In this document: piece by piece, positions 1 to 35,414 of the stretch
Layout of the letters: each line of letters opens with the position of its first letter
Position numbering within the stretch: the first letter of the stretch is position 1
Source of the DNA: Candidatus Zixiibacteriota bacterium
GTDB lineage: Bacteria; Zixibacteria; MSB-5A5; SM1-73
Reading direction: 5' to 3'
NCBI GenBank assembly: GCA_020341875.1
Contig: CP070839.1
Location: 2,253,300-2,288,713 of the forward strand
DNA length: 35,414 bases
Position numbers and translations under genes: made by a program
The notes under the pieces: generated by a model
The model's input: only the letters and a program-made list of their open reading frames with translations
Databases searched by the model: none
Told to the model about the DNA's origin: nothing

Positions 1-407
1 AGACGACCCCAGCGGGTTTGTCTTAAGTCGGCGTAGAACTTCTCGTCCATAGCGAAGCAGAGTATCCGAAACCACGCGGAGTTCTCTTTGGAGCTTTCCG
101 GGGTTTTCCGTTTCACCGACCGCAGCGGATTTCTCGTCCCCTGGGAAGGCAGTCCCTCCGTCTGAGGATGAGACCCGTTTTGCCCCCGGAGGAATCCAAC
201 CCTGCCATTTCCTTGAGGTTTTCGGTCATGCTTTTCACAAATGTTCCGATATAGAGAATGAGAGCAAGCTGTGGCAGCAAAACAAGAATCAGAAGATCTA
301 GGTTGATCGCATTGGTCGAGACGATTACAGAGCCTTTTTGAGTAACGGAACGGCGTAATTAGTCGTAGGAAAGTTGCAGTAAGTTTTTGGCTGGTTTGAG
401 GTCTTCA

Positions 408-447
408 ATCCACGAAAACTTAGTCTGGATTTTCGTGGATTTTTTTC
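408..447 (+). terminator. Rho-independent terminator-like hairpin with no recognisable upstream gene (orphan)
   Basis: Perfect 11-bp stem ATCCACGAAAA (408-418) / TTTTCGTGGAT (430-440) with an 11-nt loop, followed by TTTTTT (441-446). No + strand ORF of 60 aa or more lies upstream of it. Confidence 0.6.
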
Positions 448-567
448 TACCGCAAAGCGAGAAAAAGAGAGACTCCAGTCGGCACGGTCGTGATAAAGGT
501 GACTTCAACGTAACTGGACAAAGCTGTAACCCAAAATCTTAAGTATTACGAAAGGTGGTGAAAAGGT

Positions 568-771
568 TTGGCAAATGGCAAGGTAAAATGGTTCAATGAT
601 GCCAAGGGATTTGGCTTCATAGAACAAGAGGAAGGCGGTAAGGACGTCTTCGTTCACTTCTCCGCCATCAGCGAGGAAGGGTTTAAAACCCTGAGAGAAG
701 GGGACGAGGTCAGCTTCGACATCGTTGAAGGGCCCAAGGGTCCTCAGGCCACCAACGTGGTGAGAGTATAG
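568..771 (+). CDS. cspA: Cold-shock protein, CspA family (single cold-shock domain, 67 aa)
   Basis: [14 protein letters not shown] (RNP1-like) and VFVHFSAI (RNP2-like) motifs. TTG start at 568 preceded by AAAGGTGGTG (551-560). Confidence 0.93.
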
Positions 772-826
772 AAGAGTCGTCCGCTGGTTGTCCACAATCT
801 TTCAGGACGACCCGCAATACCTCAAA

Positions 827-865
827 GCCCCGGGGAGTTCTGCTGTAGCTCCTCGGGGCTTTCAG
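827..865. terminator. Hairpin between the convergent csp and PBP1A genes (possible bidirectional terminator)
   Basis: GCCCCGGGGAG (827-837) pairs with CTCCTCGGGGC (849-859) with one mismatch. Short T/A-rich tails on both sides. Confidence 0.5.
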
Positions 866-916
866 TTGTCATGAGACTGCCGTATTATCTTCATCCGACG
901 GGCAGCCCGACGCGCT

Positions 917-3100
917 CTAGAAGAGTATTCCCTCCTTTTTCTCCGGACGTTGCTGTATCTCCTTGAACAGCACCCTGGCGGTCGTGTCCGGAACCTCGTC
1001 GGAAGGGTGCAGATCGCAGATCCCCTCCGGCAGGGTTGCCTGAGTGAAGACGTCGGTCATGATTCTGGGGCACTGGTCCGTGGCCAAAAGCCCGCTTTGC
1101 AGGCAGGTGGTCTTGAAATATACTCCGGGAGGAATCTTGAAATCCTCCACCGGCAAGCTCTCGTGCGCCTTTATCATGAAGTCGGCCCATACCGGGAGGG
1201 CGGTGTGAGCGCCGGTGACGTTCTTGCCTATGACCGTCTTGTCGTCGTACCCTATCCACACTCCCGCGGTGATCTGACGGGTAAACCCGGTGAACCAATT
1301 GTCCATGCAGAAGTCAGAGGTTCCGGTTTTTCCGCCGGCCGGGTGGGTGAACCCCCTGGCCCTGGCTCCGAATCCTGTGCCCCGGTTAATTACCGACCCG
1401 AGCATGGTGGTCATGACGTAGGCCGTCTGCGCGGAGAGCACCTCCTCCCTTCTGGAGAATTCTTTCTCTTCTAAGATCTTCCCATAACGATCGGTTATCT
1501 TGAGAACGTATTTCGGCTCCACTCTTATCCCCCCGTTGGGAAAGACCGAAAACGCCGTCACCATTTCCCATAAGGTCACCTCGGACGAGCCCAAAGCAAG
1601 GGAGGGATACGGCGCCAGCCGGGAACTTATGCCCATGTGGGAGGCAAAGAAGATGGTCTGCTGGGGAGTGACCTTCTGTATCAACTTGGCGGAGATCACG
1701 TTTATCGATTTGGCCAAAGCTTCCCTCAAGGTTACCGGACCGCGGAAGATTTCATCGAAGTTCTCGGGACTCCATTCCTTGCCATCCTCGCCGGTTAAAA
1801 TTATGGGGATGTCGTACATGATGTCGGTGGGCCTGGAACCGTTGTCAATCGCCGCGGTATAGACGAACGGTTTGAAACCGGAACCGGGCTGCCGAAGGGC
1901 CTGCACCGCTCGATTGAACTTGCTTTGGCGAAAGTCCTTTCCTCCGATCAGGACCAGGATGTTGCCGTTCGAGTTGTCTAAGGCCACCGTGGCCCCCTGA
2001 ATCTGCTTGTACTCTCGCTTGGTGACCGGTTCCTCCCCGGTTGAGTCGATCACCTCCAGGGTGTAATTGGTATCTGTCAAGGCCCGGGTCCGCTCCATGG
2101 CCATCTGACGGGCGTCCAACTCCCCCGAGAGGAGCTCCTCCGCCGTCTTCTGCAATTCCAGATTCAGCGTGGTGTAAACCGACAGTCCTTCCCGGTAGAG
2201 CACGTCCTCCCCGTACTTCCTCTCTAGATAGCGTCTCACCATCTCGGTGAAATACGGTGCCTCGCCCACAGGTGCGGAGGCGGGATCAACCTCCAGAGGC
2301 AGGCTCCTCAGCGAATCCGCTAACTCAGCGGATATTCTGCCGAAGTCCTTCATAGACCGCAAAACGATGTTTCTTCTTCTCAGCGCCAGATCCGGATGCT
2401 TGATGGGCGAGTATCGGCTTGGATTCTTGGGGATGCCTACCAGTATGGCACAATCGGAGATATTCAGATCCTCTATGTTCTTACTGAAATAAAGCTGTGC
2501 CGCGGCTTCCACTCCGTATGCTCCGCTGCCAAAATAACACTGGTTTAGATACATCTCCAGGATCTCTTCCTTGGTGTAGTTTCTCTCGATCTTGATCGCG
2601 GTCAGTATCTCTTTTATCTTGCGAGCAATGGTCCTCTCCGGCGTGAGAAACAGAGTTCGGGCCAACTGCTGGGTGATGGTGCTGGTTGCCTTAATCCGTT
2701 CTCCGGACCAGAAGCCGTACCACACGGCGCGGCACATGGACAAAATACTTGCTCCCCAGTGATCGAAAAACCGTCGATCCTCCGTGGCCAGGAGAGCATC
2801 TATTAGATGGGGAGGCATCCTTTTCAGAGGCGTCAGTATGCGACGCTCGGTGAAGTACTCCTTGATCACCGTACTGTCGGCCGCATAGATTTTGGTAACC
2901 AAGCTGGGTTCGATGTTGTGCAGCTGGGACAAAGATGGAAGGTCCTTCTTATACGTATTATAGGTCTTGACAACCGCCACGAAGAAGACAATAACCACCA
3001 AAAGGAGTGCCCCGCAGGCGAGAAGAAGCTTCCTCCTCGTGTCCCAAAGCTGCCTTGCCCGTCGCCAGCCGATTCTCAAGAATTCAGTGTTCAGGTTCAT
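917..3100 (-). CDS. mrcA: Bifunctional class A penicillin-binding protein (PBP1A: GT51 transglycosylase + transpeptidase)
   Basis: N-terminal membrane anchor. GT51 motifs EDRRFFDHWG and RKIKE. Transpeptidase motifs SGFK (SxxK), SIN (SxN) and KTGT. Confidence 0.95.
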   Translation of the reverse strand: MNLNTEFLRIGWRRARQLWDTRRKLLLACGALLLVVIVFFVAVVKTYNTYKKDLPSLSQLHNIEPSLVTKIYAADSTVIKEYFTERRILTPLKRMPPHLIDALLATEDRRFFDHWGASILSMCRAVWYGFWSGERIKATSTITQQLARTLFLTPERTIARKIKEILTAIKIERNYTKEEILEMYLNQCYFGSGAYGVEAAAQLYFSKNIEDLNISDCAILVGIPKNPSRYSPIKHPDLALRRRNIVLRSMKDFGRISAELADSLRSLPLEVDPASAPVGEAPYFTEMVRRYLERKYGEDVLYREGLSVYTTLNLELQKTAEELLSGELDARQMAMERTRALTDTNYTLEVIDSTGEEPVTKREYKQIQGATVALDNSNGNILVLIGGKDFRQSKFNRAVQALRQPGSGFKPFVYTAAIDNGSRPTDIMYDIPIILTGEDGKEWSPENFDEIFRGPVTLREALAKSINVISAKLIQKVTPQQTIFFASHMGISSRLAPYPSLALGSSEVTLWEMVTAFSVFPNGGIRVEPKYVLKITDRYGKILEEKEFSRREEVLSAQTAYVMTTMLGSVINRGTGFGARARGFTHPAGGKTGTSDFCMDNWFTGFTRQITAGVWIGYDDKTVIGKNVTGAHTALPVWADFMIKAHESLPVEDFKIPPGVYFKTTCLQSGLLATDQCPRIMTDVFTQATLPEGICDLHPSDEVPDTTARVLFKEIQQRPEKKEGILF

Positions 3101-3288
3101 GATTTCTCGTATGGTGTGACAAGTTCACACTAAGCTACGGGAAGAAACTAAAAGGTATTAGGCAGAAGGTCAAGGAAATTGTGATTTGCCTCCCGACTGA
3201 TATAACCGCGCGCGCGTTTCTCTCACGGTGAGACGTCACGCCTAGATTTTTACCTTGGATTCCTTTTCTTTTTCTTTAGATTACAGCC

Positions 3289-4299
3289 GTGATGAGCGCA
3301 ACGGTGGTCAGGGCCTTCAGGGGCAGAACGATTGAAAGCGTGCACCAGGTGGCGGTCGCAGTGGTGGATTCCTCCGGGAAGCTTCGATACTCCGCGGGCG
3401 ATCCGAATTTCGTGACTTTCCTGAGATCGTCAGCCAAACCCTTCCAAGCCTTGGCCGTGGTGGATTCCGGGGCGGCAGAGGCGTTCGGGCTGACTCAGCA
3501 GGAAATCGCGATTATAGCCGGTTCGCACAATGGAGAGAAGAAGCACGTTAAGGTCGTGCGCGGCATCTTGAAAAAGGTAGGTTTGAACAAAGGCCATCTT
3601 CAGTGTGGCACGCACATTCCGCACCACTACACCGCCTTGGGCATCACCCCGCCCAAGAAACGCTTTTCTTTTCTTCAGCACAACTGCTCCGGGAAACATG
3701 CCGGGATGCTGCTGACGTGCGTCTATGAAGGTTGGAATGTGAAGAACTACCTTAATCCCCGTCATCGCGTGCAGAAGCTGATCACAAAGAAGATCTCAGA
3801 TCTCTGTGAGTACCCCGAACGGAAGATAAAGATCGGTATAGAAGGATGCGGAGCACCCACCCACGCTCTTCCCCTGAAGAATATGGCTATTGGATTCTCC
3901 AAGCTGAAAAACTTCCGAGCTAAACTTGAGCGTACCTCGCAGTCACTTCAGGTGGTGGCCGACTCTATGTGGAGATACCCGGATATGATCTCCGGAAGGG
4001 GAAGGCTGGACTACGATGTGGCCTTGGCGAGCAAGCGGAATATCCAGGCCAAGGCAGGGGCCGAAGCTTTGCACTGCGCTTTTGTTTTGGATAAGGGCTA
4101 CGGACTCGCAGTCAAGATCCTGGATGGTTCCAGGAGAGCAACTGGGCCAGCAGCCATGGAGACCTACCGGCAGTTGGGTGTTCTAAACAAGAGCCAGCTG
4201 AGAAACCTGCGGGAATGGGCGCTTCCTTCCGTATTCAATCATCAAGGAAAAAAAGTCGGATTTCTCCGGCCCGACTTCAGGCTCAAGCGGGTAAGATAG
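3289..4299 (+). CDS. Asparaginase-II-like protein (PF06089-type, Rhizobium etli AnsA-like family)
   Basis: 336-aa ORF with family-typical RSSAKPFQA, IAGSHNGE, CSGKHAGML and GCGAPT blocks. Start is GTG 3289 or the adjacent ATG 3292. Confidence 0.75.
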   Translation: MMSATVVRAFRGRTIESVHQVAVAVVDSSGKLRYSAGDPNFVTFLRSSAKPFQALAVVDSGAAEAFGLTQQEIAIIAGSHNGEKKHVKVVRGILKKVGLNKGHLQCGTHIPHHYTALGITPPKKRFSFLQHNCSGKHAGMLLTCVYEGWNVKNYLNPRHRVQKLITKKISDLCEYPERKIKIGIEGCGAPTHALPLKNMAIGFSKLKNFRAKLERTSQSLQVVADSMWRYPDMISGRGRLDYDVALASKRNIQAKAGAEALHCAFVLDKGYGLAVKILDGSRRATGPAAMETYRQLGVLNKSQLRNLREWALPSVFNHQGKKVGFLRPDFRLKRVR

Positions 4300-4365
4300 C
4301 TCCTCAATCGCGCCGCCAATCATCAGATTCGTATTCGTGCTCGGAGCCGCTCGGCACAGAAGAAA

Positions 4366-4399
4366 GCACCCAAGCCTCGGAGGCCTGGGTGCCTTTTTT
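4366..4399. terminator. Bidirectional hairpin terminator (copy 1 of a terminator repeated after each dockerin gene)
   Basis: GCACCCAAGCC (4366-4376) / GGCCTGGGTGC (4382-4392), followed by TTTTTT on the + strand and TTTCTTCT on the - strand. Lies between convergent genes. Confidence 0.65.
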
Positions 4400-4416
4400 C
4401 GTCTTCTCTGGGTCCC

Positions 4417-4959
4417 TCAACAGGCCGGCGGGTCCCCACCTCTATAGAGATAGTTGACCAGGTAGACCACATCTCCCACGTTTACTATCCCGTCGCACGT
4501 GATGTCGCCTGCCTCTAACGGTACAGGTTCTTCTCCGCTTCTGTACAGGTAGTTCACCAGGAAGACTACGTCACCAACGTTGATTATCCCGTCTCCGTTG
4601 ACATCGCCGCGGTCGACCTGCGTCGTATATACGTACCCCGCCTTCGCGCCCCAGCTGGTACTCGCGGAAAGGCCGGCGGGCGACGGCTGCCCGCCGGAGT
4701 TGACTGGAATCCTGTAGCTATCCGACTCCGATTTGCCGCCGAAGCCGCTAATGGCATCCGTCACAAGCCGGTAGCCTTGCTTTGAATCACCCAAAGGGGC
4801 CTTTTGCGGACTACTCCCCTTTGCTGCGCTAATCACAGTTTGGGTCTTTGGCTGTGAATTGGCAGACTGGATCTTGCGGTCGGATCCCGCGTACGCAAGC
4901 AGGACCACCGTCAGAGCCACGACCCCCAGGACAGCCGTTATGAATATCGTCTTTTTCAT
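4417..4959 (-). CDS. Small secreted protein with C-terminal double dockerin (paralog 1)
   Basis: Signal peptide MKKTIFITAVLGVVALTVVLLAYA. Conserved module GYRLVTD..GFGG.SESD.YRIPVNSGGQPS. Two dockerin-type repeats, GDVNGDGIINVGDVVFLVNYLYRSG and GDITCDGIVNVGDVVYLVNYLYRGG. AAGGAG SD. Confidence 0.85.
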   Translation of the reverse strand: MKKTIFITAVLGVVALTVVLLAYAGSDRKIQSANSQPKTQTVISAAKGSSPQKAPLGDSKQGYRLVTDAISGFGGKSESDSYRIPVNSGGQPSPAGLSASTSWGAKAGYVYTTQVDRGDVNGDGIINVGDVVFLVNYLYRSGEEPVPLEAGDITCDGIVNVGDVVYLVNYLYRGGDPPAC

Positions 4960-5057
4960 TGTTCGCTCCTTTGTTAGCCCTCCGGGACAGTTCTTGTTTC
5001 GACTTTGCTCAGGACGGTGAGTCTGTCGAATCGGTTGGCTGTCCCTGAGCGGTCACC

Positions 5058-6611
5058 TCAGCGAAACTTGATGCTGCCATGTTGGTATAAAGAGACTTGT
5101 CCACTCCCGTGAATGCGAATGCCCTTTGACTGATCTCCTCTGCTGAAAAGAAGAGTGTTGTTGGCGCTTGTTCCCTGAAAGTCTATGGAGCCGCCTGATG
5201 TGCTGGTGCAGGTCACGGTCACTCCCGGTAGAAACTGCAGATTGTGACCAGGCTGAAAGGTTGCGCCGTTGCTCTCAGCGTCCTGGTCAAAATAACGATA
5301 GGGAAATGACGGGGGTGAGTATGTCCCGGAAAATGATGATCCCAGCGCGTTCTTTGGCCTGAGGTATATTACCATCATTTGGCTTGGCGTACCCTGGGAT
5401 TCACATATCTCATCCAGAGTATGCCAGTAGTTGCATAGCTGGGTGCTTCCGTCTGGACAATCGCACTCCGCGTCCGGGCCCCATCCAAAGTTCATATGAT
5501 ACTGCTTGGTTCTTCCGATCTCTCGCCACCCGTCACAGACGATGACATGATCCGGCAACCAATCCGTCTGAATGAGGTATAGTATAGGTCGATTCTTATT
5601 TATATCGAACTGTATGTAAGAGAACCATACGTCGGGTGGTATCATGCCACGGGGAAGACACTCAGCATCTGTGTCATATCGGAAATGATCCTCGAATCCA
5701 TCGAGCATGTCTCTGCCAAAAAAATCGTCACAAGGTTCCGCGTAAGACCAGTCGCAATTATACCACATCCCAGCTGCCTCACCAGCTTCATGGCATAACT
5801 CTGCTACCGCATCGATCTGGGCCTGGGTGACTGTATCACCATGTTCGTCCTCGAACCTAAGCTCAAGGGTGTCATAGATATACTGGTCGAGTATGTTGGG
5901 CCAATCATAGTAATCGTTGTATGGGCTGTCCTGCCCATACGGCGGCCAGCTCCAGTAACGCATGATCTGAGCGCCAGCCGTAGCAGTGCAACCCACCAAG
6001 GTATTCGAGTTGTAATCGCCATAATAGTCCCAATCGCAGCCCTCGTCTGGACAATCATCATTATAAGGGGGCTGTTGGTGCCAAGCAGAAGAAAGTAGAA
6101 CTTCGCCTTCCTGGTAGTCCAATCGGTGGAAGTCACCTGCCGCGAGCTGGTCCCACGCGTCTCCATACCTGATGTCAAGAATACTCTCCAGGTCTGAGGT
6201 TCGCACCGACTGGATCGGCCCGATTCTTGTCTCGATCGCTTCTATGATGCCCCCCATACTCGTTTTTAGTATGACTGCGATCCCCAGGTTGGATTCCGGA
6301 TCCAGACAGGCCGTCGATGAGTAAGCCTTGACCGGGGCAAGTTCCCTGCGTAGGGACACCACAATAAAGCCTCTGGGACTCACATGGCAGAAATATCCGA
6401 TCACCTTTTCCCCGTGCTTGAACTCCTCGATTCCGCTGACATAAGCTGTGGTTGATCCTCCCCAGTCTCCTCTCTTCTCGATGATCAGATTCACCCAGTT
6501 CTCCGCAACAGTCTCGACCTCGTTCATGGTCGCCATTTGGGCTTGGATAGGCGATATCATACCGATAAACCCCACCGAGGCGACCAGAATTGTCATAATC
6601 AAGTTTCTCAT
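5058..6611 (-). CDS. Secreted cysteine peptidase, C10 (streptopain/SpeB-like) with N-terminal inhibitor-type propeptide
   Basis: Catalytic-Cys block VGCTATAGAQIMRYW (compare SpeB GCVATATAQIMKYH), His block DHVIVCDGW, and HMNFGWG. The N-terminal region resembles the Spi/I69 propeptide. I prefer ATG 6611, which lies 8 nt after AGGAGG, over the track start GTG 6620. Confidence 0.82.
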   Translation of the reverse strand: MRNLIMTILVASVGFIGMISPIQAQMATMNEVETVAENWVNLIIEKRGDWGGSTTAYVSGIEEFKHGEKVIGYFCHVSPRGFIVVSLRRELAPVKAYSSTACLDPESNLGIAVILKTSMGGIIEAIETRIGPIQSVRTSDLESILDIRYGDAWDQLAAGDFHRLDYQEGEVLLSSAWHQQPPYNDDCPDEGCDWDYYGDYNSNTLVGCTATAGAQIMRYWSWPPYGQDSPYNDYYDWPNILDQYIYDTLELRFEDEHGDTVTQAQIDAVAELCHEAGEAAGMWYNCDWSYAEPCDDFFGRDMLDGFEDHFRYDTDAECLPRGMIPPDVWFSYIQFDINKNRPILYLIQTDWLPDHVIVCDGWREIGRTKQYHMNFGWGPDAECDCPDGSTQLCNYWHTLDEICESQGTPSQMMVIYLRPKNALGSSFSGTYSPPSFPYRYFDQDAESNGATFQPGHNLQFLPGVTVTCTSTSGGSIDFQGTSANNTLLFSRGDQSKGIRIHGSGQVSLYQHGSIKFR

Positions 6612-6626
6612 GATCGTCACCTCCTA

Positions 6627-8567
6627 TTACTGTAGGGTTACCAGGACCAATATCTGTCCCTTTTTGCCCTTTTCCAGCCTTTGCATCGCCTTGCCTAATA
6701 TCGAGCCCTGGGCACGTGCATAATCTGTAACCTTCATAGCATAGCCGGGTGTGGCAGATGTGGTCAAGAGGTCGCCGGGCTGGACTCCTGCTTCTTTGGC
6801 ATCCACGTTGCAGTAGACCCGACCTGCCAGAGCCACGTCAAAGTCGAATTGATCTGCGCCCAGACGCACGCCTGACCCCTGACCGTTTGCTCCGGCCACA
6901 ATGCCTGCAACCTTTTTGTCGTACGGTTGGTCTGAGATCGCCAGTTTACCGGGATTGTCCGGATCGATGATCAAGACTGACCCAGGATCTATCTTCTTGT
7001 CATTGGACACGTCAAATCCCTCGGCGTAATCAAGACCTTCACCCAATTCCATAACCGTGGTTCCACTGTTGTTTCGAATTAGGACTCTACCCCACAAGTC
7101 CGCTGAGTAGCAATCCCCATAGGCTCGGGCCCTAATGCCCGCACCACCGGTCGTATGGCAATCTGCGTACACACCAAAATTCTCGTCACCAAGCACCCCA
7201 GAGTTACCTGTCGCAGGATGGGTGCCGACGATGGCCTGAGTTGGCGACTGGCCATACACGCCGCAAACACTCCCGTACCCGCGGATACCTATGGCACCCT
7301 CACCATAGATAGCAGCGTCAGACACACCATCACCGCCAACACTCAGTCTTGATTGAGGGTTGGTCGTCCCGATGCCGACGTTATCGTTGTTAATCGTAAT
7401 CCCATGACCTGAAGCGTTAGTGATGTCGAACTGGTTCTGCATAGAACTGATGTCATAAACTGACATGTTGCCGCGCACATCCAGCTTCTCTGCGGGGCTG
7501 GTCGTCCCGATGCCCACGTTGCCCGAATCATCAAGATACATCAGAGTAGGGTTCACGCCTTGGTCACTGTCTGTCCCGTACGTTACCCGAAGTCCTTTGC
7601 CACCTCCAGCCGTCTCACGGAGGATGCCCCACTTATCCGCCAGAACTCCAGCTGTTATCTCTCCAAATGTAATTCCGGATCCGAGAGTGCCGCCCTCGTA
7701 GCTGTAAAGCCCGACTATCGCATCATTGTTCTCAACGATAAGCACGTCTGCCGCGAGTGCATCAGGCGACAAGGAGACAGTTGATTCCTGAATGTGCTGC
7801 TTGGACAAAGGTGCCTCCGTCCCGATGCCGACATTGCTCGCACCATGTGTATAGATGGTGCCGTCCTGTTTCACGCTGAGGCGCCCCGTTCCCTGCGTTT
7901 CCAAGATGACGTTACCAGCGCCGGTCGGTGCCGCCACTTTGATGTGACCATTACCGTCTTGAGAGATTTTGCCTGCGGCCGTGTTGGGCGCGCTCAGAAG
8001 CTCGACTCTGGCCCAGTCACCTGCCACCCGTATCCTGTCGTTGACCTCAAGATTCGCCTCGGGGCTGGTGGTCCCGATCCCAACCTGATCTGTATCTGTC
8101 TCCAACCTCACCACACTGCCATCATCCACCCAGCCGCCGCCTCCCCCGGCGCCGTCCGTGCTGCCCGCCCGGTAAGCGTAGGGAACACTCACCATAGGCT
8201 TGAGCGGCGCCATCTCCGGGTCCGATTCCACCTGGACACCAAGGTACTTGACGTTCCCGTCAAACACTGCCGAGGGTATCGTATCTGCTGCCCCCAGGAG
8301 AACATTGAATATCCCGTCTTCCACAATCACCTGCATCTGGGTTTCGCTCCAGTCCGCGGGTGAGCCCAGCGTATCTGGATAAATAGAAAAAGTCATCTGC
8401 ACCGTGTCGTTCACCAGACCTCCTCCGGCATCAGTCAACTTGCCCTGATAATTGATCATGTGGGGGACATCAGCAGATGCGAGAGGGGCGAAGAAAAAGA
8501 CCATCATCCCCGCCAGCACAAAAACAAAGCTTTTGCGAGCAGACGCTCGCCCGTCTGGTCGTGCCAT
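6627..8567 (-). CDS. Secreted tail-fibre-like repeat protein, paralog A
   Basis: Start moved to ATG 8567 (GAAAGGAG SD; MARPDG...SFVFVLAGMMVFFFAPLASA signal). The N-terminal domain DVP.(M/S)INYQGKLT...WSETQ...GIFNVLLG...KYLGVQVE.DPEM.PLKPMV is shared with B and C. Repeated (N/D/Q)VGIGT(T/E).P....L.V motifs are typical of phage-tail-fibre-like proteins. Distinct C-terminal domain (GLDYAEGFDVS...VAGIV...GDLLTTS.TPGYAMK). Confidence 0.85.
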   Translation of the reverse strand: MARPDGRASARKSFVFVLAGMMVFFFAPLASADVPHMINYQGKLTDAGGGLVNDTVQMTFSIYPDTLGSPADWSETQMQVIVEDGIFNVLLGAADTIPSAVFDGNVKYLGVQVESDPEMAPLKPMVSVPYAYRAGSTDGAGGGGGWVDDGSVVRLETDTDQVGIGTTSPEANLEVNDRIRVAGDWARVELLSAPNTAAGKISQDGNGHIKVAAPTGAGNVILETQGTGRLSVKQDGTIYTHGASNVGIGTEAPLSKQHIQESTVSLSPDALAADVLIVENNDAIVGLYSYEGGTLGSGITFGEITAGVLADKWGILRETAGGGKGLRVTYGTDSDQGVNPTLMYLDDSGNVGIGTTSPAEKLDVRGNMSVYDISSMQNQFDITNASGHGITINNDNVGIGTTNPQSRLSVGGDGVSDAAIYGEGAIGIRGYGSVCGVYGQSPTQAIVGTHPATGNSGVLGDENFGVYADCHTTGGAGIRARAYGDCYSADLWGRVLIRNNSGTTVMELGEGLDYAEGFDVSNDKKIDPGSVLIIDPDNPGKLAISDQPYDKKVAGIVAGANGQGSGVRLGADQFDFDVALAGRVYCNVDAKEAGVQPGDLLTTSATPGYAMKVTDYARAQGSILGKAMQRLEKGKKGQILVLVTLQ

Positions 8568-8914
8568 GACGTAGCTCCTTTCTTTAGGACAAAGGTTAGC
8601 CTCCTGCAAAAAAAACATAGCCCCTTTTAGGAAGTCGTTAGCGGTTACTGTGCAGCTTCCACCTCCTTGAAAAGAGTTTTTGCAGTAAAGATCAACGTCT
8701 CAAATAAAATCCCTGCTGCGTGCGTCCAGCGCAAAGACACCCATTCGCTGTCCTGCCTCATCAGCGCAACAAGACAGGCTGACACAAACACAAGATTTCC
8801 TGGTAGTAGTTCTGCCTACAATGTCATCCCCAACGGTGCCCCGCAAAAGACTTCCGGCAAGTCATGGCGAAGCCGACAGAGCCTAAGCTACGTCACCGCA
8901 CAAGCATTGATCGC
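8568..8914 (-). promoter_or_regulatory. Conserved long 5' leader, copy 1 (upstream of fibre A)
   Basis: Shares ordered blocks with the other two leaders. On the RNA strand these are GGCT(C/T)CGCCAT(T/G)ACTTGCCGGAAG, TTGGGGATGACATTGTA(G/A)G(C/G)AGAACTACT (8805-8833), AAGGAGGTGGAA, GACTT(C/T)C..AAAAGGGGC and GGCTAAC. Confidence 0.5.
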
Positions 8915-8920
8915 ATTGGG

Positions 8921-8948
8921 AATATACACTATCAACCGACGAAGTCAA
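8921..8948 (-). promoter_or_regulatory. Sigma70-like promoter of cassette 1
   Basis: Minus strand reads TTGACT (8948-8943), 16-nt spacer, TATATT (8926-8921). The same hexamers and spacing occur in all three cassettes. Confidence 0.6.
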
Positions 8949-9070
8949 GGTTAATCGTTGACGGGAAGCACGAGACAACTCATTCCGCCATCCGCATACT
9001 TTGCCAACCGTCAAGTTCCGATTCACCCTCTGACCTCAGATAACCGCACACGATGAATTCGCCTGATGAT

Positions 9071-9104
9071 AAAAAAAGCACCCAAGCCTCGGAGTCCTGG
9101 GTGC
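9071..9104 (-). terminator. Rho-independent terminator after dockerin paralog 2
   Basis: Minus-strand RNA GCACCCAGG...CUUGGGUGC (9-bp stem including one G-U pair) followed by a run of 7 U (9077-9071). Confidence 0.7.
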
Positions 9105-9134
9105 CTTCTTTTCATCCTCCTTAATCTGGATGCA

Positions 9135-9674
9135 TCAACAGGCCGGTGGGTCTCCTCCTCGGTACAGATAGTTGACCAGATAAACTATGTCGGCCACGTT
9201 CACCACGCAATCACTGGTGGCATCTCCGGCCTCCGGTGGGCAGGGCTCTGATCCTCCCCTGTAGAGATAGTTCACCAGATACACGATGTCAGCCACGTTG
9301 ATCAATCCGTCGCCGGTGGCATCGCCGCGCTTCACGTGAGAAGCGTGCACAAAACCGGCTCCTATCCCCCAGGTGGCGCTCTCCGAGAGACCGGCAGGTG
9401 AGGGTTGACCTCCGGAGTTGACCGGAATCCTGTAGTTATCCGACTCAGATTCCCCTCCAAAGCCGTCCAGGACGTCGGTCACCATCACGTATCCCTGCCG
9501 AGTGTCTGTGAATTGCGCCCTCTGCTGAACGCCGGTGGGCGATGGCTTCACTTGAGTTACCGCATTCTGCTTGACTCTCTTCGGTTGAACCTGCTTATTC
9601 GACTCAGCATGCACCGTCACTGCCAGTAGCACCGCCACCACCAGGAGTACCGTTCCGAATTTGATCTTATTCAT
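9135..9674 (-). CDS. Small secreted protein with C-terminal double dockerin (paralog 2)
   Basis: Start moved to ATG 9674 (AAGGAG SD; MNKIKFGTVLLVVAVLLAVTVHA signal). Same GY.MVTDVLDGFGGESESDNYRIPVNSGGQPS module and two dockerin repeats, ending YLYRGGDPPAC. Confidence 0.85.
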   Translation of the reverse strand: MNKIKFGTVLLVVAVLLAVTVHAESNKQVQPKRVKQNAVTQVKPSPTGVQQRAQFTDTRQGYVMVTDVLDGFGGESESDNYRIPVNSGGQPSPAGLSESATWGIGAGFVHASHVKRGDATGDGLINVADIVYLVNYLYRGGSEPCPPEAGDATSDCVVNVADIVYLVNYLYRGGDPPAC

Positions 9675-9768
9675 TTTTGTCTCTCCTTTTTTGAGGCGCT
9701 GTCTTTCATCCACGTGGTCAAGGACCCGGCGGATGGTTTGACCGCGCACTCAAATGTCACGTGATGGC

Positions 9769-12267
9769 TTATTCGCCTGCTTTTTCCAGCCGTTCCTTCT
9801 CCATCCTTGCGGCGGCTTCGGGATACAGGTATGCGTCGTTCTCTCCAGCAGCGGTGTAGTCAAGGCGCCTGTCCTCAAATCCCTTGCGCTTGGCTACCAC
9901 ACGGTAGGAAAACGGGACATTAGTCGTGCCGTTCTTCAACTCCACAACATCAAACCCGGTAGTCCCCTTGGAAACATACACGCCGTTACAGTCGCCCTCG
10001 AGCTGCACGAACACCTTCATGGGGTTTGCAGCGTTTATGGTTACGGTCTCCAGAAACAGAGCATCCAGCTCTATGTGTGTTTGGCCATTTACCAGCGTTC
10101 CTTCGCCGAAATCCTCAAACCAGTTTTCAGGCGATTCCTGGCAATAGAGAAGCGTCGGTCCCTGGGAGGTCTTTACCACACAGCTTTTGGTGCCGGACCC
10201 TCCCAACCCGCCTGAGTAATAGACGCCATAGTTGGTGGTTCCGCCGCTGGCATAACCCCTTACACCGTAGTTGGAGCCCGAGCCGGTAGCATTACCGGAT
10301 ACACCGTACTTGTTACCTCCTGCCCCACTGGTAGTAGCATAACCATAAACTCCGTAATAGGTCGAGGTTCCAGTTGCAATAACGCGGGCATAAACGCCCT
10401 GGTAGCCGCCTTCAAAATATCCACCAATCCCGTAGTAATCTTGGGGAGTGGACTTCCCATAAACTGCTCTGGCATCTTGGCTAGAAGTCCCGGTGTGTTC
10501 AGAACGCAGCACGTAGAAATCTGTTGACTCAACGTCAAGTTGTGCGTCCGGGCTTGTGTCCCCGATACCGACGTCTCCGTCGGTGGCAACGGTTACCGAT
10601 GCAACGCCTCCATCTTCGTTCAGGGAAAGGGCGCCGTTGTCAACCAGGGTTACCCTTGCGGTTCCTCCAGCATCCTTGATGTCGGCTCCTCTGACTCTTA
10701 TATCTCCGTTTACGTCCAGCTTATCCGCTGCGGTCACTCCTATGCCCGCGTTACCGTCAACAATTAAGTGGTCCGTGCCGGGATCAGAGGTTCCACCAAC
10801 ATGAAATCCTCCTAAGGCATAGCCATAATCAGAAATATAAACTCTGTTGAAAGTCGGGTTGTCAGTTGTCTGAACGTTCTGGTTCATGGCGTAGAGTTCA
10901 TTAGGCCCTTGGCCTGTGTTTACTGTGGCAAAAGTGACAGCGTCACTTGTCCGAACGTTCTGGTTCATGTCATAGAGTTCATTAGGCCCTTGGCCTGTGT
11001 TTACTGTGGCAAAAGTGACAGCGTCACTTGTCCGAACGTTCTGGTTCATGGCGAAAAGCTCATTATTCCCATAGCCTGTGTTAATGACGTTTGCGCTAAC
11101 GTCCCCAAAAGACACGTTGTCGGTTGTCCGAACGTGCTGGTTCATGGCGTAGTGCTCAAAATTCCCCTGTCCTGTGTTAACTGTGTTCGCATAAAAGTCG
11201 CCGCCCACATGAAGCTTATAACCAGGGGTGGTTATCCCGATGCCAACTTGGCCGCCGTCCTCAATCACCATCCTGGAACCGATCCCGGTTTCCGAGAAAT
11301 GCAGTGCAATACCTTGATAGTGTACCTGCCATTCGGAGCCTCCTGTGTCACGAAAGTCCAGAGCGTAACTCTGTGATGAGCCGCTTCCTTCGAGGGCGAT
11401 GTTTCCCAGAACTCCTAACTTCTGACTTGGGCCCGTTGTGCCGATGCCGATATCACTGCCGCTTTGATAGATTGTCGAATTGCCAACGGTGGTTGGGGCT
11501 GTGAATTTGGGGATGTAATTGGCTGTGCCGCTTCCTCCGATTCCACCGGCCGTGGAGGAAAAGGTCACGGTATTGGCTCCGTCATTTGGCGTTATGGTCA
11601 TATTGCTACCAGGAACGAAGTCGACATTTCCACCCGCGTTGCTCACACCGTCCACGCTCACCAAGGCACCCGTTTGCCCGGCGCTAACCGAGTGCGGATT
11701 GTCTGACCTGGCTGAGTGGGTCTCTCCAATGCTTATGTTGTCGGCTCCATCATTGGGGGTGATGGTGATGGCATTAGTCTGGATCAGGTCCACATTTCCG
11801 CCCGGATTAGAAACGCCGTCCACGCTCGCTATTCCCGCTGCGGGCACGTTTCTGGCGTAGTCTGCGGTATCCGCCTCCTGTGCGTGATGTGAACCGAACG
11901 CGTAGGCCGTCGTCACCATCGGCTTCAGGGGGCTCATCTCCGGATCGGTCTCCACCTGAACACCCAAGTATTTGGCGGTTCCATCAAAGATCGAAGCTGG
12001 CAATGGATTAACACTTCCCAAAAGAACATTGAATATGCCCTCTTTCACCTCCACTTGTGTTTGGGTCTCACTCCAGTCCAACACGGTGCCGAATGCGTCT
12101 GCGTAAATGGTGAAGGTCATCTGAACCGTGTCGTTAAGACAGCCACCTGAAGCGGTGGTCAGCTTACCCTGATAATTGATACTGTCGGGGACGTCAGCAG
12201 ATGAAACAGAGGCAAAGAAGAAGATCACCATCCCCACGGCCAGAAAAACGAGGCTCTTGCGCGCCAT
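9769..12267 (-). CDS. Secreted tail-fibre-like repeat protein, paralog B
   Basis: Signal MARKSLVFLAVGMVIFFFASVSSA and the shared N-terminal domain. GIGTT.P..KL motifs, internal 27-aa tandem repeats and YG(V/I).G Gly/Tyr-rich repeats. The C-terminal domain ESPE.WFEDFGEG...FSYR.VAKRKG.ED is shared with C. Confidence 0.88.
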   Translation of the reverse strand: MARKSLVFLAVGMVIFFFASVSSADVPDSINYQGKLTTASGGCLNDTVQMTFTIYADAFGTVLDWSETQTQVEVKEGIFNVLLGSVNPLPASIFDGTAKYLGVQVETDPEMSPLKPMVTTAYAFGSHHAQEADTADYARNVPAAGIASVDGVSNPGGNVDLIQTNAITITPNDGADNISIGETHSARSDNPHSVSAGQTGALVSVDGVSNAGGNVDFVPGSNMTITPNDGANTVTFSSTAGGIGGSGTANYIPKFTAPTTVGNSTIYQSGSDIGIGTTGPSQKLGVLGNIALEGSGSSQSYALDFRDTGGSEWQVHYQGIALHFSETGIGSRMVIEDGGQVGIGITTPGYKLHVGGDFYANTVNTGQGNFEHYAMNQHVRTTDNVSFGDVSANVINTGYGNNELFAMNQNVRTSDAVTFATVNTGQGPNELYDMNQNVRTSDAVTFATVNTGQGPNELYAMNQNVQTTDNPTFNRVYISDYGYALGGFHVGGTSDPGTDHLIVDGNAGIGVTAADKLDVNGDIRVRGADIKDAGGTARVTLVDNGALSLNEDGGVASVTVATDGDVGIGDTSPDAQLDVESTDFYVLRSEHTGTSSQDARAVYGKSTPQDYYGIGGYFEGGYQGVYARVIATGTSTYYGVYGYATTSGAGGNKYGVSGNATGSGSNYGVRGYASGGTTNYGVYYSGGLGGSGTKSCVVKTSQGPTLLYCQESPENWFEDFGEGTLVNGQTHIELDALFLETVTINAANPMKVFVQLEGDCNGVYVSKGTTGFDVVELKNGTTNVPFSYRVVAKRKGFEDRRLDYTAAGENDAYLYPEAAARMEKERLEKAGE
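10866..11195 (-). repeat. In-frame tandem repeat inside fibre B (81-nt unit, 4 copies, first two nearly identical)
   Basis: TTGTC(T/C)GAACGTTCTGGTTCATG... recurs at 10866, 10947 and 11028 (period 81 nt) and at 11124 (96-nt spacing). It encodes NTGQGPNELY(A/D)MNQNVRTSDAVTFATV units. Confidence 0.85.
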
Positions 12268-12646
12268 CGTGTACCTCCATACGTTAGAAAAACGTTAGCC
12301 CCTTTCTGTGAGCAAAACATGCCCCTTTTGAGAAGTCATTGGCGGTTGTTCTTTCTGCTTCACCTCCTTGTTAAAAATTCAAATCTAACAGTAGACGATA
12401 TGAATGAATTTCCGCCTATGTGCTTGGAGCGCGAAGCGACCCATCGCACGCACTGCCTGGTTCTCCCAGCAGCGCAGGCTGGCGCAAACACAATATCACA
12501 TGATAGTAGTTCTCCTTACAATGTCATCCCCAATCGTACCCCAGACAAGGCTTCCGGCAAGTAATGGCGGAGCCTTCCAAGCGTAATCTACCTCGCGAAG
12601 ACAAACAGCCTCTTTCAAATGCCGAACGGGCACAAATGCCGACTGT
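12268..12646 (-). promoter_or_regulatory. Conserved long 5' leader, copy 2 (upstream of fibre B)
   Basis: Same ordered blocks as copies 1 and 3. Positions 12546-12592 are identical to 15601-15647 over 47 nt. The three-way block lies at 12505-12533. Confidence 0.5.
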
Positions 12647-12652
12647 ATCAGG

Positions 12653-12680
12653 AATATACATTATCGACTGAAAAAGTCAA
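12653..12680 (-). promoter_or_regulatory. Sigma70-like promoter of cassette 2
   Basis: TTGACT (12680-12675), 16-nt spacer, TATATT (12658-12653) on the minus strand. Confidence 0.6.
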
Positions 12681-12802
12681 GATTTATCGCGAGCCGAAAG
12701 AACGAGACAGTTCACTCACCCCCCTGCATCTCCTGCCAATCCTCAAATCCAAATCCACTCTCCGAAGTCAGGCAGCCGCAAATCGTGAGTTTGCCTGACG
12801 AC

Positions 12803-12835
12803 AAAAAAGCACCCAAGCCTCGGAAGCCTGGGAGC
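12803..12835 (-). terminator. Terminator after dockerin paralog 3 (slightly degenerate copy)
   Basis: Same GCACCCAAGCC...hairpin sequence as at 4366 and 9078, with one extra mismatch, followed on the minus strand by a run of 6 U (12808-12803). Confidence 0.55.
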
Positions 12836-12859
12836 TTTTCTTCGTCTTCTCTCGATCTC

Positions 12860-13402
12860 TCAACAGGCCGGTGGGTCTCCTCCTCTGTAGAGATAATTGA
12901 CCAGGTAAACTACATCTCCCACGTTCACTATCCCATCGCTGGTCACGTCGCCGGCCTCGGCCGGACAAGGTTCACCTCCGCTTCTGTACAGATAATTCAC
13001 CAGATAGACTACGTCGCCAATATTGATTATGCCGTCGGCGTTGACATCTCCCCGGGTAACCCGAGTTGCCAGGACGTAGCCCGCTCCGACGCCCCAGTTG
13101 GCGCTCTCCGAAAGACCAATGGCTGATGGCTGCCCTCCGGAGTTTACCGGAATCCGGTAATTATCCGATTCCGATTCTCCTCCGAAGCCATCAAGGACAT
13201 CCGTTACGAGCTGATACCCTTGCTTTGAACCAGTGAACGGGGTAGTCTGCGGAAGACCGGCGGCCATCGATTTGATTTCAGCGACCTCCTTTGGCTTGAC
13301 CATCTTAGACCGCACTTCCTTGTTTGACTGAGCATGCACCACAAGCACCGCAGAGAACACCAGAGCCACAAGGAATATGATTCCTAATTTGATCCTATTC
13401 AT
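12860..13402 (-). CDS. Small secreted protein with C-terminal double dockerin (paralog 3)
   Basis: Start moved to ATG 13402 (MNRIKLGIIFLVALVFSAVLVVHA signal). Same conserved module and two dockerin repeats, ending YLYRGGDPPAC. Confidence 0.85.
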   Translation of the reverse strand: MNRIKLGIIFLVALVFSAVLVVHAQSNKEVRSKMVKPKEVAEIKSMAAGLPQTTPFTGSKQGYQLVTDVLDGFGGESESDNYRIPVNSGGQPSAIGLSESANWGVGAGYVLATRVTRGDVNADGIINIGDVVYLVNYLYRSGGEPCPAEAGDVTSDGIVNVGDVVYLVNYLYRGGDPPAC

Positions 13403-13468
13403 TTTTCTCGATCCTTTGTTATGGCACTTTTTTTCCATCACGAGTAGCTCCTGACAGCACAGGAAGAG

Positions 13469-15322
13469 CTACCTCTGTTCTCTCTCCTGTTCCATCCTCT
13501 TGTTCTCTGCCTCCATCTTCTCGCGCTGCCTTTTCATCTCTTGTCTTTGTTCTTCCAGCTTGGCCCACTCCTCTTCCGTCTCTGCCCGATGTCTTGCCTG
13601 CTGCCAAGCTACTTCCTCGGGCGTAGGTTTCCCCATCTTGGCTAACCGGATATCCTCGTATCCTTTTCTTTTGGCAACGATACGATATGAGAAGGGGACG
13701 TTTGCACTTGAAGGACCTATCACCTCAAAGGTGGCAGTGGTCTTATTCGCCACGGCCAAGGTTAGTGGTTCATCCTGCGGAGTCAGAAAAACATGATATT
13801 TCACTGAGGTGTTTACGGTCTGAGCGAATAATGGATCAATCTGAATTACTGCGCTCCCATTTAGTAGTCGTCCTTCTCCGAAATCCTCAAACCAGACCTC
13901 TGGCGATTCCTGCGAGTAAAGCAGGCGGTATTCACCATTATCCACCTTCACTGCCGCGCTCTTTCCGCCTAGGACCACCAGACTGTCAGTTATCCTGACA
14001 TCGCCGCCAAAATACCCCGCCCATCCGTAGGCAGCATTTGCGGATGCATAGACACCGTATCTTGTACCCGTCCCGGTAGCACCGCCAAAGGAATCGAAAT
14101 ATCCACCATAAACAGATCCGGTAGAACGATTTGAGGCAAGAACGTGTATGCCGCGGGTAGGCCCAGCGCTGGAATCCGGTACCGAAATGTCAACTCCCGT
14201 TCGCGCTCCTGTCCCAACATATGATGGAGGTGTGTAAAACGATGCGGCGACCGACCGGCCAGATGAGCTGTTGCTCGCTTCAGCGTGGATACCATACGTG
14301 TGAGCAGAGGAGGTACCATAACCCTCAGCCCATACCCCAACAGGGCCTCCTGTCCCATCAGAAGAGGCTTGAAAGAATCCCCCTTTGGGGTACCCTGTGG
14401 AGGAATTGCTGGCATAGCCATAGACTCCGTAATGCCAGCCACTGGAGGAGCTGTAACTTCTAGCGTTTACGCCATAATGCGTTCCTGTGCCTGAAGCTGC
14501 GGCAGAAAAATACCCTGCGCAAACGTCCCCATCTGAACTATTTTCCGCTCTGCCATAAACACCGTAAGTATTTGCATTGGAAGAAGCGCTACCTGATGCT
14601 CGGATTCCGTAGTGAGTTCCTGTGCCTGAAGAGGGAGTCTCAAAATACCCCCCGTAAGCAACTCCAGTGGAAGTGTTCTCTCCATAACCCTTAATACCAT
14701 AGATTGCTGAACTGCTTCCGGTTGCTTTGCCCAAGAGAGCCGCGCCAGAGGCGGAAACAACACTGTCGGGTCCAGTGACATTCACGTATTTGTCGGTCAG
14801 AGTGCTCGTTCCCTCATACAAATCCGTCGCCACACCGGAGCGACCATAATCGTTAGCAGTCGAAAGAAAAGCCGACGCATGCTGTCCATCTAACAAGTCC
14901 GCATTCTCTGCGCTCCAGGCAAAATCGGCGGTATCTGCCTCATTCGACTTGTAAGCGTAAGCCGTGGTCACCATCGGCTTCAAAGGCGTCATCTCCGGAT
15001 CGGATTCCACCTGAACGCCCAAATACTTGGCAGCACCATCGAAGATCGAAGCCGGTAACGGATTAACACTTCCTAAAAGAACGTTGAATATCCCCTCTTT
15101 CACCTCCACTGCTGTTTGGGTCTCACTCCACTCCGACACGGTGCCGGATTCGTCGGTATAGATTGTAAAGGTCATCTGAACAGTGTCGTTGACACAACCA
15201 CCGCTGGCGGTGGTCAGCTTACCCTGATAATTGATACTGTCGGGGACGTCTGCAGATGAGACAGGGCAAAGAAGGAAAATTACCGCCCCCATCACCAGAA
15301 GCACAAAACTCTTGCGTAGCAT
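13469..15322 (-). CDS. Secreted tail-fibre-like repeat protein, paralog C
   Basis: Start moved to ATG 15322 (GAAAGGAG SD; MLRKSFVLLVMGAVIFLLCPVSSA signal). Shared N-terminal domain, with a 44-nt run at 15207-15250 identical to 12152-12195. LDGQHASAF fibre-type motif. Gly/Ser/Tyr-rich repeats (GTGTHYG..A...SS). Shared C-terminal domain plus a Glu/Arg/Lys-rich tail likely to form a coiled coil. Confidence 0.85.
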   Translation of the reverse strand: MLRKSFVLLVMGAVIFLLCPVSSADVPDSINYQGKLTTASGGCVNDTVQMTFTIYTDESGTVSEWSETQTAVEVKEGIFNVLLGSVNPLPASIFDGAAKYLGVQVESDPEMTPLKPMVTTAYAYKSNEADTADFAWSAENADLLDGQHASAFLSTANDYGRSGVATDLYEGTSTLTDKYVNVTGPDSVVSASGAALLGKATGSSSAIYGIKGYGENTSTGVAYGGYFETPSSGTGTHYGIRASGSASSNANTYGVYGRAENSSDGDVCAGYFSAAASGTGTHYGVNARSYSSSSGWHYGVYGYASNSSTGYPKGGFFQASSDGTGGPVGVWAEGYGTSSAHTYGIHAEASNSSSGRSVAASFYTPPSYVGTGARTGVDISVPDSSAGPTRGIHVLASNRSTGSVYGGYFDSFGGATGTGTRYGVYASANAAYGWAGYFGGDVRITDSLVVLGGKSAAVKVDNGEYRLLYSQESPEVWFEDFGEGRLLNGSAVIQIDPLFAQTVNTSVKYHVFLTPQDEPLTLAVANKTTATFEVIGPSSANVPFSYRIVAKRKGYEDIRLAKMGKPTPEEVAWQQARHRAETEEEWAKLEEQRQEMKRQREKMEAENKRMEQEREQR

Positions 15323-15702
15323 CACGCAACTCCTTTCGTTGGAAAAAACGTTAGCCCCATCTGTGAGCAAGACAGGCCCCCTCTTGAGAAGTCATCAGCA
15401 ATTGTTTTGTGTTTTCCACCTCCTTAGCCAAGGTTTGAATCTCAGAGTTAACGACATAAGTGAATATCCGCCCATGTGCGTCAAACGTGGAGACACGAGT
15501 CCGCTTTCCCGCATCGTTCCGGCAACGAAACAGGTGAACGCAAACGCGAAATCACGTGTCAGTAGTTCTGCCTACAATGTCATCCCCAACTTTGCCCCAG
15601 GCAAGGCTTCCGGCAAGTAATGGCGGAGCCTTCCAAGCGTAATCTACCGTGCGAAGACAAACAGCCTCTTTCAAATGTCAAACGGCCACAAATGCCTATT
15701 GT
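15323..15702 (-). promoter_or_regulatory. Conserved long 5' leader, copy 3 (upstream of fibre C)
   Basis: Same ordered blocks as copies 1 and 2. The three-way block lies at 15561-15589. Confidence 0.5.
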
Positions 15703-15708
15703 GTCAGG

Positions 15709-15736
15709 AATATACATTATCGAGTGAGAAAGTCAA
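15709..15736 (-). promoter_or_regulatory. Sigma70-like promoter of cassette 3
   Basis: TTGACT (15736-15731), 16-nt spacer, TATATT (15714-15709) on the minus strand. An 8-bp hairpin AAGAACGG/CCGTTCTT (15752-15771) lies just upstream. Confidence 0.6.
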
Positions 15737-15864
15737 GGTCTATCTTTGATCAAGAACGGATACCCGTTCTTCTGCAGAACATTTTAGCGGGAGCCTGAAG
15801 GCAGTTGGGTGTACCGAACAACGGCCAATCAACAAACCTGCCACAAGGGAACCATCTTGCCATT

Positions 15865-15930
15865 TTCAATGATCAAGGGAGAAAAGTCGGATTTCTCCAG
15901 CCCGACTTCAGGTTCACGCGGACAAGATAG
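15865..15930 (+). pseudogene. Remnant copy of the last 21 codons plus stop of the asparaginase-like gene
   Basis: Hand alignment of 15865-15930 against 4234-4299 gives 58 of 66 identical positions with no gaps. FNDQGRKVGFLQPDFRFTRTR* aligns with FNHQGKKVGFLRPDFRLKRVR*, and the stop codon is at the same position. No upstream coding continuation. Confidence 0.7.
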
Positions 15931-16009
15931 TTCTCTGCTCGACTTGTAGTCTCGAGTCGCTATTCTCTCGCCTCAAGAAGTCGAACACCAACGTCAGTTT
16001 CGCTTGGAC

Positions 16010-16136
16010 GAATCTGCGACTTCGGCTTGACCGAAAGCTCTCTCTCGCTTGATTGCACAAGGGGGAGAGAAGGACAGTACTTCATCACAGTCCCCCCAGG
16101 GGCGAGCACTCTATTTTGCGACTTTTCAAGAATAGG
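16010..16136 (+). repeat. Left copy of an imperfect direct repeat flanking the rSAM locus
   Basis: GAATCTGCGACTTCGGCTTGACCGAAAGCT... followed about 100 nt later by GGCGAGCACTC. Matches 19336-19460 at both ends with nearly equal internal spacing. Confidence 0.55.
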
Positions 16137-16323
16137 TAATCACCTGAGTTGAGAGGGATCGATTTTCCTCCCGAATCCCCGTCTTCCTTCCTGGTTCGGA
16201 CCTTAAAGCAAAAGAGCAGGGCCAATTTAAGCAGGGGCACAATAGCGAACCTAAAGACAAAATAGCGTCGGGTAATATACGTATGCGGGGGGATATATCA
16301 GTTGCGGGCCGGATAAAATATGC

Positions 16324-16352
16324 TTGACAAACGTGCTGTGATTCAATAGAGT
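16324..16352 (+). promoter_or_regulatory. Sigma70-like promoter of the rSAM/peptide operon
   Basis: TTGACA (16324-16329), 17-nt spacer, TAGAGT (16347-16352), about 100 nt upstream of ATG 16456. Confidence 0.55.
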
Positions 16353-16455
16353 GAGAATCGAAGATAATCTGTACAGCACTTTCGCAAGTAGGATTTCCGA
16401 TTTCGCTTGAAATGAACCTTCTCCCGGGACTCCAAGAGGGGAAGGCAGGGACATC

Positions 16456-17781
16456 ATGAAACCATCCCGCTTCAATCTCTTCATAGAGACTGACGATGGT
16501 AACAAATTGGCATTCAACACGATAAGCGCCGCCCTGGCTGAGGTTCTGCCGGACAAATACCCCGTCATCCAGAAGATATTGAGCGACCCCGACTCGCTGG
16601 ATTCGGACGAGGAGGAGGAGTTGTTCCACCAGCTTATCGCGGGGAAGTTCCTGGTCGATGACCAAACCGACGAAATATCCCAGCTAAAGGTCTTAAATCG
16701 CACCCAGAGGTTCGGTAAGAAGACATTGGTTCTGACCATCGCCCCCACCCTGAGCTGCAATTTCAAATGCGATTATTGTTTCGAAGGTCAGACGCGATCC
16801 ACCATGAATGAGGATACCGAGAAAGCTCTCCTTGACTTTGGCGAGAGACACCTGAGACGATCAGAGAAACTGATGATCACCTGGTTCGGAGGGGAGCCGA
16901 CCCTGTGTCTGCCCACCATCGAGAGGTTGCAGAAGAGTTTTCAGAGTCTGAGCTCGAGATATGGTGTAAGCGTTTATCCCAGCGGCATCGTCACCAACGG
17001 GTACCTTCTGGACAAGGGGATGTCCGAAAGACTGAGGGACGCGGGAATAAGAAACGCCCAGGTGACCCTGGATGGCCCGCAGGAGATTCACGACTCCCGA
17101 AGGAAGCTTCAGTCGGGCGAGGGGACGTTTGAGAGAATATTAGACAACCTGAAGGAATCTGCCCGAAACCTCTCCATACTTCTTCGGATCAACATAGACA
17201 GGGAGAATCTCGACTCCGGGTACGACCTGGTTGGGATTCTGGAGAAAGAGGGAATTCTTCCATTGGTGAACGTCAATTTTGCGCAGGTGACGGCCACGGA
17301 GGGCGCCTGTGCGGACGTCAAGGACAGATGTTTGTCCGGGCAGGAGTTTTCAGCAACCATCGTGGAATTGTACAAGAGACTTCTTCAAAGAGACTTTGAC
17401 AAAATCGCCTACCCGGTGCTCTCCTCGGGGGCATACTGCAGTGCGGATTCGGATGGTGCATTTGTGGTCTCCCCCACCGGGGACCTCTTCAAATGCTGGG
17501 AGGAGATCTCCTCCGATAACGAAAAGTCGGTGGGAAGCGTTTTCAGTCGGAAGTTGGAGCCCTTTCAAGAGAAGAACCTGAACAGGTTTCTTTCCTGGGA
17601 TCCGTTTGAGAAATCCGGGTGTTTGGGCTGCAATATCCTCCCCATATGTATGGGAGGATGTCCCAACCTGGGAATTAAATATGGAACAAGAGAGGTAGGA
17701 GTCTGCTCTTCGTGGAAATACAATTTGAAAGAGATGCTTCATCTGAAGTATCTCGCTGAACAGAACGAGGAAAGGAGGTGA
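16456..17781 (+). CDS. Radical SAM/SPASM peptide-maturase-like enzyme with N-terminal extension (possible RRE)
   Basis: CNFKCDYC (C101/C105/C108) lies after an N-terminal region of about 95 aa. GGEPTL motif. C-terminal SPASM-type cluster motifs CSADSDG...KCWEE and CLGCNILPICMGGCP. Confidence 0.88.
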   Translation: MKPSRFNLFIETDDGNKLAFNTISAALAEVLPDKYPVIQKILSDPDSLDSDEEEELFHQLIAGKFLVDDQTDEISQLKVLNRTQRFGKKTLVLTIAPTLSCNFKCDYCFEGQTRSTMNEDTEKALLDFGERHLRRSEKLMITWFGGEPTLCLPTIERLQKSFQSLSSRYGVSVYPSGIVTNGYLLDKGMSERLRDAGIRNAQVTLDGPQEIHDSRRKLQSGEGTFERILDNLKESARNLSILLRINIDRENLDSGYDLVGILEKEGILPLVNVNFAQVTATEGACADVKDRCLSGQEFSATIVELYKRLLQRDFDKIAYPVLSSGAYCSADSDGAFVVSPTGDLFKCWEEISSDNEKSVGSVFSRKLEPFQEKNLNRFLSWDPFEKSGCLGCNILPICMGGCPNLGIKYGTREVGVCSSWKYNLKEMLHLKYLAEQNEERR

Positions 17782-17782
17782 T

Positions 17783-17887
17783 ATGATGAGATACATAGTC
17801 AAGCCCCAGGAGCCCGCTCCCAAGTCCTGCCCCTGGTATTGCACCAGGTTCTTCCCGATCCTTCCCCCGTACGTTGATGAGTTCTAA
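17783..17887 (+). CDS. Candidate RiPP precursor peptide 1 (34 aa, below the ORF-track cutoff)
   Basis: MMRYIVKPQEPAPKSCPWYCTRFFPILPPYVDEF. Tandem ATG ATG lies 4 and 7 nt after a GGAGG located in the 3' end of the rSAM gene, and the ORF starts 1 nt after that gene's stop. Paralogous to 18028-18156. Confidence 0.6.
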   Translation: MMRYIVKPQEPAPKSCPWYCTRFFPILPPYVDEF

Positions 17888-18027
17888 TGTTGTCGTCGGG
17901 AAGTCTTGGGAATCGAAGTGGTAGTCTCTTAAGTTGACGCTTGAGTGCGTTGGTCTGGCAGTCCTGAATCTGCATTCCGATCGGTTTGGGCTTTTGTTGT
18001 ATCGACGCTTGAAGAAGAGGAGGTGGA

Positions 18028-18156
18028 ATGATGAGGTACATAGTCAAACCCAAAGGGAATATCGTTGTACAGGGTTGTCGGTTTTTCCCGATTCTTCCTC
18101 CTGAGCCGCCACCGCCGCCGGAACCACCGCCGATACCCTGCCCGGCGTTGAACTGA
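18028..18156 (+). CDS. Candidate RiPP precursor peptide 2 (42 aa, below the ORF-track cutoff)
   Basis: MMRYIVKPKGNIVVQGCRFFPILPPEPPPPPEPPPIPCPALN. Same GGAGGTG-ATGATG arrangement. Shares MMRYIVKP and C(T)RFFPILPP with peptide 1. Confidence 0.6.
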   Translation: MMRYIVKPKGNIVVQGCRFFPILPPEPPPPPEPPPIPCPALN

Positions 18157-18220
18157 GCCGGGAAAGGAGTTTACTCACACAAGGCTGACGCACTCAAGCA
18201 TTGTAATAGGGATCAGGAAG

Positions 18221-19273
18221 ATGAACGGAAGGAAGGAAAGGCCGGACGTCATAGGCTGGGGCATAACCCGTAACTGCAATCTCTCCTGTCCGCACTGCTA
18301 CTCTGCTTCCACGCGGCGCCTCAAAGATGAGCTTACCACCCGGGAGTGTCTGAAACTTGTGGATTCGATGATTGACCTGGGAGTGCAGACCATAGGCTGG
18401 ACCGGGGGAGAGCCGCTTTTGAGGTATGATTTGGAGGAGATCGTATTCTACGCCAAGTCCAAAGGAAACATTCGCTCCGGCGTGACCACCAACGGAATTC
18501 CTCTGACGGAAAGAAGAGCACTCAGCCTCCGGCAGGCTGGAGTCAGCTTCATTCAGATCAGTCTGGACGGCTCAACTCCCGAGAGAAATGCCCAGATGCG
18601 CAACGCGACTAAGGAGGACTTCCATCGGATCATCGGGGCCCTCCGGACATGCCAAAAACTGGGATTCAAGATGAGCCTGGCCATGATGCTGGGTGTAGAA
18701 AACTTAGATGACGGTCCTGAGTTCATAAGGTTGGCCAGAAGGGAGGGCGTTCCTTACGTCCGATTCTGCGGATTCGTTCCTCTGGGGAGGGGAAGAAAGA
18801 CAGAGATAGTAAGAAGACTATGTTTTACCCAAGAGACCTTGCCCCGTCTGAAGTCCTTTTTTGAGAAAGCCCTCAGCAACAGCAATCCCATTGTCATGCC
18901 GGATCCGGGGTTTGGACCCTTACCCACGGATTACTGTTTTCACCCTTGCGTCTCCGGAGTCAAGACCTTCTACCTCTCGTCGGTCGGAGACGTCTATCCT
19001 TGTACCTCGCTTTTGGACAAGAAGTTCTTGGTAGGAAACGTCAGAGAACGAACCCTGCAGGATCTGTGGAATGATCCCGGGATGACCTCCCTCTCCTCTT
19101 TCCCCAAAGAGAAGATCACAGGTTACTGTAGTGAATGCCGATACCTCGAGAGCTGCCGGGGTGGGTGTAGGGGGATAACCTTCGCGCACACCAACGATCT
19201 TCATGCTTCTTTTCCTTTGTGTCTGAGTAGATTGGAAAGCAGGAGACCTTTTCCTGCCTACCCCGCGACGTAA
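18221..19273 (+). CDS. Second radical SAM/SPASM enzyme (compact, PqqE/NirJ/AhbD-like architecture, no N-terminal extension)
   Basis: CNLSCPHC at C19/C23/C26. GWTGGEPLL motif. C-terminal SPASM motifs CVSG...YPCTSL and CSECRYLESCRGGCRG. Confidence 0.88.
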   Translation: MNGRKERPDVIGWGITRNCNLSCPHCYSASTRRLKDELTTRECLKLVDSMIDLGVQTIGWTGGEPLLRYDLEEIVFYAKSKGNIRSGVTTNGIPLTERRALSLRQAGVSFIQISLDGSTPERNAQMRNATKEDFHRIIGALRTCQKLGFKMSLAMMLGVENLDDGPEFIRLARREGVPYVRFCGFVPLGRGRKTEIVRRLCFTQETLPRLKSFFEKALSNSNPIVMPDPGFGPLPTDYCFHPCVSGVKTFYLSSVGDVYPCTSLLDKKFLVGNVRERTLQDLWNDPGMTSLSSFPKEKITGYCSECRYLESCRGGCRGITFAHTNDLHASFPLCLSRLESRRPFPAYPAT

Positions 19274-19335
19274 AACCGACGCAAATCGGAGCTCGGCTGG
19301 TCAGCGTTGGTGGAGTGCTAAGCCCCGCCGAGGTG

Positions 19336-19460
19336 GAATCTGCGACTCTGGCTTGACTCAAAGCTTCTCCCGGAAAAGATGATCTAAGCCGCGTACGACG
19401 TAAGGCAAAGTTTGCTCGGTTCGCCTAAAGGCGAGCACTCCAATGCTTCAAAAGGCTAGG
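19336..19460 (+). repeat. Right copy of the imperfect direct repeat flanking the rSAM locus
   Basis: GAATCTGCGACTCTGGCTTGACTCAAAGCT matches the left copy at 26 of the first 30 positions. GGCGAGCACTC (19430-19440) follows at the same distance. Confidence 0.55.
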
Positions 19461-19537
19461 TCGGGAATCGGCTCACGCCGACCGGTCAATTTGAACGCGG
19501 ACGGGGGATACCATATGTTTCTCCCAGAAGATTTTTG

Positions 19538-19565
19538 TTGCAATTTGGGGAAAAATCAATAATAT
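19538..19565 (+). promoter_or_regulatory. Sigma70-like promoter upstream of the HD-domain gene
   Basis: TTGCAA (19538-19543), 16-nt spacer, TAATAT (19560-19565). Confidence 0.5.
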
Positions 19566-19618
19566 ACCTTTTTGCAGTGCTCCGCCTCAGGCGGGGGATC
19601 TTCGAAAAGAGGAGCAGT

Positions 19619-20158
19619 ATGAAGCCAAAAATCAAGCAGCTCTTCCCGGAGCTTGAACAGATAAAGGATGAGGAACTACGGGCCAAAGTGGCTTCCACCT
19701 GGCTGGAGGCCATAGAGAAGGGCGAGTGGGGAATCACGGAACTTGAAAAAGTTCCTTTTACCCTGTTGATACCGGACTGCAAGGTCAATCTGGTGGACCA
19801 TACCAGGGCAGTTACGCAGACCGCGCTCAGAGTTGCCGGCGCACTCTTGGAGTTCTACAAGGAGAAGATAAAGATCGATCTGGATCTCTTGATAGCCGGA
19901 GCGATTCTGCACGACGTGGGGAAGATATTGGAATATGCCAAACAGCGCGGCAAGGCGGTTAAGAGCAGGACCGGAAAACTGCTGAGGCATCCTTTCTCCG
20001 GCTCAGCCTTGGCATACAAGCATGGATTACCAGAAGAGGTGGTTCACATGATCGCCACTCATGCCCGGGAAGGGGATGGAGGATACCGCTCCGTCGAGGC
20101 GATGATCGTTCACTATGCAGATTTCATAAACTTCGAGAGTCTGGGCGGGAAGATGTAA
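19619..20158 (+). CDS. HD/HDIG-domain phosphohydrolase-like protein
   Basis: Start moved to ATG 19619 (AAGAGGAG SD). Motifs H...HDVGK and ATHAREGDG. Confidence 0.75.
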   Translation: MKPKIKQLFPELEQIKDEELRAKVASTWLEAIEKGEWGITELEKVPFTLLIPDCKVNLVDHTRAVTQTALRVAGALLEFYKEKIKIDLDLLIAGAILHDVGKILEYAKQRGKAVKSRTGKLLRHPFSGSALAYKHGLPEEVVHMIATHAREGDGGYRSVEAMIVHYADFINFESLGGKM

Positions 20159-20242
20159 CTGCAGGATCGATTCTGGCTCACGTTCGCAAACTCATTTCAT
20201 CTTACGCCATCTAAAAAAAACTATCTGGAAGGAGACTGACGA

Positions 20243-21544
20243 ATGCCCACCAATAAAAGACAGGTTAACCTCAGTTTGGACGAGATGCCCACCCGGTGGT
20301 ATAACATACTTCCTGATCTGCCGGAGCCGCTGCCACCACCGAAGGATCCGGAAACAGGTGAGTCAAGGATCAAGAATCTCCCCAACGTGCTTCTGGGAGA
20401 ATGCCTCAAACAGGAGTTTTCACAGGAGAGATGGATCGACATACCAGAGGAACTGCAGGAGATCTATCAGCAGGCCGGCAGGCCCAGACCCCTGTTCCGG
20501 GCAATCAACCTGGAAAAGAGGTTGGACACACCTGCGCGCCTCTACTACAAGTCCGAATTCTACAGCCCTACCGGAAGCCACAAGGTAAACACGGCGCTGG
20601 CCCAGGCATTCTATGCCAAGAAGGAAGGGTACGAGAGATTGACCACCGAGACCGGCGCGGGTCAGTGGGGAACCGCCCTGGCCTACGGAGCCGCCCTGGC
20701 GGGCGTGAAATGTACGGTCTACTGGGTGAGAGCAGTTCATGACTGGAAAAAAGACAGAAGGAACTTAATGGAGCTATTCGGCGCGGATGTGTACGCCTCT
20801 CCTGGTGATCAGACTGAATTTGGAAAGAGTTTGTACAGCAAGGACTCCAATCATCCCGGAAGCTTAGGCATAGCCATCTCGGAGGGGCTGGAAGACGCAG
20901 CCGGCGACCCCAAGGCCATCTACTGTCTCGGCTCGGTTCTCAATCATGTTTTGATGCACCAGACCATAATAGGCCTGGAGACCAAGGCGCAGTTTGAGAG
21001 GTTCGACGACTACCCAGACCTGGTCATCTCCTGCCTGGGGGGAGGAAGCAACTTCGGAGGCTTCGCCCTCCCCTTTGTGCACGACGTTCTGAAGGATGGC
21101 AAGAAGATCAAATTCATCGCGGCGCAGAGCGAGAGCTCTCCCAATCTTCAGGGAGAATACAGGTACGACCATGCCGATTACGCCGAGATGACGCCCCTCC
21201 TTAAGATGTACACCCTGGGACACAGGGTCGACATGGTTCCGATAAAGGGCGACGGCCTCAGATACCACGGTTGCTCACCTATCATAAGCCTGCTCAGGGA
21301 TAAGGGATATATCGACACCATCGCCTATCCCGCGGACGAAAGGCACGTGTTCCAGCAAGCCACCCGTTTTATCCGGGCGGAGGGATTCCTGCCCGCTCCG
21401 GAGTCTGCTTACAGCGTAGCCTGCGCCATCGACGAGGCGCTTAAATGCAAGGAGAGCGGAGAGAAGAAGGTGATCGCCTTTAACGTAAGCGGGCACGGCT
21501 TTCTGGACATTCCCGGATTCCGCGAGGTGTTGAATCTCAAGTGA
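20243..21544 (+). CDS. TrpB-like PLP-dependent enzyme (tryptophan synthase beta-related, TIGR01415-type)
   Basis: PTGSHKVNTALAQAF (PLP-lysine block), GAGQWG and GGGSNFGG. The 433-aa length is typical of the TrpB-related clade. GGAAGGAG SD. Confidence 0.8.
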   Translation: MPTNKRQVNLSLDEMPTRWYNILPDLPEPLPPPKDPETGESRIKNLPNVLLGECLKQEFSQERWIDIPEELQEIYQQAGRPRPLFRAINLEKRLDTPARLYYKSEFYSPTGSHKVNTALAQAFYAKKEGYERLTTETGAGQWGTALAYGAALAGVKCTVYWVRAVHDWKKDRRNLMELFGADVYASPGDQTEFGKSLYSKDSNHPGSLGIAISEGLEDAAGDPKAIYCLGSVLNHVLMHQTIIGLETKAQFERFDDYPDLVISCLGGGSNFGGFALPFVHDVLKDGKKIKFIAAQSESSPNLQGEYRYDHADYAEMTPLLKMYTLGHRVDMVPIKGDGLRYHGCSPIISLLRDKGYIDTIAYPADERHVFQQATRFIRAEGFLPAPESAYSVACAIDEALKCKESGEKKVIAFNVSGHGFLDIPGFREVLNLK

Positions 21545-21553
21545 GGTGCCAGG

Positions 21554-22339
21554 ATGAACTTAGACGACGTGGTAATCACCAGGGCCATAGTTGAGAGCTT
21601 CTCCAAGAAGTTTCTTGAATACTCTGAGTTAGACGTGGCCATCGCGGGCGCCGGCCCGGCCGGACTCTGCGCGGCATACTGCCTGGCCAGACAAAAGGTC
21701 AAGGTGGCGGTGTTCGAGAGAAAACTAAGTATTGGCGGTGGGATGTGGGGCGGGGGGATGATGTTCAACGAACTGGTGGTGGGACAAGAGGGGAAGGGGA
21801 TTCTGGACGAGATCGAGGTTTCTTACCGAACCTACCAGGAAGGATATTACACGGCCGACGCCGTGGAATGCATATCAACCTTATGCTCGAAGGCAACCAA
21901 GGCAGGCGTGAAGGTATTCAACTTAATCAGCGTGGAGGACGTGATGCTGGAGGGTGAGAAGGTCTGTGGACTGGTGCTGAACTGGTCTGCAGTGGAGATG
22001 GCCAGCCTGCACGTCGATCCGCTGACCATAAGAGCAAAATACTTGGTGGAGGCAACCGGGCACCCGGCCGAGCTGATCAAGATAATCGTGAAGAAGATCG
22101 GACCCAAACTTCTCACTCCCACCGGAGATATAGTGGGTGAAAAGCCTATGTGGGCGGATATGGGTGAAAAAGAGGTGGTGGAGAACACCAAGGAAGCCTT
22201 TCCCAACGTTTACGTGACGGGCATGGCGGCTAACGCGGTCTTTGGGGCGCATCGCATGGGACCCATCTTCGGTGGAATGCTCCTCTCCGGGAAGAGAGCT
22301 GCGAGTGAGATTCTCAAGAAATTGAAAACTCAAGAATGA
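21554..22339 (+). CDS. thi4: Thiazole synthase Thi4 family (probably the sulfide-dependent, non-suicide type)
   Basis: DVAIAGAGPAGL dinucleotide fold, GGGMWGGGMMFN and GMA...G.HRMGPIFGGMLLSGKRAA. An ATGH block lies where, as I recall, yeast Thi4 has its sacrificial Cys. Starts 9 nt after the TrpB-like stop. Confidence 0.8.
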   Translation: MNLDDVVITRAIVESFSKKFLEYSELDVAIAGAGPAGLCAAYCLARQKVKVAVFERKLSIGGGMWGGGMMFNELVVGQEGKGILDEIEVSYRTYQEGYYTADAVECISTLCSKATKAGVKVFNLISVEDVMLEGEKVCGLVLNWSAVEMASLHVDPLTIRAKYLVEATGHPAELIKIIVKKIGPKLLTPTGDIVGEKPMWADMGEKEVVENTKEAFPNVYVTGMAANAVFGAHRMGPIFGGMLLSGKRAASEILKKLKTQE

Positions 22340-22406
22340 AAATCCGAAATTGCGGCTGAAAGTTCAGAAATATCTCTGTACTCATATTCCTGTATGGGGG
22401 ATAAAC

Positions 22407-23684
22407 ATGCGGCGAATTTTACCTTTTGTGCTGTTGGTCTTCGTGGCTTTCGCCTTCCTGGCCAAGGCGATTCCAGCGCAGGATGAGACCGAGCAGGCGC
22501 TGCAGCTTGCGGCTCCGACTGACAGCTCCGAAGAGTCAGCAGCTCAAGCGACTCAGGTACAGCAGGACAAAGAAGAACGTTTGCAGCAGGCCATCGCGTA
22601 CCAGAGAGCGAAGAACACGCTCTACTTCGTGGATCAAGGTTACGGCATTCTGTTTTTGGTTTTGTTTCTGTTTCTGGGAATCTCCGCTTTCCTGCGAAGG
22701 CAGATCGAGAGGATAACCAGAAAACGATTCTGGGTTGTGGCGTTCTACACTCTTTTTTTCCTTATCATCGCTTTCATCGTCGGATTTCCCACCAGCTACT
22801 ACGGTTTTTCTCTGGAACACAAATATGAGCTATCCAACCAGACATTCCTGCAGTGGTTCGGGGAAGAACTACTGGGCCTATTGGTTATTGGCATCATCGC
22901 TCTGATTGCGGTCGAGGGGATATATCTGGCTTTGAAGAAGGCACCCAGGACCTGGTGGATTTATGTGTCGGTGGTCTTCGTAGGTTTCGCCGTCGTGCTG
23001 GTGAACTTGGCTCCCGTTTTGATAATGCCGCTTTTTAACGTGTATACCCCTCTGCCCGAAGGAGAGCTCAGGGAAAGGCTTGTCAGTTTGTCTCATAAGG
23101 CGAACGTGGAGGTGGAGGACATCTTCACCATGGACATGAGCAAGCAGACCAAGAAGGCAAACGCGATGTTCACCGGGCTGGGCAACACCAAAAGGATCGT
23201 CCTTGGTGACAACTTGGTGGATGAGTTTAGCACAGATGAGGTAGAGGTGGTGATAGCGCATGAGATGGGGCACAATCTCATGCATCACATCTGGAAAGGG
23301 ATATTTCTCTCGGCTATTGGTTCGGCCATAGGATTTTTGATAATTCACCTGACCGGCCCCAGAATCATCATCAGATTCAGGAACAGGCTGAAGATTGATA
23401 AGATGGCGGACGTGGCCAGTCTCCCATTGATATTCCTGATATTCGTGATCTACGGTCTGATTACCATGCCCGTGTTTCCCGCCTTCTCCCGGCACATGGA
23501 AAGGCAGGCGGACAAGTTCGCACTGGATATGACTCAGAACAAGGAGGCCTTTATCTCCGCCATGGATGAGTTGGCGTATATGAACTTGTCTGATCCAAAT
23601 CCCAGCCCCATAATTGAGTTCTTGCTCTATGACCATCCACCCATATCAAAAAGGATAAAATTCGCACAGGAGTACCAATTCTAG
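22407..23684 (+). CDS. M48 family (Ste24/HtpX-like) integral-membrane zinc metallopeptidase
   Basis: Start moved to ATG 22407 (signal/TM segment MRRILPFVLLVFVAFAFLA). Multiple TM segments. HEMGH zinc motif with downstream ERQADKFA. Confidence 0.85.
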   Translation: MRRILPFVLLVFVAFAFLAKAIPAQDETEQALQLAAPTDSSEESAAQATQVQQDKEERLQQAIAYQRAKNTLYFVDQGYGILFLVLFLFLGISAFLRRQIERITRKRFWVVAFYTLFFLIIAFIVGFPTSYYGFSLEHKYELSNQTFLQWFGEELLGLLVIGIIALIAVEGIYLALKKAPRTWWIYVSVVFVGFAVVLVNLAPVLIMPLFNVYTPLPEGELRERLVSLSHKANVEVEDIFTMDMSKQTKKANAMFTGLGNTKRIVLGDNLVDEFSTDEVEVVIAHEMGHNLMHHIWKGIFLSAIGSAIGFLIIHLTGPRIIIRFRNRLKIDKMADVASLPLIFLIFVIYGLITMPVFPAFSRHMERQADKFALDMTQNKEAFISAMDELAYMNLSDPNPSPIIEFLLYDHPPISKRIKFAQEYQF

Positions 23685-23686
23685 AT

Positions 23687-23737
23687 GTAGCGGAGACCTT
23701 TAGGTCTCCATTATGGAAGGCTAAAGCCTTCCGCTAC
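23687..23737 (+). repeat. REP-like structured repeat, left copy
   Basis: In GTAGCGGAGACCTTTAGGTCTCCATTATGGAAGGCTAAAGCCTTCCGCTAC, the outer GTAGC/GCTAC arms close two hairpins, GGAGACC/GGTCTCC and GGAAGGCT/AGCCTTCC. Confidence 0.8.
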
Positions 23738-23758
23738 GCCTTGTCCCCGGTCAACGCC

Positions 23759-24232
23759 ATGAGTTTCCAACGCAAAGTCAACAGGCTGTCACGGGAATTA
23801 TATCGTGATGCGAGATTGTATTTTCTCACCCTTTGTTGCCTTGACGGCCGACAGGTTTTCACAGATGCGCCGATTGTCGAATCTTTGTTACAGACGCTGA
23901 AGTTGTGCTGTCAGAATCATGGCTTCAAGAATTACGTGTACTGCTTCATGCCGGATCATCTCCATCTACTGGTGCAGGGCGAGGAGAAATCAGATCCGCT
24001 GAAGATGGTTAAGGAATTCAAGCAACTCACCGGATATTACTTCAAGAAAAACACTGGGGGACGTCTGTGGCAAAAGAGCTACCACGACCACATCCTTCGT
24101 AAGGAAGAAGATGCCGAAAGTGTTGTGAGATACATATTGGAAAACCCTGTGAGAAAGGCGCTCGTCGACCAGACGGAGGACTATCCGTTCTCTGGATCGT
24201 TGGAATTTGGAAAGGAGATATTCAAGATGTAG
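23759..24232 (+). CDS. REP-associated tyrosine transposase (RAYT) / IS200-like Y1 HUH protein
   Basis: HUH motif PDHLHLLV and the Tyr region QKSYHDHILR...YILENPVRKALV. ATG 23759 preferred over the track start TTG 23741. The stop codon lies inside the right REP. Confidence 0.8.
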   Translation: MSFQRKVNRLSRELYRDARLYFLTLCCLDGRQVFTDAPIVESLLQTLKLCCQNHGFKNYVYCFMPDHLHLLVQGEEKSDPLKMVKEFKQLTGYYFKKNTGGRLWQKSYHDHILRKEEDAESVVRYILENPVRKALVDQTEDYPFSGSLEFGKEIFKM

Positions 24233-24279
24233 CGGAAACCTTTAGGTTTCCAGCATGCAAGGCTGAAGCCTTCCGCTAC
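24229..24279 (+). repeat. REP-like structured repeat, right copy
   Basis: GTAGCGGAAACCTTTAGGTTTCCAGCATGCAAGGCTGAAGCCTTCCGCTAC has the same architecture as the left copy. The GGAAACC/GGTTTCC hairpin keeps pairing through a compensatory change. Confidence 0.8.
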
Positions 24280-24319
24280 ACCTTCAATCATAGATGAGAT
24301 CCGAGTGGAGAGGAGAGGA

Positions 24320-25582
24320 ATGAAAGGAAAGACAACAATCGAGAGAATTCTATCAAGGGCATCAGGCAAAGATGTCTCGGCGAATGACCGGGTTTGGGCC
24401 GATGTGGATCTGGCGGTGATCAGGGACTTCGGTGGACCGAACGCAGTTCTGGAGTTTGACAAGTTCACCAACAAGGGCAAGGTGAAAGACCCGGACAAGA
24501 TCGCTCTCACCTTCGATTATCAGGCCCCGGCAAAAGACATGAAGGTGGCACAAAACCAGGTTCTCTGTAGAGAGTTCGCCAAAAGACAGAAGATAAAGAA
24601 CTTGTTCGATGTCAACTGGGGAATAGGACAGCACGTGCTTCTGGAACGAGGGATGATCAAACCCGGATCCGTGGTGATCGGAACGGACAGCCACATGAAT
24701 CTCCTGGGCTCTGTAGGATCGTTTGCCTCAGGTGTCGGAAACACCGATATCGTGGCTGCCTGGCACTCCGGGAAACTCTGGTTCAGGGTCCCCGAGACCA
24801 TCAAGGTGATCTTCAAGGGGAAGTACAAGGAGCCGGTATCAGCCAAGGATCTGACACTCAAGTTCGTCAAAGAGATCGGGACCGACAAAGCGAACTTCAA
24901 ATCCTTGGAGCTTGCCGGGGAACCCATTGACAATCTTTCTTTGGCCGGACGACTCACACTGGCAAGCATGCTGACCGAGATTAATGCCAAGATTGGCTTT
25001 ATTGAACCGAACGGCGAGCCGTTGGAGTTCCTGAGGCAAAGATGCGGCGACGAGCTGGAGATCGTCACCTCGGACGGGAATGCCACGTTTGCGGATGAGG
25101 TGAAGATCAACGTGGACAAGTTGATTCCCCAGATAGCCTGTCCCCACACGCCGGATAATGTCAAGCCGGTGGAAGAGGTTGAAGGAACCCCCTTCAACGA
25201 AGGCTTTATCGGGTCCTGCACTAATGGAAGGCTAGAGGATTTCAAGGCTGCTGCAAAGATTCTGAAAAAAGCAGGCAAGATTCATCCCGACGTAAGATTG
25301 ATGATCGTTCCGGCCACCAGAGAGGTAGCCATGGCCATGCTCGAGGCGGGACTCTATCAGGTCTTCATGAGCGTGGGGGGCATGGTGGCCAACCCGGGAT
25401 GCAGCCTGTGTACCGCAGGACATCACGGCGTCTTGGGGAAAGGCGATGTGCTTCTGTCCACCTCCAACAGGAACTTCCTCGGCAAGCTCGGAAAGGGCGG
25501 CCAAGTCTACCTATGTAGCCCGGCTACGGTGGCAGCGTCGGCGGTGGAAGGAAAGATCACTGATCCACGGAAATATTGGTGA
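24320..25582 (+). CDS. leuC: Aconitase-family dehydratase large subunit (3-isopropylmalate / homoaconitate dehydratase, archaeal-type LeuC/HacA)
   Basis: Start moved to ATG 24320 (GAGAGGAGAGGA SD). GTDSH, GSCTNGRLEDF, CSLC and NRNFLGKLG blocks. Confidence 0.8.
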   Translation: MKGKTTIERILSRASGKDVSANDRVWADVDLAVIRDFGGPNAVLEFDKFTNKGKVKDPDKIALTFDYQAPAKDMKVAQNQVLCREFAKRQKIKNLFDVNWGIGQHVLLERGMIKPGSVVIGTDSHMNLLGSVGSFASGVGNTDIVAAWHSGKLWFRVPETIKVIFKGKYKEPVSAKDLTLKFVKEIGTDKANFKSLELAGEPIDNLSLAGRLTLASMLTEINAKIGFIEPNGEPLEFLRQRCGDELEIVTSDGNATFADEVKINVDKLIPQIACPHTPDNVKPVEEVEGTPFNEGFIGSCTNGRLEDFKAAAKILKKAGKIHPDVRLMIVPATREVAMAMLEAGLYQVFMSVGGMVANPGCSLCTAGHHGVLGKGDVLLSTSNRNFLGKLGKGGQVYLCSPATVAASAVEGKITDPRKYW

Positions 25583-25624
25583 TCCAAGGCCCAAAAGTTC
25601 AAAGGTTCAAGGGTTCAATCAGGC

Positions 25625-26089
25625 ATGAAGGTCGAGAGTTTCGAAGATTTGCTGGCCTGGAGTAAGGGGAGAGAACTGGTCAACAAGATTTACTCTGTCC
25701 CCAAGAAGGAGGAATTCTGCAGGGATAAGGCGCTGGTTTACCAGATACGGCGAGCAGTGATATCCGTGATGTCAAACATATCAGAGGGCTTTGAAGGAGG
25801 CTCGAACAAAGAATTCGTCCAATTCTTGTACATTGCCAAGGCTTCCTGCGGGGAGGTCAGATGCCACATCGCCGTCGCTTCGGATCAAGGATATATTGAC
25901 AAGGACGAATTCAGAGAAATGCGCGATTTGGCAAGGGAGGTGTCAGGCATAATCGGGAATTTCATCAGGTATCTTCGCGGCTCCAGAGTGAAAGGTTCAA
26001 AGTTCAAACCCAAACCCGGCGATTTGCCACAGCAAGAGCGGGATGCAGTCGAAAGCAAGGATGAAGTCATTAAACCTTTGAACTCTTGA
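25625..26089 (+). CDS. Four-helix-bundle protein (TIGR02436 / 23S rRNA intervening-sequence protein family)
   Basis: FEDLLAW..., IRRAVISVMSNISEGF...S.KEFVQFLYIAKASCGEV... are typical of this family. Extra Lys/Pro-rich C-terminal tail. Confidence 0.75.
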   Translation: MKVESFEDLLAWSKGRELVNKIYSVPKKEEFCRDKALVYQIRRAVISVMSNISEGFEGGSNKEFVQFLYIAKASCGEVRCHIAVASDQGYIDKDEFREMRDLAREVSGIIGNFIRYLRGSRVKGSKFKPKPGDLPQQERDAVESKDEVIKPLNS

Positions 26090-26097
26090 ACAAGCTT

Positions 26098-26775
26098 ATG
26101 CAAGGCACGTTAGTCAATACAGCTACTGTAATAGTAGGTAGTTCGGTGGGGCTGCTGATCGGAGCCCGATTCTCCGAAAAGATCAGAAGCATCGTGATGC
26201 ACGCCCTGGGCCTGTCCACTCTTCTGATCGGCTTTGAGATGGCCTTGAAGACGGACAATATACTCTTTGTCATCGGGAGTCTTGCTCTCGGCGGGATTAT
26301 TGGTGAGTTGCTCAAGGTTGAGGAGGGCCTGGAGAGCCTGGGAGAGTTCCTCAAGAGAAAAGTGAAGTCGCGCTCAGGTAACTTTGTCCTGGGGTTCGTT
26401 ACTTCCAGCTTGGTCTTCTGCATCGGCCCCATGACCGTCGTGGGTTCTATCCAGGATGGGGTAAGCGGCGATGCCAGTGTGCTTTATGCCAAATCTCTCT
26501 TGGACGGTTTCGCCTCGATTGTCTTCGCCTCAAGCCTGGGGATCGGCGTCATTTTCTCCGCACTGACCGTGCTCATCTTTCAGGGTGGTCTAACCCTGCT
26601 GGGGGGAAAACTGTCATTTCTTCTGCGACCTGAAATTCTGGATGAGTTGATAGCCACCGGAGGTCTGATCATTGTTGGAATCGGGTTCTACCTTCTGGGC
26701 ATCAAACGAATAAAGGTGGGCAACTTCCTGCCGGCTTTGGCAGTGGCGGTGGTTCTGGCCCTGCTGTTCAAGTAG
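26098..26775 (+). CDS. DUF554 (YqgA/YdfK-like) membrane protein
   Basis: GTLVNTATVIVGSSVGLLIG...LGLSTLLIG and multiple hydrophobic segments. ATG 26098 preferred over the track start TTG 26086. Confidence 0.7.
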   Translation: MQGTLVNTATVIVGSSVGLLIGARFSEKIRSIVMHALGLSTLLIGFEMALKTDNILFVIGSLALGGIIGELLKVEEGLESLGEFLKRKVKSRSGNFVLGFVTSSLVFCIGPMTVVGSIQDGVSGDASVLYAKSLLDGFASIVFASSLGIGVIFSALTVLIFQGGLTLLGGKLSFLLRPEILDELIATGGLIIVGIGFYLLGIKRIKVGNFLPALAVAVVLALLFK

Positions 26776-26847
26776 ATCAAAATAAGAGCAATCTTCAGTT
26801 TTCGGTCTATCGTATAACAGAAAACCTTCTTTCAGGGAGGGCTTTTC

Positions 26848-27939
26848 ATGTCAGCAATGACCTCAGATGCGAGAATCTTGGATTTAAGACCTGAGTCTAT
26901 CCGGGAAAAACTAGGAAGCAAAAGCAAGACATGCCTTCTTAACTCTCATGATATCTTCAGAGTTCTGAAGGATGAACAGGTCATCGTGATGGCCTGCAAC
27001 GCCCGCATAAAACACGTGGTACCGGGAATAATGCGTGCGGCCGAGGCACTGGACGCGGTGGTGGGGCTTGAACTGGCGAAAACCGAAGGCGGTGTGGAAG
27101 GCGGTTACACCGGCCAGACTCCCCAGATTTTCTTTGAGACCGTTATAGGGTATGCCGAAACGGCCAACTTCTCCAAGCCGTTTTTCATCCACGGCGATCA
27201 TACCACGGTAAAGGACACTACTCCGGAAGCTTTTCAGTCTGCAGAAGAACAGATAAAGGCCGAGATCAAGGCCGGCTACACGTCAATAGCCATCGATGCC
27301 TCTTTCAACGAGCTGGAGGATAACATCGGCATAACCAGCCGGCTGGCCGCACTCATCTCTCCGTACGGGTTGGGCCTGGAGGTAGAGGTGGGGGAGGTGA
27401 AGTCTGCCGGGCAGGAGGCGGAGCTGACGACCGTGGAAGAAGCCACCGGCTTCATCGACGGGCTAGCAGAGAATGGCGTCCATCCCGATCTTCTGGCCAT
27501 CAACAACGGCTCGAAACACGGGAATTACCTAGAAGGCGAGGAAGTTTCTATCGATCTAGAGAGAACCAGGCAGATTTTCGATGCCATCAGGCCCAAAGGA
27601 CTCTGCATAGCCCAGCACGGAATCACCGGAACCCCTCTGAGCATTGTAGGCAAATTCGCCGATTATGGAATCCGTAAAGGGAATGTGGGCACGGAATGGC
27701 AAAACGTCGCCCACCGGTTTCTGCCCCAGGATCTCTTCGATCTGATGAAGAGATGGGCCAGGGAGAATGAGAAAGACATCAAGTTTGCCACCAGGGAGTT
27801 CAAGAAGGAAATAGATGCCATCCCTCAGAAGAACGCCGGGCAGATCGAACAGGAGGCCTACCAGGTGGCCTGCTCCTTCATAAGCGCTTTCCGGGCAGAG
27901 AATTCTGCAAGCGTGGTCAAGAAGAAGCTCGTCGGATGA
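26848..27939 (+). CDS. fba: Class II ketose-bisphosphate aldolase (fructose-bisphosphate aldolase family, PF01116)
   Basis: FIHGDHTT, SIAIDASF, LEVEVGEV and NNGSKHGNY blocks in the family order. AGGGAGG SD. Confidence 0.7.
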   Translation: MSAMTSDARILDLRPESIREKLGSKSKTCLLNSHDIFRVLKDEQVIVMACNARIKHVVPGIMRAAEALDAVVGLELAKTEGGVEGGYTGQTPQIFFETVIGYAETANFSKPFFIHGDHTTVKDTTPEAFQSAEEQIKAEIKAGYTSIAIDASFNELEDNIGITSRLAALISPYGLGLEVEVGEVKSAGQEAELTTVEEATGFIDGLAENGVHPDLLAINNGSKHGNYLEGEEVSIDLERTRQIFDAIRPKGLCIAQHGITGTPLSIVGKFADYGIRKGNVGTEWQNVAHRFLPQDLFDLMKRWARENEKDIKFATREFKKEIDAIPQKNAGQIEQEAYQVACSFISAFRAENSASVVKKKLVG

Positions 27940-28086
27940 ACTTCTCACAAGGACGTGCCTTCAATACGGGCCCAGCAAGAGTGGCCGGTGAATTGAGCAA
28001 AAGTCGAGCAGCCTGTAAAGACTCTGGGAGTATGCTCCAAAATTAGACAATATGGTAAGATAACCGCGCGCGGTGGTTAAAAACGC

Positions 28087-28114
28087 TTGACAAATTAAGT
28101 TCTTAACATATATT
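28087..28114 (+). promoter_or_regulatory. Sigma70-like promoter upstream of the porU-like gene
   Basis: TTGACA (28087-28092), 16-nt spacer, TATATT (28109-28114). Implies a leader of about 275 nt. Confidence 0.5.
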
Positions 28115-28396
28115 GTTAGCCAACATAACAAGAGGTAAGCCTATAGGAAAAACAGTTAAAGGGTTTGTTTCGTGCTCGCTTGACACCGGAGGCACGCATC
28201 TTGTGTGCTAAGGCGAAAAGGTGGACCCGGACAACGCCGAGACGTTAGCGCCGGGTTTCTGTCAAGTTCTATGAGAGAGTCAAACCGAAAGCCCTTTGAC
28301 TGGACAGGCTGTAGGCGTCTTGGTCGAGTTGTTCCCGCCGCCGGGCTTCTGCCCGGGGGTCCTCGTGGCTTTGGAACCGGCTCGGCTTTCTTGTTT

Positions 28397-31300
28397 ATGA
28401 AGGGTCTGCTTTTCTCCAGAATCTTCAGGCTCGGAATAATTCTTCCCGCCTTACTGTGTCTGAGCCTACAAGCCAATTCCTCGTTTGCCTCAGAATACGA
28501 TGATCTTGAGATCCTGCAGTCGGATCAGGAAGGGATCATCTTCAGGTATCTGGTTCCTGATTTCTCGCGGAGCACGATTGAGCTTCAGGGAAAGTCTTTT
28601 GACCTTTTCAATATCCCCAAGTGCTGCCTATCTGACATTCCGGGAAACCCTCAACTGCCGGTAAGAAAGGTAATAGTTGCTGTTCCGCCGGAGGCGGAAT
28701 TGAGGGTGGAAGTCTTAGAAGATGAAGGTACTGAACTACCTGGTATAGACTTAGCTTTTGCTCTGACGGCCGAGCCGGACGATGAAAGTCCAGTGGGCTA
28801 CCGCCCCGTCCCCATGAAGCCCGAGCGCGTGCTGAATCAGTACTATCCCGCCGGAATTGTCTCTTTCGACTCTTCGGCTTTCCTGAGAGATCAGAGGATA
28901 GTGGAGTTGGAGATCTTTCCGATCCAGTATAATCCCTCCAGAAAAAGCGTCAGGTATCGCTCTCGGATCACAGTCAGGATCAACTTCACCGGAGGCAGGG
29001 GGGGAACTTTCAAATCCGGAAGGGACCCCTTTGAGAGGATCTATCAGAACGTCTTGCTGAATTATGAGGAGTCGAAGGGCTGGCGGAGACCTCCTCGGAC
29101 CAAGGGTTTATTGAAGCAGCCCGGCACAATCTATCCCTTTGGTTACTCCGAGGACTGGTACAAGGCGGTAGTACGCGAAAACGGCATATACAGAATAGAC
29201 CGAGCCATGCTGATGCAGGCTGGGGCTCCGGTCACCTCTATCGATCCGCGGACCCTGCGGATGTTCTCCGGCGGGGGCAAGATGCTGCCTTTGGACAGTC
29301 ATCATCCATTCCTCGAGTTCGAGGAGATGGCCATATTCGTGTCGGGGGAGGAAGACGGCCAGTTCAATGCCGACGATTTCATCCTTTTCTTCGGCTGGTC
29401 CACCAACGACTGGGAATACGATGCCTTCGGAAAAGCCATAGACTTTCATACCAATCCATATACCGATGACAACGTGTTCTGGCTGACTTTCGATCCCATA
29501 CCTTCGCTTCCCGATCCCAAACGGATGCAGATCAAGGATGGCAGCCTGGTGGAGCAGAATCCGTTTGTTCCGACGAAATTCAAGTCAAGAATCCACGCCG
29601 AACAGGACAATACCCTGAGGAAGTCTTCGGCCGGATACGTTATAGACTATTTCAACTGGTATTGGACCGAGGTCTCATCGACTCAGATGTTTGTGAGTCT
29701 GCCCGGAGGGCTGGCTCAGGATACCGTTCTGATAAAGCTGAAGCATACCGGCTCTTCTCCCAGTTTGTGGGTGAACGGTGAACCGGCTGAAGTCATAGAT
29801 TCGCTCTCCTCCGGCTTCCTGACGGTCGCCAGGAGCTTCGGCTTCCGCGGCGGTCTGGTGGACACTCTGGATATCTCCTTCCCTGGGGCCGCCTTTTTGG
29901 ACTGGTACGAGATAGAGTACTTCCGTCGGTTTGAGTGCCACGACAGGCAGCTTCTCTTTGAAAGCCCGGCGATTTCAGGGGTGACACAGTACGAGATCTC
30001 CAACCTATTCTCCTCCGGGGCATTCTTGTTTGACCTGACCGATTATTTCGAGGTCAAGAAGTTCGGAGGATTGGAGATAGATGGAGAATTTGCCAGATTT
30101 CAGGATCTGGTGTCGGCGGATACCACGACCAGATATCTGCTGGTGGACGAAAGTAAGATCAAGGTCCCGGCGCTGTTCTTCCGGGATGAGAGCTCCCATC
30201 TGAGAGAGGCTTCGAACCGGGCAGATTTCCTGATCATCACCCACTCCGATTTCCACGATCAGGCCCAGAGCCTGAGGAGCTTCCGGGAGACGTACGACCA
30301 GATCTCGGCCACGGTGATCGAAGTTCAGGACGTGTACGACGAGTTCTCCGGCGGTCTTTCTGATCCCACGGCCATTAGGGATTTTCTGAAATTCGCCTAT
30401 CAAAGCTGGGAAGAGCCGGCCCCAGCATTCGTCCTCCTGCTGGGAGACGGTAACTACGATTACAAGAATAACCTGGGTACGGGTGCGGTCAACGTCATCC
30501 CCCCCTTCGCCGCCGACCCATCCATCTCCGACGACTTGTACGTGTGGTGGGGAGACACTCTGGGTATGGTTATCAGCCGACTGCCGGTAAGGTCAACCAG
30601 GGAAGCGGAAGTGGTTGTGGACAAGATCGTATCCTATGAGGAAGAACCGGAATTTGGACCCTGGCGAAATTCGATCACCTTAGTCGCCGACGACGAATGG
30701 GAAGGCCCGGGCGAGCTTGACGGGCTGTGGAGGTTTCATACCAGGGACACCGAGATCCTGGCAAAATCTCACGTTCCATCCTCCTTCAATGTTTCCAAGA
30801 TATACCTGATGGAGTATCCCTTCGATTATAAGGGGGAGAAACCGCAGGCGGAGGACGCGGTGGTCAATGCCTTCAACTCCGGCACCCTTATCATCAACTT
30901 CATCGGGCACGGCAATCCAGACGTGTGGGCGCATGAGCGGGTGTTCAAGCGCAGTCAAGACATTGCTCGCCTCAGGAATAAGCGAAAACTCCCCCTGGTC
31001 TACACGGCCTCCTGCAGTATCGGATTCTTCTTCAGTCCTTTCAGTGAAGGAATGGCAGAGGAGTTCGTGAGGGCCGAAGACAAAGGAGCTATTGCCACTA
31101 TCTCCGCTACCTGGAACGTGTGGCCCACACCCAACGCCGAGTTGAATTTCAAAGTTTATGATCTTCTCCTGAGCGGCGATACCCTCTCCATCGGCGAGGC
31201 GCTCTTCATTGCCAAGATCCTGAGAGGGCTGGACGGTAACGATCGCAAGTACGTGCTTTTCGGTGATCCGGCCATGAAGCTGGGAGCACCTGACCTTGAG

Positions 31301-32353
31301 GTGGAGCTAACCGAGGTTACTCCAGACACCCTGTCCGCCCTGAGCTTGGTGCAGGTAAAAGGAGAGGTCCAGGACTCGGAAGGTGCCCTGATCACGGATT
31401 TTGACGGAATCGCCAAGGTGACCGCCTTCGACTCGGAGAGCAGGAGAGCTCACGTGATACCCACTCAGCCCAGCCCCAGCACGGTCAACTATGACATGCC
31501 GGGCCCGCTTATGTTTAAGGGGGATGCCAAAGCGGAGGGAGGAGAGTTCCAGGCGAGTTTTGTGGTACCCAAGGACATAAGTTACGGAGGCAACACCGGA
31601 AGAGTCAGAGTCTATCTTGAAGGGCAAGATCAGGATGGCGTGGGCGTCCACGATTCACTTGTGATCAGGGGCTCCGACACCACGGTGATAGACACGGTGG
31701 GGCCTGAGATATCGGTGAGGTTCGATGATCGAGTCGGATTTACCCAGGGGGAGACCATCCTGCCCAACTCGATTTTACGCCTGTCGATTTCTGACCAACA
31801 CGGCATAAACATAACCGGGGAGGTGGGCCACGGGATCACCCTGGTGGTCGACGATGATTTTGCCAACCAGACCGACCTCACCGGCAGCTTCGAGTACGAT
31901 CTGGGAGATCACCGGCGGGGCTCGGCCTCGCATGAGCTGCCCTCCCTGGCGGAAGGTGATCACGTCCTGAGCCTCAAGGCGTGGGACAATGCCAACAACT
32001 CCTCGGTTTTTTCCGCCAGCGTCAAGGTGAGCGCCCAAAGGGAGTTCGAGCTGACCGAGGTGATGAACCACCCCAACCCGTTCTCGAACCTGACCAATTT
32101 CTACTATTACCTCTCGCAGGACGCTGATCGGGTGCAGATAAAGATATTCAGCTTAGCCGGAAGGTTGATTAAGCACATCCCGTATGCTTCCTCCCGCACG
32201 GGGGTCAACTTCTCCTCCACCTGGGACGGCAGGGATGAGGAGGGAGACCAGGTTGCCAATGGTGTATATATATACAAGGTCATAGCAGAGGGCGTGGTAG
32301 ACGGAGAACGGAAGATGAAGGAATCTTTGGGAAAGGCGGTAGTGGTGAAATGA
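28397..32353 (+). CDS. porU: Gingipain-family (C25) peptidase with T9SS-type C-terminal domain; PorU-like T9SS signal peptidase candidate
   Basis: Start placed at ATG 28397 because of the signal peptide MKGLLFSRIFRLGIILPALLCLSLQA; no SD is visible. C25 blocks ADFLIITHSDF, LLLGDGNYDY, FIGHGN (His) and YTASCSIG (Cys). C-terminal FlgD-Ig/T9SS-like domain NHPNPFSN.TNFYY...IKIFSLAGRLI...WDGRDEEGDQVANGVYIYKV. Immediately followed by a PorV-like gene, matching the porU-porV arrangement in Bacteroidota. Confidence 0.75.
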   Translation: MKGLLFSRIFRLGIILPALLCLSLQANSSFASEYDDLEILQSDQEGIIFRYLVPDFSRSTIELQGKSFDLFNIPKCCLSDIPGNPQLPVRKVIVAVPPEAELRVEVLEDEGTELPGIDLAFALTAEPDDESPVGYRPVPMKPERVLNQYYPAGIVSFDSSAFLRDQRIVELEIFPIQYNPSRKSVRYRSRITVRINFTGGRGGTFKSGRDPFERIYQNVLLNYEESKGWRRPPRTKGLLKQPGTIYPFGYSEDWYKAVVRENGIYRIDRAMLMQAGAPVTSIDPRTLRMFSGGGKMLPLDSHHPFLEFEEMAIFVSGEEDGQFNADDFILFFGWSTNDWEYDAFGKAIDFHTNPYTDDNVFWLTFDPIPSLPDPKRMQIKDGSLVEQNPFVPTKFKSRIHAEQDNTLRKSSAGYVIDYFNWYWTEVSSTQMFVSLPGGLAQDTVLIKLKHTGSSPSLWVNGEPAEVIDSLSSGFLTVARSFGFRGGLVDTLDISFPGAAFLDWYEIEYFRRFECHDRQLLFESPAISGVTQYEISNLFSSGAFLFDLTDYFEVKKFGGLEIDGEFARFQDLVSADTTTRYLLVDESKIKVPALFFRDESSHLREASNRADFLIITHSDFHDQAQSLRSFRETYDQISATVIEVQDVYDEFSGGLSDPTAIRDFLKFAYQSWEEPAPAFVLLLGDGNYDYKNNLGTGAVNVIPPFAADPSISDDLYVWWGDTLGMVISRLPVRSTREAEVVVDKIVSYEEEPEFGPWRNSITLVADDEWEGPGELDGLWRFHTRDTEILAKSHVPSSFNVSKIYLMEYPFDYKGEKPQAEDAVVNAFNSGTLIINFIGHGNPDVWAHERVFKRSQDIARLRNKRKLPLVYTASCSIGFFFSPFSEGMAEEFVRAEDKGAIATISATWNVWPTPNAELNFKVYDLLLSGDTLSIGEALFIAKILRGLDGNDRKYVLFGDPAMKLGAPDLEVELTEVTPDTLSALSLVQVKGEVQDSEGALITDFDGIAKVTAFDSESRRAHVIPTQPSPSTVNYDMPGPLMFKGDAKAEGGEFQASFVVPKDISYGGNTGRVRVYLEGQDQDGVGVHDSLVIRGSDTTVIDTVGPEISVRFDDRVGFTQGETILPNSILRLSISDQHGINITGEVGHGITLVVDDDFANQTDLTGSFEYDLGDHRRGSASHELPSLAEGDHVLSLKAWDNANNSSVFSASVKVSAQREFELTEVMNHPNPFSNLTNFYYYLSQDADRVQIKIFSLAGRLIKHIPYASSRTGVNFSSTWDGRDEEGDQVANGVYIYKVIAEGVVDGERKMKESLGKAVVVK

Positions 32354-32550
32354 CAGGCCGTGAGCCTGCCGCAGTGGAAAAGGCCTTCAGCCGATATCAG
32401 TTATCTTTAAAGGTTTTTTGCCGATTTTAGAGGAGAAGCCTTGATGTTGCGCAAATCAGAGCAGTCAGCAAAGCTTGATCCCGGATTCAGTCCGGCAGAT
32501 CGTCGTTTTTTCGTCCATAACGCGAGAAAGACTGGTAAGGAGGTTTCGAG

Positions 32551-34740
32551 ATGAAGAGAGCTGTCTCTTTGTGTTTGATTCTGATCTTGACTGTATTCGC
32601 AACCAGCTCCGTCTGCCGCGCAGACGTTAGCCGTTCCGGCGTTCTGTTCCTGCGGATCGCGGCCGGGGCCAGGGCGGCCGGTATGGGTGAGGCCTTCGTG
32701 GCGATCTCGGACGATGCCACCGCCACCCACTGGAATCCGGCCGGCCTGGGAGTTTACCCTTTAACCTCAGCTTGGCTGCAGTATCCGCTACCTCTCGAGT
32801 TCGAGCCCAAGTCCATAGCCCTGCTAAGAAACGAGGTGCCGGAGTTGAACTACAAGCGATACGACGTCTGGGCCATTAGTGATCTGGACCTGTTCCGCCT
32901 GCACAGATCGAAGTGGGTTAAAGACGACCAGGCTCAATTCACCGATACCCTCACCTGCACGGCCTCGGACGGGAAGCTGTTATGGGTAGGGAGCAAGGAT
33001 GGGCTCTTCTCCTTTGACGGGAAAACATGGGAGAGATACTCTACCGAGAAAGGACTGCCTTCCAACCACATCACCGCCGTTCTCCCCATCTCCAGACGAT
33101 TGGTCTGGGTGGGGACGGATCGGGGCATTGTCAAATTCGACGGGGCCAAATGGACCGAGGTTCCGCTGGGTGACGGGGCGGGCGATCTGCAGGTGGTCGC
33201 CTTCACCAACCGTGGGGAGCGCGAGATGTGGGCCGCCACCAGAGCAAGATTGTTCAAGTTCGACGGCCAATCATGGCAGCCTCACGAGAACTACACGGTC
33301 AGAATCGGTGACAACCTGGAGAGGGTGGTGAGGAGGTTTGTGAGAAGCCGAAACGAGAAGCGGATTCTTCAGGCCCTGGAGGTGGTCAAAACCTATAACG
33401 CCATGACCGATACCGCGGTGACCCCGGGTGACACGCTTAAGCTTCCCTTTGAACTCGGGCTGAACGGACAGGTGACGGCCCTGGCTCTGGATGACCAGCA
33501 AAACCTCTGGGTGGGGACCGATCGGGGTCTGAAACGGTATACCGAAACCATGTGGCACGCCTACGGATACAAAGTCTATACTGCTGCGGAGGGAGACGAC
33601 GTCAAGGCCGCGGCGAGAAAGTTCCTGAGATCGCAGGATGAAGACAAAATCTCCAGGCTCTCCGACATGATCACAGAGTACAACAACTTGGGCCCGGACG
33701 GAAAGCTCGAGGCCGGGGAGAAGATATATGTCTACTTCAACGCCACCGGCAGTAAGATCTTGTCCGTGGCGGACGCGGGGGGAGGCAAACTCTTCGTGGG
33801 TACTCAGTACGGAACCGTGAGGTGGGACGGGGAAAGCTGGGCAAGGTATTATCATGGTGGGCTGGAAAGGGCCAGGACCAAAAGAATCATCCACAGAGAC
33901 GGCGAACTCTGGTTTGTCACTTCAGAGAAAGTGGTGATATATGCGCACGCCAAAAAAGAGATAACCTTCATGCATGCCAACTGGCTGCCCGAGCTGGCTT
34001 CGGATTTATATTATGAATATCTCTCCTACGTTCACCACATGGAGGGATGGGGTACTGTAGGCTTTAACATGACCTTTCTTTCGCTTGGGCAGAACATCCG
34101 TACCGACGAATTCGGACAAGAAAAGGGAACCTTCGACAGCTTCGAGATGGCTGTGGGCTTCTCTTACGGTACCCGGCTGAACCCCAACCTGTCTACCGGA
34201 CTCTCGGCCAAGATTATCTACAGCCACCTGGCTGATCAGGGAGCCGGGTTGGAGAAGGGGAAGGGGTCCGGATCATCCTTTGCTCTGGATGCCGGGCTTC
34301 TGTACAAGACCTTCGTCAAAAGGCTCACCCTCGGGGCCGCCCTGACCAACCTGGGTCCGAACATCGCCTATATCGACCTGAACCAGTCCGACCCCCTGCC
34401 CCGGAATCTGGCAGTCGGTTTGGCCTACCGCATCGTGGACACCCCGTTCAATCGCCTGACCGCCACCTTCGAGGTGAACAAAGAGCTGGTGGGTCTGGAC
34501 GATCCGATAGGCACGGAGTTCGACGAAGCCATAGAGAATATGGGAATCGAGTACTGGTATGGAACTTATGTTGCGTTGAGAGCCGGGTATATCTACGATC
34601 AGGCGGGAGACATCAGAACCGCTACTTTCGGAGCAGGGTTGCAGTACGGCCTCTTTCGCTTCGATTTCGCCTACATTCCCTCGTCCAAGGACCTGGCATT
34701 GGCCAACACCATGCGGTTCTCCATGACGGGAAGATTCTAA
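32551..34740 (+). CDS. porV: PorV/PorQ-like outer-membrane beta-barrel with large internal insertion (propeller-like + LysM-like repeats)
   Basis: Signal peptide followed by the PorV-type N-terminus GVLFLRIAAGARAAGMGEAFVAISDDATATHWNPAGLG. The C-terminal half alternates beta-strand patterns and ends ...MRFSMTGRF. The middle holds about 400 aa with LWVG(T/S).(D/R)GL..(F/Y)DG..W repeats and two LysM-like segments. TAAGGAGG SD. Confidence 0.7.
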   Translation: MKRAVSLCLILILTVFATSSVCRADVSRSGVLFLRIAAGARAAGMGEAFVAISDDATATHWNPAGLGVYPLTSAWLQYPLPLEFEPKSIALLRNEVPELNYKRYDVWAISDLDLFRLHRSKWVKDDQAQFTDTLTCTASDGKLLWVGSKDGLFSFDGKTWERYSTEKGLPSNHITAVLPISRRLVWVGTDRGIVKFDGAKWTEVPLGDGAGDLQVVAFTNRGEREMWAATRARLFKFDGQSWQPHENYTVRIGDNLERVVRRFVRSRNEKRILQALEVVKTYNAMTDTAVTPGDTLKLPFELGLNGQVTALALDDQQNLWVGTDRGLKRYTETMWHAYGYKVYTAAEGDDVKAAARKFLRSQDEDKISRLSDMITEYNNLGPDGKLEAGEKIYVYFNATGSKILSVADAGGGKLFVGTQYGTVRWDGESWARYYHGGLERARTKRIIHRDGELWFVTSEKVVIYAHAKKEITFMHANWLPELASDLYYEYLSYVHHMEGWGTVGFNMTFLSLGQNIRTDEFGQEKGTFDSFEMAVGFSYGTRLNPNLSTGLSAKIIYSHLADQGAGLEKGKGSGSSFALDAGLLYKTFVKRLTLGAALTNLGPNIAYIDLNQSDPLPRNLAVGLAYRIVDTPFNRLTATFEVNKELVGLDDPIGTEFDEAIENMGIEYWYGTYVALRAGYIYDQAGDIRTATFGAGLQYGLFRFDFAYIPSSKDLALANTMRFSMTGRF

Positions 34741-34773
34741 CCTGGCGGGACTTGAAAGGATAAGCCATAGTCA

Positions 34774-34801
34774 CCAGCACCTAACTTAAGTTAGGTGCTG
34801 G
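34774..34801 (+). terminator. Perfect 28-nt palindrome after the porV-like gene (possible terminator or attenuator)
   Basis: CCAGCACCTAACTT/AAGTTAGGTGCTGG form 14 bp with no designed loop. Only a weak T tail (TTCGG) follows. Confidence 0.4.
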
Positions 34802-34814
34802 TTCGGAGATTCAT

Positions 34815-35414
34815 GTGAAGCGCACCCTGACCTTTCTCAGACCTGTAGCCGCAGCGGCAATCATGCTGTTGTTTTTCGGCAGCCTGACTCGAGCAGGCTC
34901 GGAGAGGATTCTGCGGATTCACAGCAAAGAGCCCTTGAGCGTCGAGAAAAGATCGGCATTCAAAAGCGACGTGTCGCAGAGGAACCTGCTGAGCCTGGAG
35001 AGAGAGACCCCTTACTCTCTGCCTCGCCTCTCCAAGTTAGCTCCATCGACGGCCACGACCCTGAAGGTACTGGGAATAAGGGTGGAGTTTGAGGAGGAGG
35101 TGCCGGACGATCCCCGGACCACAGGGAGCGGTCTTTTCGACATGAGAAGTCAGGACGACTTTCTTGCCGAGGAAGGACACCTAATAGATCCTTCACCCCA
35201 TCACAGCCTTTATTTTGAGAAGCACATCCTGGCACTGCACAACTACTGGTGGACAGTCTCGGAAGAGCAACTCTCACTTGAAGGAGAAGTCTTTCCGAAG
35301 GACGATAACGTGGCTTACCGGTTGCCTGAGCCGATGGTCTACTACGGCGCCCCGGATTCGTCCCTCGCGGTAAAGATAGAAATGCTCACCCGGTTCTTTC
35401 GCGACTGTTTCAAC
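34815..35414 (+). CDS. Partial CDS (5' part, runs off the window): secreted hypothetical protein
   Basis: GTG 34815 lies 6 nt after GGAG. VKRTLTFLRPVAAAAIMLLFFGSLTRAGS is signal-like. The frame stays open for 200 codons to the window end. The block LKVLGIRVEFEEE...TTGSGLFD vaguely recalls M6/InhA-like N-termini, but I cannot assign a family. Confidence 0.55.
   Translation, partial: MKRTLTFLRPVAAAAIMLLFFGSLTRAGSERILRIHSKEPLSVEKRSAFKSDVSQRNLLSLERETPYSLPRLSKLAPSTATTLKVLGIRVEFEEEVPDDPRTTGSGLFDMRSQDDFLAEEGHLIDPSPHHSLYFEKHILALHNYWWTVSEEQLSLEGEVFPKDDNVAYRLPEPMVYYGAPDSSLAVKIEMLTRFFRDCFN

Follow-up and report, generated by a model that had tools for sequence, protein, structure and literature searches.

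A second asparaginase 3′ end beside a Zixibacteria fibre/dockerin array, probably an old recombination scar

The Asp-HD interval and its cargo

The window, i.e., the whole stretch of DNA analysed here, comprises 35,414 nucleotides of a Candidatus Zixiibacteriota genome (contig CP070839.1, positions 2,253,300 to 2,288,713). It carries, in order, an intact asparaginase II gene (Asp), an array of fibre/dockerin cassettes, a fragmentary second Asp 3′ end (Asp′), a radical-SAM/SPASM peptide module and an HD-domain gene (HD) (Table 1). The gene order PBP1-Asp-HD-PALP-Thi4 is kept throughout this Zixibacteria family, and the adjacency of Asp and HD is kept across the order, sister family included. 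In relatives, Asp is single-copy, syntenic and adjoins PBP1. Asp and HD are directly adjacent in 11 relatives of the family, in which Asp lies 0.85-0.98 kb from PALP; this distance is about 3.3 kb in the three closest relatives (G001, G004 and G013), which hold one dockerin cassette between Asp and HD, and in the window it reaches 15.9 kb. Ancestrally, Asp had HD as its right-hand neighbour and, since the 11 family members have the two genes side by side, DNA was inserted between Asp and this original neighbour. An exact-protein look-up returned no other assembly of the same strain.

Table 1. Features between the start of Asp and the end of HD (window positions)
Feature	Position	Strand	Basis
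Asp, intact asparaginase II gene, 336 aa	3289-4299	+	Pfam PF06089, E = 6.6e-107, profile positions 1-321 of 322
Repeat copy A: functional Asp 3′ end, start of segment copy 1	4169-4302	+	
Cassette unit 1	4303-8975	-	Pfam; repeat families D1-D4, D11, D14
Unit 1, terminator	4374-4398	-	
Unit 1, dockerin protein	4417-4959	-	
Unit 1, C10 peptidase	5058-6620	-	
Unit 1, fibre-like protein, then leader	6627-8618	-	
Unit 1, promoter	8919-8961	-	
Joint J1: sequence upstream of cassette promoter fused to relic of last Asp codons and stop	8962-8990		
Cassette unit 2	8976-12712	-	Pfam
Unit 2, dockerin protein	9135-9749	-	
Unit 2, fibre-like protein	9769-12267	-	
Unit 2, promoter	12651-12693	-	
Joint J2	~12694-12712		
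Cassette unit 3	12713-15765	-	Pfam
Unit 3, dockerin protein	12860-13441	-	
Unit 3, fibre-like protein, then leader	13469-15370	-	
Unit 3, promoter	-35 at 15736-15731, -10 at 15714-09	-	
B1: copy of host sequence just upstream of HD promoter (GTTCTTCTGCAGAACATTTT), end of segment copy 1	15766-15785	+	
New head-to-tail joint, 7 nt (AGCGGGA) assignable to neither side	15786-15792		
Asp′ pseudogene fragment: Asp codons ~290-336, stop and 18 nt of ancestral post-stop sequence, start of segment copy 2	15793-15948	+	
Left copy of ~155-nt gapped direct repeat	16010-16165	+	
Radical-SAM enzyme	16456-17781	+	Pfam
Two small peptide genes	17783-17887, 18028-18156	+	ORFs
Radical-SAM/SPASM enzyme	18221-19273	+	Pfam
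Right copy of ~155-nt direct repeat	19336-19492	+	
B2: second copy of HD-upstream sequence (GTTTCTCCCAGAAGATTTTT), end of segment copy 2	19515-19535	+	
HD promoter (-35 TTGCAA at 19538, -10 TAATAT at 19560) and HD-domain gene (ATG 19621)	19538-20158	+	Pfam HD domain, synteny

The interval between the two Asp ends contains three cassettes with seven minus-strand genes, which encode three small dockerin proteins, three large fibre-like proteins and one C10 peptidase. The earlier statement that only minus-strand cassettes lie there is right for these genes and wrong for the last 20 nt (15766-15785), which are a copy of the host sequence upstream of HD. A paralogue encoded at genome position 396,983 is the sister of the unit 2 dockerin protein; the unit 3 dockerin protein is closest to that of the G001 cassette, and the promoter region of unit 3 has its orthologue in the single cassette that G004, G013 and G001 each carry. 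Within the genome, the cassette leaders are found at this locus only. At joint J1, the Asp relic (CGAGACAA vs CGAGATAG) is followed by about 150 nt of sequence that stands after the Asp stop codon in G001, G004 and G013 as well. At J1 and J2, no more of Asp is left than its last ~8 nt, followed by the post-stop sequence; the breakpoints therefore differ between events, as is expected of unequal or illegitimate recombination. None of eleven other fibre/dockerin loci of the genome carries a comparable stub of a neighbouring gene, and a literature search combining Zixibacteria and dockerin found no papers.

As previously read from the letters, the island is devoid of mobility functions: Pfam detected no recombinase domain in its seven genes and their neighbours, and neither an integrase nor a tRNA was found for it. 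The only transposase-like gene, a Y1/IS200-type ORF at 23741-24232, is syntenic in relatives without the island. A compositional contrast with the flanks had been suggested as a test. No contrast in GC appeared, the island having the GC content of the genome, and its tetranucleotide deviation matches that of other fibre arrays in the same genome.

The radical-SAM module is flanked by a direct repeat (its alignment scores 44, and shuffles reach 28 at most). Within the family, this module is limited to two genomes, this one and G007; in G007 it occupies another site, flanked by a 7-nt repeat (CTTARGT), and that site stands empty here. The two modules are homologous in their coding part only (window 16450-19234), and comparison of their flanks revealed no homology and no conserved ends. 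The nearest homologues of the module stand in other contexts.

The repeated Asp 3′ end and its joint

The 3′ end of Asp is repeated on the same (+) strand. As first read, 4234-4299 and 15865-15930 are identical at 58 of 66 positions, without gaps and with TAG in register. The homology is longer than these 66 nt: 4169-4302 and 15800-15933 align over 134 nt at 77%, with identical runs of 17 and 13 nt, and a blastn search of the whole 2.56-Mb genome (E = 7.6e-23) found exactly two copies. Aligned to Asp of the closest relatives, Asp′ matches without gaps over 155-156 nt (window 15793-15948) at 72-76%, and this match extends 17-18 nt beyond the stop codon; past the stop, Asp′ matches the relatives further than the window's own Asp. 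Asp′ is a pseudogene, with an in-frame TGA at 15796-15798 and 43 open codons, and its translation shares 56% amino-acid identity with Asp residues 294-336. Neither an Rfam search nor RNA folding, applied to Asp′ and the sequence around it, found anything, and Asp′ shows no sign of function. It groups with the clade G000/G001/G004/G013 (73-79% identity, vs 47-63% to other relatives), and its sites hold mostly ancestral states, with one derived state common to each side. No relative carries a second Asp fragment, the cassette-bearing G001, G004 and G013 included.

In these three relatives, the cassette promoter region leads straight into the HD promoter. The orthologous run of the window ends at 15785 (CAGAACATTTT), abutting the Asp fragment. 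Indeed, window 15688-15785 aligns to G004 L023:13979-14075, and the G004 stretch continues into the HD -35 box. A second CAGAAGATTTT is found at 19525-19535, ahead of the HD promoter, and window 19525-19620 aligns to G004 14065-14160. These 11 nt are single in G004 and double in the window, where they bracket 3,750 extra bases, the first ~150 nt of which are Asp′. Hence, the window contains an additional segment of 3.75 kb (15786-19535), and Asp′ forms its left end. All empty-site relatives have conserved the HD promoter block, so that B1 belongs to the host sequence rather than to the island. Compared with each other within the window, B1 and B2 are weakly significant (20 of 500 shuffles reach their score), and the argument rests on the alignment to relatives.

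Both ends of the segment are thus doubled, with order and orientation preserved: the 3′ end of Asp is found at 4169 and 15793, and CAGAAsATTTT at 15775 and 19525. In the window, B1 is followed by Asp′ (15785-15793), and G004, G013 and G001 show the single-copy order. No cassette remnant was found in segment copy 2, and the copy interiors have no significant similarity beyond ~18 nt past the stop codon. A visual alignment of 15934-16045 with the G004 post-stop region and the inter-cassette spacers did not beat shuffles and was rejected.

Origin of the second Asp end

We propose that the second Asp 3′ end is probably an old recombination scar, at which two differently loaded versions of one segment were joined head to tail. 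The repeat would then mark an ordinary rearrangement rather than a site where a mobile fibre/dockerin island attached, and the event is roughly as old as the split from G001, G004 and G013. A single unequal (illegitimate) recombination event would have set head to tail two versions of the same chromosomal segment, the left limit of which is Asp codon ~290 and the right limit the motif CAGAAsATTTT, immediately before the -35 box of the HD promoter. Copy 1 (4169-15785) would complete the functional Asp and hold the fibre/dockerin cassettes; copy 2 (15793-19535) would consist of the dead Asp fragment with its ancestral post-stop sequence and the radical-SAM/SPASM module, and end at the live HD promoter.

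The copy interiors are non-homologous, so a plain tandem duplication is not sufficient alone. Since the copies share nothing detectable inside, the simplest route would be the stacking of two alleles of the Asp-HD spacer, one with cassettes and one with the radical-SAM module, by one illegitimate joint and one homologous exchange. Sister chromosomes could have been the partners in this stacking, or it could have followed the uptake of sister-lineage DNA (homology-facilitated illegitimate recombination). Alternatively, a tandem duplication may have preceded the insertion of both cargos. The three cassettes may then have arisen, or have been kept, through additional unequal exchange and through exchange with their paralogues at other loci of the genome. 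Other observations, too, count against the scar. No radical-SAM module was found between Asp and HD in 40 relatives (20 in one of the searches), the whole family and metagenome contigs. The substitutions of Asp′ are concentrated in its 5′ half (43/65 identical there, vs 58/66 in the rest), a clustering that neutral decay would not predict. Lastly, the sliding identity profile along Asp against sister species is flat (72-94%), with no mosaic marking an imported Asp 3′ end.

On the other hand, the 3.75-kb radical-SAM segment could itself be a mobile element that brought an Asp stub from its previous site and duplicated an 11-bp target (CAGAAsATTTT), through a transposition-like process acting in trans. 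We consider this unlikely. The extra segment is indeed bounded by an 11-nt direct repeat, and the G007 module lies elsewhere between short repeats of its own, at a site that is empty here. However, the two repeats are unequal in length (7 vs 11 nt), terminal inverted repeats and conserved ends are missing, homology with G007 stops at the coding part, and no transposase lies in or beside the segment. Moreover, the stub is of this clade and Asp is always beside this slot, so that no distant previous site is needed.

The sequence-only reading had taken the repeats for an att-like signature: an island with an Asp-like attP would have entered the Asp 3′ end, its integrase being lost or acting in trans, and Asp′ would be the displaced original end (attR). 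Same-strand direct repeats bracketing 11.5 kb beside an intact Asp, the identical 17- and 13-nt runs and the empty sites of relatives all agree with such site-specific integration, which is nevertheless very unlikely. Empty sites do have one repeat, as it requires, but so do the occupied sites of G001, G004 and G013, where the cassette runs into the HD promoter without any right-hand Asp fragment. Nor do the repeats lie exactly at the island boundaries: 20 nt of host HD-upstream sequence plus 7 nt separate the cassette promoter region from Asp′, and the new joint links host sequence, not the island, to Asp′. Asp′ belongs to the separate radical-SAM segment, the inter-cassette joints use another Asp breakpoint, and the lack of integrase, tRNA and GC contrast, together with leaders restricted to this locus, also argues against integration. 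The other option of that reading, a hot spot where the cassette array expanded, is near to the picture given by the data. It is extremely improbable that a full second asparaginase paralogue once stood at the right-hand position and decayed, which would account for an old fragment as such: Asp is single-copy in 38 of the 38 relatives that have it, no full paralogue, the finding by which the sequence-only reading would have been refuted, turned up at this site, and HD-upstream sequence within 7 nt of the fragment leaves no room for, or trace of, upstream Asp sequence.

The probable recombination scar corrects an annotation trap, in which a gene-end repeat around accessory genes resembles an att pair until sister genomes reveal its origin. 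Dated and resolved to single bases, it also records how an intergenic spacer in a lineage of uncultured Zixibacteria expanded from ~0.25 kb to 15 kb, gaining surface-protein cassettes and a peptide-modification module without a dedicated mobility gene. One could go further and regard the Asp-HD spacer as a dedicated capture slot, in which cargo is repeatedly stacked through Asp 3′-end recombination, in the Rhs/T6SS style at a housekeeping gene, and as a general route to Zixibacteria fibre/dockerin arrays; we find this doubtful. The biology at the locus is ordinary, and a new mechanism is not required.

Comparison with known systems

The locus resembles genomic islands and ICEs inserted at gene 3′ ends in that 3′-end direct repeats bracket an accessory region and the gene stays intact. 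It differs from them by the lack of a recombinase, a right boundary that is not an island-att junction, island-bearing relatives without the second repeat, and variable breakpoints.

Anderson and Roth, and Reams and Roth, have reportedly described joints of tandem segmental duplications formed by unequal or illegitimate recombination. As at such joints, the segment end abuts the segment start here, both ends are doubled in order, and sister species are single-copy. Unlike in a tandem duplication, the two copies carry unrelated cargo, and a single duplication is insufficient unless it preceded both cargo insertions. The formation of such joints by these two kinds of recombination is covered in PMC3411829.

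C-terminal displacement and orphan arrays at Rhs, CDI and T6SS effector loci have been proposed to arise by homology-facilitated illegitimate recombination (PMC5361080, which cites on this topic de Vries & Wackernagel 2002, Prudhomme et al. 2002 and Jackson et al. 2009). The anchor here differs, being a housekeeping asparaginase without a variable toxin tip and without a mosaic signal. As in those systems, new DNA lies beside a conserved anchor gene whose 3′ end is intact, an integrase plays no part, and arrays grow through repeated events; the older 3′ stub is pushed downstream with its old neighbours, and a displaced Asp stub is indeed found downstream of the new DNA, with the anchor Asp intact.

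A second 3' end of the asparaginase gene

The window, which is located in a one-contig genome of Candidatus Zixiibacteriota, carries an intact asparaginase II gene (Asp) and, on the other side of three cassettes, a decayed copy of its 3' end (Asp'; see table). The sequence-only reading had matched 4234-4299 to 15865-15930, and we confirmed this repeat, with 58 of 66 positions identical, no gap and the stop codon in register. It is longer than noted, covering 134 nt against the window's own Asp (4169-4302 versus 15800-15933, 77%). A blastn search of the whole 2.56-Mb genome recovered it with E = 7.6e-23 and found no third copy of the Asp 3' end. Against the Asp genes of the nearest relatives, the homology reaches 155-156 nt (15793-15948), that is, 17-18 nt beyond the stop codon. 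In the Asp frame, Asp' shows a TGA at 15796-15798 followed by 43 open codons, and its translation shares 56% amino-acid identity with Asp residues 294-336. Judged by these alignments, Asp' is a pseudogene stub and a chance match is ruled out. No RNA family or stable fold accounting for its substitution pattern was found.

Features of the window and its duplicated parts
Feature	Position	Strand
PBP1	917-3100	-
Asparaginase II (Asp)	3289-4299	+
Three cassettes	4417-15370	-
Conserved promoter block, one per cassette	8919-8961, 12651-12693, 15707-15749	-
Asp' stub	15793-15948	+
Radical-SAM enzyme	16456-17781	+
Two small peptide genes	17783-17887, 18028-18156	+
Radical-SAM/SPASM enzyme	18221-19273	+
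HD-domain gene (HD)	19621-20158	+
PALP enzyme, Thi4, M48 peptidase, Y1-transposase-like ORF, aconitase-family gene	20243-25582	+
Segment copy 1	4169-15785	
Segment copy 2	15793-19535	
CAGAAGATTTT copies	15775-15785, 19525-19535	
Gapped direct repeat (~155 nt) flanking the radical-SAM module	16010-16165, 19336-19492	

Every cassette encodes a small dockerin protein and a large fibre-like protein, with an additional C10 peptidase in cassette 1, and all three have a terminator in common. The cassette-2 fibre gene contains four in-frame 81-nt tandem repeats (10861-11199), two of them 95% identical. Further downstream, the Y1 (IS200-like) transposase ORF (163 aa) has 65-nt direct repeats with hairpins on either side (23678-23742, 24220-24284); its synteny in four searched genomes (G002, G003, G014 and G015) suggests that it is domesticated or REP-associated.

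Breakpoints in the Asp-HD spacer

Asp-to-PALP distances were obtained by using Asp, PBP1 and the PALP gene as queries against 40 relatives, and gene order by tblastn on fetched regions. The PBP1-Asp-HD-PALP-Thi4-M48 backbone is kept across the family, and order-wide Asp adjoins HD. The site is empty in 11 family members, where Asp lies directly beside HD, with 0.85-0.98 kb from Asp to PALP. Further assemblies of this strain are not on record. Among the relatives surveyed, cargo in this spacer occurs only in the window's three closest species (G013, G001 and G004; Asp 89-90% identical), each with one dockerin-plus-fibre cassette oriented as in the window. In another genome, G002, an extra 137-aa ORF lies between Asp and HD (fetched region L025, 12036-12449; spacer 750 nt), another small lineage-specific addition to this slot. 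In G005 (L037 = G005:C53; L118 = G005:C14), the Asp neighbourhood is independently rearranged: Asp is lost entirely, a 626-aa dockerin protein precedes PBP1, and HD-PALP is on a different contig.

In G004, G013 and G001, no more than ~50 nt separate the cassette promoter from the downstream ...CTTCTGCAGAAGATTTTT/GTTGCAATTT..., the HD promoter's -35 box; since this promoter block is kept in all empty-site genomes, it is host sequence. Window 15688-15785 aligns with G004 13979-14075, and window 19525-19620 with G004 14065-14160, so that the 11 nt CAGAAGATTTT, single-copy in G004, are present twice in the window, bracketing 3,750 extra bases. This extra segment opens with 7 unassignable bases and then Asp', and it holds the radical-SAM module; Asp' is thus the left end of a radical-SAM-bearing segment. 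Given the duplicated ends, the window contains two head-to-tail copies of a unit that starts at the Asp 3' end and finishes at the HD-upstream motif.

In the cassette spacers (from ~8962 and ~12694), the sequence upstream of the cassette promoter is joined to CGAGACAA/G, which matches the relatives' last Asp codons and stop (CGAGATAG), and the ~150 nt after this joint are homologous to the post-Asp-stop region of G001, G004 and G013. The cassette repeat unit therefore begins ~8 nt before the Asp stop, and the Asp' unit ~135 nt before it. A site-specific recombinase would reuse a single crossover point, unlike these joints, and differing breakpoints in one gene end are the product expected of unequal or illegitimate recombination.

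The proposal that the repeat is the att-like mark of an integrated element is thus not sustained: in these alignments Asp' abuts a copy of HD-upstream sequence (B1, ending at 15785) and not the end of the cassette island, the joints use different breakpoints, and no second Asp fragment exists in the cassette-bearing G013, G001 and G004, nor in any other searched relative. The island was rightly described as devoid of integrase and tRNA (neither a recombinase nor a tRNA was found in it), and the fallback of a recombination hot spot where the cassette array expanded is essentially right. The Asp 3'-end repeat is an ordinary, old rearrangement scar.

Age and affinities of the stub and the cassettes

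Over 131 aligned bases ending with the stop codon, Asp' shares 77% identity with the window's Asp, 73-79% with those of G013, G001 and G004, and only 47-63% with those of all other relatives; among the window's species and these three, the functional genes are 85-88% mutually identical over this stretch. Its differences are mostly private. One derived state is common with the window's Asp and one with the sister clade, and Asp' retains ancestral states and the ancestral post-stop sequence, both lost from the window's functional gene. The private changes and retained ancestral states indicate that the event dates from about the time when these species diverged. The identity profile of Asp against the sister species is flat and thus does not point to recent import of the 3' end. 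Substitutions in Asp' (15793-15930) are clustered, with 22/65 in the 5' half versus 8/66 in the 3' half (43/65 versus 58/66 identical). The clustering shows up in comparison with each of the four clade genes, so it is not explained by gene conversion with the window's Asp.

Composition was compared, as the sequence-only reading had suggested: GC is 0.530 in the island versus 0.527 in the genome, and the island's tetranucleotide distance (98th percentile) is equalled in 3 of the 5 other fibre arrays of the genome; this deviation thus characterizes the gene family and is no evidence of foreign origin. The genome encodes ~19 paralogues of the fibre N-terminal domain, several of them arranged in tandem (e.g., 646-650 kb, 1308-1312 kb, 2125-2130 kb), and at least 7 full-length paralogues of the small dockerin protein. 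The cassette-2 dockerin protein (9135-9749) is, with strong support, sister to the paralogue at genome 396,983-399,097 (74% identity), which belongs to a similar cassette 1.86 Mb away having its terminator in common with cassette 2; cassettes thus exchange or copy between distant loci. The cassette-3 dockerin protein is nearest to that of the G001 cassette, and both affinities indicate an old array with a history of exchange with other loci. At least 84 dockerin domains per genome were counted in the window's genome and in several searched relatives across the order/class; the other relatives have fewer.

Origin of the radical-SAM-bearing copy

No dockerin, fibre, cassette promoter or terminator remnants were found in copy 2, and its non-coding parts (15949-16165 and 19493-19535, ~260 nt) match an ordinary empty-site spacer in size. 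By these features, copy 2 looks like an uncassetted spacer with a radical-SAM module inserted. Elsewhere in the family, the module is found only in G007, where its neighbours are a 268-aa gene and an FMN-reductase gene and a 7-nt repeat (CTTAAGT/CTTAGGT) flanks it. The orthologous site is unoccupied in the window's genome; the module thus moves between sites, without conserved ends. Nucleotide homology between the window and G007 modules covers the coding part only (16450-19234). This comparison of the radical-SAM/peptide/SPASM module and its sites covered window 16010-19492, ~4940-8240 of the fetched G007 region L033 (G007:C26), and genome 986957-988282.

Two routes could lead to the head-to-tail arrangement. 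In the first, one illegitimate joint (B1/Asp') and one homologous exchange, between sister chromosomes or following DNA uptake from a sister lineage, would stack two alleles of the spacer, one with a cassette and one with the radical-SAM module; the latter, predicted allele was not found in any relative or metagenome contig searched. In the second, the then-empty segment would have been tandemly duplicated first, separate cargo later entering each copy. We favour allele stacking over prior duplication; it is also the process by which orphan arrays at Rhs and T6SS loci have been suggested to arise (PMC5361080).

Follow-up and report, generated by a model that had tools for sequence, protein, structure and literature searches.

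The described fibres closest to those reported here are the mosaic adhesive trimer (MAT) fibres of Bdellovibrio bacteriovorus, in particular the NS74 subgroup (Caulton et al., 2024; PMC10769870). The 2024 description presents them as adhesins for prey recognition; the family also has S74 members, and the binding partner of the N-terminal domain (N-domain) was stated to be unknown (PMC10769870). Here, we analyse an array in which fibre genes are paired with genes for small secreted dockerin proteins. It lies in a 35,414-nucleotide stretch of DNA (the window, to which all coordinates refer) from a Candidatus Zixiibacteriota bacterium (GenBank assembly GCA_020341875.1, contig CP070839.1, positions 2,253,300 to 2,288,713). 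A literature search turned up no paper on a pair of fibre and small protein, in line with the preliminary description of this DNA, which had not recognized the pairing as a described module.

The array comprises three tandem units on the minus strand (A, B and C), the common architecture of which was confirmed from the open reading frames and from DNA repeats. Each unit is preceded by an identical promoter, TTGACT and TATATT separated by 16 nt, at 8921–8948 (unit A), 12653–12680 (unit B) and 15709–15736 (unit C). All three fall within the top five promoter-like sites on both strands of the region 4000–16500 (score 10/12), and the promoter of unit C is kept in relatives (alignment A3). A conserved terminator hairpin is present in each unit, also on the minus strand (4366–4392, 9078–9104 and 12809–12835 for units A, B and C, respectively), and each unit would be an operon that is transcribed independently. 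A conserved block of DNA spans the borders between units, running from the dockerin gene through the terminator, promoter and leader into the N-domain of the next fibre; the segments 8189–9707 and 11913–13435, which cross such borders, match at 68% over 1566 nt.

The leaders (5′ UTRs) on the minus strand are ~347 nt long in unit A (8568–8920) and ~380 nt in units B (12268–12652) and C (15323–15708), close to the 350–380 nt first estimated, with a mean column identity of 72%. The leader of unit A is without a 32-nt segment common to those of B and C. The invariant sequence AAGGAGGTG is located at 8660–8668, 12361–12369 and 15417–15425, and the 17-nt leader core TTGGGGATGACATTGTA occurs exactly three times compared with 0.06 occurrences expected by chance. 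The Rfam 15 covariance models gave no match in the region 4000–16500 at E values of up to 1. RNAalifold predicted one hairpin with compensatory changes (columns 172–201) and also paired GGCUCC, weakly and at long range, with the Shine–Dalgarno sequence of the fibre gene. An upstream open reading frame in the leader was considered and rejected: the candidate start varies between copies (ATG, GTG or ACG), as do the frame and the stop codon (alignment A3).

All three units encode a fibre and a dockerin protein, as originally described, but that account of the unit content missed a third gene in unit A. This gene (5058–6620, minus strand), located between fibre A and the small protein and present in unit A only, encodes a secreted cysteine peptidase of the C10 (streptopain) family (Peptidase_C10, PF01640; E = 1.7e-34, 120 bits against a cutoff of 26). 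The same gene order, a C10 peptidase gene and then a gene for the partner module defined below, is also found in one other locus (L103). Near the other end of the array, a relic of an asparaginase 3′ end (15800–15933, plus strand) is 77% identical to 4169–4302, stop codon included; the relic and the end of the real asparaginase gene form direct repeats that bracket the whole array.

The fibre genes are located at 6627–8567 (fibre A, 646 residues), 9769–12267 (fibre B, 832 residues) and 13469–15322 (fibre C, 617 residues) on the minus strand, where coordinates and lengths refer to the likely true starts. In the window fibres a signal peptide is followed by a conserved β-rich N-domain of ~130 residues (alignment A2). 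Fibre A continues with a β-helix-like shaft of VGIGTT repeats and a C-terminal domain of its own. Fibre B has the same N-domain, a different shaft, which includes four 81-nt tandem repeats (10861–11199), and a C-terminal domain of the type seen in fibre C. Fibre C has a shaft of YG-x-G repeats, a β-sandwich C-terminal domain and a C-terminal helix. The shared N-domain and the two types of C-terminal domain reported at the outset are both borne out by the identities: ~60% for the N-domains of A and B or A and C and 80% for those of B and C, and 50% for the C-terminal domains of B and C compared with 17–24% for A against B or C. The 44-nt run of identity between fibres B and C is likewise present (12152–12195 and 15207–15250). 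In AF2 monomer models the N-domain is β-rich, with strands at residues 30–118 (pLDDT 85–94), and the tip is a β-sandwich; both match phage tail proteins in Foldseek searches. The initial assignment of the large proteins as tail-fibre-like is upheld by matches to phage tail and tail-fibre PHROGs and to 30 phage tail structures in BFVD.

The three N-domains all match NF053851 (Bdello_MAT_N), with E values of 1.6e-5 to 7.6e-8. The scores of 24.8–32.3 bits are below the cutoff of 60 and the matches cover positions 2–76 of the 162 in the profile, which at the sequence level indicates a homologous region and not membership of the Bdellovibrio subfamily. The shaft of fibre A matches the MAT crystal structures 8OND (5e-5) and 8OL4, that of fibre B weakly matches 8OJN (E = 0.21) and that of fibre C matches none of the MAT crystal structures. 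No S74 domain was found in fibres A, B and C, and five relatives have Peptidase_S74 above the cutoff (loci L047, L050, L060, L028 and L040); swappable C-terminal tips with S74 and non-S74 members, a MAT feature, are therefore present in this fibre family. The idea that the fibres are not of a known kind has to be abandoned, as they have the same architecture as the MAT fibres described from Bdellovibrio (PMC10769870). The window fibres are probably trimeric, of the MAT type without an S74 chaperone and located at the surface; here we infer the trimer, the surface location and the adhesive function.

The resemblance of the shafts and tips to phage tail fibres would also be expected if the array were the remnant of a prophage or tailocin, made up of tail fibres and accessory genes. 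This origin is highly improbable. The neighbours of the array are housekeeping genes and include no phage structural genes, and the fibres have Sec signal peptides. Moreover, searches with the N-domain gave 526 loci in cellular genomes, spread over many phyla, and no match in 2.9 million viral contigs, among which the partner module gave one marginal match. A prophage origin was rejected on the basis of the housekeeping neighbours and the viral-contig searches.

The small partner proteins are encoded at 4417–4959 (A, 180 residues), 9135–9674 (B, 179 residues) and 12860–13402 (C, 180 residues) on the minus strand. They consist of a signal peptide, a linker, the module and a dockerin. Each ends in YLYRGGDPPAC, which agrees with the size of ~180 residues and the common tail that had been described. 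A dockerin is present in all three (Dockerin_1, PF00404; 26–37 bits against the Pfam gathering threshold of 22.9), with the two calcium-binding loop–helix repeats of type I and a pLDDT above 90 in the AF2 models; the two dockerin repeats of the earlier account are, however, the halves of a single domain. Between the linker and the dockerin lies a module of ~58 residues with a triple SxNYxL motif, for which there is no Pfam or NCBIfam model. The pLDDT of the module is 41–50 in AF2 monomer models, and the module alone is predicted not to fold.

The module is N-terminal in almost all of the proteins that contain it. Its C-terminal companions are a dockerin, a YLP-box or ultrashort sorting tail, other dockerin-like repeats, or a dockerin together with a T9SS C-terminal domain; where it adjoins fibres in other phyla, it does so with other C-terminal anchors or with none. 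The proposal of a dockerin protein as the constant partner of the fibre thus holds for the pairing, but the constant part is the ~58-residue module and not the dockerin. A search of 1.84 billion representatives returned 20,555 matches, a total that is contaminated through the dockerin columns and does not give the size of the module family. Frameshift fragments account for many of the short module-only matches in long-read assemblies.

Long proteins with many Ig-like domains also begin with the module, and the C-terminal parts that follow it include Big_9, He_PIG and cadherin-like arrays, Golvesin_C with cytochrome domains, and Flg_new_2. Such different C-terminal parts would be accommodated if the fibre were the scaffold and the module protein the cargo, with the module as the plug by which passengers (dockerin, Ig arrays or enzymes) attach to the fibre. 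The role of the dockerin in Zixibacteria would in that case be to recruit partners that carry a cohesin or to bind a target. We regard this arrangement as improbable. The commonest module proteins are tiny, consisting of the module and a sorting tail or dockerin only, with no obvious cargo. In addition, dockerins occur on many unrelated secreted proteins of the Zixibacteria phylum, in which they are the usual C-terminal domain of such proteins, and on 12 of 95 neighbouring proteins in Zixibacteria, a distribution that fits a general attachment role.

The pairing is conserved, as had been suggested for the window: a module gene adjoins 34 of the 44 evaluable fibres (~77%) in Zixibacteria-like loci and 13 of 41 in distant phyla. 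Around a quarter of the Zixibacteria-like fibres and most of those from distant phyla have no module gene adjacent. When loci were picked by the module alone, a fibre was adjacent in 4/4 and in 10/14 evaluable loci. No natural fusion of fibre and module was found among 131 fibres and 97 module proteins. The two products could be independent secreted proteins that are co-regulated and have no physical link, such as an adhesin and a small surface protein that binds calcium. Fibres that lack a module neighbour are consistent with this explanation, and the interaction between fibre and partner is one that we infer. However, the two genes stay adjacent in different phyla, whichever of them comes first and whatever the C-terminal domain, and duplication of whole units has kept the pair together. 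We therefore consider the absence of any physical link to be quite improbable.

The fibres belong to a mosaic family that is prone to recombination, as anticipated: at least 18 tip classes are present among 42 fibres, and similarity in the N-domain is discordant with that in the shaft. The N-domain of fibre C is 82–92% identical to that of fibre B, whereas its shaft and tip are 92–100% identical to the fibre of a relative. The predicted variation in cassette number was also found, the syntenic locus in relatives being a single unit. The array would have grown by duplication of whole units, with each fibre combining a constant N-terminal base domain with a shaft and tip that are shuffled. Shafts and tips would be exchanged by recombination between conserved flanks (the leader and N-domain on one side, the partner gene on the other), which may provide a repertoire of adhesive specificities.

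Our tentative explanation, to which we give somewhat less than an even chance, is that the partner is a base-binding anchor adaptor for MAT-type fibres and that each unit is an operon. The module would bind the conserved base domain of the fibre, and the dockerin would hold the two proteins at the cell surface through a receptor that depends on calcium, and the fibre would mediate adhesion from there. What the sequences show directly is the gene content, that the pairing is conserved, that the fibres are mosaic and how widely the module and the N-domain are distributed. Binding to the base rather than to the tip is suggested because the identity of the module tracks that of the N-domain (r = 0.76) and hardly that of the tip (partial r = 0.13), and because a whole fibre array is followed by a single module gene in loci L050 and L060. 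An anchoring role is suggested by the N-terminal position of the module (94/97 proteins), which is followed by alternative anchors.

The same observations bear on whether the small protein could instead be a trans-acting factor for fibre folding or assembly, like phage Tfa or gp38, that is needed in the absence of an S74 intramolecular chaperone. The position of the partner gene directly downstream of the fibre gene, as for phage tfa genes, the lack of an S74 domain in the three window fibres and the predicted disorder of the isolated module are all compatible with such a factor. Nevertheless, variation in the module does not follow that in the tip, one module gene is shared by arrays whose fibres differ in their tips, and the five S74-bearing fibres noted above are paired with a module as well. 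C-terminal anchors (dockerin, sorting tail or T9SS domain) are ill-suited to a transient chaperone, and the small protein has no match in PHROG. A folding factor is thus unlikely.

Several points count against the anchor adaptor. The correlation between module and N-domain could arise from shared descent alone, the module may have another role in the long Ig-rich proteins, and many fibres have no adjacent module gene. Passage across the outer membrane of fibres without a T9SS C-terminal domain is not accounted for. In agreement with the preliminary description, there is no cohesin-like protein in the window; neither a cohesin nor another dockerin receptor was found in the window, among 95 genes in the neighbourhood of related pairs or in the module–dockerin–T9SS proteins. 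An unassigned region of ~170 residues in the proteins of loci L043–L045 was considered as a cohesin and rejected, with no support from Pfam or the PDB.

A broader form of the adaptor explanation, which we consider possible but rather unlikely, is that the ~58-residue module is the missing cell-side receptor of the MAT-type N-domain across bacteria. It would be a small secreted adaptor that folds only on binding to the fibre base, possibly as one pseudo-threefold chain per trimer. Its anchor would be specific to the lineage: in Zixibacteria a dockerin, and in other lineages a YLP-box tail or T9SS C-terminal domain. If so, the array would be a modular system that plugs shuffled adhesive fibres into a dockerin-based surface display. 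MAT-like fibre architecture is widespread in uncultured and apparently non-predatory phyla, and a conserved, unannotated partner with a surface-anchor C-terminus is a concrete candidate for the fibre-anchoring element. The analysis also defines an uncurated protein module and shows that, in a natural population, cassettes have been duplicated and tips exchanged. Should the anchoring idea fail, the gene pair and the module would still need an explanation.

Comparison with other known systems places the pair close to several of them. Like the phage fibre and accessory pairs (Tfa of Mu and P2, gp37–gp38 of T4), a large fibre gene is followed by a small accessory gene and recombination swaps the tips of the mosaic fibres; the trimer is probable here. 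Unlike Tfa and gp38, the partner is exported by Sec and bears an anchor domain. It is not tied to the tip and PHROG contains no homologue of it, so that neither the homology nor the tip specificity of a phage tail-fibre assembly protein or gp38-type adhesin was found. The base domain is also without a match in viral contigs, and the module has only the marginal one. As in cohesin–dockerin display (cellulosomes and non-cellulosomal dockerin proteins), a type I dockerin with two calcium-binding repeats is C-terminal on a secreted protein and the same domain is found on many other secreted proteins of the phylum. In contrast to cellulosomes, no cohesin or scaffoldin and no carbohydrate-active enzymes were found, and a fibre-associated module takes the place of the catalytic domain.

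The tip pilin PamT of the CPR Pam pilus (NF058579) has been proposed to act by strand complementation (bioRxiv 10.64898/2026.03.03.709456). Module-only proteins weakly match its first ~78 positions with their signal peptide and module (best E = 3.6e-9), but the best relative reaches 36 bits against a cutoff of 240, the window proteins give no match at E values of up to 0.1 and there is no pilin/chaperone operon here. The combination of one N-terminal module with anchors that vary between lineages resembles the ‘choice-of-anchor’ pattern (NF050076 and NF053834, YLP-box/ultrashort C-terminal motif; PF18962, T9SS), from which the present proteins differ in that the module has no curated model and the constant genomic companion is a fibre gene.

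The closest likeness is to the MAT fibres. Shared features are the signal peptide followed by a conserved β-rich N-domain of ~100–130 residues, the interchangeable C-terminal tips with S74 and non-S74 members, and the multiple paralogues per genome. The shaft may be related as well, with VGIGT-type motifs and matches to MAT crystal structures for fibre A (8OND and 8OL4) and, weakly, fibre B (8OJN) but not for fibre C. The Zixibacteria N-domain differs in scoring below the NF053851 cutoff and matching the first half of the model only, and the host is a metagenome-assembled Zixibacteria genome that looks non-predatory. The genes form operons in tandem, whose promoters are identical and whose long leader is conserved, and each fibre has a dedicated partner gene encoding the module and a dockerin, which is not mentioned in the MAT paper (PMC10769870).

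The three units lie on the minus strand and share the order promoter, leader, fibre gene, small gene and terminator, in line with the preliminary description. Each has its own TTGACT-16-TATATT promoter (8948–8921, 12680–12653 and 15736–15709, minus strand) and a leader (approximately 347, 380 and 380 nt, with a mean column identity of 72%) containing a 17-nt core that occurs exactly three times, against 0.06 occurrences expected by chance. With start codons chosen 3′ of the Shine–Dalgarno sequence and 5′ of the signal peptide, fibres A (6627–8567), B (9769–12267) and C (13469–15322), all on the minus strand, comprise 646, 832 and 617 residues, respectively. The small proteins, of 180, 179 and 180 residues, all end in YLYRGGDPPAC, the 44-nt run identical in B and C is real and the terminator hairpins of the three units are near-identical, all as previously described. 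The 'double dockerin' of the small proteins is actually one single type I dockerin domain. The shared order holds, but unit A carries an extra gene that had been missed, encoding a secreted C10 (streptopain-family) cysteine peptidase (5058–6620, minus strand; E = 1.7e-34); it is separated from fibre A by six bases and followed by the partner gene. A C10 peptidase is also found directly upstream of a module protein on an unrelated metagenome contig (L103, 1445–3133), and the gene is absent from the syntenic loci of four relatives (L001, L009, L012 and L016); the protease may be an accessory that recurs with the fibre–partner system. A conserved DNA block runs across the unit borders, from the small-protein gene through the terminator, promoter and leader to the N-terminal domain (N-domain) of the next fibre, so that the variable DNA comprises only the shaft and the C-terminal tip.

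Conservation of the leader extends to at least six related contigs. It contains an invariant Shine–Dalgarno-like sequence, AAGGAGGTG (8660–8668, 12361–12369 and 15417–15425, minus strand), which precedes each fibre start codon by approximately 95 nt. No conserved upstream ORF was found after this element in the leaders; one hairpin with compensatory substitutions lies close to it (columns 172–201 of the leader alignment), and the leader has no match in Rfam. The plain reading is a structured regulatory or stabilising 5′ UTR.

A Pfam search of the three fibres found nothing. The N-termini of all three match NCBIfam NF053851 (E values of 1.6e-5 to 7.6e-8, with scores below the curated cutoff), which models the N-terminal domain of the 'mosaic adhesive trimer' (MAT) fibres of Bdellovibrio. 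Fibre A matches the MAT crystal structures Bd2133 (8OND) and 8OL4/8ONF through its VGIGTT-type repeats, and fibre B matches 8OJN weakly. Their earlier designation as tail-fibre-like is borne out by PHROGs, which groups the fibre A shaft and the shared B/C C-terminal domain with phage tail-fibre and tail proteins. In the AF2 model of fibre C, the N-domain is β-rich and confidently predicted (residues 25–120, pLDDT 85–94), and a β-sandwich C-terminal domain and a terminal helix are also present; Foldseek matches this model weakly to cyanophage tailspike and R-pyocin fibres in the PDB and to 30 phage tail proteins in BFVD (E ≤ 1e-3). In bacterial contigs (one genome per species), 526 matches to the N-domain were confirmed, including in Zixibacteria, Calditrichota, Nitrospirota, Omnitrophota, WOR-3, Patescibacteria and Proteobacteria; in 2.9 million viral contigs there were none. 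Some relatives with the same N-domain also carry an intramolecular chaperone domain (Peptidase_S74; S74), and the family therefore has both MAT subgroups, S74 and non-S74; the three window fibres belong to the latter. They are new members of the family described in 2024, sharing the architecture of the MAT fibres (Caulton et al., 2024; PMC10769870).

At least 18 C-terminal classes occur among 42 fibres. Fibres C and B are 82–92% identical in the N-domain and only 20–40% in the shaft. Compared with the single fibre of L001, fibre C is 50–68% identical in the N-domain and, between approximately residue 120 and the C-terminal domain, 92–100% identical over long stretches; the breakpoint lies at the N-domain/shaft junction. 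Fibre B contains four tandem 81-nt (27-residue) repeats, NTGQGxNELYxMNQNVRTxDxVTFxxV (10861–11199, minus strand), the two central copies of which are 95% identical; these could be a site for shaft-length variation.

The four syntenic loci each hold one unit, between the HD and asparaginase genes, and the window array is thus an expansion. A relic of 134 nt, corresponding to the 3′ end of the asparaginase gene with its stop codon, lies upstream of promoter C (15800–15933; 77% identical to 4169–4302), so that relic and true gene end form direct repeats flanking the whole 11.5-kb array. In relatives the relic matches asparaginase gene ends only; it is probably a trace of the recombination by which the array was built or inserted. 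The housekeeping neighbours on that gene's side are a class A PBP (917–3100, minus strand) and asparaginase II itself (3289–4299, plus strand). On the other side, a radical SAM gene (16456–17781) and a radical SAM/SPASM gene (18221–19273), both on the plus strand, precede the HD, PALP and Thi4 genes; both are missing at the four syntenic loci and may be an inserted peptide-maturation cassette. An IS200-like Y1 transposase (23741–24232) and a 23S rRNA intervening-sequence protein homologue (25625–26089), both on the plus strand, lie amid the housekeeping genes downstream of the array. Further along the plus strand, a 1382-residue C25 peptidase with an FlgD_ig/T9SS-type C-terminus (28205–32353) adjoins a 729-residue PorV-like protein with Reg_prop repeats (32551–34740), which shows that the fibre-producing organism has a type IX secretion system.

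The small protein consists of a signal peptide, a low-complexity linker, a module of approximately 58 residues and the dockerin. The module comprises three repeats of an SxN(Y/F)xL motif (consensus S.NF.L...V.D.GGG...S.NF.L....GQP...G...S.NF.L..GF), and no Pfam or NCBIfam model covers it. The family has 468 matches at E ≤ 1e-3, named, where the source gives any name, 'hypothetical protein' or 'dockerin type I repeat-containing protein', and the window contig encodes at least four further paralogues. In the AF2 model (132 sequences) the dockerin has a pLDDT above 90 and the module 41–50. Of 97 proteins with the module, 94 carry it at the N-terminus, and no fibre–module fusion was found. The part after the module differs between lineages: a type I dockerin (Zixibacteria), a short tail (for example PLILLLLNE or YLPLVLRNYD), DxDGDVDGxDL dockerin-like repeats or long Ig-domain arrays. 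Module-only proteins (P0128, P0141, P0146, P0160 and similar) have approximately 95–116 residues and ultrashort hydrophobic tails, that of P0160 reaching the NCBIfam cutoff for the YLP-box sorting motif; their signal peptide and module show a weak match to PamT, which models the tip pilin of the CPR pilus (E = 3.6e-9 at best, with a score far short of the cutoff). In longer partners from some Zixibacteria (L043, 1788–3095; L044, 9857–11116; L045, 1370–2818; and P0329), module and dockerin precede a region of approximately 170 residues, with no cohesin or other match, and a T9SS C-terminal sorting domain.

The proposed pairing of fibre and small protein is conserved in Zixibacteria-like loci, where a module gene adjoins 34 of 44 evaluable fibres, 31 of these 34 with a dockerin. 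In distant phyla a module gene adjoins 13 of 41 fibres, and for 14 others the next gene again encodes a fibre. An array of six fibres in L050 (Calditrichota) precedes one 163-residue module protein lacking a dockerin, and L060 is similar. Loci picked by the module alone had an adjacent fibre in all four cases, as did ten of 14 evaluable loci for a non-Zixibacteria module subfamily sampled independently from metagenomes; among the four exceptions, one has a C10 peptidase there, mirroring unit A. The constant part of the pairing is the module.

Module identity tracks that of the N-domain (Mantel r = 0.76) and is scarcely related to that of the tip (partial r = 0.13), same-tip and different-tip pairs show equal module identity at matched N-domain identity, and S74-bearing fibres also have module partners, all of which argues against a chaperone or adhesin specific to the tip. 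The same results fit a partner of the constant fibre base, although shared descent could also produce the correlation. As a partner of the base, the small protein is tentatively read as an anchor adaptor, at slightly less than even confidence: the module would bind the base of a presumably trimeric, surface-located fibre, a contact that we infer, and the dockerin, or elsewhere its equivalent, would fix the complex to the envelope, in the former case through a putative receptor. The alternative C-terminal anchors, the presence of one module gene for an entire array of fibres, the absence of a fold of its own in the module and the dockerins on many other secreted Zixibacteria proteins all favour this adaptor role. 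Dockerin_1 occurs in 12 of 95 neighbours of related pairs and is the sole recurrent domain beside Zixibacteria fibre pairs, often on C25 (gingipain-like) peptidases (L004, 1–7454 and 11007–13208). Searches of the window, these 95 neighbours and the L043 and L044 proteins yielded no cohesin. The distribution of dockerins suggests a phylum-wide set of dockerin-based secreted proteins with no known receptor.

Three features appear to be undescribed in the literature: tandem operons with identical promoters for fibres, a partner gene dedicated to the fibre and a widespread, uncurated module with interchangeable anchors. For the MAT fibres, the binding partner of the N-domain is explicitly stated to be unknown (PMC10769870), and together the three features bear directly on this question.

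Follow-up and report, generated by a model that had tools for sequence, protein, structure and literature searches.

A long, block-conserved 5' leader with a candidate decoy ribosome-docking site precedes three fibre operons of a Candidatus Zixiibacteriota genome

RESULTS

Organization of the three fibre operons

The window analyzed here, a stretch of 35,414 nucleotides from contig CP070839.1 of a Candidatus Zixiibacteriota metagenome-assembled genome (GCA_020341875.1), contains three tandem units on the minus strand, each made up of a promoter, a leader, an SD with an ATG, a gene for a secreted protein of 617-832 aa, a downstream gene for a 180-aa protein with a type I dockerin, and a terminator (Table 1). 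Operon 1 additionally encodes a C10 peptidase. The three secreted proteins have in common an N-terminal domain of ~130 aa, beyond which their sequences diverge, ending in a variable C-terminus. Against the NCBIfam family NF053851 (Bdello_MAT_N), the N-termini score 25-32 bits, below the cut-off of 60, and the match is read here as a resemblance only; the C-terminal parts match phage tail-fibre PHROGs. Taken together, the PHROG matches and the sub-threshold family match make the name "fibre" reasonable. The rest of the window encodes housekeeping proteins (PBP1A, radical SAM enzymes, Thi4, an aconitase-family protein, and an aldolase) and a PorV-like protein, which points to a chromosomal context.

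A consensus scan found the promoter TTGACT-16-TATATT at all three sites, with 10/12 consensus matches, and three occurrences of the promoter block CTTGACTTNNTCNNTNGATANTGTATATTCC (8949-8919, 12681-12651, and 15737-15707) compare with 0 expected in shuffles. Transcription of copy 1 would start near position 8914, and non-coding leaders of ~350, 382, and 383 nt (copies 1, 2, and 3, respectively) would then separate the inferred TSS from the start codon. The true SDs of the fibre genes are of the AAAGGAG or GGAGG type, and GGAG-type motifs 5' of many window genes indicate that the organism uses SDs.

Table 1. Features of the three leader copies and the fibre genes that follow them (positions are those of the window)
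Feature	Copy	Positions	Strand	Remarks
Promoter	1	8921..8948	-	-35 TTGACT 8948-8943, 16-nt spacer, -10 TATATT 8926-8921
Promoter	2	12653..12680	-	TTGACT-16-TATATT; consensus scan and block search
Promoter	3	15709..15736	-	TTGACT-16-TATATT; consensus scan and block search
Leader	2	12268..12646	-
Leader	3	15323..15702	-
Element A	1	8844..8913	-	Promoter-proximal conserved segment; includes hairpin HB, the block B of the first-pass annotation
Hairpin HB (putative)	1	8874-8868 with 8856-8849	-	GGCTTCG paired with CGGAAGTC
Hairpin HB (putative)	2	12574-12568 with 12556-12549	-	Within element A
Hairpin HB (putative)	3	15630-15624 with 15612-15605	-	Within element A
Block C	1	8805..8833	-	29 nt; sub-lineage-specific
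Block C	2	12533-12505	-
Block C	3	15589-15561	-
Hairpin HC (putative)	1	8748..8777	-	CTGTCTTG paired with CAGGACAG; sequence varies between copies, pairing kept
Hairpin HC (putative)	2	about 12476-12449	-
Hairpin HC (putative)	3	15534-15508	-
Core	1	8568..8693	-	~125 nt conserved across genomes; U-rich tract, decoy SD, GACTTCC, G-run, U-run, GGCTAACC, true SD
Decoy SD	1	8660..8668	-	AAGGAGGTG; 101 nt before ATG
Decoy SD	2	12369-12361	-
Decoy SD	3	15425-15417	-
GACTTCC	1	8636-8630	-
GACTTC	2	12337-12332	-
GACTTC	3	15393-15388	-
GGCTAACC	1	8601-8594	-
True SD	1	8578-8575	-	GGAG
True SD	2	12278-12274	-	GGAGG
True SD	3	15333-15330	-	GGAG
Fibre gene 1	1	6627..8567	-	646 aa; 3' of leader copy 1; ATG 8567-8565
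Fibre gene 2	2	9769..12267	-	832 aa; 3' of leader copy 2; ATG 12267-12265
Fibre gene 3	3	13469..15322	-	617 aa; 3' of leader copy 3; ATG 15322-15320

The first-pass annotation had described, between a distant conserved promoter and the start codon of all three fibre operons, a non-coding leader built of ordered blocks, and this description holds. The three-way alignment has a mean column identity of 78%, with ordered blocks and one 32-nt indel, copy 1 element A being without 32 nt that copies 2 and 3 carry, and the open reading frames across the leaders are interrupted or frame-shifted between copies on both strands. The individual blocks were likewise recovered: the 29-nt block TTGGGGATGACATTGTARGSAGAACTACT (block C) occurs exactly three times, with 0 expected; the 47-nt run GGTAGATTAC...GGAAGCCTTG is identical in copies 2 and 3; and GACTTC(C/T), AAAAGGGGC, and GGCTAAC are found 5' of the true SD in all three copies. 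Each ATG is preceded by the SD-like box AAGGAGGTG at a distance of 101-103 nt, and each true SD at ~90 nt; none of the three copies has an ATG, GTG, or TTG suitably spaced after the box. Two further candidate elements were rejected: copies 2 and 3 contain an RfaH ops-like GGTAG motif, which is not conserved in copy 1 or in relatives, and a sigma-54-like or second promoter in the core has no conserved -10 or -12 element, as judged by eye.

Conservation of the leader in related genomes

As the first-pass annotation had proposed, homologous leaders were collected from other genomes, and parts of the leader are indeed conserved there. The sample comprised 127 loci from Candidatus Zixiibacteriota metagenomes and MAGs (79 metagenome loci and 48 species-representative genome loci), with two further loci from exact-protein look-ups. 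Since these loci were gathered via the N-terminal protein domain, leader sequence did not bias the sample.

Two parts of the leader recur in profile searches, namely the core (the last ~125 nt) and element A (~100 nt after the promoter). The closer the N-terminal domain is to that of the window, the more often the core is present. It stands upstream of 22/23 fibre genes whose N-terminal identity to the window is at least 70%, of 14/30 genes at 60-70%, of 3/32 at 50-60%, and of 0/55 below 50%, a group that takes in Zixibacteria SM23_81, SM1_73, and other phyla; some of the loci behind these counts duplicate one another. The copy 1 core was matched by nhmmer at E = 7.9e-27 with a profile that included the window copies, and independent relatives also match. 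The core consensus reads AAACCTTTTTTC-AAGGAGGTG-GAAA...TAATTGATCGCAAGATTCC-AAAGAGGGGGA-TGTTTTGTTCAC in its 5' part and, after TGTTTTGTTCAC, TGAAAGG-TTAACCTTT...GAAAGGAG-TTGCGTG-ATG in its 3' part. Element A, for which nhmmer profile matches were found in about 20 loci, ends ...ATGCTTTTCGGGCTTTCTTAT.A.T.GCCTGAAGTC.

A promoter of the same type (TTGACTTTTTTGGAT...TATATTA) is present 239-451 nt before the start in homologous loci, so the long leader appears to be an inherited architecture that has been kept. The shortest leader, that of locus L011, consists of promoter, element A, and core in about 208 nt. The sub-lineage of the window (the window, L001, L099, L097, and L089) carries ~150 nt extra between element A and the core, made up of block C and a hairpin. 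The first-pass annotation had singled out block C as its most conspicuous element; the block is indeed in all three copies, but outside the window only four close relatives have it (diverged in L089) and, judged from these loci, it is the least widely conserved part of the leader.

Many homologues have mobile palindromic insertions of 50-190 nt separating the decoy from the true RBS, and many loci likewise tolerate small CCGCCATAGGCGG hairpins there. This tolerance argues against a precise fold linking both sites.

Constraint on the leader and the SD-like box

Shared descent accounts for much of what the three copies have in common. Pairwise leader identity among the window copies is 0.59, 0.58, and 0.77, compared with 0.48-0.49, 0.49, and 0.66 at third codon positions of the adjacent N-terminal coding region, and the duplicated unit spans the promoter through the first ~130 codons. 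As the leader values lie near, and only modestly above, those of third positions, much of the three-copy similarity reflects shared ancestry of a promoter-leader-N-terminus module, and this similarity alone is no proof of function. Across genomes, the core has a mean pairwise identity of 0.55 vs 0.56 at third codon positions; therefore, constraint is confined to short blocks, and the positions between them appear to be nearly free. The claim of the first-pass annotation that the leader is conserved at the nucleotide or RNA level thus stands for particular blocks, which are under detectable selection, but not for the leader as a whole, whose identity is barely above that of third codon positions.

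These values also bear on the possibility that the leader has no dedicated RNA function, being a recently duplicated and gene-converted module (promoter, leader, and N-terminus) of a mosaic fibre family, whose blocks act on DNA as promoter, operator, roadblock, or homology for tip-swapping recombination. The extent of the duplicated unit and the closeness of leader identity to third-position identity would fit, as would the 47-nt identical run of copies 2 and 3, which resembles a conversion tract, a promoter-like ATGACA-16-TATCAT inside block C of copy 2, and AAAGGTTAACCTTT, a perfect 14-bp palindrome in many homologues. However, copies 2 and 3 of the window have not retained the palindrome, the decoy SD and the blocks nearest the RBS persist in many genomes amid diverged neighbours, and one hairpin (HC, below) is kept via compensatory changes and G-U pairs, which pair only in sense-strand RNA. 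We therefore consider this reading unlikely.

The conserved blocks are led by the SD-like box itself. Across 28 aligned cores, AAGGAGGTG carries more information than any other 9-nt window (1.63 bits per column, with the true SD at 1.54); the G-run, TGTTTTGTTCAC, GAAAGG, and TTAACC supply other high-information columns. The box is the full complement of the 16S rRNA 3' end, its distance to the ATG is 97-104 nt in every leader without insertions, and the 9-mer has only one occurrence in the 35-kb window beyond the three leaders. Purine-rich, GGAGG-like variants of the box (GGAGG, GAGGAG, GGAGA, or AGAGG) are present in 27/28 leaders; in the exception, L085, the script-picked box is CAGACTATT, yet TAGGAGGAG lies just downstream. 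A U-rich tract precedes the decoy and likewise the true SD.

A box of this kind could in principle drive a conserved upstream ORF, that is, a leader peptide whose translation controls the fibre gene. About 8 loci do carry an ATG, 1-3 codons, and a stop correctly spaced, 5-9 nt after the box, and copies 2 and 3 contain a 22-codon frame that opens at a GTG within the box and closes at the TAA of GGCTAA. That GTG, however, lies 0 nt after GGAG, so the SD cannot serve it; ORF length and frame vary between copies; and a start codon at usable spacing is absent from the window copies and many relatives (L001, L007, L010, L003, and L004 among them), the ATG being replaced by ACA, ATA, GCA, CTG, or AGG, or missing. 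The box is thus kept with or without a mini-ORF. A six-frame translation of four leaders yielded a peptide LAGSL.WG.(I/V)GDDIV.RTT across blocks B-C, which was discarded because it has no start, is preceded by stops in copy 1, and varies at its ends. The first-pass annotation had noted that a small protein encoded by the blocks would overturn its RNA-level reading, and no ORF is conserved in the homologues; control by a leader peptide, already disfavoured on this account, is highly improbable.

RNA structure in the leader

The first-pass annotation had further read the leader as riboswitch-like or as an attenuator and had suggested an Rfam scan and comparative folding. The Rfam scan of the whole window gave 0 matches at the gathering score and, under permissive settings, only 4 chance-level matches (E = 2-5), none of them in a leader. 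RNAalifold returned no consensus structure for the core (-0.6 kcal/mol with 14 sequences and 0.0 kcal/mol with 22 sequences) and no consensus for a 16-sequence alignment of element A. For four hand-picked helices (U-tract/decoy SD, GGAAN/NUUCC, decoy SD/CUUCC, and CUUCC/G-run), cognate partners were no more stable than non-cognate ones (p = 0.07-0.8). Whole-leader MFE z-scores were -1.5, -1.0, and -0.5 for window copies 1-3, and those of 15 whole leaders, on both strands, were unremarkable except where inserted MITE palindromes made them strongly negative. The predicted accessibility of the decoy box was inconsistent between leaders (P unpaired 0.00-0.93, mean 0.33), as was that of the true SD. 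A terminator scan found no terminator-like site inside the three leaders 5' of the start codons; one such site (15329-15312), spanning the ATG, reaches the copy 3 leader. As far as these tools tell, the widely conserved core is not supported as a structured RNA.

Two structural candidates were set aside. When the three window copies alone were folded with RNAalifold, the outer helix used the -10 region, which is probably untranscribed, and L001 breaks that helix. A weak hairpin AUUCC/GGGAU followed by a GUUUUGUU U-tract, considered as an attenuator, has mostly G-U stems, shows no covariation, and was not called by the terminator scan.

Comparative folding gave a different picture only for two hairpins in the 5' half of the leader. 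In the RNAalifold structure of 7 full-length leaders, 21 cells change on both sides, vs 11.7 +/- 2.4 in column shuffles, a count that 0/500 shuffles reach, and pairing is 89.7%, vs 45-48% in slid controls. The covariation signal comes mainly from the sub-lineage-specific hairpin HC (helix 7, alignment A5), in which 5/11 pairs change on both sides; its many G-U pairs point to sense-strand RNA rather than a DNA palindrome. In hairpin HB, pairing is kept through C-G to U-A exchanges (copy 2 vs L097, by eye). These changes, drawn from about five independent lineages, are suggestive of real structure (HB and HC) in the 5' half.

The same folding bears on whether the leader is a cis riboregulator (a riboswitch, thermosensor, or attenuator) in which CUUCC/GGCUYC-type anti-SD boxes alternate between the decoy and the true SD. 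Such pairings are predicted in the 7 leaders: helix 10 joins GACUUC to the decoy SD, and helix 3 joins the block B sequence GGCUYC to the true SD. The predicted structure, taken in full, beats the column shuffles, HC contributes its compensatory pairs, and in many homologues AAAGG-UUAA-CCUUU and CCUUU/AAAGGAG form mutually exclusive pairings beside the true SD. However, both anti-SD pairings show invariant positions or one-sided changes only, and the tests above weigh against this explanation: no Rfam match, no preference for cognate partners, a core without a consensus fold, ordinary MFE z-scores, no intrinsic terminator predicted in the leaders 5' of the start codons, and large insertions tolerated between the supposed partners. 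We consider cis riboregulation distinctly unlikely, and the riboswitch-like or attenuator reading of the first-pass annotation is not supported by these tests. Its other suggestion, a ribosome standby or sequestration element, fared unevenly: a ribosome-binding role is plausible because the box is the best-conserved 9-mer of the core, but the helices that would sequester an SD, although predicted, have no support from covariation.

Target sites of proteins or sRNAs typically show what is seen in the core, primary-sequence conservation without a conserved fold. The leader could accordingly be where a trans-acting regulator (a CsrA-like protein or an sRNA) binds to control all fibre paralogues together; its binding would include the true SD, so that translation is controlled, and an sRNA would pair with pyrimidine or purine boxes, e.g., GAYUUCC or UGUUUUGUUCAC. 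The core contains four purine boxes after pyrimidine tracts (AAGGAGGUG, AAAGAGGGGGA, GAAAGG, and GAAAGGAG), of which 3/4 contain GGA and one overlaps the true SD, and within one genome the leader stands before several paralogues (three in the window, two in L012/L087). Against this, the 9-nt match to the anti-SD exceeds what a CsrA site needs (A(N)GGA), and no GGA-in-hairpin-loop arrangement is conserved. A trans-acting regulator is therefore a possible but improbable explanation.

DISCUSSION

A decoy ribosome-docking site as the preferred explanation

The explanation that we tentatively favor, and hold to be possible but still short of probable, is that the leader is a long 5' UTR in which a decoy site, resembling STAB-SD, docks ribosomes. 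Transcription would begin at the near-consensus sigma-70-type promoter 350-385 nt upstream of the fibre start, and the main selected element of the leader would be AAGGAGGUG, fully complementary to the 16S rRNA 3' end, together with the U-rich tract before it. This decoy, ~100 nt ahead of the true, and weaker, RBS, would have no obligatory start codon. A 30S subunit, or a ribosome on the optional 2-4-codon mini-ORF, may dock there and shield the downstream mRNA from 5'-end-dependent decay, and docking may also raise the local ribosome supply for the true start. The box would thereby set the stable 5' end of the mRNA, and the region 5' of it, with HB and HC, would be a dispensable, trimmed, or regulatory 5' extension.

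That the promoter is both conserved and distant in relatives favors this docking model, since the leader has been kept. The following points count against it: (i) the predicted accessibility of the box is inconsistent between leaders; (ii) element A, GAYTTCC, the G-run, TGTTTTGTTCAC, and GGTTAACC are unexplained by docking; and (iii) the identity of the core is no higher than that of third codon positions. A bolder proposal, which we regard as very unlikely, is that the leader is an undescribed, clade-specific two-module RNA (element A plus core), read by a trans factor or the ribosome, that coordinates the fibre paralogues, perhaps with mutually exclusive expression, and so would act as a post-transcriptional selector of the displayed adhesive tip.

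We know of no earlier description of this leader. It is new as a sequence family and known as a kind, that of the long 5' UTR with a non-initiating SD; there is no evidence of a new mechanism, and no new principle would follow unless the other conserved blocks bind a dedicated regulator. What makes the leader worth noting is its occurrence in an uncultured phylum, its tie to a mosaic fibre gene family, and its clean block-wise conservation. Promoter, element A, and a core with AAGGAGGTG at ~-100 together form a non-coding signature of these fibre genes in Zixibacteria MAGs, which could aid the annotation of the genes and of their true start sites.

Comparison with known systems

The downstream genes, rather than the leader, invite comparison with the mosaic adhesive trimer (MAT) fibres of Bdellovibrio (Caulton et al. 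2024, PMC10769870). As in Bdellovibrio, paralogous fibres keep their N-terminal domain invariant while their C-terminal tips, which resemble phage tail fibres, are swapped; unlike in Bdellovibrio, the host here is a Zixibacteria MAG and not a known predator, and the family match is below the cut-off. A term search of the text of that paper returned no mention of a promoter or UTR.

The leaders under CsrA/RsmA control (B. subtilis hag and E. coli glgC) resemble the present one in having several GGA purine boxes, one of which overlaps the SD, and the product is a surface filament, as is flagellin under such control. At least two GGA motifs, one overlapping the SD, are found in the core consensus (AAGGAGG, GGGGGAU, and AAAGGAG), which is a weak criterion; unlike in CsrA/RsmA leaders, GGA-in-loop hairpins are not conserved, no conserved hairpins were found around the GGA boxes of the core, and the box matches the anti-SD over 9 nt.

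Standby sites are usually found no more than a few tens of nucleotides from a structured RBS. The present leader is like standby sites (tisB and MS2 coat) and S1-dependent U-rich enhancers in that a U-rich tract and a ribosome-binding sequence, without an ORF of their own, lie 5' of the true RBS. It differs in that the box is ~100 nt away, insertions of up to ~190 nt are tolerated, and no stable structure is conserved over the true RBS.

The closest parallel is with STAB-SD-type stabilisers, which are established mainly in Firmicutes with RNase J. Agaisse and Lereclus reportedly described, in 1996, the STAB-SD 5' mRNA stabiliser of Bacillus thuringiensis cry3Aa, and Sharp and Bechhofer are said to have found, in Bacillus in 2003, that a stabilising box works with or without a mini-ORF after it. 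Related B. subtilis polypurine or strong-SD stabilisers are those of the SP82 leader, hbs, aprE, and gsiB. In the leader studied here, as in STAB-SD systems, the promoter lies far upstream (-558 in cry3Aa and about -350 to -385 here), a strong SD-like box stands at ~-100 to -125 without being the RBS of the gene, and the downstream gene is protein-coding; large-scale production, as for the crystal protein, is presumed for the fibre as well. The extended 16S complementarity lies ~100 nt from the start, and no functional ORF uses the box as its RBS, with ~8 relatives carrying a 2-4-codon mini-ORF. Transcripts of B. thuringiensis cry3Aa start at -558, and the stable mRNA processed from them is protected by an SD-like box at ~-125 (PMC12970973), and ribosomes at a strong SD block RNase J1 (PMC5737220). 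Unlike STAB-SD, the present leader belongs to another phylum (the FCB-group candidate phylum Zixibacteria), its box is embedded in a block-conserved core of ~125 nt with a second conserved element of ~100 nt 5' of it, and the leader is common to several paralogues per genome. Should the decoy SD act in the way suggested here, STAB-SD-type stabilisers would not be confined to Firmicutes, and ribosome-docking stabilisers would drive a mosaic surface fibre family in an uncultured FCB-group phylum.

Start codon of copy 1 and an internal promoter-like site

In copy 1 of the three fibre operons, an in-frame ATG at 8618 would give the fibre protein a 17-codon N-terminal extension, with the ORF listed as 6627-8618. 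Neither the other two copies nor the relatives conserve this ATG, and it is therefore probably not used. Separately, a consensus scan returned a promoter-like site within block C (a 29-nt leader block of the window's sub-lineage) of copy 2. TATCAT likewise lies 3' of block C in the related locus L099, as judged by eye, and copies 1 and 3 have a poorer -10 part. In some copies, block C might act as an internal promoter.

Features of the fibre operons and their surroundings
Feature	Position	Strand	Remark
Dockerin-protein genes	4417-4959, 9135-9677, 12860-13402	minus	last gene, one per fibre operon
Peptidase C10 gene	5058-6620	minus	operon 1
Fibre genes 1-3	6627-8567, 9769-12267, 13469-15322	minus	common ~130-aa N-terminal domain
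Alternative ATG	8618	minus	copy 1 only; region 8618-8568
Palindrome TAGGCCCTTGGCCTG	10902-10916, 10983-10997	plus	inside fibre gene 2
ATGACA-16-TATCAT	12527-12500	minus	copy 2
Apparently non-coding, ~700 nt	15738-16455		between copy 3 promoter and divergent radical SAM gene

Leaders in related loci

Among loci collected through the fibre N-terminal domain, homologous leaders are broken up by MITE-like palindromic inserts of at least three kinds: GAGAGGGTCAACGGAT...AATCCGCTGACAG, GTTTGTTGAAAAA...GGAGTGCGAAAGCTTGCTTTCGC..., and short CCGCCATAGGCGG hairpins. Inserts were found in the leader regions of L006, L012/L087, L084, L089 and L014/L088, L015-L018, L025 and L091, and in L008, L010, L025, L038, L090, L093 and L101. 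They almost always occupy one of two spots, either 3' of CACTGAAAGG, where they apparently duplicate AAAGG, or between CCTTT and the fibre gene's true SD.

A second fibre paralogue group (L019, L022, L023, L092, L095, L096, and L098; N-terminal identity 60-70%) has the start context GGAGGTGCC(T/C)(T/C)ATGGCACGCAAC and is without the core/element A leader family. L023/L096 and L098, despite lacking this family, still carry a TTGAC...TATATT-type promoter at a distance of ~270-290 nt upstream, so the same genomes may also harbour long leaders of another type.

Proteins of the fibre operons

All three operons close with paralogous 180-aa secreted proteins bearing a type I dockerin domain, each gene being followed by a conserved terminator. 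Within fibre gene 2, the two identical palindrome copies, 81 nt apart, correspond to an internal protein repeat (...NQNVRTSDAVTFATVNTGQGPNELY...). The variable C-terminal parts of the fibre proteins match phage tail-fibre PHROGs, and their common N-terminal domain contains the motif INYQGKLT. This domain resembles, with a match below the cut-off, NCBIfam Bdello_MAT_N, the mosaic adhesive trimer (MAT) fibre of Bdellovibrio, and the Zixibacteria fibres may represent a MAT-like mosaic fibre family.

Follow-up and report, generated by a model that had tools for sequence, protein, structure and literature searches.

Within the window, by which we mean the whole 35,414-nucleotide stretch of DNA that was analysed, two different radical-SAM/SPASM genes, rSAM1 and rSAM2, flank two small paralogous peptide genes, an arrangement already described in the original prediction, whose coordinates agree with ours and which comparative genomics upholds. 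The features of the locus are as follows.

16324..16352, forward strand: candidate sigma-70-like promoter (TTGACA, 17 nt spacer, TAGAGT), about 100 nt 5' of rSAM1
16456..17781, forward strand: rSAM1, 441 aa, peptide maturase with RRE, radical-SAM and SPASM regions
16456..16713, forward strand: predicted RRE of rSAM1, residues 1-86
16756..16779, forward strand: rSAM1 CX3CX2C radical-SAM cluster motif (C101, C105, C108; CNFKCDYC at residues 101-108), invariant in 26 homologues
17437..17706, forward strand: rSAM1 SPASM region, with invariant Cys 328, 347, 389, 392, 398, 402 and 417
17774..17778, forward strand: Shine-Dalgarno GGAGG of peptide 1, within the 3' end of rSAM1
17783..17887, forward strand: precursor peptide 1, 34 aa, MMRYIVKPQEPAPKSCPWYCTRFFPILPPYVDEF (leader MMRYIVKPQEPAPKS, core CPWYCTRFFPILPPYVDEF)
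17828..17884, forward strand: peptide 1 core, beginning at invariant Cys16 and containing invariant Ile26
18019..18023, forward strand: Shine-Dalgarno GGAGG of peptide 2
18028..18156, forward strand: precursor peptide 2, 42 aa, MMRYIVKPKGNIVVQGCRFFPILPPEPPPPPEPPPIPCPALN (leader MMRYIVKPKGNIVVQG, core CRFFPILPPEPPPPPEPPPIPCPALN)
18076..18153, forward strand: peptide 2 core, beginning at invariant Cys17 and containing invariant Ile22, then a poly-Pro spacer and the second Cys
18221..19273, forward strand: rSAM2, 350 aa, radical-SAM and SPASM enzyme without an RRE
18275..18298, forward strand: rSAM2 CX3CX2C motif (C19, C23, C26; CNLSCPHC at residues 19-26), invariant in 28 homologues
18947..19222, forward strand: rSAM2 SPASM region, with invariant Cys 243, 261, 303, 306, 312, 316 and 334

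Both peptide genes open with a tandem ATG ATG, of which the first lies 4 nt and the second 7 nt past the GGAGG, as had been claimed. Also as claimed, translation of peptide 1 begins just past rSAM1: the rSAM1 stop codon TGA (17779-17781) falls between the peptide 1 Shine-Dalgarno sequence and the ATG at 17783. Upstream of homologous peptide genes the reading frame encodes GGE or GGD, the translation of GGAGG. The peptides are indeed absent from the ORF track, solely because of its 60-aa cutoff, and public gene callers annotate their homologues in other assemblies. The promoter matches at 10 of 12 positions and is held as a candidate because the three such sites in the region do not exceed the shuffled expectation of 2.7. 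At 22350-23684, 3 kb 3' of the cassette, there is an M48 peptidase gene; it is linked to the cassette in none of loci L001-L080.

Fifty-six homologues taken from other loci, excluding the window and its MRYIV orthologues, served to train a peptide HMM, which found only peptide 1 (E = 3e-9) and peptide 2 (E = 1.3e-6) among the 1237 stop-to-stop segments of the window, the third-best segment having E = 0.41. The two blocks shared by the paralogues (8 + 8 codons) carry 7 nucleotide differences, all 7 of them synonymous, and nine distinct 30-aa orthologues give a pN/pS of 0.11 at a pS of 0.53, with 134, 52 and 343 differences at codon positions 1, 2 and 3. All of this is hard to reconcile with chance open frames in an untranslated intergenic spacer, as are the strong Shine-Dalgarno sequence upstream of each peptide and the presence of homologues in more than 60 loci. 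The peptides are, it is true, shorter than usual gene-calling thresholds, and they have no match among Pfam families or passing NCBIfam families; we nevertheless give the chance-frame reading practically no credence, since the sequence evidence rules against it. The same patterns show that both small ORFs are real genes under purifying selection.

Over 60 loci carry the rSAM1–peptide–rSAM2 cassette; they come from metagenome-assembled genomes of Zixibacteria, Acidobacteriota and GN15 and from others labelled 'Ignavibacteria', and across these phyla the peptides keep their place beside homologous rSAM genes. The enzyme pair is found in about 40 of 80 genome loci and in 24 of 80 metagenome loci, with a clean threshold: rSAM1 homologues of at least 43% identity are always paired, and those of at most 42% never. 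A neighbour-joining tree has a single bipartition that places 60 of the 61 paired rSAM1 together, on a side where only three 'unpaired' copies occur, all from contigs of 2.1-2.7 kb. These comparisons show that rSAM1 and rSAM2 are inherited together, as one partnership spanning the clade. The absence of an adjacent protease, exporter or immunity gene, remarked on in the window, extends to the family: no conserved protease, exporter, immunity or other gene was found around the cassette.

The SPASM assignment of rSAM1 is supported by TIGR04085 (51 bits against a cutoff of 27); residues 389-402 read CLGCNILPICMGGC, and C285 and C292 lie upstream of the SPASM region. The N-terminal RRE that had been proposed ahead of CNFKCDYC is borne out by a confident structure model (pLDDT 89.5 overall, at least 91 in the RRE blocks) in which residues 1-86 are predicted to form strands 7-11, 17-21 and 26-30 followed by helices 35-43, 51-62 and 73-86. 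The closest folds are CteB (PDB 5WGG, the nearest solved structure, TM 0.68) and TigE (PDB 8VPO, TM 0.65), and the RRE-bearing CteB, TigE and SuiB all align over the full length.

Neither enzyme reaches any curated NCBIfam family cutoff. For rSAM1 the top model is the Clo7bot maturase, aligned over positions 1-439 of 440 at 354 bits against a cutoff of 600. Clo7bot (TIGR04334 maturase with TIGR04333 Cys-rich peptides) is a bioinformatically defined system whose name we did not find in the literature searched. Two true Clo7bot loci, L062 and L055, have maturases at 775 and 718 bits and peptides at 48 and 37 bits (cutoff 31), with MKYIVKP as leader. Our cassette shares with Clo7bot the maturase architecture, short tandem precursors beside the enzyme, and a nearly identical leader, MMRYIVKP in the window peptides. 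Unlike Clo7bot, it has an rSAM1 below the family cutoff, window peptides that score 12 bits or nothing, and hydrophobic, Pro/Ile/Leu-rich window cores with two rather than five to eight Cys; it always has a second rSAM/SPASM enzyme, of which L055 and L062 have none; and its hosts are Zixibacteria, Acidobacteriota and related MAGs rather than Clostridia. Because the window cassette misses every curated cutoff, the comparison places it in an unnamed sister family of Clo7bot and not within Clo7bot itself. The proposal of a candidate new RiPP locus is therefore supported as to the RiPP cassette, whereas its peptides are not orphans: since MMRYIVKP is a leader of Clo7bot-superfamily type, 'new' applies to the sister family, not to the kind.

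SCIFF is likewise a minimal cassette of precursor and maturase, with no dedicated protease or exporter, and its enzyme CteB is a thioether-forming RRE-rSAM-SPASM maturase. The peptides had earlier not been recognised as SCIFF; TIGR03974 gives 81 bits against a cutoff of 425, the precursors are not of the 45-residue six-Cys type, and a second enzyme is present.

That second enzyme, rSAM2, has no N-terminal extension and carries CNLSCPHC where it had been reported. Pfam SPASM (PF13186) scores 40 bits, residues 303-316 read CSECRYLESCRGGC, and C183, conserved in at least 90% of the 28 homologues, brings the conserved cysteines to 3 + 8. Its best NCBIfam score is 161 bits, and its nearest folds are PqqE at the top, SkfB, CteB, SuiB and anSME. 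It shares domain layout and size with PqqE and MftC, RRE-less SPASM enzymes that work with a separate PqqD or MftB chaperone, and in scoring 149 bits with MftC and 112 with PqqE it stays below their cutoffs of 265 and 381; neither a PqqD- or MftB-like gene nor any cofactor pathway gene lies near the cassette, and the precursors are unrelated, in keeping with the earlier remark that the peptides were not recognised as PQQ or mycofactocin. AhbC, AhbD and NirJ also feature among its best scores, and a few database copies are auto-named 'AdoMet-dependent heme synthase', so that one might take rSAM2 for a cofactor or haem-pathway enzyme of the AhbC, AhbD, NirJ, MftC or PqqE kind, a chance neighbour inactive on peptides. 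We hold this to be very improbable: the scores of 149-157 bits for AhbC, AhbD, NirJ and MftC stand against cutoffs of 265-650, haem, mycofactocin and PQQ partner genes are not conserved nearby, and rSAM2 adjoins peptide genes in more than 60 loci across phyla, loci lacking rSAM1 included.

In six rSAM2-only loci (L161-L166), peptides ending in CPRYCKLYFPICPPW sit directly 5' of rSAM2. Because these contigs were inspected within 5 kb, an rSAM1 gene may sit elsewhere in the same genomes; the existence of this variant nonetheless means that rSAM2 can probably do without rSAM1 and the RRE that rSAM1 carries.

Precursors across the family are 23–44 aa long. All 62 distinct precursors have at least two Cys, 47 of them exactly two, and the first Cys is preceded by 14 or 15 residues in 38 of 60 (range 7-21). 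One Cys and one Ile are invariant in every subtype; in the alignment of peptide 1 across all subtypes the only invariant columns are M2, C16 and I26, and for peptide 2 they are M2, C17 and I22. Of 60 cores, 51 contain the motif [FYW]-x-[IV]-[ILVS], where shuffled cores give 4.9 +/- 2.1; this comparison counts related peptides as independent. The nearest core to that of peptide 1 is CPWYCKRFFPILPPD in L043, while peptide 2 has an orthologue, MRYIVKAKEKFTIHGCPFYPIIPAEPPEPPEPPPIPCPPLF, in L001, L167 and L168; among the distinct precursors, only peptide 2 and the L001 orthologue have a Cys1-Cys2 spacing of 21. The description of the peptides as Pro-rich does not carry over to the family, as the poly-Pro tail of peptide 2 is restricted to the closest relatives of the window; what the family shares is instead a minimum of two Cys and a single invariant Ile, usually together with the aromatic-x-Ile-hydrophobic motif. 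The leader of the rSAM1 lineage recurs with quite different cores in Clo7bot and other rSAM1-only sister systems, among them Acidobacteriota CALCSEDPRFC systems without rSAM2, and some paired loci have ME(I/V)LEEG leaders similar to the MEYLIDP leader of the rSAM2-only loci. By correlation, leader type tracks the rSAM1 lineage and the two-Cys, Ile-containing hydrophobic core tracks rSAM2.

Under our proposed mechanism, the leader, whose M-(K/R)-(F/Y)-I-x-x-P pattern falls in the stretch of about 14 residues ahead of the first Cys, would dock as a strand on the rSAM1 RRE. As kin of CteB and of the Clo7bot/PapB/QhpD group, rSAM1 would then use 5'-deoxyadenosyl radical chemistry to join a core Cys to another residue, most probably through a thioether to one of its carbons. 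A second radical modification of the same core would be added by rSAM2, which has no RRE and can probably work without rSAM1 in the variant architecture; this could be another thioether, a C-C cyclophane link between an aromatic residue and Ile, or an alteration of the invariant Ile. That one peptide is modified twice in succession, as first proposed, is plausible, and a variant with only rSAM2 also exists. That the product combines a thioether with a second radical modification is a guess; the reaction chemistry of an uncharacterised rSAM enzyme is not predictable from distant homology (PMC10288494).

The key chemistry might instead lie at the invariant Ile and its hydrophobic stretch, with the Cys put to a use other than a thioether, such as a disulfide or cluster contact. 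The invariance of one Ile in all subtypes and the strong enrichment of the aromatic-x-(I/V) motif would suit this, and TigE, the second-closest fold to rSAM1, modifies Ile; rSAM1 also weakly matches the cyclophane-forming YhhB, GrrM and AmcB. Yet the Gly-Tyr-Trp motif of cyclopropyl synthases is found in 0 of 26 rSAM1 homologues (PMC10878394), the cores lack the repeating TIGSVS-type pattern of TigE/TvgB substrates, the cyclophane models score 47-57 bits against cutoffs of 310-445, and EpeE is distant, ranking 49th among fold matches to rSAM2. Moreover, at least two Cys are kept in every precursor, and the nearest named kin of rSAM1 (Clo7bot, TIGR04463, CefB, PapB) all pair with Cys-rich or Cys-containing precursors. 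We consider an Ile-centred chemistry unlikely, if worth keeping in view, and allow the same for its specific forms taken jointly: L-to-D epimerisation (YydG/EpeE, PoyD), methyl-cyclopropylglycine formation (TigE) and a triceptide-like three-residue aromatic-x-Ile cyclophane.

Two rSAM/SPASM enzymes with two precursors also occur in thuricin CD (TrnC/TrnD) and ruminococcin C (RumMC1/RumMC2), whose clusters, unlike this cassette, encode export or immunity functions. By analogy, TrnC/TrnD, which act as a complex, are a possible model for rSAM1 and rSAM2: the thuricin CD enzymes are inactive singly and form a tight complex in which the radical chemistry of TrnC alone is essential (PMC12093266). 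An obligate complex of this kind, making a single cross-link type, would accord with the strict co-inheritance of the pair and with an RRE in rSAM1 only; in it, the radical chemistry of just one enzyme would be essential, and the other would serve mainly in leader binding (rSAM1) or scaffolding. No homology to either known pair was found past the superfamily level, and rSAM1 and rSAM2, unlike those pairs, differ in architecture and each stand alone in sister systems. Both retain intact radical-SAM and SPASM cysteine sets, with an invariant CX3CX2C and complete auxiliary-cluster cysteines (26 rSAM1, 28 rSAM2 homologues); rSAM2 adjoins the same kind of peptide where no rSAM1 gene is seen, and relatives of rSAM1 act without rSAM2 in Clo7bot and the Acidobacteriota sister systems. 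We therefore regard the obligate complex as rather improbable.

Returning to our preferred reading, it is very likely that rSAM1, one or more short precursors and rSAM2 make up a self-contained three-part RiPP cassette whose members act jointly. As the cassette encodes neither a protease nor an exporter of its own, any removal of the leader and any export would fall to general functions of the cell, or the product would remain in the cell or its membrane. The cassette itself is real, conserved and three-part, and it is common in uncultured Zixibacteria and Acidobacteriota.

The two radical-SAM/SPASM enzymes and the peptide genes that they bracket lie where the original prediction had placed them, with exactly the peptide sequences and the Cys motifs (of rSAM1 and rSAM2) that it had quoted:

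16456-17781 (+), rSAM1
17783-17887 (+), peptide 1, 34 aa
18028-18156 (+), peptide 2, 42 aa
18221-19273 (+), rSAM2

Tandem ATG ATG with GGAGG 4 nt before is seen at both peptide genes, and the rSAM1 stop codon sits between the first SD and the start of peptide 1. The leader sequence in the window is MMRYIVKPQEPAPKS. Within the blocks that the two peptides share (MMRYIVKP and RFFPILPP) there are 7 nucleotide differences, and 7/7 are synonymous. When a peptide HMM was built from 56 homologues from elsewhere, with the window and its nearest orthologues excluded from training, the two peptide ORFs were recovered at E = 3e-9 and 1.3e-6, and the runner-up among the window's 1237 stop-to-stop segments scored 0.41. 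The synonymous-only differences and these leave-out scores together show that neither ORF is a chance reading frame.

Conservation of the peptide ORFs next to homologous rSAM genes, on which the original prediction depended, is found well beyond the window: 62 distinct precursor sequences form one family of small ORFs beside the enzymes, with an additional subtype in loci overlooked by the HMM. A 30-aa orthologue known in nine distinct DNA versions has a pN/pS of 0.11 at pS = 0.53, and the differences number 134, 52 and 343 at codon positions 1, 2 and 3, the pattern of translated genes that purifying selection maintains. Precursors are annotated by public gene callers, as products of 30-41 aa, and a large protein collection lists them just as unnamed or 'hypothetical' proteins.

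Precursors range from 23 to 44 aa (most are about 30), frequently start with GTG and are preceded by a GGAGG that can also be read in frame as GGE or GGD. Their leader has the form M-(K/R/E)-(F/Y/L/I)-(I/V/L)-x-x-(P/S), and the first Cys follows most commonly after 14 or 15 residues (range 7-21). At least two Cys are present in 62/62 precursors and exactly two in 47/62. Pro (17%), Cys (14%), Ile (11%), Leu (10%) and Tyr (8%) abound in the cores, and acidic residues are scarce (Asp 2.8%, Glu 1.3%). No more than three positions are the same in every subtype: the initiator Met, the first Cys and one Ile. Of 60 cores, 51 contain an aromatic-x-(I/V)-hydrophobic motif, against 4.9 +/- 2.1 after shuffling, a comparison that overstates independence because the peptides are related. 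The subtypes, with the homologous loci that share those of the window, are as follows:

...CPCYKxLFLILPP(W/LQD), between the two enzymes, the commonest subtype
...CPWYC(K/T)RFFPILPP, window peptide 1 and locus L043
poly-Pro tail, window peptide 2 and locus L001, whose peptide recurs in L167/L168
...PHYIICxxxGPxYIICxxY, upstream of rSAM1, the aromatic-I-I-C unit being repeated two or three times in tandem

The RRE that had been proposed for the N-terminal part of rSAM1 is borne out by its predicted structure (pLDDT 89.5), in which residues 1-86 form three strands followed by three helices at pLDDT of at least 91, the topology of an RRE, ahead of the radical-SAM barrel and the SPASM domain. The nearest solved folds, matched over their full length, are CteB (TM 0.68), TigE (0.65) and SuiB, all of them peptide maturases of RRE-rSAM-SPASM architecture. 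A Pfam scan of rSAM1 at E <= 1 returned Radical_SAM (PF04055, 57.7 bits) and Fer4_12 alone, with no PqqD-type match. The CX3CX2C cysteines C101, C105 and C108 are invariant among 26 homologues, as are nine more Cys; the SPASM region, which scores 51 bits on TIGR04085 (cutoff 27), has C328, 347, 389, 392, 398, 402 and 417 invariant. For rSAM2, the model (pLDDT 89.1) agrees with the earlier reading of an enzyme without an N-terminal extension: the radical-SAM barrel is its first element, no RRE is predicted, and it resembles PqqE, SkfB, CteB, SuiB and anSME in fold. Its C19, C23 and C26 are invariant in 28 homologues (PF04055, 112 bits), and so are C243, 261, 303, 306, 312, 316 and 334 of the SPASM region (PF13186, 40 bits, cutoff 21.5); the eight further conserved Cys should suffice for two fully ligated auxiliary clusters.

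Assignment to a known family was considered for each enzyme. Neither enzyme reaches the cutoff of any curated NCBIfam family. The best NCBIfam score of rSAM2 is 161 bits, and we rejected its identification as MftC (149 bits, cutoff 265), PqqE (112, 381), AhbD (155, 500), AhbC (157, 650) or NirJ (144, 515), as all these scores fall short of the cutoffs and no mycofactocin, PQQ or haem partner gene is conserved near rSAM2 in the flanks of the compared loci. For rSAM1, TIGR04463 gives 302 bits (cutoff 525) and CefB 236 bits (cutoff 600). A SCIFF or ranthipeptide identity was likewise rejected: the SCIFF maturase model TIGR03974 and the ranthipeptide model PapB NF047865 give 81 and 114 bits (cutoffs 425 and 340), and these families are further defined by a SCIFF precursor with six Cys or by Cys-X3-Asp/Glu motifs, the present cores being poor in Asp and Glu. 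The match to 8VPO raised the reading of rSAM1 as a cyclopropyl synthase. Such enzymes (TvgB/TigE) are defined by a Gly-Tyr-Trp motif whose Tyr ligates auxiliary cluster I (PMC10878394), and GYW is present in 0/26 sequences of the rSAM1 family, so that this reading was rejected. Triceptides (YhhB, GrrM/OscB, FxsB, AmcB) are recognised by an aromatic-x-X core plus a maturase above the cutoff of a cyclophane-synthase model; an aromatic-x-(I/V) motif is present in 51/60 cores, window rSAM1 scores 47-57 bits on the YhhB, GrrM and AmcB models (cutoffs 310-445), and its homologues at loci L038 and L012 score 38-45 bits on FxsB (cutoff 370).

Database relatives number 1062 for rSAM1 (E <= 1e-20) and 756 for rSAM2 (E <= 1e-15); nearly all are unnamed, and the named ones come mostly from Zixibacteria MAGs. 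We anchored 80 genome and 80 metagenome loci on rSAM1. Wherever rSAM1 is at least about 43% identical to that of the window, an rSAM2 homologue (45-74% identity) lies immediately downstream in every sufficiently long contig, and among the 160 anchored loci no rSAM1 homologue at or below 42% identity adjoins an rSAM2. On a neighbour-joining tree, for which a bipartition test was used in place of a midpoint-rooted monophyly test, 60/61 paired rSAM1 fall on one side of a single bipartition, and the only three 'unpaired' rSAM1 on that side come from contigs of 2.1-2.7 kb, too short to hold the neighbour. The identity threshold and the bipartition together imply that the partnership of the two enzymes arose once and was then kept. 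By their MAG labels, cassette hosts are Zixibacteria, Ignavibacteria(les), Acidobacteriota/Terriglobia and GN15, and several MAGs contain two cassettes. At four loci (L013 4668-7323, L018 4632-7305, L087 526-3221 and L088 1601-4296) two tandem rSAM1 paralogues accompany one rSAM2. L018 and L087 also have two leader types, MKFI(I/V)EPF.NLS... and (M/V/L)(K/R)FIE(K/Q)PQKKEV..., and these tandem cassettes suggest that each RRE diversified jointly with its own leader.

More distant rSAM1 homologues, which have no rSAM2, lie beside tandem peptides with the same leader and quite different cores. In Clostridia (loci L055, L062, L065 and L070) MKYIVKP... is followed by Cys-rich cores, and L055 and L062 are true members of Clo7bot, the NCBIfam family of maturase TIGR04334 and Cys-rich peptide TIGR04333. 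Because rSAM1-only relatives carry the same leader on different cores, MMRYIVKP of the window, which compares with MKYIVKP in L055 and L062, is the Clo7bot-superfamily leader. The original prediction had not recognised the precursors as SCIFF, PQQ, mycofactocin, streptide or classical sactipeptides, and the main point that it lacked is this relation of the leader to Clo7bot. The Clo7bot maturase model (cutoff 600) gives 354 bits for window rSAM1 and 301 bits for rSAM1 of L012, a paired locus, against 775 for L062 and 718 for L055. On the peptide model (cutoff 31 bits) peptide 2 reaches 12 bits (E 0.14, leader only) and peptide 1 has no match, against 48 bits for L062 and 37 for L055.

In the Acidobacteriota loci L038-L040, up to eight tandem peptides of the form MKFVVRSQ...C..TMCALCSEDPRFC are found. 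Precursors of this type lie 1-3 kb from an rSAM1-family maturase, with no rSAM2:

L038 5393-7424 (-), tandem MKFVVRSQ-type precursors
L040 8377-9689 (-), tandem MKFVVRSQ-type precursors
L039 9599-9951 (-), tandem MKFVVRSQ-type precursors
L034 9609-9725 (-), MKFVVRSQ type

For L038-L040 no curated model passes (the L038 maturase scores 302 bits on TIGR04463, cutoff 525), and the Acidobacteriota systems look like a further sister family of RiPPs, as yet unnamed, with the leader in common. Four tandem rSAM1-family paralogues, 34-36% identical to window rSAM1, occupy 1936-7329 (+) of L058, a Desulfobacterales MAG locus in which a leader/SD screen found no matching precursor. Judged from these comparisons, leader type tracks the rSAM1 (RRE) lineage, and the two-Cys hydrophobic core tracks the presence of rSAM2.

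The reciprocal architecture also exists. Within 5 kb of two of the nearest rSAM2 relatives (loci L161-L166, 67-68% identity) there is no rSAM1 gene, and four other sampled relatives show the usual paired layout. The rSAM2-only genes lie directly 3' of the peptides MEYLIDPEEVTTSGACPKYSPCIRYCKMFFPICPPW and MEYLIDPRELTIPAACPRYCKLYFPICPPWDGES (the latter in L164), whose core type is that of paired cassettes and whose leaders are related but distinct; ME(I/V)LEEG leaders are present in some paired loci too. The occurrence of rSAM2-only loci beside the same core type argues that rSAM2 is itself a peptide maturase with no need for an RRE. An rSAM1 could lie elsewhere in these genomes, beyond the 5 kb inspected. 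Downstream of the rSAM2-only gene of L161 are two more peptides with MEYLIDP/MEFLIDP leaders (6248-6367 and 6822-6953, +), whose cores keep CPK(F/Y)..P..C and lack the FFPI(C/L)PPW tail. On the strength of these cores, rSAM2 may recognise the Cys-Pro-x-aromatic element at the N-terminal end of the core instead of the hydrophobic tail. Flanking the rSAM2-only cassette of L164 are four proteins of 51-63 aa (2084-2239, 2342-2533, 2662-2850 and 4248-4436, +), each of which starts with a hydrophobic stretch resembling a signal peptide and is very rich in Cys and Trp at the C-terminus (as in ...CDCWCMVCMENPPYWCWEVCCKCPTFP); they may be further substrates or unrelated secreted peptides.

In keeping with the earlier observation that no protease, exporter or immunity gene is adjacent, all-vs-all clustering of flanking ORFs found nothing beyond 8/41 loci save the two rSAMs, and nothing besides these and the precursors travels with the cassette. 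The window neighbours (HDIG, a TrpB-like PLP enzyme, Thi4, M48 peptidase, IS200-like transposase, aconitase-family protein and the upstream dockerin proteins) were rejected as partners, being absent from the first 80 loci (L001-L080) except for short dockerin-domain matches in 7 loci, which are generic domain similarity. The window is otherwise ordinary chromosome (PBP1A, TrpB-like enzyme, Thi4, LeuC-like protein, T9SS PorU/PorV). Its further features are these:

12860-15370 (-), dockerin-domain protein (193 aa) adjoining a 633-aa Gly/Ser/Tyr-rich repeat protein that matches no Pfam family and whose C-terminal tail is rich in Glu, Arg and Lys
15371-16455, the ~1.1 kb between the divergent 633-aa gene and rSAM1, with no notable ORF or Rfam match and a sigma-70-like site (16324-16352) as sole feature
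23741-24232 (+), IS200-like Y1 transposase ORF (Pfam Y1_Tnp, E = 9e-14), between the M48 peptidase and aconitase-family genes
28205-34740 (+), genes for type IX secretion: a sortase, PorU (740 bits), and a member of the PorV/PorQ family

These secretion genes are what a host of the FCB group or Zixibacteria would be expected to have, and in other loci they are unlinked to the cassette; the dockerin-domain matches lie in the flanks of the 7 other cassette loci at no conserved position. Rfam detected no RNA family over the window, predicted folding of the two spacers around peptide 2 and of the sequence just downstream of rSAM2 does not surpass that of shuffled sequence (z -0.03 to +1.2), and promoter-like and terminator-like sites do not exceed the count expected by chance.

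The two enzymes are co-inherited and apparently active, and rSAM1 alone of the two is predicted to carry an RRE. We propose that the leader would dock onto the RRE of rSAM1, that rSAM1 would then cross-link a core Cys, most likely as a thioether since its structural and sequence relatives CteB, PapB, QhpD, Clo7bot and CefB all pair with Cys-containing substrates, and that rSAM2 would install a second radical modification on that core. The likeliest sites of reaction are the invariant Cys and the invariant Ile. Such distant rSAM homology does not allow the exact chemistry to be deduced (PMC10288494), and we keep two alternatives beside the stepwise scheme, namely that rSAM1 and rSAM2 form a complex like that of TrnC/TrnD (after the model from PMC12093266) and that the chemistry on the core is centred on Ile. 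In the boldest reading the cassette would define a new RiPP class, with an undescribed cross-link (for example a Cys-S-to-Ile-C thioether plus an aromatic-to-Ile C-C bond) installed by two modular rSAMs of different lineages, an RRE-less rSAM2 that recognises its substrate without a recognition domain, and a tiny hydrophobic peptide that would act within Zixibacteria and Acidobacteriota, inside the cell or in its membrane, and not as a secreted bacteriocin; we consider this whole conceivable and rather unlikely.

For the cassette family we found no curated model in NCBIfam, no source name in the protein collection and no paper in the literature. Literature searches on Clo7bot, TIGR04334, TIGR04463, TIGR04333 and NF052473, and on Zixibacteria radical SAM RiPPs or ranthipeptides, found no paper, and those on OhkG/FlmE found unrelated papers alone. 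In kind, RiPP cassettes of rSAM/SPASM type whose maturase bears an RRE are well known, and the family is a clear sister of a bioinformatically defined one, Clo7bot. It is set apart by the obligate second, RRE-less maturase, the very small two-Cys hydrophobic core and the occurrence of each enzyme alone in nature. The cassette is a good target for enzymology and no surprise for specialists.

Radical SAM/SPASM enzymes are a main source of new peptide chemistry, and the cassette adds to them a well-delimited, abundant family from phyla without cultured producers. With short precursors (23-44 aa) and two enzymes, expression should be easy, and the natural architectures (rSAM1 alone, rSAM2 alone and both) would allow dissection of which enzyme reads the leader and which the core. 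The lack of a protease, exporter or immunity gene, together with more than one cassette in some MAGs, raises the same question as for SCIFF, that of a role in the cell. If rSAM2 truly acts without an RRE, it would be a case of RRE-independent substrate recognition.
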